From: a virus | Length of the DNA stretch: 64,000 nt | Virus record (IMG/VR): IMGVR_UViG_2600255073_000006 | Direction: 5' to 3' (one strand) | Shown: positions 1-64,000 of the stretch, in pieces | Layout of the letters: every line of letters starts with the position of its first letter | How positions within the stretch are numbered: the stretch's first letter is position 1 | Position numbers and translations under genes: made by a program | The notes under the pieces: model-generated | Databases searched by the model: none | Seen by the model: the letters and a program-made list of their open reading frames with translations, nothing else | What the model was told of the DNA's origin: nothing

Positions 1-67
1 ATCACGCTCAATAAAAGTTCGACTGAATACCACATAAATCTCTTTAGAGGTGGTGGTGGCCATACGT

Positions 68-134
68 CCCGAAAAATTTTTATTTCACGAGCAGTTGCCT
101 CGTTTGCTAACTTGAAGGATCCAGAAGAACCTAT
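68..134 (-). other. Candidate cos site (cosQ/cosN-like), copy 1
   Basis: Minus strand reads ATAGGTTCT-22 nt-ACGAGGCAACTGCTCGT-GAAATAAAAATTTTTCGGG, resembling the lambda layout GGGTCCT...ACG GGGCGGCGACCT CG...AAAATTTTCCGG. It is identical to 46502-46568. Confidence 0.5.
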
Positions 135-183
135 GTAATTGTTTTATATAGATACTTTTAAGATCCTTTTTAAGCTTTCATCA

Positions 184-480
184 TCACAGGGGCATTAAAC
201 GACGATAGTGAAACTCCATGCCCCCACAATCTAAACCAATATGTCTTCTTGTTAGGTAACATCTCTCATTTAAACTTCTCAAATTCGAACTTGCCCAACT
301 TGGTGACAAATCGCATCGTTTAGAAATAAGTTGCGCTGTAACTTCTTCACCCTGCTCTATCGAATCCAAGACGCGTAATTGTGTCTTGCTCAGCTTCAAC
401 CATTTCACTTGGTGAGGATCACGTTGCGCCTCGGCCACTAAATTGTGATTCAGGTCACCTTTTACCCCAAATTTACCCAT
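184..480 (-). CDS. Small winged-helix (MarR-like) DNA-binding protein
   Basis: 98 aa with an HTH-like segment TAQLISKRCDLSPSWASSNLRSL; last gene of the late operon. Confidence 0.6.
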   Translation of the reverse strand: MGKFGVKGDLNHNLVAEAQRDPHQVKWLKLSKTQLRVLDSIEQGEEVTAQLISKRCDLSPSWASSNLRSLNERCYLTRRHIGLDCGGMEFHYRRLMPL

Positions 481-518
481 AGTAATACTGTCCGCAGCGA
501 TTATATTTTGAGTGGAGG

Positions 519-1793
519 TTAATCACTGATTTCATTTGCGTTTATTAAGAGGAACGTTTTTTGAAAATCAGGTATAAAACAGGTTCGCCAGCAATTTTTT
601 AACCACAAATGATAGGCTTTGAGTGCTTCTGATTTCTGCAGCTCTATATGCGTGTGGATATACGTTTGATCCATTTTGTTTTTGGCATGATTCAGTAGAG
701 TCTCTGCAACCAGATAATCAATGCCTATATCGGCCCACACGGTGCGTGCTAACTTTCTTAAATCGTGTGCGGTCCAGTGGCCATGCGCGATGGCTCTGAT
801 CATCTGATTGGCCACCGTGCTTGAGATTGGGCTTCGATCTCGCGGTGAGGCGGGAAAGAGATGGTTGCCTTTATAATGATGCGCCAATTGCCAGGCTTTG
901 TAGGCCTTAAGCAAACACACCCATTCATCGGTTAATGGATAGACGATCTCTTTTCTGGTCTTGGTGTCCCGCATCGGAATTTTCCACTGCTTGGTGATAA
1001 AACAAATGTTGCACCATTTTGATTTGCGCGTTTCCCCAATGCGTGTGCCATGGCTGAGCATCATCAAACATAACATGCGCGTTAAAGGCTCAGCTTGCCC
1101 AAACTGCACCAATAACTCTGCTGTCTGCCCAACCAGCAAACTGCATCCCTTTGGCTGGATTCTGGCTTTGACAAAGTCAGTGAAGATCATGTCATTGAGC
1201 GGATTATGGCCGATTTTGTTGATTTTTCTTGCCCGGTTGAAGGCCACCTTTAACACCTGAAATATCGAGCGAATATAACTGATGGAATACTGCTGTTCGC
1301 GTAACGGCTTCATCAATTGCTGTTCAATTTCACGGTGGGACAGGCCCGCTATCTTTACACCATGCAGACGAGAAATCAGGTGGGCATCCACCATGGGCTT
1401 AAGCGAATTCAGTCGATCTCTCGATAAGTGTCGATTTCGCGTCTCCATATCTAAATACCAAATCAGCAGCTCATCGACGGTGGTAAATTCATTCGCGCGT
1501 GTTGTGATCCCCACTGAGCGCTGCTTGGCGATGTGCTCAACCACCTCGGGGACGTCTTTCGCGCTTAAGTTGGGGTATTTGCCAAACACATGGGCGCTTT
1601 GCTTGCCATCTTTGTACTCATAAAAGACCCAAGAGCCTTGCACTCGGTTTTTCTTATAGCGAAAGTACACCGAATATCGGTCATCTTTCAGCTGTCTGAC
1701 ATGAAGGCGTCTGGCATATCGCTTGATCTGCGCCTCTGAGATCTTACAACGCACGGTCGCAGGCAGATGCACGGCAGCATTTGACGTTAACAT
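519..1793 (-). CDS. Tyrosine recombinase (second, tail-operon-linked)
   Basis: Catalytic motifs HGTRIGE, AHDLRK, LLNH, TYIH; starts 1 nt after the gene D stop codon. Confidence 0.9.
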   Translation of the reverse strand: MLTSNAAVHLPATVRCKISEAQIKRYARRLHVRQLKDDRYSVYFRYKKNRVQGSWVFYEYKDGKQSAHVFGKYPNLSAKDVPEVVEHIAKQRSVGITTRANEFTTVDELLIWYLDMETRNRHLSRDRLNSLKPMVDAHLISRLHGVKIAGLSHREIEQQLMKPLREQQYSISYIRSIFQVLKVAFNRARKINKIGHNPLNDMIFTDFVKARIQPKGCSLLVGQTAELLVQFGQAEPLTRMLCLMMLSHGTRIGETRKSKWCNICFITKQWKIPMRDTKTRKEIVYPLTDEWVCLLKAYKAWQLAHHYKGNHLFPASPRDRSPISSTVANQMIRAIAHGHWTAHDLRKLARTVWADIGIDYLVAETLLNHAKNKMDQTYIHTHIELQKSEALKAYHLWLKNCWRTCFIPDFQKTFLLINANEISD

Positions 1794-1794
1794 C

Positions 1795-2778
1795 CTACTC
1801 TCCTGTTAACGTAGCGGTAATGTTCATTCTTCTTGGCTGTAGCCCTTGGCCTGAGAATGACACGCTATCAATGGAACACGTCCCTTGAAAGGCTTTGGGG
1901 AAGGTGCTGTCTAGGATCAAGAGCCCTTCGGCAAAGGCAGCAGGGTTTGGCGGCGCGTCGATAGTGAGCTTTCGTCCCTCTCGCTGCATTTTTCTCAGTT
2001 CACTCGCGCAGGCTTGCTCGGCTTCTTGTTGACTGTTTTTGTCTTTGCCGATCACTTTAAATGGCGCCTTGCCCTTTTTCACTTCCTGACGCGTGCCATT
2101 CTCGGTCGAAAGATAAAACGCCTTCACACCGGTCACCTCGGTTCGGCCATCGAGATCAATGCTGACATTAATGACGTTCGGTCGCTGGGGTTGGTTATCG
2201 TCAGGTTGTGACAACGTCACCGTTTCAATCGCTTTACCACTGGCACTTCTCGCTTCCCCTTTGGGCGCAAAAATAAAACGGCCATCGACGGGTTTGGCAA
2301 CCGCATCATAGTGCTTGGCCAATCGGTGCAAAAACGCCGGGGTGCTTTCATCGGTGCGATCAAGATGTGCGATTTCAATTTTTTGTAATCTCGGATGGAC
2401 AAAAGCTTGAAAGCCATGTGGGGTGACCGTATCGGCGACGACTTGCGCTAAGGTGGTCTTGTCCCAGCTCATCGATTGACGCTCTCGATAACCGGTTTGG
2501 TCTTTAATGTGGAACGGGGCAACAGAGAGCACCAACGTCACTTCTCGGGGGTGTAAGCAAATGGAGCGTTTCGATATTTGAAACTCATCGCGCAGCACCT
2601 CCCCTAAATAGACCGAGTACTTTTCTCCTTTCGGGGGAATGCCGTCGATATCATCCGAGTTAATGGTTAATGTCAGGCTATCCCCCTCGATGCCGTTGCC
2701 ATCAGAGAGGCGCCAAGATTTAAGGCGAGCCAATATCCATTCGCTGTGTTTACCAATAAGTTTGAGCATCAGTCCCAA
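1795..2778 (-). CDS. Phage late control / baseplate hub protein (P2 gpD-like)
   Basis: DGNGIEGDSLTLT and HLDRTDES..FL.RLAKHYDA motifs; position after the X/U/T genes. Confidence 0.85.
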   Translation of the reverse strand: MGLMLKLIGKHSEWILARLKSWRLSDGNGIEGDSLTLTINSDDIDGIPPKGEKYSVYLGEVLRDEFQISKRSICLHPREVTLVLSVAPFHIKDQTGYRERQSMSWDKTTLAQVVADTVTPHGFQAFVHPRLQKIEIAHLDRTDESTPAFLHRLAKHYDAVAKPVDGRFIFAPKGEARSASGKAIETVTLSQPDDNQPQRPNVINVSIDLDGRTEVTGVKAFYLSTENGTRQEVKKGKAPFKVIGKDKNSQQEAEQACASELRKMQREGRKLTIDAPPNPAAFAEGLLILDSTFPKAFQGTCSIDSVSFSGQGLQPRRMNITATLTGE

Positions 2779-2972
2779 GACCTCGTTACAGATTGAGTGG
2801 GTTCGACCGTGAGTAACTCAGGCAGTTGAACCTCGGTATCGGCCGTGAAGATATCCCCACGGACATGTGGATTCAGGCGATAAAACTCGACCTCTAATGG
2901 GTCGCTGTCTTGCCTGGCGTGTTTAAACAACAAATCAGTGATTAATTCCCCTTTACGGGCCCATACTTTCAT
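2769..2972 (-). CDS. Tail protein X (LysM-like)
   Basis: 67 aa with YRLNPH..G...VQLP pattern; synteny. Confidence 0.8.
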   Translation of the reverse strand: MKVWARKGELITDLLFKHARQDSDPLEVEFYRLNPHVRGDIFTADTEVQLPELLTVEPTQSVTRSWD

Positions 2973-3337
2973 TCTCGAAACTCCAACAATTGCAACGACA
3001 CCTCGGTGACCATGGCGCGGCCATCATGGATGAGCTCACTGCGCCCTTCTTTGATCTGCTTGATGGTCCAGCGGCCAAGGTTAAACCCTTGACCATCACT
3101 GACTTGTTGCGGCTCATCAATCAAAGCACGGATCGCATCCACCGATTGCGCTGCGCTGTATTGAAGCCATTTGGCACGGATGTCTATCGTTTCCAGTGGT
3201 CGGCCCGTTCGCTCTGAACGGGCGTTATCAATCAGGCCCACTTCAGAATAAGCGCCGGCCGTGGTTCTATCAAACTGGGTGATGGGCGTTTTATCGCCCA
3301 CCGAAAACACACACTCTCCAATCACTAAATGATGCAT
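2969..3337 (-). CDS. P2 gpU-like tail protein
   Basis: 122 aa, LGRWTIKQIKE motif, located between tape measure and X. Confidence 0.75.
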   Translation of the reverse strand: MHHLVIGECVFSVGDKTPITQFDRTTAGAYSEVGLIDNARSERTGRPLETIDIRAKWLQYSAAQSVDAIRALIDEPQQVSDGQGFNLGRWTIKQIKEGRSELIHDGRAMVTEVSLQLLEFRE

Positions 3338-3339
3338 GG

Positions 3340-6060
3340 TTAACCTCTATCAATGGCCGATACCTGAATGGATTCGTCGATGGTCAGCCCCGTGAGCGAG
3401 TGATATTGAGCCTTGAGTTGTTGATCAATTTGAGCGCTGACCTGGGCCGCAATGGCCTGCTCGTCCATACCCGGCGCCGCTTGGATCGCGACATGAGTTT
3501 CAAAGTTGACATTGGAGGGCTGTCGAACGGCGGAACCGGCTTTTTCTTTTTCTACGACTTTTTCAGACACCGCTTGTGAGGCCATCAGCTTATCGCTGGG
3601 TGTATCAAGCTTATCGCCAAACCAGCCCCCTAAAAACTCACCACCCAAATCCCCTAATAGCGACCCAGCGAGGCCACCTATCACGGTACCGACGCCAGGG
3701 AAAATCATGGTACCAATCGTTGCCCCGATCCCGGCGCCTCCCATGCTGCCAAGCAGGCCGCCACTTTCGACTAAAGCCGTTTTGGTATCGCCTTCGGACA
3801 CCGCCGTAGCAATGTTGCCGGCACTGATGGCCATATCCAATGGTCTAAGTAACTTGCCCACCCCCGTTTTCCCAACGCCTTGGGCCAGATCGCCTGCCAA
3901 CCCGATGCCGTCTTGGGCCATCGCCACCGCTGGCGTCATGGCTAAGGCGCCGCCTCCCAAAGCCAGCGGTAATGCCCCTCTGTTCGCGGTCATCATGGTG
4001 CTGGCCATCGAGTAAGCGCGCCCTAATGGGTTACGTGATCGCGGCCGGTTTGAAGATCTCTGAGAGGGTGAGCGCCTGTTCGCCCCCATACCGCCACGAC
4101 CGGAGCCCATGCGCATCAGGGTGTGATTCAATCGACTCAATTGCTTGGTGGCAAAGGCCGCAGCCCGGCCACTTTGCTGCGTTTCTTGGTTTAATCCTTT
4201 GCGAAATAAGCGCCCTTTATCCAGGGTATTGCCAAAGATAAGCGAGGCGGCTTTTCCTGCTAACAGCGCACCTTTAAAGGCCAGTAAGCCGGCAATGCCG
4301 ATCCCGACGGCAGCGGTCACGCCCTGATTGGCTTCGGCAAAATCGGCCAAGAGGTTGATGCCATCACCTAGTGGCTCCAGCACCCAATTGAGCGCCGGCA
4401 AAAGTGCGGTCCCAATGATCACGCTGAGCCGATTCACCTTGTTGATGAACTGAGCAATGCCGTTTTCACTGGTGTTGATCCGCGCCTGATATTCGTCTTG
4501 TAATGACTGAATATGCAAGTCTTGCCCTTGGCTTGCTAACATAAGGGTTTGACGAAAAAGCCCGGTGTTCGCGGCCAGCGACGCCACCGCGCCTTTCGCC
4601 TCTTCACCAAAGATTTTCGTGATCAAGGCACTTTGCTCTTCCAATGGCGCGTCTTTGATGGCTTCAAGCACCTGCAATAAGGTGCCTGACGCATCGCTTT
4701 GCATTGAGGCAGCAAGCTGAGTGGGATCGAAACCTACGCTAGAGAGCGCGTTTTGCTGCGCTTTGGTCGCAGCGTCGCCGAGGGTCAGGCGGCCGGAGAT
4801 GTTCTTTAATGCGGTCGCTGAGCGTTCTTCGCCCATCCCCGCAGAGAGCATTGAGGCCGACAGCGCCGCGGCTTCATTGGCGGAGAACCCTGCCATCTTG
4901 GCCGACGCCCCTTGCCTTGCCATTACGCCGGCAATGTCTTTCGCTTTGGCATTCGAGTGATTCGATAGATGGTTAGCCAGCCCCGCCAAGCCCATGGCCC
5001 CCTTTTGATCTAAGCCTAATGCGGCTTTAAAGACCGCGAGGGTCTCACCCGCTTGACTCGCTTCCATATCGAACGCGACCCCCATTTGCGCGGCGTCGAG
5101 CACGTACTGTTTTAATTGCGTTGGGTCTTTGATGCCGCTTTGGCCACCGGCGGCTAACATCGCGTTGATGTCATTGGCGCTCATCGGGGTTTGCGTCGAG
5201 GTTTTTAACGACCAGCTGCGCATCGCTTCGGCTTCTTCAGGGGTCATATCGACCACTTTTTTTACATCCGCGAAGGCACTTTCGTTCTTAACGGCCGACC
5301 ACACCGTGGCCGCAATGGGGGCTGCAGCCATGGTCAGCGAGGTGGCTTGCCCACCCATCTCACTCAATGTTGCATTACGTCTGTCGATGCGAGATTGGAT
5401 CGATTGGCGCTCTTTCAAGTGCCGAGTTTGCTTGGCAAGCGCTGCGGTGGCTTTTTCTGCCTGCGCTTCGAGCCTTTTTTGCTCATCACTCAAGCGGCCA
5501 GTATGGATCCCCGACTCTTTTAAGGCCGCGCCTAACCGTTTGAGTTTGTCTCGCTGCTGGTGTTGGCGCTCTGTGAGCTGAGTGACTCGTTTGGTGGCCG
5601 CTTTGTAGGCCGCATTCAAGTCTTGGGTTTTTACCTTACCGTGGTGGATCTCATCGTTTAACGCCTCTAACCGCTGTTGCGCCTCCAATAGCTGGCGCTT
5701 GAGATCCTTCGCCCCTTCGCCTGAGGCCTTTTTCATTTGCGCGTTGAGCTGGTTTATCTGCGCTTGTGTCTTGCTGTATTCACCGCGAAGACTCGACGTT
5801 CGCTGTTTGTTATCGGCCAGCGCTTGGCCAAGGCGACTCAGCTTGTCTTTGGCCTCATCCAGCTGGCCTGCCAACTTTGCCGCCCGCTTGCTTGCCGACT
5901 CAAATCCGTTGAGCTGCTTGAGTTTGCCATTGAGTGAAATCACTTCACCACGTTGGCTTTCCAATGCCGCGGTTAAGCGCTCTGTCGCCGTGGTCGTGGA
6001 GGTTATCGCCTCAAGACCCTTTACCGCAGTATTAAGGATGAGGTTAATTTTTTCGGACAT
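3340..6060 (-). CDS. Tail tape measure protein
   Basis: 906 aa; coiled-coil N-terminus, FADVKKVVD tape-measure motif, Ala/Gly-rich C-terminus. Confidence 0.95.
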   Translation of the reverse strand: MSEKINLILNTAVKGLEAITSTTTATERLTAALESQRGEVISLNGKLKQLNGFESASKRAAKLAGQLDEAKDKLSRLGQALADNKQRTSSLRGEYSKTQAQINQLNAQMKKASGEGAKDLKRQLLEAQQRLEALNDEIHHGKVKTQDLNAAYKAATKRVTQLTERQHQQRDKLKRLGAALKESGIHTGRLSDEQKRLEAQAEKATAALAKQTRHLKERQSIQSRIDRRNATLSEMGGQATSLTMAAAPIAATVWSAVKNESAFADVKKVVDMTPEEAEAMRSWSLKTSTQTPMSANDINAMLAAGGQSGIKDPTQLKQYVLDAAQMGVAFDMEASQAGETLAVFKAALGLDQKGAMGLAGLANHLSNHSNAKAKDIAGVMARQGASAKMAGFSANEAAALSASMLSAGMGEERSATALKNISGRLTLGDAATKAQQNALSSVGFDPTQLAASMQSDASGTLLQVLEAIKDAPLEEQSALITKIFGEEAKGAVASLAANTGLFRQTLMLASQGQDLHIQSLQDEYQARINTSENGIAQFINKVNRLSVIIGTALLPALNWVLEPLGDGINLLADFAEANQGVTAAVGIGIAGLLAFKGALLAGKAASLIFGNTLDKGRLFRKGLNQETQQSGRAAAFATKQLSRLNHTLMRMGSGRGGMGANRRSPSQRSSNRPRSRNPLGRAYSMASTMMTANRGALPLALGGGALAMTPAVAMAQDGIGLAGDLAQGVGKTGVGKLLRPLDMAISAGNIATAVSEGDTKTALVESGGLLGSMGGAGIGATIGTMIFPGVGTVIGGLAGSLLGDLGGEFLGGWFGDKLDTPSDKLMASQAVSEKVVEKEKAGSAVRQPSNVNFETHVAIQAAPGMDEQAIAAQVSAQIDQQLKAQYHSLTGLTIDESIQVSAIDRG

Positions 6061-6224
6061 TAGTTCACCCCAAGTTTGGCCAGAATAAGCTCATAACGGC
6101 GCACCGCCACATCTTGTGGCCATCGCCTCAGCTCAGATTCAGAGGTATTACGGTGCATCGGGATGAGGTCAATCAGGCTTTCGACGTCATCGGGCGAAAG
6201 TACGCCGCCGATTGTTGAAAAAAA
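6060..6224 (-). CDS. -1 frameshift extension of the tail assembly chaperone (P2 E+E'-like)
   Basis: T7 run (GCT TTT TTT CAA; plus-strand A7 at 6218-6224). The -1 frame STIGGVLSPDDVESLIDLIPMHRNTSESELRRWPQDVAVRRYELILAKLGVN* ends in TAATG overlapping the tape-measure start. Confidence 0.7.
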   Translation of the reverse strand, partial: FFSTIGGVLSPDDVESLIDLIPMHRNTSESELRRWPQDVAVRRYELILAKLGVN

Positions 6225-6748
6225 GCGCCCACCTGCGGTTTGAGCGCCAGGTAATCATTAATGGACAGAAAGTGAAGATCACTAGGCTGCAAACCGGTGA
6301 TGACCTCAAACATGAAATCTTCACGCGCTTGCGCTTCGTTGATGTCGGCCAACGCTTCAGAGTGCGCCACTTTCGGTATCGCAAACGTCACTTTATGGAT
6401 GGTTTCACCGACCTCATTGTCGAAAGGATACAGCAAGGTAAACTCGGCTGAGGCCCCATTCAGCGGTGCGCCCTGCAAGGCATCGGAAGGTTGGAGGATC
6501 ATATCGCAGATATCGTCATAGAGCTGATTAAAATCGGGGACCGATAAGGTATCAAACTCTGTTTTGCTCACATCACTGCACGCCAAGATCAGCGCTTTGC
6601 GTTGCTCGAATAACTGTTTGGCGGTCAGTTCATCTTCGGTTTCGATGTGTGGCAGCTGACGAAATTGGGCAACAGGAAGGGTGTTCAATACCACGTTCTC
6701 ACGGCAAAAGAACGTCAGTTTACTTTGATTTTTCATGCGTTTTTCCAT
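6173..6748 (-). CDS. Tail assembly chaperone (gpE-like)
   Basis: Directly upstream of tape measure; ends DYLALKPQVGAFF at the slippery site. Confidence 0.8.
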   Translation of the reverse strand: MEKRMKNQSKLTFFCRENVVLNTLPVAQFRQLPHIETEDELTAKQLFEQRKALILACSDVSKTEFDTLSVPDFNQLYDDICDMILQPSDALQGAPLNGASAEFTLLYPFDNEVGETIHKVTFAIPKVAHSEALADINEAQAREDFMFEVITGLQPSDLHFLSINDYLALKPQVGAFFQQSAAYFRPMTSKA

Positions 6749-6775
6749 AAAAAAGCCACCCGAGTGGATGGCTTT
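6749..6775 (-). terminator. Intrinsic terminator after the antirepressor cassette
   Basis: AAAGCCA-TCCACTCGGG-TGGCTTT followed by a T run on the minus strand. Confidence 0.5.
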
Positions 6776-6793
6776 GGCTTGAATGCATCGTGG

Positions 6794-6991
6794 TTAATAG
6801 GGATTACGGAGCAATTTGCTCAGCTTACGCTCTTGAAAGTCCGCGAGCTGGATCGCGCCCTCAATCGCTGCGTATTGTTCCGTTTTTCGATTTTCGCCTT
6901 CCAGCGCAAGAGAGAGTATGGAAGAAATGCTGCGAAGTGAGACCAGGGCGTGCTCAAGAGATTCCGCGTCGATGGGGTCAGTGTCACTCAT
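6794..6991 (-). CDS. Hypothetical protein, 65 aa, coupled to the antirepressor gene
   Basis: 4-nt overlap (ATGA) with the upstream gene. Confidence 0.55.
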   Translation of the reverse strand: MSDTDPIDAESLEHALVSLRSISSILSLALEGENRKTEQYAAIEGAIQLADFQERKLSKLLRNPY

Positions 6992-7806
6992 GCGGCCACC
7001 CGATCCTTGCTCAGCTTTAGGTGGGTGTAGGCACTGTCCCAGCTCTTCTTCATCGGTAACTTACCCTGCAAATACAGCTCATATAATTTGATGGCGCCTT
7101 TTTGCAGTAAAATGGGCGTGGCCGTGACAAACGAGTCGTAACCATGCATTGAGATCAGGTTCTCTTTTTCGGTCATGTAGTTATCTCTTGCATAACTGGC
7201 GACCCGATAACCCGACCTTTTGCTGCGCTCTTTGTACATCCAGCCTAACTCAACCAAAAACGCGTTGATTTGTTGGACGTTAATACCATTGAGCATGCGA
7301 CCAAACTGCGGCGCGGTCAATCCACCTTTAAATAGATTTTCCAGTCCCTCAATTTTTTGCGCTTGTTGTTGGTTTTCAACTCTCAGCACATCACGCTCTC
7401 TTGCCGCTTCTAACGCAATCTCCAATATCTCGGTTGTGGTCAGTTCTGGGCGCTGTGCTTGTTTGGAATCTAAAAAGGCTTGATTCACCGTCAATTGAAA
7501 GCGTGGGCTTATCCAACCGGCATAGGAAATGGCGAGCAGTTCGTGGGCATAGGTACCAGGGTGAATGCCCCCTTTTACACAGTTGACCGAGGCTAACCCC
7601 AAATTCGGGGTTAGGTCCAATTCGGTCACCAAAGCTTGGGTCGACGCGTTGTCTAACCACTTGTTGGGCGCCTTACTTTTTCCAAGCGCACTGGCTTTGT
7701 GCAAATCATTTAAGTTATAACGGCCCATCTCATCGACACGTATTTCGATACCCGCAATGACAGGGATCGGATCTGGTGTTAAGATTAAACCATGTTCATT
7801 TCTCAT
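6988..7806 (-). CDS. ant: KilA-N / KilAC antirepressor
   Basis: KilA-N motifs YNLNDLHKAS and ISYAGWISPRFQL; KilAC-like C-terminus. RBS GGAGGGG precedes the ATG at 7806. Confidence 0.85.
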   Translation of the reverse strand: MRNEHGLILTPDPIPVIAGIEIRVDEMGRYNLNDLHKASALGKSKAPNKWLDNASTQALVTELDLTPNLGLASVNCVKGGIHPGTYAHELLAISYAGWISPRFQLTVNQAFLDSKQAQRPELTTTEILEIALEAARERDVLRVENQQQAQKIEGLENLFKGGLTAPQFGRMLNGINVQQINAFLVELGWMYKERSKRSGYRVASYARDNYMTEKENLISMHGYDSFVTATPILLQKGAIKLYELYLQGKLPMKKSWDSAYTHLKLSKDRVAA

Positions 7807-7867
7807 ATTCCCCTCCACGGAATAGTGAATTGGACTGAAACCTCAGTGTTCACGCACTGGGGTTTTG
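7792..7867 (+). ncRNA. Candidate sar-like antisense RNA against the ant RBS/start
   Basis: Plus-strand promoter ATGACA(7757-7762)-17 bp-TAAGAT(7780-7785) lies inside the 5' end of ant. The RNA would cover the ant ATG and RBS and end at hairpin ACCTCAGTG-TTCACG-CACTGGGGT followed by TTT. Confidence 0.55.
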
Positions 7868-7885
7868 TCATTTCTACACCGTTGA

Positions 7886-7945
7886 TCATCCACCCTGTTT
7901 TTCATGCTCCATTTTGGCTTGTTGATCACGATGTTTTCCCTTCAA
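7886..7945 (-). pseudogene. Possible internally deleted arc-like mini-gene (MKGKHRDQQAKMEHEKQGG)
   Basis: GGAGG RBS, TTG start, at the arc position of a P22 immI-like layout; only 19 aa. Confidence 0.3.
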
Positions 7946-7964
7946 AATGACCTCCTTCAACCAG

Positions 7965-7983
7965 TGATAGCCAGTTGCTACCA
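7965..7983. promoter_or_regulatory. Palindromic operator between divergent RHH and ant genes
   Basis: TGATAGC-CAGTT-GCTACCA; a second palindrome AATAG..CTATT lies just downstream. Confidence 0.45.
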
Positions 7984-8001
7984 TTGGAAGAATAGTAGTA
8001 T

Positions 8002-8469
8002 ATGGCTATTATTGTCAAAGACTGTCCTATGGAATTTTATATGACTCAACGTCCTCCACAAATTAACGTGCGAATGCCAGAAGATCTTAAGAAAAACCTT
8101 CACTTAGCAGCAAAAGAACACAACATCTCCGTCAACGCCGAGATAGTCAGTCGCCTCAGTTCATCATTTATAAAAGAGACGCCGATACCCGTCAAACTCC
8201 CCAACGCCAATGAAGCAAAACAGAAGACCATTGCAAGCAGAGCTTTCCTTCATTTGAACCTAATGAACCGGATCAGCAATGAAGTTCACCGCCGCTCGGC
8301 GCTGGGTCTTTTTAACGCTTATATTTGTCTCAGAGAGTTTGAGCTGGCCTCCGATGCTGAGCCTGTTATTGAGACGGTCATCAAACCCGTCATCTCATCT
8401 TTGGTGGATTGTGGGTATACACTCCCCTGCGACTGGAGTATTGAAGGTTTCACGATAGCCTGGGAATAA
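8002..8469 (+). CDS. Arc/Mnt-family ribbon-helix-helix repressor with C-terminal extension
   Basis: PPQINVRMPEDLKKNLHLAAKEHNISVNAEIVSRL; divergent from ant. Confidence 0.8.
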   Translation: MAIIVKDCPMEFYMTQRPPQINVRMPEDLKKNLHLAAKEHNISVNAEIVSRLSSSFIKETPIPVKLPNANEAKQKTIASRAFLHLNLMNRISNEVHRRSALGLFNAYICLREFELASDAEPVIETVIKPVISSLVDCGYTLPCDWSIEGFTIAWE

Positions 8470-8559
8470 ATGCGGTCACGCGAATATTGCCGGGTGATAA
8501 GGGGCGTGTGGACAGTCGCCACTAATAACAATGTTAACAATGTGGACTTACTCTCTATC

Positions 8560-9048
8560 TTAACGGATCCCCGCCGTCCCCATCAGATCCACACCACCCA
8601 CGATAGTCTTGCCCGTTTCAACGTTAATATCGTGAATGACGGTACCCGTATCGGTGAGCTTGTAGGCTTTACACGTTCCCTCAATGGTGACGGTGGGCTT
8701 TTCTCCCATCTTCACCGCCTCTTTTTTGATGTTGGTAATAAGCCCATACATCGAATACACCTCATGGTATTTCGACTGATCGGTGCCTTTGCCTTTTTCC
8801 GTCACGTTCACTTGGGCGTTATCCATAAAGAAGCGGCCCAGCGCGTTTTGGATTTTTTGGTGATCCCCCCGCACTTTCAGGGTCCATTTCAGCGGCTCAA
8901 AGCCCACCACATCTTCCGATTGCACAAACGAGCCCTCGTTTGAGACGGTCTTGGTTTTGATATCAACCGGAGTGAATTCGACGATTTCGTTCATCAGCGG
9001 CACAGACTCTACCTGCGCCGAAATCCGCATGCGAATACGATCAGCCAT
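8560..9048 (-). CDS. Contractile tail tube protein
   Basis: 162 aa directly after the sheath; ends IHDIN..GKTIVGGVD, typical of P2 FII-like tubes. Confidence 0.85.
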   Translation of the reverse strand: MADRIRMRISAQVESVPLMNEIVEFTPVDIKTKTVSNEGSFVQSEDVVGFEPLKWTLKVRGDHQKIQNALGRFFMDNAQVNVTEKGKGTDQSKYHEVYSMYGLITNIKKEAVKMGEKPTVTIEGTCKAYKLTDTGTVIHDINVETGKTIVGGVDLMGTAGIR

Positions 9049-10210
9049 TGATGACCTCCTCTAACCATGCCTCAATCAGGCCATTATCCACACTCATTTC
9101 ATACACCATGTGTTCATTTGGGCTGTAGCGGCCATAGTTAACACACAAGTACCAACGCCCAGAGGTGTAATTTTCTAGGTTATTTTTACTCGGGTGCAGG
9201 AAGGCGTTAAAGATTGGGATCACGCCCTGCGCCACCAAGTTTTGCCCCCAGTTTGTTAAGCGATCAACCACTTGCTCCATAAACGCTTCGGTCAATGGTT
9301 GTCCCAGCAGCGGTTGGCTGGTTTCTTCGAGCTTACGCGCCATTAAATCTTCCAAGCCGACATGAGCAATAAAACGTCCGGTATTGGTCCGATTGCCAAT
9401 GATAGACATGCCGCCCATTCGTGTACGGGCGATGGTCACCACGCCATGCTTATTTAAGAAATTGGCTTGGGTGGTTTTATCGTTGATTTTGTACGACACA
9501 GGCCGCGCCGCTTCGTCACACAAAACCCCTTGATTTTGTGGACTCTCCCAACCTTCAACCGAGGCCATCGCGGCCACCAAAGCAATGGAAGCTGGCATCA
9601 GTGATTGCACGCCGTCATAGGTTTTCAAAAACCACGGGTCGATGATTGACAACTTATCTTGCCCGGTCCCCTCCGAGCCAAATTGAGCGGCAAACTCGGC
9701 CGCGTCCTTATCATTGGTGTTCGGACCATCCAGAACTGGTCGGCAGCGCACATCGCGCCCGATAAGCGCCAGCTTTTGCCCCACGGCGAGGGAATGAAAC
9801 CCTGGCGCGGCGATGATGGTGGGCGTTTCTGCGCACGCTTTCACGGTTTCAAGGCCGGTGATTGCGCCGGTAGAAGGATTAACGCCACCGATGATATGGG
9901 CTTCGGTCACGGTAGGATCGGTATCGGCTTCGACAATCGTAACGTAAACAATACACTGAACGAATTCGAGTAAGTAGCGCACCACGTTTGGTAACGTGCC
10001 TTGCCGGGTCCCAACACTATCGAGCGATACCATCGCATGAGTGAAATTCCATACACGCGTGGGCTCGTTATAATTCAAACTTGGACTCTTATTGGGCGCG
10101 GTCCCAATTAAGTGCACCACCTGCAAGGCAAGTGGCCCCATGCTGGGTTGAGGCTCAATGGTATTGACTTCTACCCCATTGAGTTCAAAATCTTGGATTG
10201 GTGTGAGCAT
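9041..10210 (-). CDS. Contractile tail sheath protein
   Basis: 389 aa; FELNGVEV, PTIIAAPGF, GWESPQNQ, IIGNRT motifs (P2 FI-like). Confidence 0.9.
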   Translation of the reverse strand: MLTPIQDFELNGVEVNTIEPQPSMGPLALQVVHLIGTAPNKSPSLNYNEPTRVWNFTHAMVSLDSVGTRQGTLPNVVRYLLEFVQCIVYVTIVEADTDPTVTEAHIIGGVNPSTGAITGLETVKACAETPTIIAAPGFHSLAVGQKLALIGRDVRCRPVLDGPNTNDKDAAEFAAQFGSEGTGQDKLSIIDPWFLKTYDGVQSLMPASIALVAAMASVEGWESPQNQGVLCDEAARPVSYKINDKTTQANFLNKHGVVTIARTRMGGMSIIGNRTNTGRFIAHVGLEDLMARKLEETSQPLLGQPLTEAFMEQVVDRLTNWGQNLVAQGVIPIFNAFLHPSKNNLENYTSGRWYLCVNYGRYSPNEHMVYEMSVDNGLIEAWLEEVING

Positions 10211-10509
10211 TACTTGCCCTCTTTTTGCGTGGGTTTAGACGATACCTTGGCGTCCATCGCGGCCCCTAATTTCCCGTTTTGGATCAGGAAGGCCGTTTGT
10301 TGAGGCAAAAGGTGGATCGTTTTTTCACTGGGCGATACCCAACGACCTTGCAATCGAAACGCTTGGAGGATCGGGTATTCCAGTGGGGTGAGTGTGGATT
10401 TCTGCACAGAGACGCTCCAATAAAAAAGCCCTTCACGCGGTGGCAAAGGGCTTGGGTTAAAGAGAAAAACGCATTCGGCGCCGTTTATAGGGTGGGCCTT
10501 GGTGGCCAA
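10210..10509 (-). CDS. Hypothetical tail-region protein
   Basis: Coupled to the sheath start (TAATG). Confidence 0.6.
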   Translation of the reverse strand: MATKAHPINGAECVFLFNPSPLPPREGLFYWSVSVQKSTLTPLEYPILQAFRLQGRWVSPSEKTIHLLPQQTAFLIQNGKLGAAMDAKVSSKPTQKEGK

Positions 10510-10814
10510 ATGACCTCATTGGGATTAGAAAACTGTTGGGGTAAATCACGAAGCGCTTGGCGGTAAGTGGCAAACTCACGCTGCTTGTCTTCGGTCATCG
10601 GCGCATCCCCCACCTGAGTAAAATCGGTCTGTGACAGGGTTGAGTCACGCTCGGCTCGAATGTGTGCCCATCGCGCTTCCTGCTCAGCCGCATGGCACAT
10701 CTCTACCGCTTGCTGCGCATTAAAGCCCATTTTCATCAATATTTCGGGCTCGGCAGGCACATTGTACAGTGTCTCACCATGGGCATCCGTCAACGTCTTA
10801 ATTGTATAGGTCAT
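10485..10814 (-). CDS. Tail fibre assembly chaperone
   Basis: IRAERDSTLSQTDFTQ..D.P and YRQALRDLPQQ...VIWP motif. Confidence 0.7.
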   Translation of the reverse strand: MTYTIKTLTDAHGETLYNVPAEPEILMKMGFNAQQAVEMCHAAEQEARWAHIRAERDSTLSQTDFTQVGDAPMTEDKQREFATYRQALRDLPQQFSNPNEVIWPPRPTL

Positions 10815-10821
10815 GCTGTCC

Positions 10822-11619
10822 TCACTGTGCTTTTACATAACGTTTGTCTAACTCCATCGCATAAAGAAAGCGAATTTGATCGTCATAATCGGGGCCCAGA
10901 AAGGGATCGTCCTTATGATAAGCTTTCACTCGCCAATCGATTTCAAAAGCTTCATTGGAATAGGTCCCGGCCGACACCTCCCCACCTTCCCGGCTGTACC
11001 ACAGCTGATGCTGGAAGCTTTTGGTGACATGGTAAGTCAGCCCGCCTCTCAGGTAGCAACCACTTCGACTTGAATGGTTAACGATTTGCCCGTCCGTATA
11101 CCCAAGATACATAGGTCTAAGGCCATTAATGGGGCGAGCAATGCACTGCATGCCAAACGCAAGGCCTCGGACCGTTTTTCGGTAGGTTTGCCAAAATCGT
11201 TTGATGGTCATGTAATCGGCGTCGCCAAGAGTTGGGTGTCCGGCGCCTTCTATTTGCAGATTTAACCCCGCGACAGACAACCTTTCGCCGAACGGATCCA
11301 GCTCTTGGTCTTGCGCCCACTCTCTTGAAATGGTGAGCCGTGAGTCACCCCCTTTATTACTGGGAAATTGCCACCACACCGGATAGTAATTGTCAGTACT
11401 CAACCCGGTTAAATCAATCATCGACTGATACATACTTTGGCCATGGATGTCTTTGGCTTGTACTTGCCCCCGCCAACGCTCAAAGCTGTCCTTGGCTTCA
11501 ATAAATTTTTGATCAATCTCGCCCAGTTTCTCTATCACCTCTTGGGACAAGGCTTGTGAAGCGGCCGTCTGCTCTGCCGAGGCCGTCTGTAAATCGGTGA
11601 TCTTTTGCTCGATACTCAT
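10822..11619 (-). CDS. Short tail fibre / receptor-binding protein
   Basis: N-terminal coiled coil, DLTGLSTDNYYPVWW and YLRGG motifs; precedes the chaperone. Confidence 0.65.
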   Translation of the reverse strand: MSIEQKITDLQTASAEQTAASQALSQEVIEKLGEIDQKFIEAKDSFERWRGQVQAKDIHGQSMYQSMIDLTGLSTDNYYPVWWQFPSNKGGDSRLTISREWAQDQELDPFGERLSVAGLNLQIEGAGHPTLGDADYMTIKRFWQTYRKTVRGLAFGMQCIARPINGLRPMYLGYTDGQIVNHSSRSGCYLRGGLTYHVTKSFQHQLWYSREGGEVSAGTYSNEAFEIDWRVKAYHKDDPFLGPDYDDQIRFLYAMELDKRYVKAQ

Positions 11620-12155
11620 TAATCCAACTCCGCTCTGAGTCGCTCACTCAGCAACCATTGCTGGTGCGCGATTTTAATTTGTGTGGTGCCTAAAGAGATC
11701 GTGGCGATGGCCGCAGTGAGCACCTCTTCAAACATCAGTAAATTCAAATTCTCGGTCCCTACTTCGACCGTAATGCTGTCACTTGGCAGTGGAGACACAT
11801 CCAAGGTGAACTTTTGTAACCAACTCGAGTTCGCTGACTTGTAGGTCAGCAAGGTATTCGGAGCGGAATACAGTGCGAGCAAGGTACCGGACGCTAAAAA
11901 GAACCCGACTTCTCGCACTTCATATTCTTGATTGCCTTTGAATACGGCGCTCATTCTCAATTGTGTTGGGCTGAGCTCCTCCCAATCGACAATCACTTCA
12001 CGTTGCCGCTCGTTGTGTAACGCCTGCTGGTCGGTCGTTGGTGTATAACTGCGATCCCCCACGGCAATGGTTTTGATCGCTGCCTTGAGTCCTTGATGTT
12101 GGGCGCTGATAAGTTCCGCCAGCCCGGCATCGGTGTATTGCACGACATAACTCAT
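11619..12155 (-). CDS. Tail-collar fibre protein (fibre N-terminal anchor)
   Basis: TDAGLAELI..., YEVREVGFFLASGTLLA motif. Confidence 0.75.
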   Translation of the reverse strand: MSYVVQYTDAGLAELISAQHQGLKAAIKTIAVGDRSYTPTTDQQALHNERQREVIVDWEELSPTQLRMSAVFKGNQEYEVREVGFFLASGTLLALYSAPNTLLTYKSANSSWLQKFTLDVSPLPSDSITVEVGTENLNLLMFEEVLTAAIATISLGTTQIKIAHQQWLLSERLRAELD

Positions 12156-12841
12156 GCGATGGCTCCAAATTGATGTTCGGTGGTAAAAATAAGGCGTGTG
12201 GCAGCGCCCCAGTACAGCGGCGCAACGCCAGGGGAAATATCAGGAAGCGCACACAAAAGTGCAGATTCATCGCTTACCATGACGATGGGGTGCGTCACGG
12301 CAGACAAGGTAAACCCAGAATCGACACTGAGTGCCATGATCAAATGCACCGTGTCTCGCTCTGATTTGGTGCTCTCAATGCGGCTTAACACTCGGGTGGT
12401 GGCCGCCTTATCAAGCGCTTGGCTCCGCTGCGTTGCGATGCATTCAATGTGGTACGGAGGCGCTCTTGGGGTCATTTGATGCCAAGGGATCACGTCCACA
12501 TCACAATCAATTGCATCGAGGGCAATCGACAAACCGAGCCGCGTGCCCGCTTTACGGTGGATCTCAAAAGCCTTATCGACGGTTTTGCGTTGGCTCTGTG
12601 GCGTATCTTTGGGTTGCCAATCGCGCACGCCCCGCTCACCCGCCAGCAAGGCCACAAAGGGTGGCGCGGTCAATAAAGGCTGTTTGAGATTGGGATACGG
12701 GCAAGGCAGCGAGTGGAGAAGCTGCGCCCAGCCATACTCCAAGGCCTCTTCAATCAAAGACGCATTATTGGGCTGGACCGAAATAAACGCCTTATTCAGC
12801 TCGGACATGGACCACGACCTCCGTACAATACGGCGCTTCAT
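12152..12841 (-). CDS. Baseplate protein, P2 gpI-like
   Basis: QPNNASLIE, FEIHRKAGTR..L..AL motifs. Confidence 0.75.
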   Translation of the reverse strand: MKRRIVRRSWSMSELNKAFISVQPNNASLIEEALEYGWAQLLHSLPCPYPNLKQPLLTAPPFVALLAGERGVRDWQPKDTPQSQRKTVDKAFEIHRKAGTRLGLSIALDAIDCDVDVIPWHQMTPRAPPYHIECIATQRSQALDKAATTRVLSRIESTKSERDTVHLIMALSVDSGFTLSAVTHPIVMVSDESALLCALPDISPGVAPLYWGAATRLIFTTEHQFGAIA

Positions 12842-13772
12842 CCCAAGCGCAGATCACATCCGTCACCGGCGCTTGCACTTTGGCTCGCTTGGCCCCTAAT
12901 TCATAAAAGATGTGCGCCACCTCTTCTCGGTCAACAATGCTGCCAAGTGTCTGCGCCTGGTCGGCAAACTGCCAAGCCACAGCGACCGCTGAAGCATTAT
13001 CGACTTCGTTTTTTGGATCGGCGCCAGTGAACAAGGTCACCTCAATGCGATAGGGTTTCGGTATCGCGGCTTTGACCGTCACTTCATCAGACTCTTGCGC
13101 GATATCATCGCGATTTAAATATTGGTGCGCTCTTTCCAGCAAGTCTGAATGAGGGACCCCATCGGCGGACGCACGGCTGAGCAGTGCCACGCACACTTTG
13201 CCCGTATTTGGTTCTAGCATTCTGGCCTGCGCATCTTTGATGGGATTGGGTAAGGATGTGTCAGGAAATTCATAACGCATCACCAGCGCGTCTTTTTCTG
13301 AGCGCACCGTAATGGTGGGCCGCTCTTCTAACGTCATCGCATGAAAGCGATAACCGAGCCGAGTGCCGGTGGTATGAAACTGAAAAGGCGCCAAATCGAA
13401 ACGCTGCAGCAAGCTTTCATTCGATTCCATCACCGCAGGCTTGGCAGGAAAGACCGTGTCATCCCCCGCTTCAATCACTTGGCGTTTCAAGCTGTATTGC
13501 AGTGCCAGTAAATCGACCATGTCGCTATCGGTGACGTATTTACGAAACATCTGCAACGCTTGATGATTTTGCTCGCGAATTTCAGCGGTGCGTTTTAAGA
13601 CAAAGGCTTGCGTTACCTGAGCCAGCAGCTCGCCTTGATTGTCAAACGCCTCACGCAGAAGAGTAGCTTTGTCTTGGTCTCGCTCGGCGCAATAAGCCAG
13701 CGCATGTTGGATGTAGTCACTGAGCAGCGTTTCAAAGTGCGGCTCACTGAACGCCTTGGGTTTGGCACTCAT
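12792..13772 (-). CDS. Baseplate wedge protein, gpJ-like
   Basis: LDLLA/YSLKR-type motif, TGTRLGYRFHA, WDEAPYC C-terminus. Confidence 0.8.
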   Translation of the reverse strand: MSAKPKAFSEPHFETLLSDYIQHALAYCAERDQDKATLLREAFDNQGELLAQVTQAFVLKRTAEIREQNHQALQMFRKYVTDSDMVDLLALQYSLKRQVIEAGDDTVFPAKPAVMESNESLLQRFDLAPFQFHTTGTRLGYRFHAMTLEERPTITVRSEKDALVMRYEFPDTSLPNPIKDAQARMLEPNTGKVCVALLSRASADGVPHSDLLERAHQYLNRDDIAQESDEVTVKAAIPKPYRIEVTLFTGADPKNEVDNASAVAVAWQFADQAQTLGSIVDREEVAHIFYELGAKRAKVQAPVTDVICAWDEAPYCTEVVVHVRAE

Positions 13773-14101
13773 AATACACCCCTTAACTGCAGCGGCTCAC
13801 CGCGCCAGGTCCCAGAAACCTTGACTCGAAATCCATTCAAATGTGGGGTGGCTTGGCACTGAATGCCTTGGTAATCGGTCAAGCCATTCAATGGGTTAGA
13901 TAACGCTTCTAGGGTGAGGTTTTGCACGATCATCGCTTCGGTCGGGCTCTGCTGTTTGCCCAATCGCGAGACGGCGCGATTGCCCACGCCGCGACGTTTG
14001 ACTCGTGAACTCACTTGTGTGGTTAATATCTTGGCAAAACGGCAGCTCAACGCAGCGGCTCCGGTGACGGTTTTGCCGGTTTGGGGATCAATACCTATCA
14101 T
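13769..14101 (-). CDS. Baseplate protein, gpW/gp25-like
   Basis: MIGID..TG...ILTT..SSRVKRR..G pattern. Confidence 0.65.
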   Translation of the reverse strand: MIGIDPQTGKTVTGAAALSCRFAKILTTQVSSRVKRRGVGNRAVSRLGKQQSPTEAMIVQNLTLEALSNPLNGLTDYQGIQCQATPHLNGFRVKVSGTWRGEPLQLRGVL

Positions 14102-14709
14102 TGCTTTTGCTCCGTTGGCTGGGTTTTCGAAGGGCCAGAGGCAATACCTGGGTGAGCGTGCTGGTTATAAATCTCACGGTCTGCTTGCATCGAGCGAGTA
14201 TGGTCGGTGATGGCGCCCGTGGCTTTATAGTGCCCGTCTTGCCAAGTATCCCCATAGATTTTCATGCCGCCTGGATACCGACAAATCAGCGCACCGTCAT
14301 CGAGGTTATAAAGCTCAGTCATGCCGTTGCCGTAATCGGTCATCACCTCGTTCTCGTTGATGGTGGGGCTTGGAAACTGCGTCGACGGCAATCCCATCAA
14401 CGCCACCGCATTGTTTAAGTTATCCCCGCTGCCCAAGTTGATCAGCAAACATTGCTCGTTGACCGAGGGCCGCCGATACTGACTGACTCTGCCTGCGGCA
14501 AGGACAAAAAAAGGGACCCGCTTAGCCAGATTCGCCCCGGTTTGAATATCGACGGTGTTTGCCTCGGCTTTGACCACCACACCTAAGCGCAGTAGATTGG
14601 CCGAAGCACGATGGTTTTCTTCAAGCTCTTCATGCAACTCAAGCACCTTCTTCTCTAAGGCACTCACATGTTTCATCAGTTGGGTGAGCATGGGCCGCCC
14701 CTCCTTCAA
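14098..14709 (-). CDS. Baseplate spike protein, gpV-like
   Basis: AGRVSQYRRPSVNEQCLL, C-terminal HAH metal-binding tip. Confidence 0.85.
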   Translation of the reverse strand: MKEGRPMLTQLMKHVSALEKKVLELHEELEENHRASANLLRLGVVVKAEANTVDIQTGANLAKRVPFFVLAAGRVSQYRRPSVNEQCLLINLGSGDNLNNAVALMGLPSTQFPSPTINENEVMTDYGNGMTELYNLDDGALICRYPGGMKIYGDTWQDGHYKATGAITDHTRSMQADREIYNQHAHPGIASGPSKTQPTEQKQ

Positions 14710-15160
14710 TGTAATGCCAGCTCTCTTCCACTGGGCCTAATCGGATCCGCTGTCTCATGGTCACGGTTCGGGCAAACACACCATTTTTCGGATCGAATTT
14801 ACTCGGCAGATTGGCTACCACGGTCGCGCCGTCTAAATCACTGCAGACGCCAAAGTGCTGCATCGATAATTCCCGCTCTAAGCGTGTTGACGCGTCCAAT
14901 GCTTCTAAATCAAAGTCCGGCATGGAAAGAGGCACTTCAACCAAGAACCGCAATTCAATCTCATGAAGGTTCCGGCCATCGTTGGCATATTCGTTGACCG
15001 GATCGGCCTCGCCGATGTGATAACTGACGGTGGTAGTGTCCAATTGAACCGCTTGGCGCCGATAAACAGTCTCGATGTTCAGCGCCAGGCGCTGCTCTAA
15101 GTGATGGACCACCAATAAAACCCACTCACGCGGCGAGCGAAAGAACGTGTTTGAATTCAC
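14639..15160 (-). CDS. Putative tail terminator/completion protein
   Basis: 3' part of ORF 14639-15415 with a GTG start at 15160; position between the Z-like gene and gpV. Confidence 0.55.
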   Translation of the reverse strand: MNSNTFFRSPREWVLLVVHHLEQRLALNIETVYRRQAVQLDTTTVSYHIGEADPVNEYANDGRNLHEIELRFLVEVPLSMPDFDLEALDASTRLERELSMQHFGVCSDLDGATVVANLPSKFDPKNGVFARTVTMRQRIRLGPVEESWHYIEGGAAHAHPTDETCECLREEGA

Positions 15161-15650
15161 GATGAAAAAATGCCTCAAATTTACGATTAATATCAGGTAA
15201 GTAGCTCTCGACAATCGCATCGACCTCATCATGGATCTCGATGGTGACGCTTTCGATGCGCTTGTTCGACTTACCTCGCCTTCGCCATACCAAAAGCTGA
15301 TCGCTGTCCATTGGCGAGATAAACGCGCCGGCAAAAAAATGTTCCCCAACCTGAACGCCTGAGCGAGTTTGCACTGGCCTGCCAAGCCGATGCACGCCAA
15401 TATCACGCACCCCAATCCACACCTTCGACACCCGCCCTTTTTTGTAGACTCGAAACCGTGAACGCAGCGCTTTGATATCGATGCTCATTTCATAGCCAAG
15501 CTCGGCCATCGATACCCCCCGCAGCCACCGAGAAGTCAGCGACGCCGCTCGAATCACGGCTTTGGGGATGGCCTTTTCAAACGCTTCATAACGATGAATG
15601 AACGTGGTATCGAGCTGCCATTCATTTCGACTAGAATTCAGACCATTCAT
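15126..15650 (-). CDS. Minor tail protein, lambda gpZ-like
   Basis: Arg-rich, FFAGAFI motif; synteny. Confidence 0.6.
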   Translation of the reverse strand: MNGLNSSRNEWQLDTTFIHRYEAFEKAIPKAVIRAASLTSRWLRGVSMAELGYEMSIDIKALRSRFRVYKKGRVSKVWIGVRDIGVHRLGRPVQTRSGVQVGEHFFAGAFISPMDSDQLLVWRRRGKSNKRIESVTIEIHDEVDAIVESYLPDINRKFEAFFHREFKHVLSLAA

Positions 15651-15957
15651 GCTGCGCCCTCTGACTGTCTGAGACCATGACATATTCGCGCATCAGCTGA
15701 CTGGTTGCGCTGGGATTGCCCGCGGCGGCATGAAAGACCAACCGATAGCGCTCGCCCTGATAGTGTAAGATACAGCCTTCCGGCAGCGTGGAGTCGGTAA
15801 GCAGCAAATGCACTTGATTGACGCCCTTTTCATGGCGCCGAAGGTAACCCACCACTTCCAATGGCTGCCCTTGTCTGGTCATCACTTCCATCGAGCGCCC
15901 AAAACAGCGTTGGATTGATTGACGAATAAGATCCCGAGCCGCTACAAACACGCTCAT
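15631..15957 (-). CDS. Head-tail joining protein (putative)
   Basis: 108 aa; synteny after the capsid decoration gene. Confidence 0.55.
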   Translation of the reverse strand: MSVFVAARDLIRQSIQRCFGRSMEVMTRQGQPLEVVGYLRRHEKGVNQVHLLLTDSTLPEGCILHYQGERYRLVFHAAAGNPSATSQLMREYVMVSDSQRAQHEWSEF

Positions 15958-15960
15958 CGC

Positions 15961-16317
15961 TTAGGTCACAAACTCAGTGATGAGCCCGCCCGTTAAGAGC
16001 ACACCGCCATCAATGAACACCCCAACCGGTTGAGAGATGTCTCCGGTACCCGTCGGTTGGGTCTTGGTAAACTCGCTATCGTGAAAGTACGCTGGCTCAG
16101 ACTCAAAACGCACATCATCGCCTGCTCGAATGGGCCCATCAAAATGGCCTTGTAGGTAACACACCGCCGTGTCTCCCGCTTCTGCGGTAAAATTGGGCAC
16201 CACGAGTAACGCCCCAAGTAAACACGGCACATCTTTTTGAAAACCACCCGCTGGAACGGGGGCGACTATCTTTTTTCCATCGCTTAAACGCATATCGTCA
16301 CCATTAAAAAAGGGCAA
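15961..16317 (-). CDS. DUF2190-like capsid cement/decoration protein
   Basis: DGKKIVAPVPAGG...GDTAVC pattern directly after the capsid gene. Confidence 0.6.
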   Translation of the reverse strand: MPFFNGDDMRLSDGKKIVAPVPAGGFQKDVPCLLGALLVVPNFTAEAGDTAVCYLQGHFDGPIRAGDDVRFESEPAYFHDSEFTKTQPTGTGDISQPVGVFIDGGVLLTGGLITEFVT

Positions 16318-16364
16318 GCCATGCTCACCCTATCTATCCAATAAACTGGTTGTTAGCCATCCCA

Positions 16365-18398
16365 TCACTTTGTTTTGACCCCATTTGCTGCAAAGCTCGC
16401 CTTAGCAATGCCACGGCGATCCAACACCTTCGACATTAAGTCATAAGTAATGCGGAATTTGGCCCCATCACTGGTCCAGCCGTCGCCGGTTTCAAGCCAC
16501 GGATCTTGCTGGCCATCTAAAAACCCCATCACCACGGTATCAAAGTCTTTGCCCGTTAACGCCAAAGCGCCATTGACCTCGGCCACACGCGCCGTTTCAA
16601 TCACTTTGCTGAACTTTTTATACGCTGGGTTAAACACATCGGGTTTGCTTGCTGTATTCAATACCGCTTCAAACATAGAGGCATGATCGGGGCTCGCGAT
16701 TAAAATCTCACCGCGCAAATCTAACGCATCACCTTGACCGGCTTCGCCACTAAACGGAATGGTGGTGGCCGTAGCAAACACCTTGTGCAGTGCCATGATC
16801 ATGGCCGCGTAATCGCCTTGGGCTACGTCGTTAACCAGATTACCCCAGCCCTTGTCTTTACCGGCTTTAAACACATCGCCGCCATCGGCCATCTTGCCGG
16901 CGAAAATCGCGTTAAACATCAACTTGTCTGACAGACGATATCCCGATTGCATGAATTTACGCGGCACCTTGGCTACCAAACCAATCTCATCATTAATGAT
17001 GGCGTGACGAGTGAACTGTATTTCTCGGCCAAAGGTTGCAAGCTGAATGCGCTCACCGCTGCCTTTTAAGATCGCCGCTTTGTACTCACCGTCTTCTGAG
17101 ATTTTCATCAGATCCGGCGCGTCGTTGACCATCACCAGCTCGGTTTCACGAAAGTCCGTGAGGTTTTCCACATTGGCCAGCTCACGCCACATCGGCGCAC
17201 TGGCCTGCGCTTCATCACGCATCACCGTGCGAATGCCTTCGGTGATGATGTCGCCAAAATCCCCGGTGTTAAAGGCCCGGTTGACCAATTCATTTTTGGT
17301 GATGGCACTGCGGGCATTCACATCAAGGCAAGCCCGCGCCATATTGAGCAGCGATTCATGACCAAACGCGTTGTCTTTTTCCAGCTCCGCCACCCCACAT
17401 CGTGCGTTTAAAGCATTTTGCAGTTCCTCTTTCACATGGTGACCATTGCCCACTCTCATGTGGATGGCGGTTAAATTAGCCTCCGGTTCGGGCTGCCCTG
17501 TCGCCGATTGATGGCCAATACTGGCTAAAATCTTGGTCGAGGCTTGCGCCACTGAGCACGTTAAATCGGTGAGCATCGCATTGGTGAGGGCCTCACTGAC
17601 ATGATGTTGCGCGCACAGCGCACGAATATCGGCTTGGCGCTGGTTTTCATGTTTCACCGCCTTGTGTATGTCTTCATTTGGGCTTGGCATGTCGCTTTCC
17701 TGCTTGGGTGGGTTGAGTTGAGTTGCAAGTGGCTGAGCAGAGGCGGCCAAGGGTTCGGTTTCTTTGCTTTGCCGTGTGAGCGAGTGAATAAGTGCGCTGG
17801 GCGGTTGTTTGAAATGCTTAAAGTCGGATTCATCGAAGTCTTGTAGAGAGTTACTCAAATCGACTGCCTCCACCACTTCATCAACCAGTCCCCACTCTTT
17901 GGCGGCCTTCGCGGTGAACCAAGTTTCGTTCTCCATCGCCGTCAGTACCGCGTCGAGCGGTTGGCCGGACTTTTGCGCGTACGCTTTCGAAATGGTTTGG
18001 GTGGCCGCTTGCAACTGCTGCAGTGCGGAGTTGATTTCTTTCTCACCGCCCCAGGCCCCAATCGAGGGGTTATGGATCATCAACATGGCGTTTTCAGGCA
18101 TACGAATCGCATCACAGGCGAGCAAAACATAAGTGGCGATACTGGCGGCCATCCCATCGACGATGCCGATCACTTTTCCTTTGTGGGCCTGTAAGGCGTT
18201 GTACATGGCTAAGCCTTGGTAGACACTGCCACCGCCACTTAACATGCGTAATTCGACCTCTTTTCCATCGGCCGCTTGCAGTGCCGTGATGATTTCTGTC
18301 GCATCAATATCCCAAGCGCTGATGTCGCCATGCACCCAGATCTTAATCACCTCGGCTTCATTGTTGAGCGTGTACCAACGCTTATTTGGCTTTGGCAT
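16365..18398 (-). CDS. ClpP-type prohead protease-major capsid fusion protein
   Basis: N-terminal S14 motifs (SGGGSVYQG, GMAASIA, MIHNP); C-terminal capsid domain (LTDFRE, GERIQLATFGREIQFTRHAIIND). Confidence 0.9.
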   Translation of the reverse strand: MPKPNKRWYTLNNEAEVIKIWVHGDISAWDIDATEIITALQAADGKEVELRMLSGGGSVYQGLAMYNALQAHKGKVIGIVDGMAASIATYVLLACDAIRMPENAMLMIHNPSIGAWGGEKEINSALQQLQAATQTISKAYAQKSGQPLDAVLTAMENETWFTAKAAKEWGLVDEVVEAVDLSNSLQDFDESDFKHFKQPPSALIHSLTRQSKETEPLAASAQPLATQLNPPKQESDMPSPNEDIHKAVKHENQRQADIRALCAQHHVSEALTNAMLTDLTCSVAQASTKILASIGHQSATGQPEPEANLTAIHMRVGNGHHVKEELQNALNARCGVAELEKDNAFGHESLLNMARACLDVNARSAITKNELVNRAFNTGDFGDIITEGIRTVMRDEAQASAPMWRELANVENLTDFRETELVMVNDAPDLMKISEDGEYKAAILKGSGERIQLATFGREIQFTRHAIINDEIGLVAKVPRKFMQSGYRLSDKLMFNAIFAGKMADGGDVFKAGKDKGWGNLVNDVAQGDYAAMIMALHKVFATATTIPFSGEAGQGDALDLRGEILIASPDHASMFEAVLNTASKPDVFNPAYKKFSKVIETARVAEVNGALALTGKDFDTVVMGFLDGQQDPWLETGDGWTSDGAKFRITYDLMSKVLDRRGIAKASFAANGVKTK

Positions 18399-19884
18399 GG
18401 TTGGCCTCTTCTTGTTGGTTGTGTTGTGGGTTGTTGTTCTTTATCGCATGAGCAGGATCGGAGGTGCTCACGATGTCCATATCATTCATTTGTTGTCGCT
18501 CCGATTGGATTTCACGGCGCGTCGATAAGGGGTTGATGTTGCGTTCACGCTGGGCATGGCTTAACGAATGCAGCCCCAAGCGCGTACCTTTTTCCACGCC
18601 GACCATCTCTTTGCTGGGATCAATCCAAGGCATCACCGGCGCTTGATAAATCGCATTCAAAATGGTCGTACGGTCGACGTCTTTAGGCAAGGTTACCTCA
18701 CCGGCGAGCATCGCCATTTTAAGGGCATGCCGATACTGGGGGCGCGTCCAACCTAAAACGAATTTGCGCTGCAGGACTCGGTAACGACTGAACGAATCGA
18801 TTAACTCTTGCCGCTGCGCAGAATAACTGCCGTTGCTGTAATCTCGGGTTACGCTGGAGTTATTCACCCCGGCGCCTCCACTGGCCAATCGCAGCTGGGC
18901 ATTACGAAAAGGACTGCTCATGGTCTCTTTGCGGTTGTTCTCCACCACGCCGGCTTCTTCACCGGGGGCCAGTTCAAACGAATTTCCCATCCCTAAGAAC
19001 AAATCCCCGCCACGATCAAACGCGTCGGTGGTGTTGGAATGCAAAGACGGATCGCGTTTGATGTAATAGGCAAAGCGGCTGGCGATTTGGGCGCTGATAC
19101 GCTCCGACTGATCGTAATCTTCAAGGTCATCGACCAAATCCAATACCGAGTGCAACAGCGAAATGCCCCGGTTTTGATGAAAGCGGCGAGTAAACTTCAA
19201 ATGGCAAACAAACTGCGCATCGACCTCTGCAAACTCAAAGCCCCTTGCATCTTTTTGGATCAAATAGCTGATGGCTTGCCCCAGCTTATTGCGCTTGATG
19301 CCTTCAAACATGCCCCCGTCGGCCTCAGTGATGTGCGCCGGAATGAAATCGGGCTCAAAGGGCTGCACGGCAAAGGGCGTGTCGGTCGGATAAGTTAAAT
19401 CCTTATGTTTGCCCATGAACATGCGACAAAACACCTCGCCATCACGAAACCAGGTTCGCCCCGCTAACCACTCGGTTTCTGCTCTCGACAGCTCGGCATC
19501 GATGTTCTGCTTTAACGAAAAGTTCTCCCACCAAGTCATGATCGCCTGAGCGCAGACCACATGCACTTCCCCTTTATGATTGAGCGGTTGAGGCTCGACC
19601 ATAATGCCATTGGGACCAATCACGTTGGCGCAAAGCTCATCTAAAATGGCCGTCACAAATGGGTTGTTCTCATCCATGTGCCGGGCACGCTGATAGACGG
19701 CTTTGGCGCCTTTGTTTAGGGCGTTGGCATCGCCTTTCGATTGTTTGTTGGTCTTTTTAGTGTGGGGATTACGAGAAAGTGCGGCATTGTATTTATTTAA
19801 CAGTCGCCGGTCGTGGGCGCGCTCTAGGCCTTTTCGCGGATTGAAGACGGCGATAAGCTTGTCAATCCAGTTTGGGCTACTCAA
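18382..19884 (-). CDS. Lambda-family portal protein
   Basis: RARHMDENNP, TRFHQ.RG, PVMPWIDP.KE motifs. Confidence 0.95.
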   Translation of the reverse strand: MSSPNWIDKLIAVFNPRKGLERAHDRRLLNKYNAALSRNPHTKKTNKQSKGDANALNKGAKAVYQRARHMDENNPFVTAILDELCANVIGPNGIMVEPQPLNHKGEVHVVCAQAIMTWWENFSLKQNIDAELSRAETEWLAGRTWFRDGEVFCRMFMGKHKDLTYPTDTPFAVQPFEPDFIPAHITEADGGMFEGIKRNKLGQAISYLIQKDARGFEFAEVDAQFVCHLKFTRRFHQNRGISLLHSVLDLVDDLEDYDQSERISAQIASRFAYYIKRDPSLHSNTTDAFDRGGDLFLGMGNSFELAPGEEAGVVENNRKETMSSPFRNAQLRLASGGAGVNNSSVTRDYSNGSYSAQRQELIDSFSRYRVLQRKFVLGWTRPQYRHALKMAMLAGEVTLPKDVDRTTILNAIYQAPVMPWIDPSKEMVGVEKGTRLGLHSLSHAQRERNINPLSTRREIQSERQQMNDMDIVSTSDPAHAIKNNNPQHNQQEEANHAKAK

Positions 19885-20098
19885 GATAGTTTCTCCGTAT
19901 CATGGCAAGCCGCCCTCCTTGCGCCTGCAGCGAGATAATGCGCTGTAAACGTTCTATTTCTCTGCGCACCGTGCTTAAACTGGCCAAGGTCAACTCTTCC
20001 CCTTCTGCCGTTTTTACAGACTGTTGCTGTAAGATTTTTTGCTCAGCGTCTAGGTACCACTGCAATCTGTCTTGATGGCTGGGTATGGCGACATTCAT
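19877..20098 (-). CDS. Head-tail joining protein, gpW-like
   Basis: YLDAEQKIL.QQSV....LTLASL..VRREIERL. Confidence 0.8.
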   Translation of the reverse strand: MNVAIPSHQDRLQWYLDAEQKILQQQSVKTAEGEELTLASLSTVRREIERLQRIISLQAQGGRLAMIRRNYLE

Positions 20099-22191
20099 CC
20101 GAAAATCCCTCTTGAGTGGTTGTATCGTTGCTTAGGCTTGCGCTCGAACACCGGCGGTAAGTCTGCATCAATGACGTTTGGGTTTATCTGCCATTCACAC
20201 GCCCAAGGGGGTGGGTTTTCCCAATCGATATCATCACCACCGAGAAAGTGCATCCCCGCCTCAGCATAGGCACACAAATCAAAGCTCTCGTTACGCGTCT
20301 TATCCGGGCAAATCCACTGGCCTTTTTCATCGATAAATTCGGCCGTCAGTTCATCAAACCATTCTCTAGGTGCCCAAGCCGGCAAATGAAAATACCGAGA
20401 ACCAAATTCTTCACGTGAGTAGCTGGCCACCACACGATTTTTCAGTCGGTTGGTGTGCAGCAGCAATAACGGGATCTCACCATGGGCCAACTTGCTGCGC
20501 TTATCTGGATAAGACTCTTTGATTAACGAATCCATGTCTTTGTTACTGGACCCTTTCACCAAGCGAAACAAATGAGACAGGCCTTTTGCTTTGAGCCGGT
20601 TATAAAACTGGTAAGCAAAATCGGTCACGGAGGTTTTCTTTCCATCTTTGACCCCAGCCGAGCCGCCAGAGTCACACAGGGTTAAAGCGGGTTTCATCAC
20701 TCGGCCACTGCCATCGGCCACGGGATAGGTTTTCTTGATTACCTGATCGATAAGCAAGTCCCAGTCTTCGGCGTAAATGGTCGGATTGATGCGGTCACCG
20801 TTTCGGTGTGGCGCGGTGAGAATTTCAAAGCGGTCGATGATCCAGCGCTGCAGCCCTTCACCAAAAACCTGAGCTTGCACCACAAAACGGGCGTTGGATT
20901 GCCCGCCTTGCACATCGATATTCATCAGCAAGAAGCGGCCGCCAACGGGTACCACGCAGCGTAAATACGGGTTCGCTTTGGCTTTTTCCATCAGCTCATG
21001 CGCCCCAATATCTTGCCCTTGGGATTGCAGAATATACGAGCGCCCCATTCGGGTATTGATAAACGAGATCAAGGCGTCTTCGTCGCCACTGTCTTGATAC
21101 ATGGCCTCGGCATTGAGATAGCGATAGACCAAGTTTTGCCAACTGCTGTAGGTCGCAATCACGCCCTCAAACCAAAACGTGGCCCATTTGGTGGTGCGTA
21201 TCTCGGACTCATCTTTGACTAACTCGCCGTATTTATCCACCGCCCCTTCACGCAACCATTGGCCGCTGGCATTCTTGGCGTGTTTTTCACTTTCTTCAAT
21301 TCGATGGCCACACCTTGGGCAAGCCACATACGCGGTTTGAGACGAAAGTAATGGGTCCCCTTTGTCGTCCCATTTCAATGTTTCAAATTCTGGCCTAAAG
21401 TGGGCGTGGCAATCATCGCAGGTCCAATAGAAACGGCGACGATCCCCTTGGTTATACAACGAGGCAATCCCCCCACAAGGTTGCGCTTCATGAGGCAGCA
21501 ATTCTTCTTCCGGTTTGGGATGGCGAACAATACGACCAGGCGAACTCTCGGCCATCACCATGCCTGACGATTTGGCGTTTTGAACCCGCATGAGCATCAG
21601 CTCAAACTTAGAGCCCTCTTGCCCTACGCCATCATCGGCCCGGTCGTAATCGGTCGCACCCGCATATCGATAGGTCGACGCCGACAAACTGGTTTCCGTG
21701 GCAGAATCGAGCTTAAGATTCATGCCATTTCTAAATTTCTTAGAGGTGATGTTATCGTCAGACTTACGCCCGGTTTTCAAACGCGCAATGCCTGATGTGG
21801 CCGAAAAGCAGCGATCCAAATCGGCCTTGGACATATCGGCCGCTTTGGTTTTGGTGCTGTAAATCAGCAGCATATCGCCAGGAGCTTGCGTGACCGTATA
21901 GTTGATCCACCCTTCCACCAAGGCTTTGGTTTTGCCCGAACGCGCCGGACCGACGACGATCACCGCTTCATAAATGCGTCTGGCCAAGCAGTTCATCGGC
22001 TCTTTCATGTAAGGGACCAACGAAGACAGAAACTTGGTCACATCGGTACCATCGGATATCCACAAATTTTCATCTGCAGCTTCAAGCGGAGTTTTATCGG
22101 TGGGTGCACACAAATAAGCCAGCTCTCGACGGATCTTACTCGCATCAGCAAATTGAACACCAAGACGGGTATCAAAGCTGTTCAAGCCCAT
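20095..22191 (-). CDS. Terminase large subunit, lambda GpA family
   Basis: Walker A GPARSGKT, ESSPG, CDDC/CPRC zinc motif, IDVQG nuclease Asp, RNESFD. Confidence 0.95.
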   Translation of the reverse strand: MGLNSFDTRLGVQFADASKIRRELAYLCAPTDKTPLEAADENLWISDGTDVTKFLSSLVPYMKEPMNCLARRIYEAVIVVGPARSGKTKALVEGWINYTVTQAPGDMLLIYSTKTKAADMSKADLDRCFSATSGIARLKTGRKSDDNITSKKFRNGMNLKLDSATETSLSASTYRYAGATDYDRADDGVGQEGSKFELMLMRVQNAKSSGMVMAESSPGRIVRHPKPEEELLPHEAQPCGGIASLYNQGDRRRFYWTCDDCHAHFRPEFETLKWDDKGDPLLSSQTAYVACPRCGHRIEESEKHAKNASGQWLREGAVDKYGELVKDESEIRTTKWATFWFEGVIATYSSWQNLVYRYLNAEAMYQDSGDEDALISFINTRMGRSYILQSQGQDIGAHELMEKAKANPYLRCVVPVGGRFLLMNIDVQGGQSNARFVVQAQVFGEGLQRWIIDRFEILTAPHRNGDRINPTIYAEDWDLLIDQVIKKTYPVADGSGRVMKPALTLCDSGGSAGVKDGKKTSVTDFAYQFYNRLKAKGLSHLFRLVKGSSNKDMDSLIKESYPDKRSKLAHGEIPLLLLHTNRLKNRVVASYSREEFGSRYFHLPAWAPREWFDELTAEFIDEKGQWICPDKTRNESFDLCAYAEAGMHFLGGDDIDWENPPPWACEWQINPNVIDADLPPVFERKPKQRYNHSRGIFG

Positions 22192-22642
22192 CTGACACCG
22201 CCTTTAAATCAAAGTTAAGTAAACGTTCTAATGCTTCGAGTTGCTGCGTGGTCGCCGTTGGGATTGCCGATTCAATCCGGGTAATGACTTTGTCTTTAAA
22301 GCCCTTTAAACCGGATATACAAAGCGCAATTTCATTCTCATAATCTTCTTTAGAAATGCACTCGCTCGATTCTTTTTGCAGCGCGAGCTTTTCTCGTTCC
22401 GATTGCACGTACGCTCTTAACTCCGCGGCACTTTTAAACCCCATCAAATCCGGCGCCGCACTTTCTTTGAGTGGCGCTTTGCATAAGTAAGGCGCGACTT
22501 GCACCACATCATACAGCGGGGTTTGCCCTTTAAAGGCAATCGGCTCAACTCCTGCCGATTTAAGCTTTTTGCGGATCGTTGAACGGTGATAGTCGAACGC
22601 TTCCAACTCGGTTAAATTCCAAAGTCGTTTTTCATTATTCAT
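22172..22642 (-). CDS. Terminase small subunit (Nu1-like)
   Basis: N-terminal wHTH, overlaps the large-subunit start. Confidence 0.8.
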   Translation of the reverse strand: MNNEKRLWNLTELEAFDYHRSTIRKKLKSAGVEPIAFKGQTPLYDVVQVAPYLCKAPLKESAAPDLMGFKSAAELRAYVQSEREKLALQKESSECISKEDYENEIALCISGLKGFKDKVITRIESAIPTATTQQLEALERLLNFDLKAVSDGLEQL

Positions 22643-22855
22643 TGAAAGCCCTTATTAATAGGTCTCGTCTCTCCGAGCGTCACGCCCTTTTTCGCATCAA
22701 GCTGACGTTGCTAATCAATGTAGTTCGTTTGAACTCTGCTTGTTCCTTTTTGATTCTGTACTTGCGCTCACACGTAAGGAGTATCAGCCGAAGCTGAAGA
22801 TGATCATCGCTAACAAGCCAGACAGCGAGGAACCCACGCCTACCGGTATTCGGTG

Positions 22856-23128
22856 TTATTTGTCTGGATTTGAAATCGCACTGTCGTAACCATAAAAGTC
22901 ACGCAAGTGCTCAATTTGGTCTGCGCAATTGCGCCAAGATTCGAGCCATATTGGGTCACGCTCGACCGCCTCACCGTAGGTTTTCGGCGGCGCGGTAAAC
23001 GGTTGTTGGCAAGCGGTCAGATACACCGCAGGTGGAAGCACTAATCTTTCTTGAACTTCGGTGATGACTTCAGTGGTAGTACACCCACTTAGCAGCATCA
23101 GGAATAGGTACATCAGCGCACTTTTCAT
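22856..23128 (-). CDS. Outer-membrane spanin (Rz1-like lipoprotein)
   Basis: Lipobox LLSGC, Pro-rich, overlaps the i-spanin gene. Confidence 0.75.
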   Translation of the reverse strand: MKSALMYLFLMLLSGCTTTEVITEVQERLVLPPAVYLTACQQPFTAPPKTYGEAVERDPIWLESWRNCADQIEHLRDFYGYDSAISNPDK

Positions 23129-23426
23129 GGTTGAGTACCTCTTTAATTTCTGTCACGGTTTGAATGGTGACGGTATTTCGCTCTGCTTTGGCTTGCAGCA
23201 AGACATCGGCGGCCTGCTGCGCTTGACGAGCTTCCTCAGTTAAGGTTTTCACCGTGATAGCTAGGGATTTATTTTGGTTCAGGGACGCTTTAAATTGACT
23301 CTGCAGATCACCGTATCGCGTTGCTTGAAGCTGAGTGAGCTCAAACAGATAAGCCGACGCCGCTAAGCTAGCAAGCAGTAAAACCCCTACGCCCACCAGC
23401 AAGAACTGTTTGATAGAGACGTTCAT
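23070..23426 (-). CDS. Inner-membrane spanin (Rz-like)
   Basis: N-terminal TM helix, coiled coil, C-terminal CADVPIP. Confidence 0.75.
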   Translation of the reverse strand: MNVSIKQFLLVGVGVLLLASLAASAYLFELTQLQATRYGDLQSQFKASLNQNKSLAITVKTLTEEARQAQQAADVLLQAKAERNTVTIQTVTEIKEVLNHEKCADVPIPDAAKWVYYH

Positions 23427-23438
23427 AAGCCCCCTCTT

Positions 23439-23966
23439 TTACCAGCCGTTTAAGCACGCTTGTTGCTCTATTGCCCGGCGTTTGACCACCCCTGAACATT
23501 GGCTGTCAGGGTCATTGCAATTTTTTCCGTTAACATAAACCCAACGTGAAAACTCTCGGCACGCTTTTAAAGGTTGGTTTTGATTAAACAGCTTGAGCAT
23601 GGTGGAACGTTTAAAGTTGCCAGCACCGAGGTTGAACACAAAGCTCACCAGGACATCAAACTGAGCTTGAGTCACATCAGCAGTTAAGTATTGGTTGACC
23701 GTTTTTTCAGCGGTTTGGATATCGGCGACAAAGTGACGGGCAATCTGTTCTTTCGTCGCGACATCACCCTGCTTAACGCCCGTGGTATGACCCAGGCCAA
23801 TGGTCCATACATCAGCGCTGCACTGATACGCTTGTGTTCGGCACCCTTCGAGGTTGGCAATATGCGCCAAACCTTGCTGGCTGGTTTGCATATTGGGACT
23901 AAGGGTAAAAACAATGGACAATACAACGGCAACTGAACAAACGGTTTTACTGATTAAGTTTTTCAT
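23439..23966 (-). CDS. GH24 lysozyme, probable SAR endolysin
   Basis: EGCRTQAYQCSAD.WTIG.GHT catalytic motif after a hydrophobic N-terminus. Confidence 0.9.
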   Translation of the reverse strand: MKNLISKTVCSVAVVLSIVFTLSPNMQTSQQGLAHIANLEGCRTQAYQCSADVWTIGLGHTTGVKQGDVATKEQIARHFVADIQTAEKTVNQYLTADVTQAQFDVLVSFVFNLGAGNFKRSTMLKLFNQNQPLKACREFSRWVYVNGKNCNDPDSQCSGVVKRRAIEQQACLNGW

Positions 23967-24159
23967 TGAGCGCTTCCGAAATTCGTTGCTTGCGAATTTC
24001 CTCAAGCATTTTGAGTTTGATGCGCCGATTGGTGAAGTACGTGACAAACACCATCACAATACCAATCACGGCTGCCCAATCTTGAATGCTGAAGGCCCCG
24101 GTCAGAGCCAATAAGCCGCTCGTGAGATATGAAAAGAATGAACTGAGTTTATCTTGCAT
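23947..24159 (-). CDS. Holin (HP1-like)
   Basis: 70 aa, DWAAVIGI TM segment, basic C-tail, directly upstream of the lysozyme. Confidence 0.8.
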   Translation of the reverse strand: MQDKLSSFFSYLTSGLLALTGAFSIQDWAAVIGIVMVFVTYFTNRRIKLKMLEEIRKQRISEALNEKLNQ

Positions 24160-24170
24160 ATGAGGCCCAT

Positions 24171-24206
24171 AAAAAAGCACCCTACTTTCACAATGGAAAG
24201 GGGTGC
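24171..24206 (-). terminator. Second late-leader terminator
   Basis: GCACCC...GGGTGC followed by TTTTTT on the minus strand. Confidence 0.6.
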
Positions 24207-24231
24207 TCGAAAGTTATAAACGCTAGAAACG

Positions 24232-24263
24232 AAAAAACCCCGCCGATTGGGCGAGGTTTTTTT
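24232..24263 (-). terminator. tR'-like terminator
   Basis: AAAAAACCTCGCCCAATCGGCGGGGTTTTTT. Confidence 0.7.
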
Positions 24264-24272
24264 ACTGTAGTA

Positions 24273-24300
24273 ATTATGCACACTTGAGCGGGGAAAGCAA
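24273..24300 (-). promoter_or_regulatory. Candidate Q-dependent late promoter (pR'-like)
   Basis: TTGCTT-16 bp-CATAAT followed by two terminators and then the holin gene. Confidence 0.5.
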
Positions 24301-24440
24301 GAATACTAGGTCTATGTGTCATAACATTTGTACAAAAACGCTTTAGAGGTACTGCACTATGCATTAACCTATTTCATTCTGGTTAGTTAAAGTTAGTTGA
24401 AACCCTAAACGCTTATTAGCAGTGCGCAGCACTCTTCAGA

Positions 24441-24806
24441 TTAGTCCGCCATAAATGATGCTTTACTATGTGCATCTGCGTCGGATTGACCTTGACAGCT
24501 TTCACAGTACCCCCCGTCATTTTGGTAATACTCAACCAAGTCATCGTCATCTAAGATATTTAGACACTCTTGATGTTCTTCTTCAAATTCATGTGTATAA
24601 CCTGAACATTGAACATCTTCCACCAAATGACGAATTGATTTATCAAAATGATACTTCTGATGTTCAGACATTACCTCATAGCCATTCCGACTGGAAAATT
24701 TAGCGATTCCCATAACTACACTTTCATCGGCACCACTATCTCGAGCTGACTCCTCAAGAATCTCCGGGTGATTTCTAATAATTTCTTTTAAAGCCTCTAA
24801 GTTCAT
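24441..24806 (-). CDS. Hypothetical acidic 121-aa protein with Cys motifs
   Basis: ATG at 24806; C-x-G, C and CESC in an acidic C-terminal half. Confidence 0.7.
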   Translation of the reverse strand: MNLEALKEIIRNHPEILEESARDSGADESVVMGIAKFSSRNGYEVMSEHQKYHFDKSIRHLVEDVQCSGYTHEFEEEHQECLNILDDDDLVEYYQNDGGYCESCQGQSDADAHSKASFMAD

Positions 24807-24849
24807 TCTTATCCTACCAGTTATTTTTAAAGTTGAATTCAATTTGCAC

Positions 24850-24923
24850 TGCTAACAACTGTTAAGATATTAGCAACGCAATAACGATGCGTTAAATGCT
24901 CAGCTTATTTAGGTGTGTTATGT
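24850..24923. repeat. attC-like imperfect palindrome
   Basis: On the minus strand it starts ACATAAC and ends GTTAGCA, with inner TAAG/CTTA arms; lies between two co-oriented cargo genes. Confidence 0.4.
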
Positions 24924-24981
24924 TTGAGTGAAGCGAGATCGGCTTTAAGAACTCAAATAAAAGCAATCATTATGTGTCTGA

Positions 24982-26085
24982 CTATTCTTTATGCGAATAT
25001 TTTTCGTAAAGTTCTAGCTTCTTTGCTTCTAAAAACTTTAGTACTTGTAACTTGATAATAGACTTGTTTTCATCTGCTAACTTCTGTTGAATCTTCAAAC
25101 CATCAACTTCCATCATTAACTCACTATTCGCGTCCATTCCTTGAAAATAAAGGTTAAGCACACAGGTGCCCTGATGATCAGAGTCATTTAGCTCATGGCT
25201 AGAACTTATACTATATAACTTTAGATGCTTCTTGAGTTCGGGCTTTATCAAGAAAATACTGGAATCCAGCTTTTCTCCTTTGAACATTAAGTCTTTAACT
25301 TTCTTTTCAAACCACTCGATCTCTTGAGGTTTTTCTCCTTTAACATTTTCATCAGGAGCAAAGTAAATTTTCTTAATGTCTTGGTAATATAAATACATTT
25401 CTTTTGACTTAGCTAATTCAATGAGAAAATCTACACGATGCTCATTGGTAAAGTCACCAAATAGAATTTTCTTCATTGGCTCTTGGGAAACATAGCCGTT
25501 ACTTTTTAAATGATGATGGACCCTGGTTGAAACCTTGTTAATTACACTAAGACTCTCTTTAGATGAGTGTTTGACTGTGATGTTTAAATCAATATTGTTG
25601 TTATCATCAAGTTTTAATTCTATAGAACAATTATGGTAAGAAGTGTCATCCCCAAAGTTTTTAGTTTTATCTGTTCTCTTAATGACAATATCAGCAACTA
25701 AATGATTTGGATCTTTTCCATCACCTGCAAGAGAAAAGCATGGATCGTTATCAACAGTGGATATTCCAAACGGATCTACTATTAAATCTGAAAAGTCAAA
25801 ATCATATGGTATTGCATCAACTAAATCTTCTTCACTATTCCAGACAAGTTTTCTAGTTTGGACCTTAGGGTTTTCTTCTTTCGTCTGAATGGACTCTTTC
25901 AAGCTTTCAAATTCATCCGGAGATATACCAGTTTTTACCAACAAAGGACCAAGAATTTTTTTATCGTTAGATGAAGAAAAGATCCCTCTTTTTTTTAAAA
26001 TATCCTTGATATCACCAGGTTTTATCATTGAATTACCAATAAATTGCCGTAGGTAATCACCAGTAGGAATAAAGAAGTCAGACAT
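24982..26085 (-). CDS. gapS4b: GAPS4b-like protein
   Basis: N-terminus FIPTGDYLRQ..IK..LKKRGIF..P.L recalled from the GapS4b family; 8-nt overlap with the upstream nuclease-like gene. Confidence 0.65.
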   Translation of the reverse strand: MSDFFIPTGDYLRQFIGNSMIKPGDIKDILKKRGIFSSSNDKKILGPLLVKTGISPDEFESLKESIQTKEENPKVQTRKLVWNSEEDLVDAIPYDFDFSDLIVDPFGISTVDNDPCFSLAGDGKDPNHLVADIVIKRTDKTKNFGDDTSYHNCSIELKLDDNNNIDLNITVKHSSKESLSVINKVSTRVHHHLKSNGYVSQEPMKKILFGDFTNEHRVDFLIELAKSKEMYLYYQDIKKIYFAPDENVKGEKPQEIEWFEKKVKDLMFKGEKLDSSIFLIKPELKKHLKLYSISSSHELNDSDHQGTCVLNLYFQGMDANSELMMEVDGLKIQQKLADENKSIIKLQVLKFLEAKKLELYEKYSHKE

Positions 26086-27031
26086 TAGCTAGACTCCTAA
26101 AATTAGGCTTAAAGTTACCAAGTGATACATTTAGTTCCATTTCATTCGAAGATAATACTTTTCGTATTATCGAGTCATGATCATCTGGAAAATAATCACC
26201 AGTAACAATCTCAACATCACTGACATTGTCATTAGTGTTCTGACGACAGTATGTTATCAGCTTTGCAAAGTTATTTGCAGAAAATCCATCGATAGATGCA
26301 ACCAAGAATTTACAAGTTTCATGCCCGCCAACAGTCTTCTTTAGCAAAAACGGGACAAATGGACTATTCAAGAACTCTACTTGCATTTTTTTATTATGTT
26401 GCATAATAGTAGAGTCAGCTATGTTCATGCCAGTCAATGGATTAAAAAAATTCCAATCCCAATCAGAATGTTTACTTTCAATATATGTCAAAACATTGAG
26501 GATAAATGATACTCTACGATTATCCACTATATATAACTCACCTATATCATAGTCATTCATAAATCTACTGCTTTGTAGTTTTGAGACGAAGTCAAAATCT
26601 TCATGGTCACAACTTGATATGTAGAATAAAACGGGAATATCATTAATTCTCTTGCACCCTTTGTAATCTACGTTCAGCTCTCTTCGCTCTCCAGAGCGTA
26701 AAAAACACTCTCTTGTATGAACTAGATCTTGAATATACCCTTTGAACTTTGCAGTAGCAGATGCTGGATACTTACTATCTTTGGCATGTTTAACAGAAAT
26801 AATAAGGTGGTTCAGAGTTTCTGACTCTAGTAATGACTTGTAAGAAAATTGGAAATCAATACCGTGCTGTGTTTTTTCACCACTCTTAGACGTTGAAAGT
26901 GCATGCTTTTGACGCTTTATGCAAGGATAATAGATCCCTTTCTGAGGTAAGCCCCACCCAATTTTACTAAAAAAGTTTTCAGCAATACTTTCACCAACTT
27001 CACCAATGGTCTTAGAACGTTCTCCAGCCAC
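26078..27031 (-). CDS. gapS4a: GAPS4a-like PD-(D/E)xK nuclease-fold protein
   Basis: GE.SK.IGE.GE, HGID and ISVK motifs. Confidence 0.65.
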   Translation of the reverse strand: MAGERSKTIGEVGESIAENFFSKIGWGLPQKGIYYPCIKRQKHALSTSKSGEKTQHGIDFQFSYKSLLESETLNHLIISVKHAKDSKYPASATAKFKGYIQDLVHTRECFLRSGERRELNVDYKGCKRINDIPVLFYISSCDHEDFDFVSKLQSSRFMNDYDIGELYIVDNRRVSFILNVLTYIESKHSDWDWNFFNPLTGMNIADSTIMQHNKKMQVEFLNSPFVPFLLKKTVGGHETCKFLVASIDGFSANNFAKLITYCRQNTNDNVSDVEIVTGDYFPDDHDSIIRKVLSSNEMELNVSLGNFKPNFRSLANV

Positions 27032-27065
27032 AATCTACCTCTTAAATACAACAACTACTAAAATT

Positions 27066-28589
27066 TTACTTTGCTTCCAAAATCCACTTAGCAATCCAAC
27101 GATCAAGCTCTTCCGGTGAGTTTTTAGCAAATAACTTTAACCAATGGGTTCGCTCATCAGTAGGTAATATTTGTGTTGCAAACAAAATGGCACGCTTTCC
27201 TTTCTCACCTACGTTGTATACGTCTTTTTTGATATCACGTACCCAAGACACATTCTTTGTTGTTACAGCTGCAATAGCTTGGTTTTCAATAAACTCACTA
27301 CCATGAATGTACTGTCTGAATTCACGGTCTTCTAGTAATAAACTATTGTGAGCGACATACCACTCTAACCAAAAGCGAACAATTTGGCTTTGAGCTGCAT
27401 CATTATTTATAACAGACTTAAGCTGTTTTTTGTGTACCTTTGTAAAACTCTCATTAGTAACTTCTTCGAAATACAAAACCACGTCGTTTATAACAGGCAC
27501 AAAAAACTCAAAATTATCTAATATCACAGATGCAATTGAGATATTTTTGCTTTTTTTAGCCTTTCTGATTAATGCCCGAGCTAAACCAAGATCTAAAGTA
27601 TCACGCTTCAGGAGCTGATCAGAGATTTCATTCAGTTGATGCTCTACTTTTTCGTCTTCGTCTTCAACTGGCACTTCGACGAAATCAACCTCACCTGAAT
27701 AGGGGTTTAAAACCTCTAAGGTTCTGAATATTTCCACTTTCTCTAGTTCATATTGATTGTGGAGTGTACCTTCTACATATTGTTCAGTTTCGAGTATCCT
27801 CGTTTTGTCTGTAGCTAGTGAAAGCCTGTGAGCTTCGTACAGATAAAGAGTTAACTCTTCAAGTACCTTCTCCAGCTCAAGCTTAGAGTCTGAGAAAATT
27901 CTAAAATCATCAACATACCTTGTATGTTCTACACCTTTTTCGAATATGAAACGATCTATATCTACTAATATTGCCTCTGACATTAAAATACTTGCCGCAG
28001 GTCCAACAGGAATACCTTGTGATGATTTATCATTTAAACTTGTAAGAAATGATTCAAGATCGTCTGCTTTATTTTTCAAGCTAGGGGCTGCAAGCTCAAG
28101 AGCATTATTTAATCTATGTAAATAAATTTGATTATAGAAGTCAGTAATGTCGGTTGTTAAAACATATTCGTAACTAGTGGATAACTTCTCTGTTCTTTCA
28201 GTAAAGTTCTTAAAACCGTTGTCTTTGGAAAAGAAACCACCTTCACTTAGCTCTATACGATATGAACAAGCTATTTTTTGTTTTTCTGGAGTTCGAGATA
28301 ATTCTATAGCTTCAGCAAATTCGTAAGCTAATGCTGTATAAATAATTGTATCCAATGGCTCTAACTGATGGACGATTCTATAACTGCCTTTCGGCTTCTT
28401 AGAAGCTAGGGATAAAGGATGTTTAACCCTCAACTTCGATATATTAGTAGAGCTTAGATGCTTTTTAACATCTTCCCAGTTATACCAAATAGCTTCAAAT
28501 TCAAACGTTTTTGGGAAAAAGTCTGAGTCGTAAAATGAGCTGATGTGTTTCTTTGCGAATTCCAATGATTCTTCTGTTAATTTACTCAC
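27066..28589 (-). CDS. Reverse transcriptase of the UG/Abi (DRT-like) group, subtype unassigned
   Basis: KPKGSYR, DITDFYNQIYLHRL, GIPVGPAAS, RYVDD, LATDKT, followed by a helical C-terminal domain; no retron NAxxH or VTG motif. Confidence 0.9.
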   Translation of the reverse strand: MSKLTEESLEFAKKHISSFYDSDFFPKTFEFEAIWYNWEDVKKHLSSTNISKLRVKHPLSLASKKPKGSYRIVHQLEPLDTIIYTALAYEFAEAIELSRTPEKQKIACSYRIELSEGGFFSKDNGFKNFTERTEKLSTSYEYVLTTDITDFYNQIYLHRLNNALELAAPSLKNKADDLESFLTSLNDKSSQGIPVGPAASILMSEAILVDIDRFIFEKGVEHTRYVDDFRIFSDSKLELEKVLEELTLYLYEAHRLSLATDKTRILETEQYVEGTLHNQYELEKVEIFRTLEVLNPYSGEVDFVEVPVEDEDEKVEHQLNEISDQLLKRDTLDLGLARALIRKAKKSKNISIASVILDNFEFFVPVINDVVLYFEEVTNESFTKVHKKQLKSVINNDAAQSQIVRFWLEWYVAHNSLLLEDREFRQYIHGSEFIENQAIAAVTTKNVSWVRDIKKDVYNVGEKGKRAILFATQILPTDERTHWLKLFAKNSPEELDRWIAKWILEAK

Positions 28590-28790
28590 TACCTAACCTT
28601 ATATTTATAATATATTATTAACTAAAAATTGAAATGTTTATTATTAAAAAATGGAGTCCAAGTGATAAAGTCCCCAATCATTACTACTACCCATAATTAT
28701 AGTTTTAAAATCTAATCCAAAATCGCATTTAAGTTGGGATTTAAAGTGTTAATTTCAAACTAAAAAAGTATTCTAACACCAAAAAAAATG

Positions 28791-29843
28791 TCATATAAAA
28801 GCTTCAACAAGCTCAATTTCCCCATAAATATCATGTTTAACTGACTTTATTTTTAAATGTGAAAGCTCTTTATTATTTTTCACAGCTTTGATGATTTTTT
28901 CTTTATGGACATTATCCAAATTATAACCAAAAAATAAAGTGTCGAACGCATCAAACGGAATTCTCTTTAGGCATACTTCAGGGTAATTGCCTAAATTTAA
29001 AAGTTTAACATTAAGACTGCTTATTTCTTCCGGCAGTTTTATTATTGGACCGAGCTTTTCATCACAAAGCTCAAGTGGCAAGACAATACGTGTTTCATCT
29101 TCATAAGCCCATTTATGTGCTTTTGAGAACATTAGTCGCTTCGTCAGCTCATCAATATCAACCCCGTTAGACAACATTTGAGTATAAGCTTCAATTGCAC
29201 TTGATTTTTCTGAAGTTTGATAACTTTCAACTGGTTCACCATTTATACGCCAATTACCTTCAAAATAGGTAATACATGCTCTATCTTCTGATTTATAAGT
29301 CACAGGAAGAGGTATGTGTTTAGTGAAGAATGGATGAGCTTCATTGAATGAAATCGCTATCCCTTTGCCCTCAGAAGCATAGTGTGTCCACATTAATTCA
29401 TTTGTCGCTGTATTACTTAGTGAAAGTACACCAATTTGGCTACTTAAAGCATCAAGGATAAGCGTGTTAACACTCGAAACCATACTTTTAAATTTATGTT
29501 CTTCAAAATCAGACACAGAATCAAAGTTTTTTTCTGTTAGAATCATGGTCGGAAAGCAGTCATCAAGCCTTATGCCTGATGGTCTCAAATGCATATTAAT
29601 CAATTCTTCATCCGAAGGGACATAATCAGGATCAGCCTGCCATTTGTCATGTTGCCGCTTTGCCCATTTTAGGTCTGATGGGGAAAACCGGTTGAAATAA
29701 GGAAGCAACTTTGATTCGCTACCTTTATCATTTAAATACTTTGGCTGAGTAAAACGAAATTTACCATTTATTAGAAATTGAAATCTTGGGATTAGACCAT
29801 TACCACTTTCATCATCAATCAAACCATAATATTTAACCAACAA
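28791..29843 (-). CDS. DUF2971-family protein
   Basis: FRFTQP..LND, LMWTHYA..GKGIAI.F and K...WAYEDE.R motifs. Confidence 0.75.
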   Translation of the reverse strand: MLVKYYGLIDDESGNGLIPRFQFLINGKFRFTQPKYLNDKGSESKLLPYFNRFSPSDLKWAKRQHDKWQADPDYVPSDEELINMHLRPSGIRLDDCFPTMILTEKNFDSVSDFEEHKFKSMVSSVNTLILDALSSQIGVLSLSNTATNELMWTHYASEGKGIAISFNEAHPFFTKHIPLPVTYKSEDRACITYFEGNWRINGEPVESYQTSEKSSAIEAYTQMLSNGVDIDELTKRLMFSKAHKWAYEDETRIVLPLELCDEKLGPIIKLPEEISSLNVKLLNLGNYPEVCLKRIPFDAFDTLFFGYNLDNVHKEKIIKAVKNNKELSHLKIKSVKHDIYGEIELVEAFI

Positions 29844-30066
29844 CTTACTTTTAACTCCTATTGTATAACCACTATTAGGTAGAGAAATTTTATATTTAAA
29901 GACAAAATTATACTCTTTAGATGGAGTACAAAGTATAAAAGCTACCGCCCTTTACTTCTCGGCCATAGTAACCAGCCATCAATTCCAACTCTCTATAAAT
30001 AAGAAAACAAAATACCATACTGTATTTGAGTTCACAAAAGGGATTATTTATCGTTTCGACAACTTT

Positions 30067-30297
30067 TTTCTATAGTAACTTTCCGTAAGGCTTGATCGTT
30101 ACAGACCACCTCACACAATACGCCACTTAATCTACATCTCGTTTCCTAAGGTCCTGTGTGATGTCACGCAAAGTGCTTTCTGTGAATAGTAAGTTTGATA
30201 ATCAGCATGGTAGGTTTGTTTCAGGTATTAAATTGAAGAGGAATAGGAACATGGAAAAAGTGCAAGATGAACTAGCTGAGATTGAACAGGAAATCGG
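30067..30297 (+). repeat. Direct repeat, copy A (partner 33693-33870)
   Basis: Shared TTTCTATAGT.ACTTTCCGTAAGG...GAGATTGAACAGGAAATCGG; copy A has about 53 extra bp. Confidence 0.9.
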
Positions 30298-30469
30298 CGA
30301 AAAACTACAAACTGCACAAGCTGCCCTTGAACAGGCAAAAGCTAATAAATCCCCGATGGTTCAAGTTGAAACTGATACCTTAGAGATACTATTTGAGCTC
30401 TATGCTCCCCACCAACAATACATTAACATCTATTCACCTGAGTACATTGCTCTTTTCAGTGATGATTAA
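30251..30469 (+). CDS. Hypothetical 72-aa coiled-coil protein; 5' part duplicated at 33824
   Basis: AGGA RBS and ATG at 30251. Confidence 0.55.
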   Translation: MEKVQDELAEIEQEIGEKLQTAQAALEQAKANKSPMVQVETDTLEILFELYAPHQQYINIYSPEYIALFSDD

Positions 30470-30740
30470 TGGGCGTGTAACCCCTTGGATTTTTGAACAT
30501 AAAGACAAATTTTTGTGGACTCCCCTTTTGAAAGGCTTCCACACTCAAGTTGTCGGTAGTATGTCTATTCTATCTTACTACGGTATCGATAGGTTTGACG
30601 CAAAAAAGTAGGCTTTATGTGAATGGTTCTTGGACATGAATCAGTTTCAGAAACTCGAACATTAGCAGTTCATGAATAACTACAGGTATGAAAAGTAGCT
30701 TAACTTGAAGTCCATAGTTGATAGTGCAGATCACTAAAAT

Positions 30741-30793
30741 CGATACAAACTGAAAATGCCAAGCGTTGAGAATCACTCTTAAACGTCATGTTG
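30741..30793 (+). repeat. Right half of a Vibrio superintegron attC-like repeat
   Basis: AAAATGCCAAGCGTTGAGAATCACTCTTAAACG...GTT resembles the recalled 3' half of Vibrio cassette repeats; left arm not found. Confidence 0.45.
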
Positions 30794-30864
30794 AAAACTT
30801 TTACGATGCTTGTGACACACTGAGTGTCAATGTATCATAAACACTAGTTGCATAGGAGCATACA

Positions 30865-32229
30865 ATGAAAATACTAAGTGTAAAAACTCAAGATTTGCAT
30901 AAATATATTTCGAAAAAAATAAGATTTAATCACGAACTAAGCATTATAACAGGTGTAAACGGAAGTGGTAAAACCAGCATATTATGTTTAATTGAGTCAG
31001 TACTAAAATTAGATATAAAAAAAATTAATGAGACATCATTTAAGACATTTGAACTTTTAATAAATGTAGGAGAAAAAGATTATAAAATACTAATTGAAAA
31101 ATTAGAACCTGAAGCTGAAGCCAGCTTAGACTTTTATGTTAACGACTTTAAAATTTCAGTGAAAAACACTGGAAAAAATAACATATTTGGCAATAAAAAA
31201 TCCACAATAGTTAATGATTTCATTGATAGATACAATATGGAAGTTATGAATGACAATTCAGACTTCAATATATTCTCAAATATTAACGCACCAATGTTAA
31301 TAGGATTAAACAGAAGAATATCAAACAAAAAAAAGGATTTACTATCTAAAGATGACTTATTTGGAAGCTATAATATTAAAATGTTTGATGAAAAGATCGA
31401 GAGAGAAATAGACAGCTTTGATGTTGCTCTTAACGATTGCAAGAGACTAGTTAATAATGAATTTAAGAGAATTAAGAAATACGAAAACGCTCAACTAAAT
31501 ACTTTAAGAAATAACATAATAACTTCATCTTTTACATACATTGATAACTATGATGGAATCATAGATAGTCAATCGATGATTGAATCTCGCTTTCTAGAAG
31601 TAAAAGAAAGGAAAAACGAAATACTAGATGTCCTTAATAATATAGAAATAAAAGGTCATGAACTTAGCACTATGAGTTCATCTTTCTTTGAGAAACTCGA
31701 TGGACTTTACGACAAAGCTTTTTCAAAAAACAAAGATCGAGAAGAAATGAAGTTTACACTTGAGTACTTACTCAACATAACCCAAGTGGAACGAATTTAT
31801 AACCTCGTGAAAATAATAGACAAGCATAAATCCAACCTTGACGAAAAGAGAAAAAAAATTGATCTTTTTGAAAAGGTAGTAAATTACTTTTTTGATGAAA
31901 CCGAAAAAAAAATAGTTATAAACTCAATAGGTAATATTTACGCAAGCATTAAAAATAGCTCACATAAAGTAGAAATAGATGAACTCTCTTCTGGTGAAAA
32001 GCAACTAGTCATCATAATAGCCAACATGGTATTCTCGAGAAAGAACGATATTAACAGTATTATTATAGATGAACCAGAAATATCCCTACACATAAAGTGG
32101 CAGGATATGTTTATCTCTGCATTGAGAGAGATAAATAGTAATATTCAATTAATTTTGGCAACACACTCTCCTGATATCATTGGCGAATATGATGATTATT
32201 GCACTCCGATCGAGAGGTGGGGGATATAA
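30865..32229 (+). CDS. ariA: ABC/AAA_21-type ATPase, PARIS AriA-like
   Basis: Walker A GVNGSGKT, signature LSSGEKQ, Walker B IIIDEPEISLH, H-loop ATHSP. Confidence 0.75.
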   Translation: MKILSVKTQDLHKYISKKIRFNHELSIITGVNGSGKTSILCLIESVLKLDIKKINETSFKTFELLINVGEKDYKILIEKLEPEAEASLDFYVNDFKISVKNTGKNNIFGNKKSTIVNDFIDRYNMEVMNDNSDFNIFSNINAPMLIGLNRRISNKKKDLLSKDDLFGSYNIKMFDEKIEREIDSFDVALNDCKRLVNNEFKRIKKYENAQLNTLRNNIITSSFTYIDNYDGIIDSQSMIESRFLEVKERKNEILDVLNNIEIKGHELSTMSSSFFEKLDGLYDKAFSKNKDREEMKFTLEYLLNITQVERIYNLVKIIDKHKSNLDEKRKKIDLFEKVVNYFFDETEKKIVINSIGNIYASIKNSSHKVEIDELSSGEKQLVIIIANMVFSRKNDINSIIIDEPEISLHIKWQDMFISALREINSNIQLILATHSPDIIGEYDDYCTPIERWGI

Positions 32230-32230
32230 G

Positions 32231-33094
32231 ATGACTTTGCAGAGGAAAGATGCAGCTAAGTTTTCTAAATCAAAACTATTGGATACATACAATGATATTG
32301 ATATTTATATAGAAGATACTGCAAAAAATTACGACAAACTATATGTGAATATTTTCAAGAGAATATTTAATGATCAATACAAGATTGACAATGTATATCC
32401 TATTGGCTCTAGAGGTAACGTCATAAAAAAATGTAACGAGAAAAAAGGCAATATTAAAAAACCAACTCTATTTGTTGTTGATGGTGACCTTTACATATTA
32501 AAAGGGGAAAATGAACTTCCTCGTGGTGTCTTTCGTTTACCTTATTATTGTGTCGAAAACCTTCTACTTGATGTCAACGCAATTATTAATTACATTAATG
32601 AAGAGCATACAAGTTTACGTGAAGAGGACATCGTTAGTGAATTCTCTTACGACGAATGGAAATCAGTTTGTGAGTATCCACTTGTTGAATTGTTTATCAG
32701 GTATGCAATGATTCAAAAGTTAAACATTCCCAGTGTACCTAATGTTTCAATTCCTATTAAAGATTTCCTTGATGATAAGTATAATTCAACAATCGACCCA
32801 GAAAAAGTAAAGTATAAAATTTCGGAACTCAATGACGTGATAATAAATTCTAAAGGGCAAGAAATATTTACTGAAACATACCAAGAAATACTTGAAAGAA
32901 TGGAATCTTCGTTATGTAAGTTGACAACGCATGTATCGGGAAAAGATTACCTCTACCCTATGATTCACAGTAAGGTATCTACGATTTTGAATAAGAGTGT
33001 ATCACATATGAACTTCAAGCAAAGACTTGCTTTGAACTGCGACATATCTCAAGTAATAGATTGTCGAAACTCTGTTATTACACCTAGCATCTAG
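32231..33094 (+). CDS. ariB: DUF4435/TOPRIM protein, PARIS AriB-like
   Basis: IYIED, VDGD and VENLL TOPRIM motifs; ATG 1 nt after the ATPase stop. Confidence 0.75.
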   Translation: MTLQRKDAAKFSKSKLLDTYNDIDIYIEDTAKNYDKLYVNIFKRIFNDQYKIDNVYPIGSRGNVIKKCNEKKGNIKKPTLFVVDGDLYILKGENELPRGVFRLPYYCVENLLLDVNAIINYINEEHTSLREEDIVSEFSYDEWKSVCEYPLVELFIRYAMIQKLNIPSVPNVSIPIKDFLDDKYNSTIDPEKVKYKISELNDVIINSKGQEIFTETYQEILERMESSLCKLTTHVSGKDYLYPMIHSKVSTILNKSVSHMNFKQRLALNCDISQVIDCRNSVITPSI

Positions 33095-33111
33095 ATTTAA
33101 ATTAACTTTAG

Positions 33112-33142
33112 TTGCGCTGGATTTTATAACTAGCGCAATTTT
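33112..33142 (+). terminator. Terminator after the PARIS-like pair
   Basis: TTGCGCTGG-loop-CTAGCGCAA-TTTT. Confidence 0.6.
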
Positions 33143-33383
33143 CTAAAGCTTCAAAAAATCCGTAAGTTAGTTGTGGTATTGAGAAGTTGAAACGTCTCTT
33201 GATGCATAATCTCGGCATATACTGAATTTGGATAACTTTTAGTATGACAAACGCACATTAACAGGTTTTGAATGAGTAAAAGTACTAACTGGAAAAGGGC
33301 AAACACTACCGTCCTCTAAACCTCGGCTAAAATAACATGCCATCTATACCAACTCTCCCACAAAAAACAACATACCTCACCGT

Positions 33384-33692
33384 ATGATTTTAAATAGTTT
33401 ATTACAGTTTCGGCAACCTGTTTCTATGGTCACTTTTTATTTGAAAAATGATGCTATGGGGGTTATTGAATTAGGTCTAACTGGTAGCCTTCTCCCATTT
33501 GTCATTGTTTTTCTACTTTGTGGAGGTACATTTGAAGGGTTAGGCTTTAAAATTGAGACAAATGAACTAGTCGATACAACAATTAAAATTAAAAAAGAAT
33601 TCTATTCAAATGAAGAAGATAAACTGCTCGAAAAAATTGTAAAAATACTGGAAGAGACCAACCCTGAAAGTCCTATTCTTAAAGAATTATAA
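33384..33692 (+). CDS. Hypothetical membrane protein, possibly a fragment
   Basis: One hydrophobic segment; no clear RBS. Confidence 0.4.
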   Translation: MILNSLLQFRQPVSMVTFYLKNDAMGVIELGLTGSLLPFVIVFLLCGGTFEGLGFKIETNELVDTTIKIKKEFYSNEEDKLLEKIVKILEETNPESPILKEL

Positions 33693-33870
33693 TTTCTATA
33701 GTCACTTTCCGTAAGGTTTGATCGATACAGACCACCTCACGCAAAGCTTTTTCTGTGAATAGTAATTTTGGTAATCAAAATGGTAGGTTTGTTTCAGGCA
33801 ATGAATTGAAAAGGAGTAGGAAAATGGAACAAATACGCCATGAGCTAGCTGAGATTGAACAGGAAATCGG
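33693..33870 (+). repeat. Direct repeat, copy B (partner 30067-30297)
   Basis: See copy A; contains a truncated copy of the 72-aa ORF. Confidence 0.9.
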
Positions 33871-34342
33871 AGCAAAGCGACACAATGCTTCAACAAAAAA
33901 GAAGCCCAGCGCATTCAAGGTAACGCCGGGCAAAGTCGTATTGCAAATAGGTTGAAAGTCGTATGAGTAGTGCAAGCTAAAACTACCGAGAAAAAGCTTA
34001 CACAAACAGACTAGCTCGCTTTCTCAGATTCGTTATTAAAATACCAAACAGAATAGTATTTATGTGTGCTACATCACAACTCTTATTCGGTTTTCCTTTT
34101 GCGTAGCCTCTAAGGCCCTCCCAACCTCAATACTCCCCCTATTCACTCTATCTCCGACGTTCGTGAACCTTATTCTTGTTACATTTTGTTACAGAGTATT
34201 TTATTACTGGTCGTATTTTGGATAAAAGCGGCAAAGTCATCGAATTAAAACGCACTTATTGATATAGATTTTAGTAGTCGTAGTTATCAATATGCACCTC
34301 CTTTAATAACAGGTTGAAGGGGCGGCTTTTTTCAATCAAGGA

Positions 34343-35926
34343 ATGAATATGCTGAAAATATCTATAATCGGTGGTCTCACCGCCATAACTTTAACTTATG
34401 CAAATGCTGGTTTCACTCAACATTTCGATGGAACTAAGGAAGATAAGGCGCCTCTACTGTTAGCACCTGCGAGCAGCGGGATCCCTGGACAGTACATTGT
34501 TTCTCTCAAGCTGCCAGGTGTCATAGAAAGTAACTCCATTGAGCTAAAACAGTTCACTCATCAAGTCATTAATGATGTCGCCCAAGATTTATCCATCAAT
34601 ATAGAGCAAATTTTTGACCATTCCATGGGGGGATTTGTTGCCAGATTAGACACTCATCAGCTTAATGTACTTCGTATGGACCCACGTATTGACTTTATTG
34701 AACAGGATAAAGTCATCGAATTGGGGCCAATTTTGTCGCCTTCTCTCCTTCAAGACGACGCAGTTTGGGGGCTCGACCGCATCGATCAGCGTGATTTGCC
34801 GTTAGATAGCCAATATACAACCCAGTATGATGGAACGGGTGTGACCGCTTACGTCATTGATACCGGCATTAACAATGAACATGAAGAATTCAGTGGCCGT
34901 TCCATTTCAGGTTATGATGCAGTGGATAAGGATAATGATACTTCTGACTGTCACGGCCATGGAACCCATGTAGCAGGTACGATTGGTGGCGCACAATACG
35001 GCGTGGCAAAAAACATTCAGCTGGTTGGGGTCAGAGTCTTAAGTTGTAGTGGCTCAGGTTCCACCTCCGGAGTGATAGCTGGCGTGGATTGGGTGACAGG
35101 ACACGCAAGCGGACCATCGGTGGCCAATATGAGTCTCGGTGGTGGAAAATCTCTGGCTTTGGATAATGCCGTAGAGAAATCTATTGAGTCTGGGATTAGT
35201 TACATGCTCGCTGCGGGTAATGAAAATGCAGACGCCTGTAATGGCTCTCCAGCACGTGTCGAGCCAGGCGTTACGGTTGGGTCAACGACCCGAAATGACT
35301 CACGCTCAAGCTTTTCTAACTGGGGTTCATGTGTTGATATGTTTGCACCGGGCTCTGGCATTAAATCGGCTTGGTTCGATGGCGGTTATAGGACGATTAG
35401 TGGCACCTCAATGGCAACACCTCATGTAGCAGGTGTAGCAGCATTGTATTTACAAGAAGATGAGACCCTTTTACCAGCACAAGTCTCGGAGCGATTGATC
35501 GCTCGCGCCAGTGACAACAAAGTTTCAGATAACCGTAATACGGCTAATAAATTACTCTACAGCTTATCTGATGACGCTTGTAAGGTTGATTGTAACAAGC
35601 CTACCCCGACCCCTTCTCCAGACCAGCAATTACTGTCCGGTGTACCCATTCACAATCTGAGTGCTCCGAAAGGTGAGCAGCAGTTTTTCTATGTTGATTT
35701 AGTAAAAGGCACCACCTTAAATGTGTTGATGATCGGCGGCAACGGCGATGCAGATATGTACCTAAAATTTGGGGATAAGCCGACAAAACAGACTTGGGAC
35801 TGCCGCCCCTATAAACTAGGAAATCGAGAAACTTGCACAATAAATAATTCAGAAACAGGGCGTTACCACATTATGCTGAATGCCTATTCAGATTACTCTG
35901 GGGTATCACTGCAAGCGGATTTCTAG
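34343..35926 (+). CDS. Secreted subtilisin-family (S8, proteinase K/aqualysin-like) serine protease
   Basis: Signal peptide, I9 propeptide, triad motifs VIDTG, HGHGTHVAG and GTSMATPHVAG, C-terminal PPC domain. Confidence 0.95.
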   Translation: MNMLKISIIGGLTAITLTYANAGFTQHFDGTKEDKAPLLLAPASSGIPGQYIVSLKLPGVIESNSIELKQFTHQVINDVAQDLSINIEQIFDHSMGGFVARLDTHQLNVLRMDPRIDFIEQDKVIELGPILSPSLLQDDAVWGLDRIDQRDLPLDSQYTTQYDGTGVTAYVIDTGINNEHEEFSGRSISGYDAVDKDNDTSDCHGHGTHVAGTIGGAQYGVAKNIQLVGVRVLSCSGSGSTSGVIAGVDWVTGHASGPSVANMSLGGGKSLALDNAVEKSIESGISYMLAAGNENADACNGSPARVEPGVTVGSTTRNDSRSSFSNWGSCVDMFAPGSGIKSAWFDGGYRTISGTSMATPHVAGVAALYLQEDETLLPAQVSERLIARASDNKVSDNRNTANKLLYSLSDDACKVDCNKPTPTPSPDQQLLSGVPIHNLSAPKGEQQFFYVDLVKGTTLNVLMIGGNGDADMYLKFGDKPTKQTWDCRPYKLGNRETCTINNSETGRYHIMLNAYSDYSGVSLQADF

Positions 35927-35944
35927 TCTAAAGCGTCTTGCTCT

Positions 35945-35968
35945 GGCCGTCGTTTTGAAGCGACGGCC
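35945..35968. terminator. Stem-loop after the protease gene
   Basis: GGCCGTCG-TTTTGAAG-CGACGGCC. Confidence 0.55.
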
Positions 35969-36095
35969 ACATCAAAATATTTTCATCTATCATTCATAGA
36001 CTTGTTAATTTGCAACAAAAATTATGCGCTACATCACGCTCGTTTAACAACAGGTCGTCTATTTTTCTAATGATTTTATTGACCGAGGTAAGAAC

Positions 36096-36335
36096 ATGGA
36101 AGAAGTCTTTGCCCCCCCATTGTTGTATATTGAAGAGCTAGAATTATTGGAAGTCTCTTTGACAGAGCTCATAGACATTTATCATAGTAATCAGTCACAC
36201 TCTGACATCCATCTCTATTGCGATTTCAATCACCAGCAATTGATGCATGAGCACAGGAGGTTACTGAATGAGAAAGGGGTTCATTCAGTCAGTTTTAGAG
36301 ATGGCTACACACTTTACCCCCCCTTTTATGACTAG
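36096..36335 (+). CDS. Hypothetical 79-aa protein
   Basis: GAGG RBS before the ATG. Confidence 0.55.
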   Translation: MEEVFAPPLLYIEELELLEVSLTELIDIYHSNQSHSDIHLYCDFNHQQLMHEHRRLLNEKGVHSVSFRDGYTLYPPFYD

Positions 36336-36445
36336 TTATTAAACGAATATCCTAGGACGATTGCAGCAAAGTGGCTTTTAGCTCATATGGCTATTGATTT
36401 ATGCTTCATTCAAATGTGTCTCCTAGGATACAAGCTCGTCTTTCG

Positions 36446-36946
36446 TCAAATCTCTCCATTGCGTTCATCATGAATCACTTGCCACACATCGGTTAAACGA
36501 TGCCCTTTATTTTTTAGATGTGTCATGATCCGGGCTTGCTCATCTGAGTCATTGACCGTTTTAAAGCCAAAAGAGAGGAGCTTACATTTTCTTGCTTGTT
36601 CAAGATGGTTCAGTCCTCTTGCTAATCTATTCAGAATTTGCGCCACCTGCAGGTAATTAAATCGATCACACGAAATCAATTTGGCAATCAATGTGAACCC
36701 ATACCCTTTATCCAGCATGAGTTGGATTTCTCGATAAATATCTGCTCGGTCATTGACAAGGCCACTTTCATAGAATGGCAGGAGGTGATGATACTGACAT
36801 TGACCTTGAACACTCATTTTAACTTCTTGACGCAAGGTAAAAGACGAAGCAGAAGGACTTTTTATTAATATTTCTTCAATACATTGGTGTATGTCTTGAT
36901 CATGACTTGGGGGCATATATTTGTCTCTATTTACGATTATGTGCAA
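36446..36946 (-). CDS. Hypothetical protein
   Basis: 166-aa ORF with no recognised motif. Confidence 0.55.
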   Translation of the reverse strand: MHIIVNRDKYMPPSHDQDIHQCIEEILIKSPSASSFTLRQEVKMSVQGQCQYHHLLPFYESGLVNDRADIYREIQLMLDKGYGFTLIAKLISCDRFNYLQVAQILNRLARGLNHLEQARKCKLLSFGFKTVNDSDEQARIMTHLKNKGHRLTDVWQVIHDERNGEI

Positions 36947-37450
36947 ATTATGGCATATGTGAATGGTTGGAAATTAACAGTTCTAAAACTTACTTTTCCA
37001 TAATTTGAGGTTACGTAGGCGTCACTTCTGAATCCAATGATTTAAGCACCGCGATAATTTGCAACTCATCACATTTTTTCAATTTATTCTCGAAGAGTGA
37101 TGTTTTTAGTATCCCAAAAGGGATCTTTTAAAAGGCATTGACTATAGTTTTTGAGTATCTGGAAAGTCTCCCCAGACTTTTCACTACTGTCACTGTTAGC
37201 TACGTAAACTTAGCCCAATGTCTACTCCATTGGGCTTTTTTTTGCGCGCAAGTGTTTTGTTGAATTCTTCAAGAAAAGAAGGAAGCCAGGAAGGTTAACG
37301 TTTTAAAACTATGGACTTTTCGACACTGGCTGAATTAACGAGATAAGAGAAAAAAGCCTTAGCTACGACTGGAAGCTAAGGAAAGTGGCTCGGAGTATAA
37401 ACTCTACTTTTACAGCCTAGTCTCCCATTCATACTTTAGCAACTGGTAAT

Positions 37451-37483
37451 AAAAAAAAACCAGCCAAGATGGTTATTGGCTGG
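37451..37483 (-). terminator. Terminator downstream of Q
   Basis: CCAGCCAA-loop-TTGGCTGG followed by T9 on the minus strand. Confidence 0.65.
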
Positions 37484-37730
37484 TCATGAAAAGATTACTA
37501 ATGTAGAAAGTACTTCAAAAAGTACATCAATGCCACGTCAATATACTACCCAACGTTATATGGCTGCAAAGGGCTATGTCACAGTTAAGCGATTAATTTT
37601 TCAAACTTCTCTTTTTATTCTATGGACTTTAAGACAATCCATATTTAGAAGTAAAGACTGACTACCTAGAAGACTAAATCCTGTCTACATACTTAATCAG
37701 CGAAGCACCATTGAGGAGTTATACCTAAGC

Positions 37731-38318
37731 TTATAACTCCTTCGCTACTGCCTCTTCTTGCTTCCACCTTCCCTGTAACACCAAAGTCGCTGCATTGCGT
37801 TTATCAACTAAATACTTTACCAACTTACCAACAATAGGTTCGTACCTTTTAAAACGTGAAAAGGTAACGGGCAAGGTTTGGCAGAAAAAAGCGAAACGGG
37901 TTTCTTGGGTCCAACTTATACGGCCACCGTCGCAGCATGGGCAGGTCCTTCTGGCTCGGTTTTTGGCAATGTATTTTCCGCTGCCATTACACTCTGGGCA
38001 AATTTGGCCAGACTGCTGCGTGGCTTCTGCAATGGCTGTGGATACGAGTGCATGAAGGGCGTTTTCCGCGTATGGGCCACGCCATTTATCCATCAGGGCT
38101 TTCGCTTCAAGCAAAGTGGCTTGGTACAGCTTGTGAAGTGCAGTTTTATCTTGCAGGCACTCTACGAATAACACTAAAAATCCAATTGGCGATTCCTTCC
38201 AGACTGCACCGACGATGGCCAACTGTTCTTCGTGTGAAATGAGACCTTTCCCACCGCTCGATGGGTCGTAGTTCATCCCTTTTACGTTGAATTTGGCCAG
38301 TAATCTTTCCAATTTCAT
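37731..38318 (-). CDS. Late antiterminator Q-like protein
   Basis: CPECNGSG / CPCCDGG zinc finger; last early gene before the cargo. Confidence 0.75.
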   Translation of the reverse strand: MKLERLLAKFNVKGMNYDPSSGGKGLISHEEQLAIVGAVWKESPIGFLVLFVECLQDKTALHKLYQATLLEAKALMDKWRGPYAENALHALVSTAIAEATQQSGQICPECNGSGKYIAKNRARRTCPCCDGGRISWTQETRFAFFCQTLPVTFSRFKRYEPIVGKLVKYLVDKRNAATLVLQGRWKQEEAVAKEL

Positions 38319-38965
38319 TACGCCCTAGCCCCCATTGCAGCGACTCTTGCAAACACCGAGTCTTTATCAAACATGCTTGGGTCAGGTCTTGTGATTTCAC
38401 TGATGGGTTTTACATTCGTTTTGTCCACTAAGCGTAGGGAATTTCTTGCGGGTAATGCCCCTGCTCTCGCCTTTTCAGCATACTTGCTCAGCACTTTACG
38501 ATGCTTGGCTCTGGCTTCTCGTTCACGCAGTTGTGTACGACAAATAAAACCGATTTCTTGCGAGGCCCAGTATTCGATGTCCCCTTTTGGCATTCCGTGC
38601 AGCATCCGAGTGAAGGCTTCATCGACATCGACTAGCACTTCTCGCCCCATGTTGATGAACTCAGGTAAGCTTGGCGGCCACGCATCCCCTTTCAAGAGCG
38701 TTTGGCTCATCGCTCTTCGAATGTCAGTCACTGACATCGTGGAAATCGCTTGAATCCAGGTCGATGGGAGTGCCTTGTAAATCCATTTCGTGCCAAATCC
38801 CTCCACAAACTTCGCTTGGATCCAATCCTCCACACTCAGGTGCAAAATTTGATTGTCGAATTGGTGTGGCAGTGTGGCCGTAACGGGCGAGCAAATCGGC
38901 GTTAAGCTGCTCCAATCGCTGTGCATGTGACTCTGCGCCTCCGTGGCTTGCTTGGTTGATTTCAT
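38318..38965 (-). CDS. Replication protein P-like (helicase loader)
   Basis: WPPSLPEF motif; follows the initiator gene. Confidence 0.7.
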   Translation of the reverse strand: MKSTKQATEAQSHMHSDWSSLTPICSPVTATLPHQFDNQILHLSVEDWIQAKFVEGFGTKWIYKALPSTWIQAISTMSVTDIRRAMSQTLLKGDAWPPSLPEFINMGREVLVDVDEAFTRMLHGMPKGDIEYWASQEIGFICRTQLREREARAKHRKVLSKYAEKARAGALPARNSLRLVDKTNVKPISEITRPDPSMFDKDSVFARVAAMGARA

Positions 38966-39602
38966 GATCGTCGTTCCATCGCTCTTGATTCAAGTAGGTC
39001 GTTAGGTGAAGCCTGTCGAAACCAAATTGCCGATTGGCCACCCGGGTTTCGATATCTTGGCAAAGCATCTCGGTGAATACTTCTGGAGGTTCACTCTGCG
39101 CTTTCACGATGCTGATGAATTTTGCTAACGCGTTTTTCCTGGATTTTTTGGTGGGGAATACCGCCCAAATTTGGCTAAAACAAGATTCAAATTCAGCAGA
39201 CTTTTTTTGTTTATTTTTTTTAGGTTCTTTATGACTGGTTCTATGACTGATTCCGGGTGACACAGGATCACTAGGTTGGTGATCCTGTGTCACCCCCCCT
39301 GGTGATCGTGTGTCACTAGGAGAGGACAATTTGTCACCCCCTAAATGTAACTGATAAACATTGGTCGAATTGCCCTTTTCTCCCTTACGAGAACTCACTG
39401 AAACCAACCCCATTTCTTCCAATGTTTTGATGTGGCGCATCACGGTTCGGCGGCTGACTTCGCACATATCAGCGATGTATTCATAAGATGGCCAACACAC
39501 ACCATTGTCGTTGGCGTTATCTGCGAGCTTCAGCAAGACGAGTTTGCGGGTCGCATTGCCGACTTTTAACTGCATGGCTTGAGCGGTAAGAAGCATACTC
39601 AT
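38724..39602 (-). CDS. Replication initiator (O-like, N-terminal HTH)
   Basis: KLVLLKLADNAND.GVCWPSYEYIA..CEVSRRTV, C-terminal TYLNQERW. Confidence 0.85.
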   Translation of the reverse strand: MSMLLTAQAMQLKVGNATRKLVLLKLADNANDNGVCWPSYEYIADMCEVSRRTVMRHIKTLEEMGLVSVSSRKGEKGNSTNVYQLHLGGDKLSSPSDTRSPGGVTQDHQPSDPVSPGISHRTSHKEPKKNKQKKSAEFESCFSQIWAVFPTKKSRKNALAKFISIVKAQSEPPEVFTEMLCQDIETRVANRQFGFDRLHLTTYLNQERWNDDHEINQASHGGAESHAQRLEQLNADLLARYGHTATPIRQSNFAPECGGLDPSEVCGGIWHEMDLQGTPIDLDSSDFHDVSD

Positions 39603-39714
39603 CTGGCTCTCCTACCCGCATTCAATGCAGATTCATAATTTTGATAAGAAAGACTCATTGCACAAAGTTCTCTTGTTTTGCTTATTAGCGTGGTGATTAA
39701 TCGCATTCAGGGGG

Positions 39715-40263
39715 TTAGCCCTTCTGCACCATTAATGTCTCTAAATATTTGAGTAAGGGTTCATGAGAGCCGACACTCTCTTGTAACTCTCGGTAAGCGT
39801 TACGAAGTTGATCCGTCGAAGCGTACTCACTCAGTAACAGTACTGAGCGAAGGGCTTCTGAAGATTCTTTGCTGAAATCGGCCAACAGTTGATCACGGTT
39901 CGCCATAGCGTGACTTGAGCCAATGGCTGCGACTGAATAGCCAAGTGGATTAAGGAACTGATTTAGTGCAGCGGTGGCTCTTTGTTTGGGCATGGCGGCA
40001 ATAATGGCGGGGAGCAGATCCATGACATTCGCTTTCGCTTCTGGACTTGTTCTGCTGATGTATCTAAATAGATTTTGGGTATTGTTTGAGTTGTTTAATG
40101 CTGATGGGACTTTAAGTAAGTGTTGCCGTTGGCAATCTTCCTCTTCAAAAATTTTCATCTTGTGATAGAAACGTGAGATGTATTCCGCAATCTGTTCTTT
40201 CGTGGCCTCGGTACGCCAAGCGACGACCGCGTTATGCATAACACTTTTTAAACTGGGTTGCAT
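39715..40263 (-). CDS. Phage regulatory protein at the CII position
   Basis: Lies between cro and the initiator; function inferred from position only. Confidence 0.5.
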   Translation of the reverse strand: MQPSLKSVMHNAVVAWRTEATKEQIAEYISRFYHKMKIFEEEDCQRQHLLKVPSALNNSNNTQNLFRYISRTSPEAKANVMDLLPAIIAAMPKQRATAALNQFLNPLGYSVAAIGSSHAMANRDQLLADFSKESSEALRSVLLLSEYASTDQLRNAYRELQESVGSHEPLLKYLETLMVQKG

Positions 40264-40322
40264 GGTTCCTTCCTTACTGGCTTTTTATCCAGAATGTGGG
40301 TAATTCGATCCCTTAACGCATT

Positions 40323-40526
40323 TCATTTAATATCTTCATGGTCAGTTAATAATTCATTCACTGATACTTGACCTCCTGTTGCCTTTGAAATTGCTCGAAT
40401 ATATTTTGCTGGCGCCTGACGCTTTCGGTTGATCCAATTCCAAACATGGGATTGGCTTACACCTAAAAGCTTTGCTAGTGATGTTTGACCTCCTAGAATT
40501 GCAGTAGCTCTCTCAATGGCTGACAT
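40323..40526 (-). CDS. cro: Cro-like repressor
   Basis: GGQTSLAKLLGVSQSHVWNW HTH; divergent from cI. Confidence 0.85.
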   Translation of the reverse strand: MSAIERATAILGGQTSLAKLLGVSQSHVWNWINRKRQAPAKYIRAISKATGGQVSVNELLTDHEDIK

Positions 40527-40545
40527 CGTTCCCTCTCAACCCAAA

Positions 40546-40634
40546 ACAACTTATGTTGTCTCATTAAATTACAACTTAAGATGTTTGTCAATTAACACAT
40601 TTTGTTGTGATAATTAGATAACACCGAAAGGTTT
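40546..40634. promoter_or_regulatory. OR operator array
   Basis: 14-bp ACAAC-N4-GTTGT-like sites at 40546-40559, 40571-40584, 40595-40608 and 40621-40634. Confidence 0.7.
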
Positions 40635-40654
40635 TTTTGTTATAGGAAGTACGA

Positions 40655-41320
40655 ATGAGTTTTGCTGACCGAGTTAAGCAACGTAGAAAAGAACTCAACC
40701 TCTCTCAGTCTGAGTTAGCTGAAAGAGTCGGAGTTGCCCAGCAGTCTATTCATAAAATTGAAGATGGTAGAACGTTGAAGCCTCGTAATATCTTACAGCT
40801 CGCTAGCGCTCTTAAATGCAGTGCACTTTGGCTTCAAGGGTTAGAGCCTCAGGATGATAACCTAGCAGTCTGTAACAAAGACCATACAAGTCCTTCCAAT
40901 ACTGCAATGGTGATGACCAGTGGGATTCGTTCCTTGCCAATATTGAGCCAAGCACAAGCTGGAGACTGGGCGAAGGTAATACATGATAAAGACCAGGACT
41001 TTGATCAACAAATCACATCAGTTAAGGTATCAGAAAAAGCCTTTGCGATGAGGGTGACGGGTAACTCAATGACTAACCCTTTCGGTTATCCTTCTATCCC
41101 AGCAGGCTCTGTCATTGTAGTCGAGCCATGTAGCAGCCCAGACAACGGAAAGATAGTTGTCGCGATATTAAACGACGCACCAGAGGCAACAATAAAGAAA
41201 CTTGAAATCGATGGCCCTCAGAAATATTTATTACCGTTGAACCCGAAGTACGACCCGATATCAATCAGTGGTAACTGCCGAATAATTGGTTATGTCAAAC
41301 AAGTAGTTATGGATATTTAA
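40655..41320 (+). CDS. cI: CI repressor (HTH plus S24 autoproteolytic domain)
   Basis: N-terminal HTH, QAG cleavage site, GNSM Ser, TIKK Lys. Confidence 0.95.
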   Translation: MSFADRVKQRRKELNLSQSELAERVGVAQQSIHKIEDGRTLKPRNILQLASALKCSALWLQGLEPQDDNLAVCNKDHTSPSNTAMVMTSGIRSLPILSQAQAGDWAKVIHDKDQDFDQQITSVKVSEKAFAMRVTGNSMTNPFGYPSIPAGSVIVVEPCSSPDNGKIVVAILNDAPEATIKKLEIDGPQKYLLPLNPKYDPISISGNCRIIGYVKQVVMDI

Positions 41321-41333
41321 ACCTTAAGACATA

Positions 41334-41363
41334 AAAATGACCCGCCCAGTGCGGGTTTTTTTA
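41334..41363 (+). terminator. Terminator after cI
   Basis: ACCCGC-CCAGT-GCGGGT-T7. Confidence 0.7.
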
Positions 41364-41374
41364 TATCCAAAAAC

Positions 41375-41436
41375 ACAACCTTAGGTGTTGACATGCTAAA
41401 AGAATCAGTTGTAGGATTAAAAACAACCTAAGGTGT
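41375..41436 (+). promoter_or_regulatory. PL-like promoter with OL operators
   Basis: TTGACA(41388-41393)-18 bp-TAGGAT; operators ACAACCTTAGGTGT (41375-41388) and ACAACCTAAGGTGT (41423-41436). Confidence 0.75.
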
Positions 41437-41448
41437 TATGAGGAAAAT

Positions 41449-41712
41449 ATGATGTTTGTGCCTATCGACGCGATTAGCAAGACTCTTGAAGGCTATAAAG
41501 CCATTCAACTTCATAGGACGAGCTTTCAGGATTTGTTAGCTAACCTGCCGAAAAGTGACCCGTTATACAACGAACTACAACAGCTTATTGCGCTAAGCGA
41601 TAAGTGTAAAGACTTGGAAATCAGCGTAGGAGAAGAGGACTCTCAGACCATCCAGCAGTTCAACGCCCTTTCTGAACAATTGAGCAGTAAGTTGAATGAA
41701 ATGAGAATTTGA
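41449..41712 (+). CDS. Hypothetical early protein (first gene after PL)
   Basis: GAGG RBS; 87 aa. Confidence 0.7.
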   Translation: MMFVPIDAISKTLEGYKAIQLHRTSFQDLLANLPKSDPLYNELQQLIALSDKCKDLEISVGEEDSQTIQQFNALSEQLSSKLNEMRI

Positions 41713-41881
41713 AAGCATCAGAAAAAGAAAACCCCTATCGGTGACTAAACCAATAAGGGCTGACTTTGTGCAATGAGACTTTATAACCAAGCCTCATAAT
41801 CAGTATATAACCGGCTGACCACCGATTTCAAGTATTTAAACTGATTGCTTGGCTTCACCCTGAAAACAAAGGAACTGTTTA

Positions 41882-42133
41882 ATGAAGACCTCACCGCTTC
41901 GAAACTCTCAGGAAGAGTTTATCCATAAGCACATTCACAAAATCTTAATTGGTGAAGGCTACGAATATCACCAAGTCAATCGTGCCTGTCACTTCGCGAT
42001 TGAAACCTACCGAACCACCGCTTCTTTTGGCGGCCGAGGGGGAAAGTGTTTCGACTTTTGTCTGGTCAAAGCCCGCCAGTTACTCGCCCCTATGAAAAAG
42101 AAAGCCACCTCTCGCAAACGCAAGGCGGGTTAA
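41882..42133 (+). CDS. Hypothetical early protein
   Basis: 83 aa with a basic C-terminus; coupled to the next gene. Confidence 0.6.
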   Translation: MKTSPLRNSQEEFIHKHIHKILIGEGYEYHQVNRACHFAIETYRTTASFGGRGGKCFDFCLVKARQLLAPMKKKATSRKRKAG

Positions 42134-42504
42134 TGAATGAAAAGCGTAGGCGTGAAAAAGCAGCGGCTCGTGCTCAACGTCTAAGAGACAAGCGTAAAGC
42201 CAGTGGTAACAAAGACATTAGAGTGACGTTGTCACAGAATGAGATTGTGATGTTAGCGGATATCTGTCAGTTCTTCTCTTACCCCGGTACCGCTTATACA
42301 CAAGTTGAAGCTTTACAGTCTCTTATTCATCGCGTTCATGCGGAGATACCAAAAATAGAAAACGAGTTAGGTTGCTGTGGTCAATGTGGCGAACCACTAC
42401 CACTAGGATGTGCAAAGTTACGCGAAGGCGGTTTGTTTTATGGTGATGCGATGTGTTGGCACACAACAAACCGAGTACGAATTATACCATCAGGAGATGA
42501 TTGA
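42133..42504 (+). CDS. Hypothetical early protein with Cys cluster
   Basis: TAATG coupling; CCGQCGE..C...C. Confidence 0.65.
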   Translation: MNEKRRREKAAARAQRLRDKRKASGNKDIRVTLSQNEIVMLADICQFFSYPGTAYTQVEALQSLIHRVHAEIPKIENELGCCGQCGEPLPLGCAKLREGGLFYGDAMCWHTTNRVRIIPSGDD

Positions 42505-42699
42505 TTTTGAGCATCGAGGTTTACGCACTCGTTTGTGCGACTTTTTATGGATTTTACTTTTTATACAACAGGGAGAACGACAATGAGTGAGGCTCAACAT
42601 GACTCGTCAATCTGAACACTTTATGGATGAGTGTGAACTCTTCCGGTTTATCACGGGGTGATAACGTTCAATCCCCCCCTAAAGCGAGGTTCTAATACA

Positions 42700-42900
42700 A
42701 TGGAAACCCAAAATCCCAAACTTGCAAAGATAACCATCGTCACTTTAAAACTGGCCTCTGAGCTTATCGGTATCAGTACAAAAACTATGCGTGATAGAGC
42801 CAACGAGGGGATCTACCCTTCCTCGGTCATTTGTAAAATTAATGGAACATGGATGGTCGACACTGAGGAATGGAACCGATGGCACAGGGCCAGAATGTAA
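42700..42900 (+). CDS. xis: Excisionase-like HTH protein
   Basis: 66 aa, LASELIGISTKTMRDRA...W.VD.EEW..W; overlaps the int start. Confidence 0.75.
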   Translation: METQNPKLAKITIVTLKLASELIGISTKTMRDRANEGIYPSSVICKINGTWMVDTEEWNRWHRARM

Positions 42901-44105
42901 AACTTCCAACGGGTATAGAGATCCATGGCAGGCGGTTACGAATCATTTTTTTCTACAAAGGAAAGCGTCGCCGTGAATCTCTAGGCCTTGTTGCGAGCAA
43001 GCAGAACATTCAATTTGCCTCACGAAAACGCGAGACCATCATGTATGAAATCTGTATTGGCACGTTTTCTTATGCAGAACACTTCCCTGATTCCCCTCAT
43101 GCGACTGATTGCGCCAAAGCGAGTACGTTTGGTGATATGGTGGATAAATACCTCAAAATCAAACAGCTTGAATTAAGATCATCGACCTACAAGAAATACG
43201 TTTCTTTGTTTAAGATCGCCAAAAACGCGTATGGTGCTGAGCGTAGCTGTAACACGTTGAGTCCTCAATCGGTGACGGAACTGCGTGCCCTCCTGATGAA
43301 AGATCGAGGCGCTAGAACACTGAATACGTATTTCCGTGCGATCAAATCCTTCTTTACCTGGCTGCATAAAATGGAGTTTGTAGATCGCAACTATGCGGAG
43401 TTTATGCAGAGCGTTAAAACACCAGAACGTAACATTCACCCATTTTCGATGGATGAGATAAACAAAGCCCTGAATGCCTGCATGAAAGAGCAACACAGAA
43501 ACATGATCACCCTACTCACTTACACGGGTCTGAGAACGGGTGAGATTTGTGGGTTAGCCTGGGAAGATGTCGATTTTGAGAACAAGCAACTCACCATTCG
43601 TAGAGCAACCTTTGAGGCTCGCGGGTTGAAAACACCCAAAACGGATCGTGAACGAACGATTGATTTAATGCCTCCTGCATTTGAGGCTTTGAAAGCGCAG
43701 ATGAAATTGAGTGCCTTCTATCCCAAAAAAGACCATGAAGTTGAATTGGCTGATAAGACTGTCCGTATCGATAACATTCGTTTTGTCTTCAACCCGAAGG
43801 CGACAGAAAATCTCAATGCGAAAACGCCCTATGATTATTTTAGTAAGACGTCACCAAATAAGATGTGGAGGAATATTTGCATTCGTGCCGGTATCCCTTA
43901 CCGCAATGTTTATCAACTGCGCCACACTTATGCGTCGTGGATGTTGAGTTACGCGAACGTGAACATTGCGTATCTCGCAAAGCAAATGGGACACAGTAAC
44001 TTTTTAATGATCGCCAATATCTATGGGAAATGGATGGAGAACAAAAACGCTTCGGAAAGTGAAAAGGCCTGGGAAGCGTTGAAGAAAGTGAGTTCTGATA
44101 AGTAG
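42870..44105 (+). CDS. int: Phage integrase (tyrosine recombinase, DUF3596/Arm-type N-terminus)
   Basis: LPTGIEIHG..LRI.F.YKGKRRRESLG arm domain; TGLRTGE, YQLRHTYAS, MGH and IY catalytic motifs. Confidence 0.95.
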   Translation: MEPMAQGQNVKLPTGIEIHGRRLRIIFFYKGKRRRESLGLVASKQNIQFASRKRETIMYEICIGTFSYAEHFPDSPHATDCAKASTFGDMVDKYLKIKQLELRSSTYKKYVSLFKIAKNAYGAERSCNTLSPQSVTELRALLMKDRGARTLNTYFRAIKSFFTWLHKMEFVDRNYAEFMQSVKTPERNIHPFSMDEINKALNACMKEQHRNMITLLTYTGLRTGEICGLAWEDVDFENKQLTIRRATFEARGLKTPKTDRERTIDLMPPAFEALKAQMKLSAFYPKKDHEVELADKTVRIDNIRFVFNPKATENLNAKTPYDYFSKTSPNKMWRNICIRAGIPYRNVYQLRHTYASWMLSYANVNIAYLAKQMGHSNFLMIANIYGKWMENKNASESEKAWEALKKVSSDK

Positions 44106-44309
44106 ACAAAAGCTTCGCGAGTCCGCTCCTTTGGATAAGTTGATCGATTGGGGTGAACAATACAGCAGGAGCGATGATCCCATTTCTACCCAAAATTTTT
44201 TTATAAATTTGTATAAAAGATTGTTTTATATAGGTGATTTTAAATTTTCAACATTGCGCTCGATATGATGTATATGGAAGAAGAGCAGATGAATTGGGCG
44301 ATGAAAGGC

Positions 44310-44534
44310 ATGTCAGATGACGATAAAACGCTTGATTGTAACGGCACTGAACTGAAAAAAGGTGACGACGTAACGGTCATCAAAGACCTCCCCGTTCGAG
44401 GTACAAACCAAGTCATCAAACAAGGCACGGTCATACGTGGCATAAGCCTTGGCGACGATCCGAAGCTGGTTTCTGGTAAGGCAAATGGCGGTCAATCAAT
44501 GTACGTTATCGCGGAATATTGCCGTAAAAAATAG
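44310..44534 (+). CDS. phnA: PhnA-domain (alkylphosphonate utilization-like) small protein
   Basis: DCNGTELKKGDDVTVIKDLPVRG..VIKQGT motif of the small PhnA/YjdM family. Confidence 0.75.
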   Translation: MSDDDKTLDCNGTELKKGDDVTVIKDLPVRGTNQVIKQGTVIRGISLGDDPKLVSGKANGGQSMYVIAEYCRKK

Positions 44535-44589
44535 TCATTGTTTTAGTGAGATTTAAGAGAGGCGCTCAGATTATTAGAGCGCCTTTTTT
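44508..44589 (+). repeat. Direct repeat: phnA 3' end plus terminator (partner 45786-45869)
   Basis: ATCGCGGAATATTGCCGTAA...GATTTAAGAGAGGCGCTCAGATTATTAGAGCGCCTTTTTT versus ATCGCTGAATATTGTCGTAA...GATTTAAAAGAGGCGCTCAAATTATTGGAGCGCCTTTTTT. Confidence 0.85.
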
Positions 44590-44623
44590 TTATCGGAAAA
44601 ATGGGCTGAATTTGGCCAGTTTG

Positions 44624-44684
44624 ACCCCAAAAAGCCCCAAAAACGCCCCAAAGACTAAAATTGGTCTTACCGACTGCCCCAAAG
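44624..44684 (+). repeat. Block of four CCCCAAA units, copy 1 (integrase arm-site-like)
   Basis: Near-identical to 44847-44907, including the AAAATTGGTCTTACC spacer. Confidence 0.8.
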
Positions 44685-44846
44685 AATCGTGATAATTTTT
44701 TTTCTGTGGGTCATTACGTCTAAGTGATTGATAATATTGAACTAAAAAAGAACAAAGGTTCCGATGAATGCACGTAAATTTGTCCTAAATCCTGCTAATA
44801 AAGTGAGCAAATTTATTCAATTGTCCCATGTGCTTGTAATCAAAAA

Positions 44847-44907
44847 GCCCCAAAAGCCCCAAAAACGCCCCAAAGCCTAAAATTGGTCTTACCAATCGCC
44901 CCAAAAG
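44847..44907 (+). repeat. Block of four CCCCAAA units, copy 2
   Basis: See copy 1. Confidence 0.8.
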
Positions 44908-45020
44908 CATATCTTGATTTAATGTATCTCTAGGCTCATAATTTGAATTCACTGGCAAAATCCAGTGACGGGATTGGTCCCCCGCTTTGGAGTTAAATCT
45001 CTTGCATCGGTGTGTATACG

Positions 45021-45041
45021 CCAGCTCTTGCTGGTTTTTTT
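45021..45041 (+). terminator. Leader terminator upstream of the C4-like RNA
   Basis: CCAGC-TCTT-GCTGG-T7. Confidence 0.6.
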
Positions 45042-45068
45042 ACGCACAGAATCCGCACATCTGTATTA

Positions 45069-45145
45069 TGGTGGGCTGGATTGGGCAGCTTAGGCTGGCC
45101 GCTTCCGATGCAGCGGTAGGACCAACCCAGTTCAGTCCGCCACCA
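45069..45145 (+). ncRNA. C4-like antisense RNA (P1/P7 c4 family cloverleaf)
   Basis: Closing stem TGGTGG...CCACCA and hairpins CAGC/GCTG and CCGCT/AGCGG. Exposed TCCGATGCA (45104-45112) and GGACCAA (45119-45125) are complementary to paired boxes on both sides. Confidence 0.8.
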
Positions 45146-45199
45146 AAGTTTGGTCCCTTTGAGTGGTCAATGTTCAATCTCATTGCATCGGAGGCATTT

Positions 45200-45793
45200 A
45201 TGCCGAACAATCATCAAGTCATTGTCCCTTTCTACGGTTCTAATCTATTGGTCGTTGAGTACAACAACGAACCTTACATACCAATGAAACCCATTGTCGA
45301 AGGCATCGGTTTAAATTGGAAAACACAGTATAGAAAGTTAACTGGGAACTCCGAACGCTGGACTATGGTCATAATGACCATGGTTGCTTCTGATAACAAA
45401 CCTCGTGAACGTATCTGCATCCCACTTCGAAAACTCTTTGGTTGGCTCCAAACACTGCAACCTAATCGAATACGTAGAGAAATTCGCGAAAAAGTCATCC
45501 AATACCAAACCGAATGTGACGATGTTCTCTGGCGACACTGGAATCAAGAAACCAACCAACTCCCTCCCTCAAGTCCTATCTCCACTACTACCAAACTTTT
45601 AATGACATTAGAAAACGGCCGTGTGATCGGTGTTATTCCAGTTGGCAATGACGTAACGGTCTTTGAGCGTTCAAAGCTTCCTGAGCTGCTGAATGAGCCT
45701 GGATATTTTTCTATTGAGGACTATGCAAGAATTGCCGAAACTGCAAATTGTAGATTGGCTGAATTATTATCTGCAAAGAGAAATAATCGCTGA
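45200..45793 (+). CDS. ant: Antirepressor with P22-Ant N-terminal domain
   Basis: VPFYG.NL.VV..N.EPY.PMKPIVEGIGL.W..Q and CIPLRKL.GWL motifs; GGAGG RBS. Confidence 0.85.
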   Translation: MPNNHQVIVPFYGSNLLVVEYNNEPYIPMKPIVEGIGLNWKTQYRKLTGNSERWTMVIMTMVASDNKPRERICIPLRKLFGWLQTLQPNRIRREIREKVIQYQTECDDVLWRHWNQETNQLPPSSPISTTTKLLMTLENGRVIGVIPVGNDVTVFERSKLPELLNEPGYFSIEDYARIAETANCRLAELLSAKRNNR

Positions 45794-45869
45794 ATATTGT
45801 CGTAAGAAGTCGTTATTATTTTTCGTGAAGATTTAAAAGAGGCGCTCAAATTATTGGAGCGCCTTTTTT
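45786..45869 (+). repeat. Direct repeat, copy 2: degenerate phnA 3' end plus terminator
   Basis: See 44508-44589; still encodes AEYCRKK in one frame. Confidence 0.85.
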
Positions 45870-46501
45870 GACCGATGAGGTATATTTACACAATTATGTT
45901 GGGAAAGGGTTATAATTAAACTTAGTGTAATAGCCCCCTGAAAATTTCTTTGTGTCAGCATTTCTAATTAAATACCAATAATTATTGAGAGCATCGGCGG
46001 GATGAGGGAAATAATTAAGACACTGCTCTGTAAAACAAGAACATTCACTCAAAAGCTCATATTGTTTGTTATCTACAGTAAAATAACCAATCCACTTTCC
46101 TTTATACTGTAGAGACCCCCAGTATCCTTTTAACTCTATATAATCCCCGTTACTCCAATTGGCCCAATCCCACTCTGTACCCTTATCATTCGCACATAAT
46201 AAATGGGTTGTAACCAGCGTGTTAGCCTGAACGAAAAAGTAAATATTATTGACACAACGATTAAAATGATTTTTAGCATAAAAAGATTATTAAAAACAAT
46301 AATGTAGATAATTTTATACAAAAATTTTTTTCAATTAAATACATTTTATGGAGAATCATTTAGAAAGCAGGTCAGTTTAGCATTGCGCTCAACTACACTT
46401 TGCACTTAAAGCTGGTCTTGATACAGCGTTACGCATCACGCTCAATCTAAGTTTGACTGATTACCTCATAAATCTCTTTTGAGGTGGTGGTGGCCATACA
46501 C

Positions 46502-46568
46502 CCCGAAAAATTTTTATTTCACGAGCAGTTGCCTCGTTTGCTAACTTGAAGGATCCAGAAGAACCTAT
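46502..46568 (-). other. Candidate cos site, copy 2
   Basis: 67/67 bp identical to 68-134; minus-strand repeats TTGAGCG(T/C)(G/A)ATGC at 46433-46445 and 46380-46392 lie on the cosB side. Confidence 0.5.
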
Positions 46569-46617
46569 CTCATTGTTTTATATAGATGGTTTTGAGATCC
46601 TTTTTAAGCTTTCATCA

Positions 46618-46901
46618 TCACAGGGGCATTAAACGACGATAGCGAAACTCCATGCCCCCACAATCTAAACCAGTATGTCTTCTTGATAGGTAACATCTCT
46701 CATATAAACTTCTCAAATTCGAACTTGCCCAACTTGGTGACAAACCTAATCGTTCAGAAATAAGTTACACTGTCACCCACCCTCTACTCTATCAATTCCA
46801 AGGACACGTATTTGTGTTTTGATCAGCTTCAACCCGTCATTTGGTGAGGCGCGAGTTGTACATTAGCCACTAAATTGAGACTTTTATCACACTTTGAGCC
46901 T
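46618..46901 (-). pseudogene. Decayed copy of the wHTH gene 184-480
   Basis: Aligns by eye with indels and a lost start codon. Confidence 0.8.
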
Positions 46902-46939
46902 AGTAATATTGTCCATAGCGATTAAATTTTGAATAGCGG

Positions 46940-47240
46940 TTAATCATTGATTTAACTCGCGATTGTAAAGAGGAAGTTTTTTTGAAAATCAGGTATATAA
47001 CAGGTTCACCAGCAATTTTTTAACCACAAATGATAAGCTTTGAGTGCTTCTGATTTCTGCAGCTCTATGTGCGTGTGGATATACGCTTGATCCATTTTGC
47101 CCTTCGCATGATTCAATAAGGTCTCTGCAACCAGGTAATCAATGCCAATATCGGCCCACACGGTGCGCGCTAACTTTCTTAAATCGTGTGCGGTCCAGTG
47201 GCCATGCGCGATGGCTCTGAGCATATGATTGGCCACCGAG
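46940..47240 (-). pseudogene. 3' fragment of the tail-linked tyrosine recombinase
   Basis: AHDLRKLARTVWADIGIDYLVAETLLNH nearly identical to 519-1793; premature TGA at 47006; the 5' three quarters are missing. Confidence 0.9.
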
Positions 47241-47441
47241 CTGAATACTGGCCTCGGATATAGCTGAAGGGGGTTCAATACCCGCTTTCACGGGGAAAAA
47301 ACATTAATAAATGATTAGTTTAACGGCACCAATATTTATCAGAATTGACCGATGCAATAGCTAACCCCAAATTCGGGGTTAGCTCCGATCAAGCGACACA
47401 ATGGTCGCCTCATTTGCAATATCACAATAAAAGGAGCACTC

Positions 47442-48470
47442 TCACTTCTTGAAATTGAAGTCTCCAAACCCCCAGATAATGTGGCTTTGATATTTGTCCA
47501 AAAATTCTTCCCCACCTTTTAGAGCGGCTTCAATACGCGCCTCTAAATCTTCGGGCTTTTTACTGTCACGGAGGAAAAACTTTGTCTGAGGCCTTTCAAA
47601 TGAATCCGCAGCAATCAACGCTTCCTTACCATCATCCATAAAAGCAAGGATCTGACCCAACGTGTAGATATAATCACTGGAGACATGACCAACAAACTTA
47701 TCTATATCAATGGCTGGCATTGCTTTGACTACATAACCATCACGCTTTTTCGTTTCAAAATTTAAAACGATACACAATCCCGTGTTGTTGGTCATCAAAC
47801 CCACTTTATCAAATGCAGCTGCACCTACTCTCCCTGCTCGCCACGAATAGACAATTTGCTTCCGTCGATCAAAGTATACTTCTGCATCACGAGGTTTTAG
47901 TAGAAAGAAGGCCCAAAAAAAGAGAGTGACTCCATAGAGCCCTCCGAATACAGCTATATATAATATAAACTCCTTAAGCTCACCGTTGCCAAAAGTGGCT
48001 AACGCCTTCATATGGGTGAAAATTGTTATCGAGCCTTCTTTATCTGTATAAACTTTATACCCTTGAATTTGTTTTAAGCTACGCTGAATAATCTTTTGAT
48101 AATCATTGTATTTTTTAATATCTCCATTCTTTTTTGCTTCAATTGAATATTCAGTAAATTCGGCTACACTGTTTTTATGATACTTTATCATATCAGCAGC
48201 ATCCTCCTTACTGTAAGAGAAGCGGGGTTGAGCATTCACCATCATAATAGCCGAAAAAACGGTGAACATTATTAGTAAAGGAATAAGAACAAAGTTTCGA
48301 CGCAAGTGAGAGCCCGTGCGTAGAGTAAGTACATCATCACTTACAGACGAAATCGGCTCCTTAGGGTCTTCTTCTTCGATATCAATTTGTACTTCTTTTC
48401 GAAGATCTGGCCAATAGTACGCAAAAGGGGTTCCTCGGAACATGGATAATTGCATTGAAAATATACTCAT
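47442..48470 (-). CDS. Membrane protein, DUF6708-like (putative orphan T6SS immunity protein)
   Basis: Two TM segments and a PRDAEVYFDRRKQIVYSW motif; paralogous to the next gene. Confidence 0.6.
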   Translation of the reverse strand: MSIFSMQLSMFRGTPFAYYWPDLRKEVQIDIEEEDPKEPISSVSDDVLTLRTGSHLRRNFVLIPLLIMFTVFSAIMMVNAQPRFSYSKEDAADMIKYHKNSVAEFTEYSIEAKKNGDIKKYNDYQKIIQRSLKQIQGYKVYTDKEGSITIFTHMKALATFGNGELKEFILYIAVFGGLYGVTLFFWAFFLLKPRDAEVYFDRRKQIVYSWRAGRVGAAAFDKVGLMTNNTGLCIVLNFETKKRDGYVVKAMPAIDIDKFVGHVSSDYIYTLGQILAFMDDGKEALIAADSFERPQTKFFLRDSKKPEDLEARIEAALKGGEEFLDKYQSHIIWGFGDFNFKK

Positions 48471-48677
48471 TTACAAGAGCACCTCTAATAGGTTATCAAT
48501 TATTTCATATTTGTTATCATTCATTCCTATCCTACCATAACTTTTTATTTCGAAATTCTAAAACTAAAGGCTCATGGATAAGTTTTAATATAGAAAATCC
48601 ATATAGATTCGCTTGAACTTTTCAGATTAGTGACTGAGTCCAAAATAAAATGCGGACTTGAAGCATCTAATGCTTAG

Positions 48678-49622
48678 TTACTCTTTTAGATTGCGATATA
48701 ATTTAGGAAGAATATGTTCGTGTTCTAGAATGTCTTTTAGTCTTTCTTCGAATGGTTCCGGTTTCTTATCAGTGAAAAAATATGTTTTAGGCTGATTTCT
48801 ATTAAAGCTATCTCCAGTAATAAGTGAGCTTTTACCAAATTCCATAAAGTTGAATATTTGCTGAAGAAAATAGTTATTCCCTTCTTCTGAATTAAGAAAT
48901 ACACCACCTGTCGGTTGCACTTTCATACGGATCAGATCATAATTTCCGTGATCATTCCTTTTATCTCCATAAAGGTATAAAACAACACCTGTACTTTTCT
49001 CTAAAAATCCCAAATTCTCAAACCGGCATGCTGCTAAACGACCTAGAACCCACGTATAAACAATTTTCCGCCTACGATCAAAATAAATATCAGCGGGCCT
49101 TGGCGATTTTATAAAGAAGAGAGTTAAGTAAAATGTAAAAATTGATATGATAGCTATAGTAATTAAATTATTTTTTACAGCCTCACGGTGACCTTCGTTA
49201 GCATATAAATACACTGTTTTTAAGTAATTGATAATTGAATATTTTTTATTTTCTCCGAATAAACCTTTAAAATAGTTAAGACTATTAGTATCAAATTCAT
49301 CAAAATAAATACCACTTTTTTTCATTTCTTCATATTCAATTAGTTTTTCTTTCGCATAAGAAATATTATTTGAGTTTAATCCTATATTACTAACAGCATA
49401 TATTAATATAATCCAAAAAGCTATAACAAACGGAATTATATATACAGAGCGTATATTATACCTGTGTTCACGAACACAAAGTATGTCATCTGTAACACGC
49501 ATAAATGGCTCAAGTGGCTCTTCTTCGGGCTCTATATTTTTTTTCTGTAAAAAGAAGTCTCTGCCATTAATAAGTTTTTGAGCATATTTGGATCTAATGA
49601 ATAACTTATCATTATTAATCAT
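48678..49622 (-). CDS. Membrane protein, DUF6708-like paralog
   Basis: Two TM segments and PRPADIYFDRRRKIVYTW; shared EPxEP..V.DD.L and SF.R.QxK.F motifs. Confidence 0.6.
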   Translation of the reverse strand: MINNDKLFIRSKYAQKLINGRDFFLQKKNIEPEEEPLEPFMRVTDDILCVREHRYNIRSVYIIPFVIAFWIILIYAVSNIGLNSNNISYAKEKLIEYEEMKKSGIYFDEFDTNSLNYFKGLFGENKKYSIINYLKTVYLYANEGHREAVKNNLITIAIISIFTFYLTLFFIKSPRPADIYFDRRRKIVYTWVLGRLAACRFENLGFLEKSTGVVLYLYGDKRNDHGNYDLIRMKVQPTGGVFLNSEEGNNYFLQQIFNFMEFGKSSLITGDSFNRNQPKTYFFTDKKPEPFEERLKDILEHEHILPKLYRNLKE

Positions 49623-49682
49623 AAATATCTCTCATAATCCGCAAGTTCGCCGTCTATCATATCAAGGTAAGTTTTCTGCTTT

Positions 49683-50180
49683 TTAGGCTTCTCTGATGTA
49701 TGGGTAGTTGAGAGCTTCATATGCTTCTTTACAAGCCTTAATAATTTCTTCATTTCTCTTCTGTTTTGACCACCCGTTAATACATTCACAATACCACTCA
49801 TCTTCCAAAGTAGTAAATTCCCCCAAAAAACCTGGATAATCTAGTCGAACATTTGCAGCACAGATCTTCGACACCGCTGATTCAGGTAAAAGATACCCTT
49901 TTGTCACTTCATCGGTTATTACTTTTACATAACCCTCAATAGCCGCTTCATCGCTTGGACGAGTAATACTTAACTCAGCTAGAACACGGTTGAAATAATC
50001 ATCAGCTTCGAATTCGTTCACGGGCTTAAGTAAAGTGGCCAGAATCGCTAGATTTTCTGTTTCGAGACCTTGTTCAAGTAAGCTCATTGCCCACGAAATT
50101 TTAAACTCGCTTCCACCAGCACACATTGCTACTTGTCCAAGCATTTTATAGGTCTCGATATTTTGTGATTCACTTAGCAT
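49683..50180 (-). CDS. Hypothetical helical protein, immunity-like
   Basis: WAMSLLEQGLETENLAILA pattern resembles toxin-immunity families (low certainty). Confidence 0.5.
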   Translation of the reverse strand: MLSESQNIETYKMLGQVAMCAGGSEFKISWAMSLLEQGLETENLAILATLLKPVNEFEADDYFNRVLAELSITRPSDEAAIEGYVKVITDEVTKGYLLPESAVSKICAANVRLDYPGFLGEFTTLEDEWYCECINGWSKQKRNEEIIKACKEAYEALNYPYIREA

Positions 50181-50481
50181 TGTTTTTAAGCCTAACATCT
50201 TTAGTAACAGACAGTCTCGTTTTTCCACCTACTCTACTTTCGCTTAATTTAACATAAGCCAATAAAAATTAAAGAAAATATATCGAGATTTTTACTCTAT
50301 CCTCATATAAAGTGCGCCGGCCTATTAGCAGGTCTTTAGACATTTATTGGTTAGGGGACAAACCTAATTTGGTTCATTTGGGATTATATTTTTTATCTCG
50401 AAGGTGTGACTATTCGATCTTGTATAAAAGCCATATGTGAATAGATACTCAAAAGGCAGGGTATCTGCCCTGCCTTTCTCA

Positions 50482-53400
50482 TTACTTATACCAACCATCA
50501 GCGAGCACTTCTGCTTGCTCTAAAACCAGCTTGATGGCTTCTTCAGCCTCATCTGGCGGGTACTTCCAGCGGCGCAAAAGCCGGCGTACTAAATTACGCA
50601 TGCGGGCCCGAACGCTTTCTCGCTTTTGCCAATCAACGGAGGCTGATTTGCGCAGTTGTATGGTTAATTCAATGGCCAATTGACGAAGGTTATCATCACC
50701 TAACACTCGTACCGATGCTTCATTCGCAACCAATGCTCGATAAAAAGCGATTTCATCCGCTGACAGGTTCAGCCCTGCCGCCATCTCAGCGTCAGCAGCC
50801 ATCTCTTTAGCCCATTTAATTAACTCTTCAATGACCTGTGCAGTTTCGATACTACGGTTATGGTATTTGTTTAGCGTCGTTAGAATGCGATCTGAGTATT
50901 TCTTTTCCTGCACCACATCATTTTTCATTCGTGCTTTGACTTCATCGCGCAAGAGCTTTTCAAGCAATTCTACCGCAAGGTTTTTCTCTTTTAGGTTCTT
51001 TACATCTTCTAAGAACTCGTCAGAAAGCAATCCGATATTCGGTTTATCTAACCCCACCATCGAGAAAATGTCATCCACACCATTAGCAATAATGGCATTA
51101 TCTAAAATTTGCTTTAACGCACTGTTACGCTGTTCATCAGTGCGTTTTTTATCAACCGTTGAGTGCTTAACAAACGCCGTCTTAATCGCAGAATAAAAGG
51201 CTATCTCATTTTTATAGCCTTGGGTTTCATCCATGGTATTACACAGCGAATAGGCTTTCGTCATTGCGGCCATCACATCTAGGAACCGACGCTTGCCATC
51301 GCGCACTTCCTTGCCATTGCTATCGATATGTGACAAACCTGATAAATGATTTACCGCGCCCGGCAGCAAACGTAAAGCCTCGGTTTCAAAGTTAGGACGG
51401 TAGTTAAATACCCTGTCATCAACTGGCGTAGCAAACATCCCGCGAACAATATCAATCTTTTCCATCAAGACAGCGAAAGCTTCAGCAGTATCAACGGTTG
51501 GTTGCCCTTTACCATGGCTGTTTGTGTACGTTTTCAGGGCGTTTTTAAGTTCACTGGCGATGCCAATATAATCGACAACAAGACCGCCGGGTTTATCTTT
51601 AAAAACACGGTTAACACGAGCAATGGCCTGCATAAGGTTATGCCCTTTCATTGGCTTGTCGATGTACATGGTATGGCAGCATGGGGCATCAAAGCCGGTT
51701 AACCACATATCTCGTACAATCACTAACTTCAGCTCATCATTGGTGTCTTTATAGCGTTTTTCAAACAGCTTTTTTGTTTTTTTATCATGAATATGAGGCT
51801 GCATTTTTTCTTTATCAGAAGCAGAGCCAGTCATGACAATTTTAATAGCACCCTGATTAGGATCATCGCTGTGCCATTCAGGTTTGATCGCTACAATCGC
51901 GTTATATAAATCGACACATATTTCGCGACTCATTGCAACAATCATCGCTTTACCAGGAAACGTTTCAGTACGAGTGGTGAAATGTGCCACTAAGTCTTGA
52001 GCAACCTGTTTGATACGAGGCTCTGCACCAACGAGCTTTTCTAGCGTTGCCCATTGCGACTTAATTTTTTCACGCGTTTCTGTTTCATCTTCCTCGCTGA
52101 TCTCATCGTCAATTTGATCGTTAAGGTTTTCAATTTCAGCTTGGTTGATATCAAGCTTTGCTAGGCGCGATTCATAATAAATGGGTACCGTAGCACCATC
52201 ATCGACAGCATCTTGAATATCGTATATAGAGACATATTCACCAAACACACCACGCGTGTCTTTGTCATCAACGGCAATGGGTGTACCCGTAAAGCCAATG
52301 AAAGACGCATTAGGCAGTGCATCACGCATGTATTTCGAATACCCAAACACATACTTAGAATCTATCACATTATTATCATCATCTTTGATTGATACTAACT
52401 TGGATTTGTTACCATATTGACTGCGGTGCGCTTCATCCGATACCACCACAATATTGGCTCGCTCAGATAAAACGGGATGCTCTGTTTCATCTGCCAATAA
52501 CGCAAATTTTTGAATCGTGGTGAAGATGATGCCGCCTGATTGACGGTTGAGTAGCAAATCCCGCAATTCCTCACGATCATCTGCTTGCTGAGGAATTTGC
52601 TTTAGCGTCTCGCTCGCCATACTGAAGGTATTGTAAAGTTGGCCATCTAAGTCATTTCGGTCGGTAACCACAACGATGGTTGGATTATTCATCGCGGGTT
52701 GCTGCAATAACTTACTGGCATAACAAACCATAGAGATACTTTTGCCGCTGCCTTGAGTATGCCAAACCACACCAGCTTTACCGCTACCGGATTTGATGTT
52801 TTCTAAACCCTTCGTTGCTTGAACTTGATACTTCCCAACACTTTCAGCCACCATTGGTAAATCATCCCCCCCCTGTTTTGCTTTAACGGTCGCTTCTACC
52901 GCAGCACGAACAGCATGAAACTGGTGATAACCTGCAATTTTTTTAATAATTTTGTCATGGTCGGTTTCAAACAAGATGAAATAGCGAATGTAATCTAAAA
53001 GCAAATCCGGTCTAAAGAACCCGCGTACCATGGTTTCTAACTGAAACTCTAACAGTGGTTTATCATCTTCACCTGTAACGGTTTTCCACGGTAAAAATCG
53101 TTCTTGATTTGCCGTTAATGACCCCACTTTGGCAATGACACCATCACTAATCACCAAGGCTTCATTAAATACAAATAGATCCGATATTTCTTCTTTGTAG
53201 GTTTGAAGCTGGTTATAAGCATTCCAAATATCAGAATGCGTCTTAACTGGATTTTTTAGCTCGATAACCGCAATAGGCAAACCATTAATGAACACCACGA
53301 TATCCGGGCGACGGTTGCCCTTTTTACCTGTAATAGTGAACTGATTGACAACCAAAAACTCGTTGTTATTTGGATTGGTAAAGTCCATTAAACGCGCATG

Positions 53401-53751
53401 AGTGTGCTTAGTCTTTGTTTCCAACTGACCAGTTTCCCCGTCTTCATACACGGGGTACTCAACAGGCACGCCTTCAATCAGGTATTTATGGAAAACTCGG
53501 TTGCTTTTAATCAGAACTGGCGTATCCGGTGTACTCACCGTGCTCACCACCACAGCCAAGCTTTCTTGTGGTAGCTCAGGGTTCAGTACTTCTAAACGCT
53601 CCAGTAAGCGTTGTTTCAGCACGACTTGGTGATAATCGTCACGTTCAGGTGTATCACCGTCAGGGGCGATATCGTAGCCATTTTTATAGAGGTAACCTTG
53701 GTCTACGAACCAATCAAGACAGAGCTGTTCTAGTTGGTGTTCTGTAATCAT
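50482..53751 (-). CDS. hsdR: Type I restriction subunit R
   Basis: RRPD..IELK nuclease motif, HTQGSGKS, DEAHRSQYG, GFTGTP, MWLTGFDAP. Confidence 0.95.
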   Translation of the reverse strand: MITEHQLEQLCLDWFVDQGYLYKNGYDIAPDGDTPERDDYHQVVLKQRLLERLEVLNPELPQESLAVVVSTVSTPDTPVLIKSNRVFHKYLIEGVPVEYPVYEDGETGQLETKTKHTHARLMDFTNPNNNEFLVVNQFTITGKKGNRRPDIVVFINGLPIAVIELKNPVKTHSDIWNAYNQLQTYKEEISDLFVFNEALVISDGVIAKVGSLTANQERFLPWKTVTGEDDKPLLEFQLETMVRGFFRPDLLLDYIRYFILFETDHDKIIKKIAGYHQFHAVRAAVEATVKAKQGGDDLPMVAESVGKYQVQATKGLENIKSGSGKAGVVWHTQGSGKSISMVCYASKLLQQPAMNNPTIVVVTDRNDLDGQLYNTFSMASETLKQIPQQADDREELRDLLLNRQSGGIIFTTIQKFALLADETEHPVLSERANIVVVSDEAHRSQYGNKSKLVSIKDDDNNVIDSKYVFGYSKYMRDALPNASFIGFTGTPIAVDDKDTRGVFGEYVSIYDIQDAVDDGATVPIYYESRLAKLDINQAEIENLNDQIDDEISEEDETETREKIKSQWATLEKLVGAEPRIKQVAQDLVAHFTTRTETFPGKAMIVAMSREICVDLYNAIVAIKPEWHSDDPNQGAIKIVMTGSASDKEKMQPHIHDKKTKKLFEKRYKDTNDELKLVIVRDMWLTGFDAPCCHTMYIDKPMKGHNLMQAIARVNRVFKDKPGGLVVDYIGIASELKNALKTYTNSHGKGQPTVDTAEAFAVLMEKIDIVRGMFATPVDDRVFNYRPNFETEALRLLPGAVNHLSGLSHIDSNGKEVRDGKRRFLDVMAAMTKAYSLCNTMDETQGYKNEIAFYSAIKTAFVKHSTVDKKRTDEQRNSALKQILDNAIIANGVDDIFSMVGLDKPNIGLLSDEFLEDVKNLKEKNLAVELLEKLLRDEVKARMKNDVVQEKKYSDRILTTLNKYHNRSIETAQVIEELIKWAKEMAADAEMAAGLNLSADEIAFYRALVANEASVRVLGDDNLRQLAIELTIQLRKSASVDWQKRESVRARMRNLVRRLLRRWKYPPDEAEEAIKLVLEQAEVLADGWYK

Positions 53752-53878
53752 GACCACTATCTCCCTTATTATTGATTCCAAGCACGATGAATCAAGCAAC
53801 CATAAACAGACCGAGCAGTACATTTTTGCTCAGGATGCGCCTTAAGCGTTTCTATGATCATTTCTACTCGGGTTGCCA

Positions 53879-55273
53879 TTAGACAGCCTCAACCACTTGT
53901 TCTCTTGTATCTAAATCAAGTAGCCATGGGAGCGGCTCAACTAATGGTTTGCTTGCCTCTAATTCGATTTCGCCCGAAAGCAATTTAGGAAGTAAGGTGT
54001 CGCGCAAGTCTTCAAGAACAGTATTTTGAGCGTTATTCTTTGCTGCCATACCCACGAGATTACTTGCTACAACACTGTACTTTTCGAGAAGCTCTCGTGG
54101 TGGCGTCAAGATCTTAACCTTGCGAAGCTCAGCTTGTTTAATGCCCAAGGCAGTTGTACCTGAAGCTCGACCTTCCATATCTGACTTTGCTTTTGTTGTT
54201 TGGAGCCAGTTAAACAAGAACTCTGGACTGCAAACATCACTGTTAGCTCTAAGACCGTAAAGTCGTTGGCTTAAGCAAAAATCTTGTGAACCATCAAAGA
54301 AGTACAGTTCACCCATCGGTGCTTCAGACGTCATGATGATGTCACCTTTGATAAGAGGCTCTTTCATCCATTTCTTATATGTAACTTCATCGATAAAACG
54401 GATTGTGTCTGGGCGAACAATCTTCTTGGACTTAATATTTTTTGCCGAGATCGCTGGATAACCCTCTTCAACCCAGTCACTACCGAGCTTTTTAGGTGTT
54501 TTTCCACGATGGTCGATAATCATAGATGTATGGCTATCTAAAGTTCCAACTTCCCAACCTTCTGGTATCAAACCCAACTCAGATTCAACGAGCTTTTCTG
54601 GGAATAGCGAGGCAGTAGCCGCATCCATACCCTCTGGTTGCTCGCCATTCATCTTGGCTTTGACAGGATCGAAGTCGACAAACCATGACTTAAAGATGGC
54701 TTGAGCCATTTGTTCTAGTATTTGATTAGTGCTAGTGTTAACTGAAGCTTTATCATCTAGACATTTCAGTATGTTAGCTATTCTCTCCTGTTCTTCAATT
54801 GGAGGCAAAGGTAGCGTCAAACGACTAATCATATCGTTGTTTAGACTAGCTCTTGTTGATAATGTCGAGAATGCGAGCATACTAGTTCTGAAGCGTGGGC
54901 TTCTAAAATAGTAAGCGACAAATTCTGGGTGCACTTCATAAGAAGTACCTTCCTTGGGACGTAGTCGTTTGGTAAACCCGTTAAAAGTAGCGTTTTCGTA
55001 GTCTTTTAAAGCTACGCTACTCATACCAAGCTCATGCATTGTTTCGCTTGTCCGAGTAAGGAAGACATCACCTCTCTTTATCGAACCATTTGCGCGCTCC
55101 TTTTCTGAAGACTCAACCAACTGAGATAATTCTTCAGGAACAAAATAATTACCAAAGACTTCTTTAAAACTTAGAAACGGGTAACCACTACCAAATGCAC
55201 TTGCTGGTTTTGATAGACCCGAACGGATATCGTAAATATCAGCTAAGGATACCTCAGGCCATTTAGATGTCAT
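53879..55273 (-). CDS. hsdS: Type I specificity subunit S
   Basis: Two TRDs, PLPPIEEQERIA..L..LDDK spacer, LRDTLLPKLLSGE. Confidence 0.95.
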   Translation of the reverse strand: MTSKWPEVSLADIYDIRSGLSKPASAFGSGYPFLSFKEVFGNYFVPEELSQLVESSEKERANGSIKRGDVFLTRTSETMHELGMSSVALKDYENATFNGFTKRLRPKEGTSYEVHPEFVAYYFRSPRFRTSMLAFSTLSTRASLNNDMISRLTLPLPPIEEQERIANILKCLDDKASVNTSTNQILEQMAQAIFKSWFVDFDPVKAKMNGEQPEGMDAATASLFPEKLVESELGLIPEGWEVGTLDSHTSMIIDHRGKTPKKLGSDWVEEGYPAISAKNIKSKKIVRPDTIRFIDEVTYKKWMKEPLIKGDIIMTSEAPMGELYFFDGSQDFCLSQRLYGLRANSDVCSPEFLFNWLQTTKAKSDMEGRASGTTALGIKQAELRKVKILTPPRELLEKYSVVASNLVGMAAKNNAQNTVLEDLRDTLLPKLLSGEIELEASKPLVEPLPWLLDLDTREQVVEAV

Positions 55274-56981
55274 AACCCAACCCCGCTAGGTTCTTCTTGA
55301 TCTCAGCTTCTAGCGTTGCTGACTCAGCAAATTGCTCACTCAATTTAGTTGTTAGCGTTGCCATCTTCTCACCGAATGGAATGCCATCGTCTAGCTCTTC
55401 AGTAGCGCCAACATAACGTCCCGGAGTTAATACAAAATCGTGCTTGGTGATTTCTTCAAGGGTTGCTGATTTACAGAAGCCTGCTTGGTCTTCATAAACG
55501 ATGCCATTTACTTCTGCTCCAGTTTTCCACGCATGGTAAAGATCAGCGACTTTCTGAATATCATCGCGGGTGAAATCACGCAGTACACGATCTTTCATGT
55601 AGCCAAGGTTACGCGCATCAATAAACAGCACTTCACCTTTGCGATCACGCAGTTTGCGACCCGCTTTATCGGTGCGAGCGGTTTTGTTCTTGGTTAGGAA
55701 CCAGATACATGCTGGGATTTGGGTATTGGTAAACAGCTGACCCGGCAGTGCCACCATGCATTCCACTAAATCGTTTTCAATTAAGGAAGCACGGATTTCA
55801 CCTTCATTATTGGTACTGGAGCTCATCGAACCGTTGGCAAGTAACAAGGCTTGCGAGCCATCCGGTGCAAGGTGATAAAGCATGTGCTGCATCCACGCAA
55901 AGTTCGCATTACCTGAAGGCGGATTGCCGTAGATCCAACGGGGATCGTTATCATCAACACCTGTGTTCCACTCTTTCATGTTGAACGGTGGGTTCGCCAT
56001 GATGAAATCAGCACGAAGATCAGGGTGCTGGTCATTGGTGTAAGTGCTGGCAGGCTCTTTACCGAAGTCGTAATCCAAACCACGGATCGCCATGTTCATC
56101 GCCGCGAGCTGCCATGTGGTGTGGTTGTATTCCTGACCGTAGATAGAGATCTTCTGCTTTTGCGTTAGCGAGTCGAGTTCTTTTTGATTTGCTCTACGCT
56201 CGATAAACTTCTCCGATTGCACAAAGAAACCGCCGCTACCCATTGCAGGGTCATAGACGCGACCTTCAAACGGTTCAATCATTTCAACAATCAGCGATAC
56301 GATGGATGCTGGCGTATAGAACTGACCACCTTTTTTACCCTCAGCCAGTGCAAACTGACCAAGCATGTATTCATATACGTGACCAAGGATGTCTTTACTG
56401 TTTAGGTCTGCATGAACAAACGGAATAGTGGCAATCAAGTTGATTAGCTCATTCAGCTTCGCTTGGTCAATCTTCAAAGCAGAGTAGGATTTGTTCAGTA
56501 CGCCTTTCAGTTTCGGGTTGTCGCGCTCGATACCTTCAAGTGCGTTATCAATTAGGTGACCAACAGAAGTGATTTTCTTGGTGACTTTTTGCTGATTTGG
56601 GCCGTCAATCTCAAGGTCGGCACCACCAATAGCTATAGGTGCATTATCTTGCAAGAACTGCCAGCGAGACTCTGTTGGCAGCCAGAACACGTTCTTCTCG
56701 GTGTAGAAGTCGCGAACCTCTAGTTCATTAGCAATCTCTTCAGCCAGTTCTTCTTAAGAGAAGTCGGCTGGATCTAGGTAGTATTCGTGATCTGGGTTAG
56801 CAAGGTCAGCTTTGATTTCATCCTGACGCAACTTAAACGCATCAGAAACGTATTTAACGAAGATTAGACCTAACACTGCATGCTTGTACTGTGCCGCATC
56901 GAGCGTTGAGCGCAGCTTTTCTGCTGCTGTCCAGAGCTTACTTTCAAGCTCTTTCAGGAATAGTTGTTCTTGTTGGTTCAT
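55263..56981 (-). pseudogene. hsdM: Type I methyltransferase M interrupted by one in-frame TAA (56754-56756)
   Basis: Both fragments share the frame: ...DFS*EELAEE...; GQFYTP, DPAMGSGG and NPPF motifs are intact. Confidence 0.9.
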
Positions 56982-57084
56982 TTGAGTTTACTTAATATGC
57001 AACAATGCACACATAATAGCACTCAGCTTTCGATTTACTTTGATTTATGTCTATTTGATCGTGGTTTTTATGAAGTAAAGAGTA

Positions 57085-57585
57085 CACCAAGGTAGCTTGG
57101 AACAAAGGTAAGCGAGTTGGTCAGAAGAAAGCGTTCAAATTAAAGGTATTTGGCGGATTCGAATTCGCTTAGAGCTTGAAGAGCGCTTATTTAAGTTGGC
57201 GCTGTTCAATCTTGCCATTGATAGCAAGCTAAGGTCTTGTGACCTGCAAAACCACAAAGTGCAAGATATCAGCCGCAGTGGCTGTGTGATGCCGAGAGCC
57301 ATCGTGACACAGCAGAAGACTTCCTTCTCCCCTGCCCACGCCGTGAGACACCCGATTTCATACCATTTCTACACCACGCTAGTGAGCCGCTGGGTGAGCA
57401 ATACCAGCTTAGACAAAACGCAATGCGCATATATTCCACACATCGTACCAAATATTCTTTGATCTACGTTAAGAATAAGCATCTTAGGACTATTTGTTCA
57501 ATTGCACATTATACTAAATTATCAATTACTAATTAAAGCCTTAGTGTCGAGATTGAAGATGCACTAAGGATTTCGGTGAGTTGTG
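57085..57585 (+). pseudogene. Degraded small tyrosine recombinase
   Basis: Fragments AWNKGKRVGQK, IRIRLELE..LALFNLAIDSKLRSCDL, IVTQQKT, HRTKYSLIY and VEIEDAL, with frameshifts. Confidence 0.75.
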
Positions 57586-57775
57586 AGACGTGAGGAACCA
57601 CCATGCAATGCCCCTTAATCAGGGGTCAGTTTTAGTGAACCACGACAACCCCAAATATGGGTTCTTATGTAATGAATCAAAAAATACTGCATTCTTCACT
57701 GTTTCCTTTTAATGCATTCACTATGATTAACCTGTTGATATTAAACACTTTGCGATATTTAGTAATGGGAGTAAA

Positions 57776-59449
57776 ATGAACTTTAATCAAACCACAGTAT
57801 TGGCTTTCTTTGAGCCCTCCAAGGTTAGTTACGAGATCCCTGTATACCAGCGGGCTTATGCTTGGGGAGAGAACAACTGGAATGAATTCTTGTCAGATCT
57901 TTATGAGCAAGTAGATGGGGAAAACAATTATTTTTTCGGGAATATTCTTCTTGAATGCGTTGAAAAGAACAAGTTATACGAAATCATTGACGGCCAGCAA
58001 AGGGTCACTACCATTACTATATTTGTTCGCTCTCTGCTCAATGTATTAAAGACACGAAATGACCTGTCAGAGCATGATTTTGACATTGATGACACTGAAG
58101 AAGCCTTCATCAGAGATAAAAATATTAAACTTCGCCCAGTTGAATATGATCGAAGTTGTTATGACTGCCTAATTGTCGAAAATCACGATCAGTTTGATGC
58201 CTATTCTCCATCACAAAAGAAACTACTTGAAGCGAAAGCATACTTCACTAAACAACTTTCTAAACTTGATACCGCACGTCTTGTAAGCATCCAGGAGAAG
58301 CTTGAAAATACCGACCTTACCATCATCGAATTGGAGGGTAAGAAGGATGCGGCTCTGATGTTTGAACTGGAAAATAATAGAGGCAAAGAATTGACCAATA
58401 TGGAAAAGGTCAAATCGTATTTCATGTATCAGATGTACGTGAATAGCCCTGCTGATGATGTTGATAACAATATCGAATTTGTATCGAACATATTTAAACG
58501 CATTTATCAGGTGATCAACAACATAGAACGTATTAATGAAGATAGTGTGCTGATTTACCACAACAATGCCTATATCAAGGGGTATGCCTACCGTACTCTG
58601 GATGACTTGAAGGAAGCTTTCCGTGACAAAGATGACAAGGTTACCTGGATAAAAGAGTACGTTCGAAGTTTAAACGATTCATTCGTGGCCATAGATAAGT
58701 TACAACATGAAGAGAGTTTGTATGCGAAAAGACTGTTTAAACTTGGGATCCCCGCGTACATTTACCCATTCATTATTAAGGGCTACCGTTATAACCCTTC
58801 AGATCTCCCAACTCTTTTCCGCATTCTTGAAGTGATAACCTTTAGGGCTAAGCTCATCAATAGTCGGGCAAATATCCAAGAGCGTCTCAATGAAATTCTG
58901 CTCTCCTACGATGGCAACAATGCTGTCTTATCAGAAAAAATAACAAGTAAGCTCAACGATATATGGTATTGGAGTGATACAAATACGAAGAACTATCTAC
59001 ATGGCGGGATGTACGGAAATAATGTACTAAGCTACCTGCTTTGGAGCTATGAGAGTTATCTTCAGGGAGCGGGATATTCAGTCGAAGGGTTCAAGATTAC
59101 TAACCAACAAATTGAACATATAGCACCGCGCACACCTACTGATGGGAATCCTATCGAAATAGGATATGAACTCAATGAGCAGGGTGAATATTCCGAAGAC
59201 TTTAGCTCTGAATACCTCAATTGTCTTGGTAACTTGATGCTTATATCAGGGTCGCACAATGCGTCCATCGGAAACAAACCATTTGCTGATAAATTAATGT
59301 CTTACATAAAGAACCCAATTCTCAACCAACAAGCTGAGATTGCTTCTTTTGTTAAAGATAGCGAGGCCCCAATGTGGGATTGTGAAGCAATAAATGAACG
59401 GCATAACAAAATCGTCGACTTTGCGATCACTGAATGGTCATTTAGGTAA
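57776..59449 (+). CDS. DUF262 + DUF1524 (HNH) protein, GmrSD-like
   Basis: IPVYQRAYAW, IIDGQQRVTT, FELENNRG..L, QIEHIAP, LGNLMLI...N.SIGNKPF..K. Confidence 0.85.
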   Translation: MNFNQTTVLAFFEPSKVSYEIPVYQRAYAWGENNWNEFLSDLYEQVDGENNYFFGNILLECVEKNKLYEIIDGQQRVTTITIFVRSLLNVLKTRNDLSEHDFDIDDTEEAFIRDKNIKLRPVEYDRSCYDCLIVENHDQFDAYSPSQKKLLEAKAYFTKQLSKLDTARLVSIQEKLENTDLTIIELEGKKDAALMFELENNRGKELTNMEKVKSYFMYQMYVNSPADDVDNNIEFVSNIFKRIYQVINNIERINEDSVLIYHNNAYIKGYAYRTLDDLKEAFRDKDDKVTWIKEYVRSLNDSFVAIDKLQHEESLYAKRLFKLGIPAYIYPFIIKGYRYNPSDLPTLFRILEVITFRAKLINSRANIQERLNEILLSYDGNNAVLSEKITSKLNDIWYWSDTNTKNYLHGGMYGNNVLSYLLWSYESYLQGAGYSVEGFKITNQQIEHIAPRTPTDGNPIEIGYELNEQGEYSEDFSSEYLNCLGNLMLISGSHNASIGNKPFADKLMSYIKNPILNQQAEIASFVKDSEAPMWDCEAINERHNKIVDFAITEWSFR

Positions 59450-60300
59450 AGGGTAACCAGACACTATCCAGAGTCGATTGAGACTGGATAGTGGCAACAT
59501 GCGGTTCATATATTTAGCAAAGTTATGAAGTAGAACAAGCGAACTGATTTTCAGATATTCACCCTGTGATTTTGTACCTAATGATTTAAAAATATCGATA
59601 GTAGATTAAACCTCACAACCCGCCAAACATTCCCTATGATTCATCACTGAGTAAGACGTTATGGTTATGGCTAAGTCTGAATTCAATTGACGACTTCACA
59701 CACCAAATAAAAGAATGAATTACCTACGGCGCTTTGTTCTCTTCATTGATTACGGGCACACCTAGAGTCGCTAAATGGTTTAATACTTCTCTAGCACCAA
59801 AATACCAATCAGAGAGTGACACTAACTCCCCTTTTACATCGCTGAGTTTGACTCTTTCATCGATGTCAGTATTCTCTTTACCTTCTTTTTGTGGGCAAAT
59901 AATAATACTTTGAGTAGTTGTAACACTCAGCGATTTATTCGTACCTCTTCTACCATTTCAATTGGTCATCATTACTAAAAAGATATAAAGATAACTTGAC
60001 CAATCAAAAGGTCACTTTGACTAACCAAACACTCATAATGAAGGCATAAAGTGCATTAGGTAATGCACTTGGCAATTGCTTCGCCGTGAATGTGCGGAAA
60101 TTAATGCACTATCACGGGCTTTGAATAAAGGAAGAAGCTTGGATGGTTGGCCAAGCCTGCTTTCACACTTTGAATTCAGACTTGACCGTAAGGCATTGTT
60201 CAATGATAAACAATTGTAGAACATGATTTTTTCAACAAAATTCTTTTAAATCCATTAAGCTAACAACAAAAATAAGAATAACAGACTTATTAGGCTAACA

Positions 60301-61401
60301 ATGAAAAAAACAATGTTAATTACCCTTCTCAGCTTTGCGTTTTATGGTTGCGACAGTTCGTTGCAATTAAATGAAGCGAATGATGAGAAAGAGCTGACGT
60401 TACAAGAGCAATACCCCAAACGTACTTACGTAGGTGAACATAATTACTATGTTATGAAGTACAGCGATACCGATAATTTTAAACAAACGGCTGAAGGCTT
60501 GACCTACGTCTCTAGACTCTTTCCTCAGTATCACATTCAAAACGCTGACGAGTGGCCGAGAGAAGACATCGAGGATCCAAGCTCTTATGACTTACCACGC
60601 TTTCAATTTGCCTGGTCGACTGACGATAATCGATACAATTTAAGAATTTGGAGCATGAAAACGGACGGTACCGATTTGCGATTGGTCGTGCCTGAATCGG
60701 ATGTTGATGGCATTGAGCTGATTAGACGCTCACCTAACTTGCGGTATGTTTCATGGGTTGATAGAGCAAGCTCAAAATATGTCTATGACCTAAAAACTCA
60801 ACAACAGACACGTTTACCGGGTGGCGCTCGACCGGGGATGGTTTGGTCTTCAGACAGCCGCTATTTGTACTTTCAGACATCAAAAGTCAGTTCTAATTCA
60901 ACGAGTGCTCGATGGGATTCTGAAACCGGCGAAATTACAGAATCGAATTTTGGTGTTGCTTTTGGCGCTGTTCTCAATGGCGATAACCTAACTTCGGTGG
61001 GTGCTACTGGTCTGTATAAAAGAAATATTAAAACCCTTGAAACAAAGAAGATTAGCATGAAACCAGGTCAAGAAATCATGCGATATGAGAGGTTAAAATT
61101 TCGCTCGGTTAGTCCAGGGGGCCGTTTTGCTTGGGGAACTAATATGGAAGCTGATTACTATTTCGATGTAGAAAAAGAAACTGTCGAAGAAATAAAAGAT
61201 AAAAATTTTAGAAGACCATTGGTTTTTGGTAAGGATGCCAAATTTAGTGCGGGGGCTCGCCTATCTCCTCTTTATGTTGCCGACCGAGAGAAACAGCTAA
61301 ATTGGCGCTGGAGGCCGCTTGGTAACGGCTCTACAGGGTTAAACTCAAATCTGAGCTTATATAATGCGTCAGCAAATAACGGTCTGTGGTTTAAGGATTA
61401 A
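60301..61401 (+). CDS. Lipoprotein with TolB-like beta-propeller repeats
   Basis: Lipobox FYGC; IWSMKTDGTDLRLV, RSPNLRYV and WSSDSRYLYF repeats. Confidence 0.7.
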   Translation: MKKTMLITLLSFAFYGCDSSLQLNEANDEKELTLQEQYPKRTYVGEHNYYVMKYSDTDNFKQTAEGLTYVSRLFPQYHIQNADEWPREDIEDPSSYDLPRFQFAWSTDDNRYNLRIWSMKTDGTDLRLVVPESDVDGIELIRRSPNLRYVSWVDRASSKYVYDLKTQQQTRLPGGARPGMVWSSDSRYLYFQTSKVSSNSTSARWDSETGEITESNFGVAFGAVLNGDNLTSVGATGLYKRNIKTLETKKISMKPGQEIMRYERLKFRSVSPGGRFAWGTNMEADYYFDVEKETVEEIKDKNFRRPLVFGKDAKFSAGARLSPLYVADREKQLNWRWRPLGNGSTGLNSNLSLYNASANNGLWFKD

Positions 61402-61552
61402 GCGTTGCGTAGCCAACGTTAAATCCCAAGTGTTGCACAAGCCCCTCTCTAAGCAAGGTGTTATGGCCAAGCTTCTCAAACCTTGCCACCTGCACAAAAT
61501 GAGGGCTTGGTTAGCAACACTTCTACGTCTTCTCTAAATCCCAATTTGTCCC

Positions 61553-61930
61553 TTAACTTTCTCTACAATGTTTATGACTTGTAAGAATAATGACCGTAAA
61601 AGCTATCAGAGGAATATTTGTTGTTACAGGGTTGAACGCTTCAATTAAAAGTTGAGGTTGCAACGCTGCGACCGCTAAGAGCAAGCCAATCAAAGCGATA
61701 ATATTTAATAGTAGGACTACTCTAACTTTGTAAAAAAAGAAGAATATTACTCCCCACATAACCTCTGCAATCCCTGCCACTTTTATGAATATGTAAGTTA
61801 TTTCCTCTCCAAAACCTACACTTCCTGAAATAAATTGTTCAAGCGGTGCTATCTGTATTAGCTTTGGAGCTAGACCATGATATAACCACGCAGAGGTAAT
61901 TATGAACCTAGCGATTTGCACAGTAGTCAT
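61553..61930 (-). CDS. DoxX-like family membrane protein
   Basis: WLYHGLAPKL and AGIAEVMWG motifs; GGAG RBS. Confidence 0.7.
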   Translation of the reverse strand: MTTVQIARFIITSAWLYHGLAPKLIQIAPLEQFISGSVGFGEEITYIFIKVAGIAEVMWGVIFFFFYKVRVVLLLNIIALIGLLLAVAALQPQLLIEAFNPVTTNIPLIAFTVIILTSHKHCRES

Positions 61931-61975
61931 ATGTTCTCCTTCAATTTGAGGTTTTTGCACCAAGCCACTTTGTCG

Positions 61976-62362
61976 TTAAGGATTACCATCAGCTTTTTTC
62001 TTTAGTTTTCTATCACGCCTGTTTTTTCTCCATTTTCTTCTTGACGCTTGATAATTATCTTTACAATACGCCTTAATGATATAAATAAAAGAACATCCCA
62101 GAAAGCAGAAAGCAAGGAAACCCAAAAATACACTTATGCATAATTCCTGAAACTTAAGGAATTCAGTATTTTCGAGTACCATACTATGCCTTATATTGGA
62201 GATCGTTATTGTTTCCTGACTACGACGCATCCAGTATCCGACAGATGCAAAGCCCAAAAATATCCCACCGCCCAGGTTAAATATTATTCTACTAGTACGA
62301 TAAATAAAAAAATGAAATTTTTTTCGTGAGCGATAAATTTTTCTTTGAGTACTGAATTTCAT
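61976..62362 (-). CDS. Hypothetical membrane protein
   Basis: Two TM segments, basic termini. Confidence 0.55.
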   Translation of the reverse strand: MKFSTQRKIYRSRKKFHFFIYRTSRIIFNLGGGIFLGFASVGYWMRRSQETITISNIRHSMVLENTEFLKFQELCISVFLGFLAFCFLGCSFIYIIKAYCKDNYQASRRKWRKNRRDRKLKKKADGNP

Positions 62363-62628
62363 TAAATGATGAGCTAAATAGCTGAATTAAATTGACTATA
62401 GAGAAAATAACACTTTTTCAGGTTTGAGAGCAACTAAATCATTCGTTTAAATGATATTAAAACTTTATACTTTCATTTCATATCAATCACTTATAATGTT
62501 AATATTTCAATAATTATATAGATTTAAATATCTTTATTTATCTTGAAATAAAATATGTCAATAACAAACATATCACCTGGAAAGAATGGGCTTGTTGCAC
62601 CAAGGCCGTAAAGATGGATTAATAGACA

Positions 62629-63228
62629 ATGCAACAAAAAACTGAAGAGTATTTAACCTCCATGGGTTGGAGTAGTGAACGTATGGTTGAATTGCCTGAA
62701 GAATATTCAGCCTATTCAATCAGTGATAATGCCAAAAGCATATTAAGGAATATATATGGACTCACTCTAATTAGTAAGACTGGTCAGAAGAGGCTTTTAC
62801 GTCTAACGAGTAGGAATTTTGATTGCTCAAAAAGAGATATTCAGGAAATGATTGAGGATTATAAACTCCCTTTAGATTTATACCCAATTGGCTCGCTATC
62901 TGAATTAGGAGGTTACCTATATTTAGATAAAAATGGGGACTTTTATTACTTAGAGGGACAACTAATATTTTTGGGTTCAAATTTAGATGAGTTTATTGAA
63001 ACGATGGTTTTCAATGAGAGGGATATGATCGGGATTGACGAGCCTGATCCTTGCTATTGTTTCAACTATCCAGAGGGCGTTGAAAGCAAATTAATACCCT
63101 CGCAAAGGTTAACTTATTACAATTCGAAAACGCCGGCCCCCTGGTTGTATGACACCGAATTAGGTCTTATTCCGTTGAAAACTGGTTTTTGGCAACGATT
63201 GAAGTCATTTCTAAGAATGACAAAGTGA
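62629..63228 (+). CDS. SUKH-3-like immunity protein
   Basis: L..MGW..ER.V, A..ILRNIYGL, LYPIG, GDFYY...IFLG..LDEFIE. Confidence 0.65.
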   Translation: MQQKTEEYLTSMGWSSERMVELPEEYSAYSISDNAKSILRNIYGLTLISKTGQKRLLRLTSRNFDCSKRDIQEMIEDYKLPLDLYPIGSLSELGGYLYLDKNGDFYYLEGQLIFLGSNLDEFIETMVFNERDMIGIDEPDPCYCFNYPEGVESKLIPSQRLTYYNSKTPAPWLYDTELGLIPLKTGFWQRLKSFLRMTK

Positions 63229-63407
63229 TTAAGGGTTTGTTAAGGAAAGCTGAGATCTTAGAGACACTCAGTGTCGGCTTATTACGACGTAACCGAAAAT
63301 CTATAGAAATAGAAAGGGGCATGACCAAGTTAGCACCCTCTCAGCAAACAGGTCGTTGCTCTTTTTAATTTGAAGTAAAGCGTCATGTCTAGGGCACGTA
63401 TCTTTTC

Positions 63408-63995
63408 TTATAACATTTTCGCCACGGCCTTTTCTTGCTCGTACCTTCCCTGTAACACCAGAGCCGCTGCATTGCGTTTATCGACCAAGTGCTTTACTAA
63501 CTTGCTAAGAACAGGTTCGTATCTCTTAAAGCGTGAAAAGGTGACAGGCAAAGTTTGACAGAAGAAAGCAAAACGAGTTTCTTGGGTCCAGCCTATACGG
63601 CCGCCGTCGCAGCATGGGCAGGTTCTTCTGGCTCGGTTTTTGGCAATGTATTTACCGCTGCCATTACACTCTGGGCAAACTTGGCCAGACTGCTGCGTCG
63701 CTTCTGCAATAGCGGTCGACACGAGCGCGTGAAGTGCCTTTTCTGAGTATGGGCCACGCCATTTATCCATCAGGGTGTTCGCTTCCATTAGCGTTGCTTG
63801 ATACAACTTATTAAGTGCTGTTTTATCTTGAAGGCACTCCACAAATAACACTAAGAATCCGATTGGCGATTCTTTCCATACTGCGCCGACGATGGCTAAC
63901 TGCTCTTCGTGTGAAATGAGCCCTTTCCCACCGCACGATGGGTCGTAGTTCATCCCTTTTACGTTGAATTTGGCCAGTAGTCTTTCAATTTTCAT
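63408..63995 (-). CDS. Second Q-like antiterminator (prophage 2)
   Basis: 176/195 identical to 37731-38318 by manual count. Confidence 0.85.
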   Translation of the reverse strand: MKIERLLAKFNVKGMNYDPSCGGKGLISHEEQLAIVGAVWKESPIGFLVLFVECLQDKTALNKLYQATLMEANTLMDKWRGPYSEKALHALVSTAIAEATQQSGQVCPECNGSGKYIAKNRARRTCPCCDGGRIGWTQETRFAFFCQTLPVTFSRFKRYEPVLSKLVKHLVDKRNAAALVLQGRYEQEKAVAKML

Positions 63996-64000
63996 TATGC

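Follow-up and report, generated by a model that had tools for sequence, protein, structure and literature searches.

A full-length DRT8/UG7 reverse transcriptase gene and a complete GAPS4 pair joined in a Vibrio prophage, probably as two independent anti-phage modules

The locus described here lies in the window, a 64,000-nucleotide stretch of viral DNA, and consists of a reverse transcriptase (RT) gene followed by gapS4a and gapS4b. Our analysis favors, with a probability of about three in four, a reading in which two known, self-sufficient anti-phage modules stand back to back at a prophage defense hotspot and now share a single transcript. The RT belongs to Class 1 UG/Abi group UG7 (DRT8), in a branch whose members usually occur as lone genes, and the complete GAPS4 pair would be a second self-contained module; coupling between the two would be transcriptional and not mechanistic. 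We infer the independence of the modules, as we do their co-transcription. A sequence-only reading of the locus had proposed a three-component system and, as a fallback, two independent systems in one transcript. The fallback is favored here, as the recombination breakpoint falls within the 34-nt spacer and GAPS4 has lost its native leader.

The features of the locus, which lies in the cargo region or defense hotspot of a lambdoid-type Vibrio prophage, are listed in Table 1. Three co-oriented, tightly spaced genes had been described from the letters alone, and the sequence agrees, placing them on the minus strand; the 34-bp gap with its GAGG ribosome-binding site and the 8-nt overlap are likewise present.

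Table 1. Coordinates of the RT-GAPS4 locus and its neighbors in the window
Feature	Position	Strand	Basis
DRT8/UG7-type RT, 507 aa, with RT domain and predicted C-terminal helical-repeat domain; usually partner-less branch; GTG start, TAA stop at 27066-27068	27066-28589	-	ORF list; PADLOC Drt8; Pfam RVT_1; AF2 model; tree
RT catalytic motif YVDD, residues 225-228	27906-27917	-	Translation; columns invariant in 25 homologs
RT-gapS4a spacer, 34 nt, with AAGAGG ribosome-binding site 7 nt 5' of the gapS4a GTG and putative recombination breakpoint at ~27051	27032-27065	-	Sequence; blastn; leader alignment
gapS4a, 317 aa, PD-(D/E)xK phosphodiesterase subunit of GAPS4; GTG start at 27029-27031	26078-27031	-	ORF list; NCBIfam NF047933; homologs named GapS4a family / PF26115
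HGID, GapS4a residues 56-59, first half of the HGxD-SxK active-site motif	26855-26866	-	Translation; homolog columns
SVK, GapS4a residues 79-81, second half of the active-site motif	26789-26797	-	Translation; homolog columns
gapS4b, 367 aa, partner subunit; ATG start; ORF overlaps gapS4a by 8 nt (26078-26085)	24982-26085	-	ORF list; NCBIfam NF047934; homologs named GapS4b family / PF26110
Mobile GAPS4 module common to stand-alone loci: ribosome-binding site, gapS4a, and gapS4b, nothing else	24987-27051	-	blastn borders
AT-rich 200-nt stretch 5' of the RT, likely to hold the promoter of the RT (and, by inference, that of GAPS4); promoter-like sites at 28799-28770, 28794-28767, and 28668-28640	28590-28790	-	Consensus promoter matches only
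DUF2971 / PDC-S31 candidate defense gene, neighbor outside the unit	28791-29843	-	Pfam DUF2971; PADLOC PDC-S31
PARIS-like AriA/AriB pair, neighbor	30865-33094	+	PADLOC AriA, AriB; Pfam AAA_15/AAA_21, DUF4435

The RT matched the PADLOC Drt8 profile over positions 1 to 491 of 493 (E = 6e-151; 502 bits), with RT_UG21 as the second-best PADLOC profile at 128 bits, and it also matched Pfam RVT_1. In the translation, R-Y-V-D-D occupies residues 224 to 228, and each of the 105 alignment columns found invariant in 25 homologs, YVDD included, is unchanged in the window RT. The AF2 model (mean pLDDT, 83.6) is confident in both domains, and its residues 311 to 506 are all helical. The best PDB matches of the model over its full length, RT domain and helical repeats together, were the single-gene Class 1 UG/Abi polymerases DRT6, DRT4/UG15, Abi-P2, and AbiK (Foldseek E values of 1e-10 to 1e-13, TM of 0.5 to 0.6), and these matches support autonomy; in sequence, however, these enzymes differ, with only 13 to 18% identity to the window RT. 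The RT is a full-length DRT8/UG7, Class 1 UG/Abi enzyme, and its modeled architecture, an RT domain plus C-terminal helical repeats, is that of Class 1. The ORF, translation, and AF2 model agree with the 507 residues, intact YVDD, and helical C-terminal domain noted earlier, and the PADLOC profile assigns what had been called a UG/Abi defense RT to DRT8/UG7. By analogy with DRT4, DRT6, AbiK, and Abi-P2, the RT most likely synthesizes DNA when the cell is infected and needs no partner protein to do so.

Two other kinds of RT were ruled out. A retron is ruled out by the Rfam search, which returned no family at E ≤ 0.1 within 23000 to 35000, including a retron msr/msd next to the RT; moreover, the closest RT is a cassette without room for a flanking RNA. 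For a diversity-generating retroelement, there is no TR/VR pair, as 24300 to 30900 contains no long template/variable-type repeat and only short, low-identity repeats, and Pfam and PADLOC revealed no Avd-like ORF among the RT neighbors. The Rfam and repeat searches thus bear out the earlier impression that the RT carries neither retron nor DGR hallmarks.

GapS4a and GapS4b scored 319 bits against NCBIfam NF047933 (curated cutoff, 270) and 366.8 bits against NF047934 (curated cutoff, 300), respectively. The pair was assigned through NCBIfam, as PADLOC 2.0 (2023) contains no GAPS4 models; a Pfam search gave no family for either protein, PF26115 and PF26110 being absent from the Pfam set used. 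GapS4a carries H56-G57-I58-D59 and S79-V80-K81, of which H56, G57, D59, S79, and K81 are invariant in 20 homologs. HGxD-SxK is the non-canonical PD-(D/E)xK active-site motif defined for GAPS4a (PMC13748975). The 317-aa and 367-aa genes are a bona fide, complete GAPS4 pair; the earlier label "GAPS4-like" was right about the identity and about HGID/SVK but too weak, since both subunits pass the NCBIfam cutoffs. GAPS4 forms a GapS4a2-GapS4b2 complex that senses DNA damage or aberrant DNA and degrades cellular DNA (MAVP-R and RiKo systems; PMC13748975). By itself it defends Escherichia coli, each subunit being inactive without the other and a third gene being unneeded (PMC13748975). Dataset S1 of that paper lists 1651 GAPS4 homologs. 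Compared to GAPS4 as described (Mahata et al. 2024; PMC13748975, NAR 2026), the window module is alike in having both subunits over the NCBIfam cutoffs, an intact HGxD-SxK, the a-then-b order with an overlap, a Vibrio host, and a mobile-element location. It differs in lacking the ~100-nt leader of stand-alone relatives and in being located in a prophage immediately 3' of an RT gene, as opposed to a GMT island or integron cassette.

The neighborhoods of RT relatives were surveyed in 80 species-level loci, of which about 68 extend 1 kb or more downstream of the RT, and GAPS4 lay within ±6 kb in none of them. Overall, 0 of ~70 RT relatives neighbored GAPS4, and the neighbors were housekeeping genes, integrases, and assorted small genes; BLASTP clustering of all neighbors of the 80 RT loci found no recurrent partner family, the largest "cluster" being split-RT fragments. 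In the tree, the window RT falls in a 100/100 clade of six, together with solitary or single-cassette RTs. Its closest relative (65%), from V. cholerae, is a single-gene integron cassette between attC repeats; the Kosakonia and Morganella RTs are solitary, the V. fluvialis RT has a TIR gene next downstream, and the Aliiglaciecola RT, whose contig is just 4.2 kb long, is followed by nothing but small ORFs without annotation. Some RT relatives are followed by effector-like genes, namely, SLATT (loci L034/L036), TIR (V. fluvialis), HNH (L018), an RNase D-like exonuclease (L008), and, in a sister branch, a PD-(D/E)XK nuclease (L103 to L105), and capture of new effectors is therefore a known habit of the RT family. 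This pairing of RT-family lineages with varied downstream genes counts against independence. GapS4a was found nowhere in the 12 RT-carrying genomes. A tblastn search of the RT against a phage collection gave no match, an RT scan of viral contigs gave one weak, irrelevant match, and megablast of all three genes against E. coli complete genomes gave none.

The GAPS4 sample comprised ~17 independent loci, each with at least 1.2 kb of upstream sequence. An RT was beside none of these other GAPS4 loci, and a Drt8 RT was present nowhere in five GAPS4-carrying Vibrionaceae genomes. The V. parahaemolyticus and V. alginolyticus pairs, which are 92/95% and 84/93% identical to the window pair, stand alone, and tblastn of GapS4a against plasmids returned only two distant matches. 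Altogether, RT and GAPS4 are separate mobile modules joined in one lineage, and there is no conserved three-gene system. The three-component system proposed from sequence alone had been made to depend in part on how often close RT homologs neighbor gapS4a/b; with the RT placed by profile and tree, the pair was next to none of the ~70 relatives. RTs closely homologous to this one occur singly or beside unrelated genes, closely homologous GAPS4 pairs stand alone, and the proposal is not upheld.

The junction itself was mapped by blastn. Homology to stand-alone GAPS4 is limited to 27051 to 24987 and begins at 27049 to 27051, inside the spacer. DNA identity of the module is 89% to V. parahaemolyticus loci L085/L086, 81% to V. 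alginolyticus L088/L089, and 75% to L097, and all of these matches stop at the module borders 27051/24987. In an alignment, three stand-alone GAPS4 loci in different contexts have in common a ~100-nt leader with TATAAT, of which the window GAPS4 retains only the last ~20 nt, the RT 3' end replacing the rest. Since the homology begins only 20 nt 5' of gapS4a, the usual leader is gone, and GAPS4 is therefore probably transcribed from the RT promoter on a single mRNA with the RT. Recombination in this prophage lineage would have left 14 nt between the RT stop codon and the GAPS4 module and deleted about 80 nt of the usual GAPS4 leader. A simple consensus scan between RT and gapS4a found neither a terminator-like nor a promoter-like site, which agrees with the earlier remark that no terminator is evident but is weak evidence either way. 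The sequence also contains a TAAAAT that runs across the RT stop codon. The 34-nt spacing and the loss of the GAPS4 leader are tighter than usual for independent systems and count against independence. The exact RT-gapS4ab arrangement was found in three assemblies, all with the same prophage context, and a sequencing-run search found the RT-gapS4a junction in one SRA run only and the locus in no RNA run; we regard this as a singleton lineage.

The locus amounts to an ordinary accumulation of known defense systems at a prophage hotspot, and so the claim of a new system is marked down. It documents the circulation of the UG7 RT and of GAPS4 in Vibrio as distinct cassettes, and its junction shows exactly where two of these were welded into one probable transcript. 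It also constitutes a natural construct for asking whether a DNA-synthesizing defense and a DNA-damage-sensing nuclease interfere or synergize when co-expressed, a question that bears on the published "double-edged sword" behavior of GAPS4. Moreover, it supplies a prophage-borne, partner-less UG7 RT, a variant without published experimental validation.

Among known RT systems, the window RT resembles the stand-alone variant of DRT type 8 (UG7 RTs; Mestre et al. 2022, PMC9226505) in its Drt8 profile, YVDD, C-terminal helical repeats, defense-island/prophage location, and position in the tree among solitary and single-cassette RTs; it differs in being followed after 34 nt by a complete second defense system. 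The two-gene variant, a UG7 RT with a "cluster 17" PD-(D/E)XK nuclease, is alike in having a same-strand PD-(D/E)XK-superfamily gene directly after the RT. For comparison, canonical two-gene loci were found in Enterobacteriaceae genomes (L103 to L105); there, the partner is a single 245- to 251-aa protein with a GD...E-I/V-K motif and a 4-nt overlap with the RT, has no second subunit, and shows no detectable sequence relation to GapS4a, and the RTs, which resemble the window RT weakly (phmmer, 70 to 123 bits), group in a long-branched clade of their own. No ~250-aa GD...ExK nuclease gene lies downstream of the RT in the window. Canonical two-gene DRT8 was ruled out, as the window RT is in another clade and GapS4a is unrelated to its nuclease (hhalign probability, 0.14%). 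RT-active-site-dependent anti-phage activity has been published for the two-gene variant only (PMC9226505). This restriction, together with the suggestion by Mestre et al. that nucleases may act in trans (PMC9226505), counts against independence. Since a UG7/DRT8 RT with a PD-(D/E)XK effector is already known in the sister branch (PMC9226505), "RT plus PD-(D/E)XK nuclease" is not new in itself.

The foremost alternative, which we regard as unlikely, is a new three-gene system, i.e., an effector-swapped DRT8 in which a partner-less UG7 RT has joined with a captured GAPS4 complex and sets the firing of the nuclease; DNA made by the RT during infection would either be sensed by GAPS4 as aberrant or hold GAPS4 in check. 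The tight, operon-like layout with its deleted GAPS4 leader and the varied effector-like genes downstream of related RTs are consistent with this alternative, as are the sister branch, in which a PD-(D/E)XK nuclease is used and the active site of this nuclease is required for defense (PMC9226505; L103 to L105), and a preprint reporting a PNP effector in place of the nuclease in DRT8 (10.1101/2023.01.24.525353). In addition, an RT product could imitate what triggers GAPS4, namely, aberrant DNA or DNA damage (PMC13748975). However, the arrangement is confined to one lineage, co-occurrence was zero both ways in the sampled loci and genomes, whether adjacent or genome-wide, and GAPS4 works without a third gene in experiments (PMC13748975). 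The 92 to 95% identity of the window GAPS4 to stand-alone pairs, moreover, leaves little time for dependence on the RT to have evolved, and no homology could be detected between GapS4a and the nuclease of canonical DRT8. Any functional coupling of RT and GAPS4 is equally doubtful, and a little more so is its specific form, in which a partner-less UG7/DRT8 RT recently captured the whole GAPS4 complex as its effector and RT DNA serves as a trigger or a silencing decoy. Were capture true, a general DNA-damage sentinel would have become an RT-gated suicide nuclease, and effector exchange in DRT systems would have been caught in the act.

Least probable, and improbable by any measure, is a functionally irrelevant RT, a passenger or decaying gene that gives GAPS4 a promoter and 5' context and leaves it the sole active defense of the three genes: published proof of activity is lacking for the partner-less UG7 branch (PMC9226505) and GAPS4 relies on upstream transcription because its own leader is missing, but the RT ORF is intact, keeps all 105 homolog-invariant columns with YVDD, and yields a confident AF2 model across both domains, and the family is enriched in defense islands (PMC9226505) and persists in V. 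cholerae as a single-gene cassette.

The three genes all belong to already known families, and the sequence-only reading had their layout right: the open reading frames, their shared orientation (minus strand in the window), the 34-nt gap between the RT stop and the gapS4a start with its ribosome-binding site (AAGAGG, 7 nt upstream of GTG), and the 8-nt overlap of the 317-aa and 367-aa frames are all present. The proposed UG/Abi type of the RT was borne out by an end-to-end match to the PADLOC Drt8 profile (E 6e-151, 502 bits; second-best family, 128 bits), Drt8 being group UG7 of Mestre et al. 2022 (PMC9226505). The YVDD motif and helical C-terminal domain claimed for it were likewise found, the former as RYVDD at residues 224-228 of the translation and the latter as an all-helical domain at residues 311-506, after the RT domain, in an AlphaFold2 model (pLDDT 83.6). 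Over its full length, this model was closest among PDB structures to DRT6, DRT4/UG15, Abi-P2, and AbiK, which are single-gene Class 1 UG/Abi polymerases. The translated 317-aa protein carries the expected HGID (residues 56-59) and SVK (residues 79-81), and an HGxD-SxK motif has been defined for GAPS4a (PMC13748975). GapS4a and GapS4b scored 319 and 366.8 bits against NCBIfam curated cutoffs of 270 and 300, respectively, and homologs of both proteins bear these names in public records. Thus, the pair is GAPS4 itself; the relation that had been proposed stands, but the qualifier "-like" does not.

Features of the window and of related loci
Feature	Position	Strand	Basis or detail
RT, 507 aa	27066..28589	minus	ORF; PADLOC Drt8
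gapS4a, 317 aa	26078..27031	minus	ORF; NCBIfam
gapS4b, 367 aa	24982..26085	minus	ORF; NCBIfam
Tape measure, sheath, baseplate, head protease, portal, terminase genes	3-22.6 kb		
Lysozyme gene	23.4-24.0 kb		
Replication genes	near 39 kb		
Island gene order			GAPS4, RT, DUF2971/PDC-S31 gene, PARIS-like AriA/AriB pair
Leader/attC-like elements, stand-alone GAPS4 loci	L085:5096-5195 and 7239-7346; L088:5902-6000; L097		
Interrupted gapS4a	L092 (G415:C1:645870-646790)		one TAG
Interrupted gapS4a	L097/L098 (G478:C1:1745994-1746895)		one TAA and frame break
RT-SLATT_6 loci	L034:6001-8282 and L036:6001-8212		

RT relatives were surveyed at 80 species-level loci (32-63% identity), about 68 of which had at least 1 kb of sequence downstream of the RT. 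Across these loci, GapS4a and GapS4b HMMs built from homologs matched in the window's own genome only, and no neighbor family was recurrent; many neighbors were housekeeping genes, e.g., short-chain dehydrogenases. Ribonucleotide reductase subunit genes flank the RT on both sides in Psychrobacter, where in two genomes (L031:3621-9448 and L043) it is inserted so as to separate the large-subunit gene from the small-subunit gene. The closest relative in a collection of 5.8 billion proteins was only 65% identical. A maximum-likelihood tree placed the window's RT in a clade of six (support, 100/100). Its closest member, from Vibrio cholerae (P0077, L106:4862-6663; 65% identity), occupies a superintegron cassette as its single gene: the attC (VCR) repeats stop at 5000 and resume at 6514, with the RT frame at 5001-6515 in between, and within these limits neither a partner gene nor a flanking noncoding RNA would fit. 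In Vibrio fluvialis, a gene for a 308-aa TIR_2 protein lies at +99 nt downstream of the RT (P0078, L108:5001-7546; 64% identity to the window's RT); this pair is inserted beside flagellar genes, with its layout unchanged across several assemblies. The Kosakonia and Morganella RTs are solitary, adjoined by YagK-like and integrase genes on the opposite strand, and that of Aliiglaciecola sits on a 4.2-kb contig with just two small unannotated ORFs downstream. GapS4a was found nowhere in 12 genomes with such RTs by a search that does pick it up in seven Vibrionaceae genomes.

On the GAPS4 side, pairs without an RT were found in Vibrio parahaemolyticus (92/95% identical to the window's) and, beside a prophage integrase, in Vibrio alginolyticus (84/93%). 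GapS4a occurred in 7 of 401 Vibrionaceae species genomes, with an RT upstream only in G001, near-identical to the window's. A UG7 RT of either branch was absent from 16 further GAPS4 loci in metagenomes and viral contigs, the overall tally was zero RTs at about 17 independent GAPS4 loci for which the upstream sequence reached at least 1.2 kb, and none of five GAPS4-carrying genomes encoded a Drt8 RT anywhere. The exact RT-GAPS4 arrangement was seen in three assemblies, all sharing one prophage context, and the junction is present in a single sequencing run and in no RNA run. In two Vibrionaceae genomes, gapS4a is broken by stop codons while gapS4b is still alignable at full length; these loci look like decaying copies.

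Hence, the closest RT homologs are solitary or have unrelated neighbors, none beside gapS4a/b, and RT and GAPS4 neither adjoin nor co-occur elsewhere, be it at the RT-relative and GAPS4 loci or in the 12 and 5 genomes. These data speak against the new three-component system that the sequence-only reading had proposed; the alternative it named, two independent systems on what we infer to be one fused transcript, is the best explanation (probability, about 0.75). Functional coupling of RT and GAPS4 as a composite system is unlikely: the arrangement is a singleton, the window's GAPS4 is almost identical to autonomous copies, and elsewhere neither module needs the other. Some plausibility comes from the partner-less UG7 branch, whose stand-alone defense is putative, and from the sensing of DNA damage or aberrant DNA by GAPS4 (PMC13748975), since an RT product might imitate such DNA. 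The RT family also takes differing downstream genes in some lineages, among them the TIR gene described above. SLATT_6 (NF033630, E 3e-60) follows the RT at +71/+72 nt in Vibrio penaeicida and Photobacterium chitinilyticum, and this pairing, conserved across two genera, appears to be a genuine RT-SLATT variant within the family of UG7-type RTs. An HNH endonuclease (L018:3068-3814) and an RNase D-like 3'-5' exonuclease (L008:7716-8543) lie downstream of other relatives, and in an 827-aa UG7-type RT (L002:556-3039, minus strand), whose C-terminal extension comprises a membrane helix, a coiled coil, and a further domain of ~200 aa, the partner appears to be fused instead of separate. A PNP effector with DRT8 has been reported by others (10.1101/2023.01.24.525353). 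The locus is a natural construct for testing the interplay of DNA-making and DNA-damage-sensing defense, which is the main source of its modest interest.

Two UG7 variants have been described, one with a "cluster 17" PD-(D/E)XK nuclease and one without an associated gene; the former was validated as DRT8, and the active sites of both RT and nuclease were needed (PMC9226505). We located canonical two-gene DRT8 in three Enterobacteriaceae genomes, as an RT of 542-548 aa and a 245-251-aa protein with a GD...E-I/V-K motif, their genes overlapping by 4 nt. The window is not this system, because the canonical RTs form a separate long branch of the tree and their nuclease has no detectable relation to GapS4a (no HMM match; hhalign probability, 0.14%); its RT belongs to the partner-less UG7 branch. 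GAPS4 was sufficient alone in two published systems, a single subunit being inactive (PMC13748975). In the literature searched, no paper mentioned GAPS4 and a reverse transcriptase together, and the earlier statement that no joint action had been described holds to that extent.

At the DNA level, the part of the window that is homologous to stand-alone GAPS4 loci extends from 27051 (or 27049) to 24987 (or 24970) and comprises just the ribosome-binding site and the two genes. Three stand-alone loci in three different contexts (L085, V. parahaemolyticus; L088, V. alginolyticus; L097) have in common a leader of ~100 nt, the start of which resembles an attC 3' end and in which TATAAT lies about 32 nt upstream of the start codon. 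The window retains just the last ~20 nt of this leader and has the RT gene's 3' end in place of the rest. An attC-like element (inverted repeat) also lies downstream of the V. parahaemolyticus pair. Thus GAPS4, like the RT, apparently travels in the form of an integron cassette, which prophages then acquire. The window's RT-GAPS4 junction lies outside any attC core; a lineage-specific deletion or illegitimate join created it and stripped GAPS4 of its own leader. As the simplest consequence, GAPS4 would be read from the RT promoter, the two presumably being cotranscribed. A consensus scan, which is weak evidence, found promoter-like sites in the 200-nt AT-rich stretch upstream of the RT and neither promoter-like nor terminator-like sites between RT and gapS4a. 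TAAAAT spans the RT stop at the place of the relatives' TATAAT, so a weak internal promoter may serve GAPS4.

The window is a prophage, and its low-GC island at roughly 24.4-34 kb (GC 0.27-0.39 versus about 0.5) is a defense-cargo hotspot. Identical contigs have, according to their gene tables, holin, lysozyme, Rz-like, and terminase genes immediately beyond the island, in the same orientation. Within 23439-33094, GAPS4 is oriented like the adjoining lysis and late genes. Prophages are usually induced by DNA damage; since such damage also triggers GAPS4, a suicide nuclease, it could cut across induction of the phage that carries it. Just past the stop of the DUF2971 gene, at 28767-28800, the string GGTGTTAGAAT is similar to Vibrio attC sites at their 3' end and may be left over from a cassette boundary that lay upstream of the RT.
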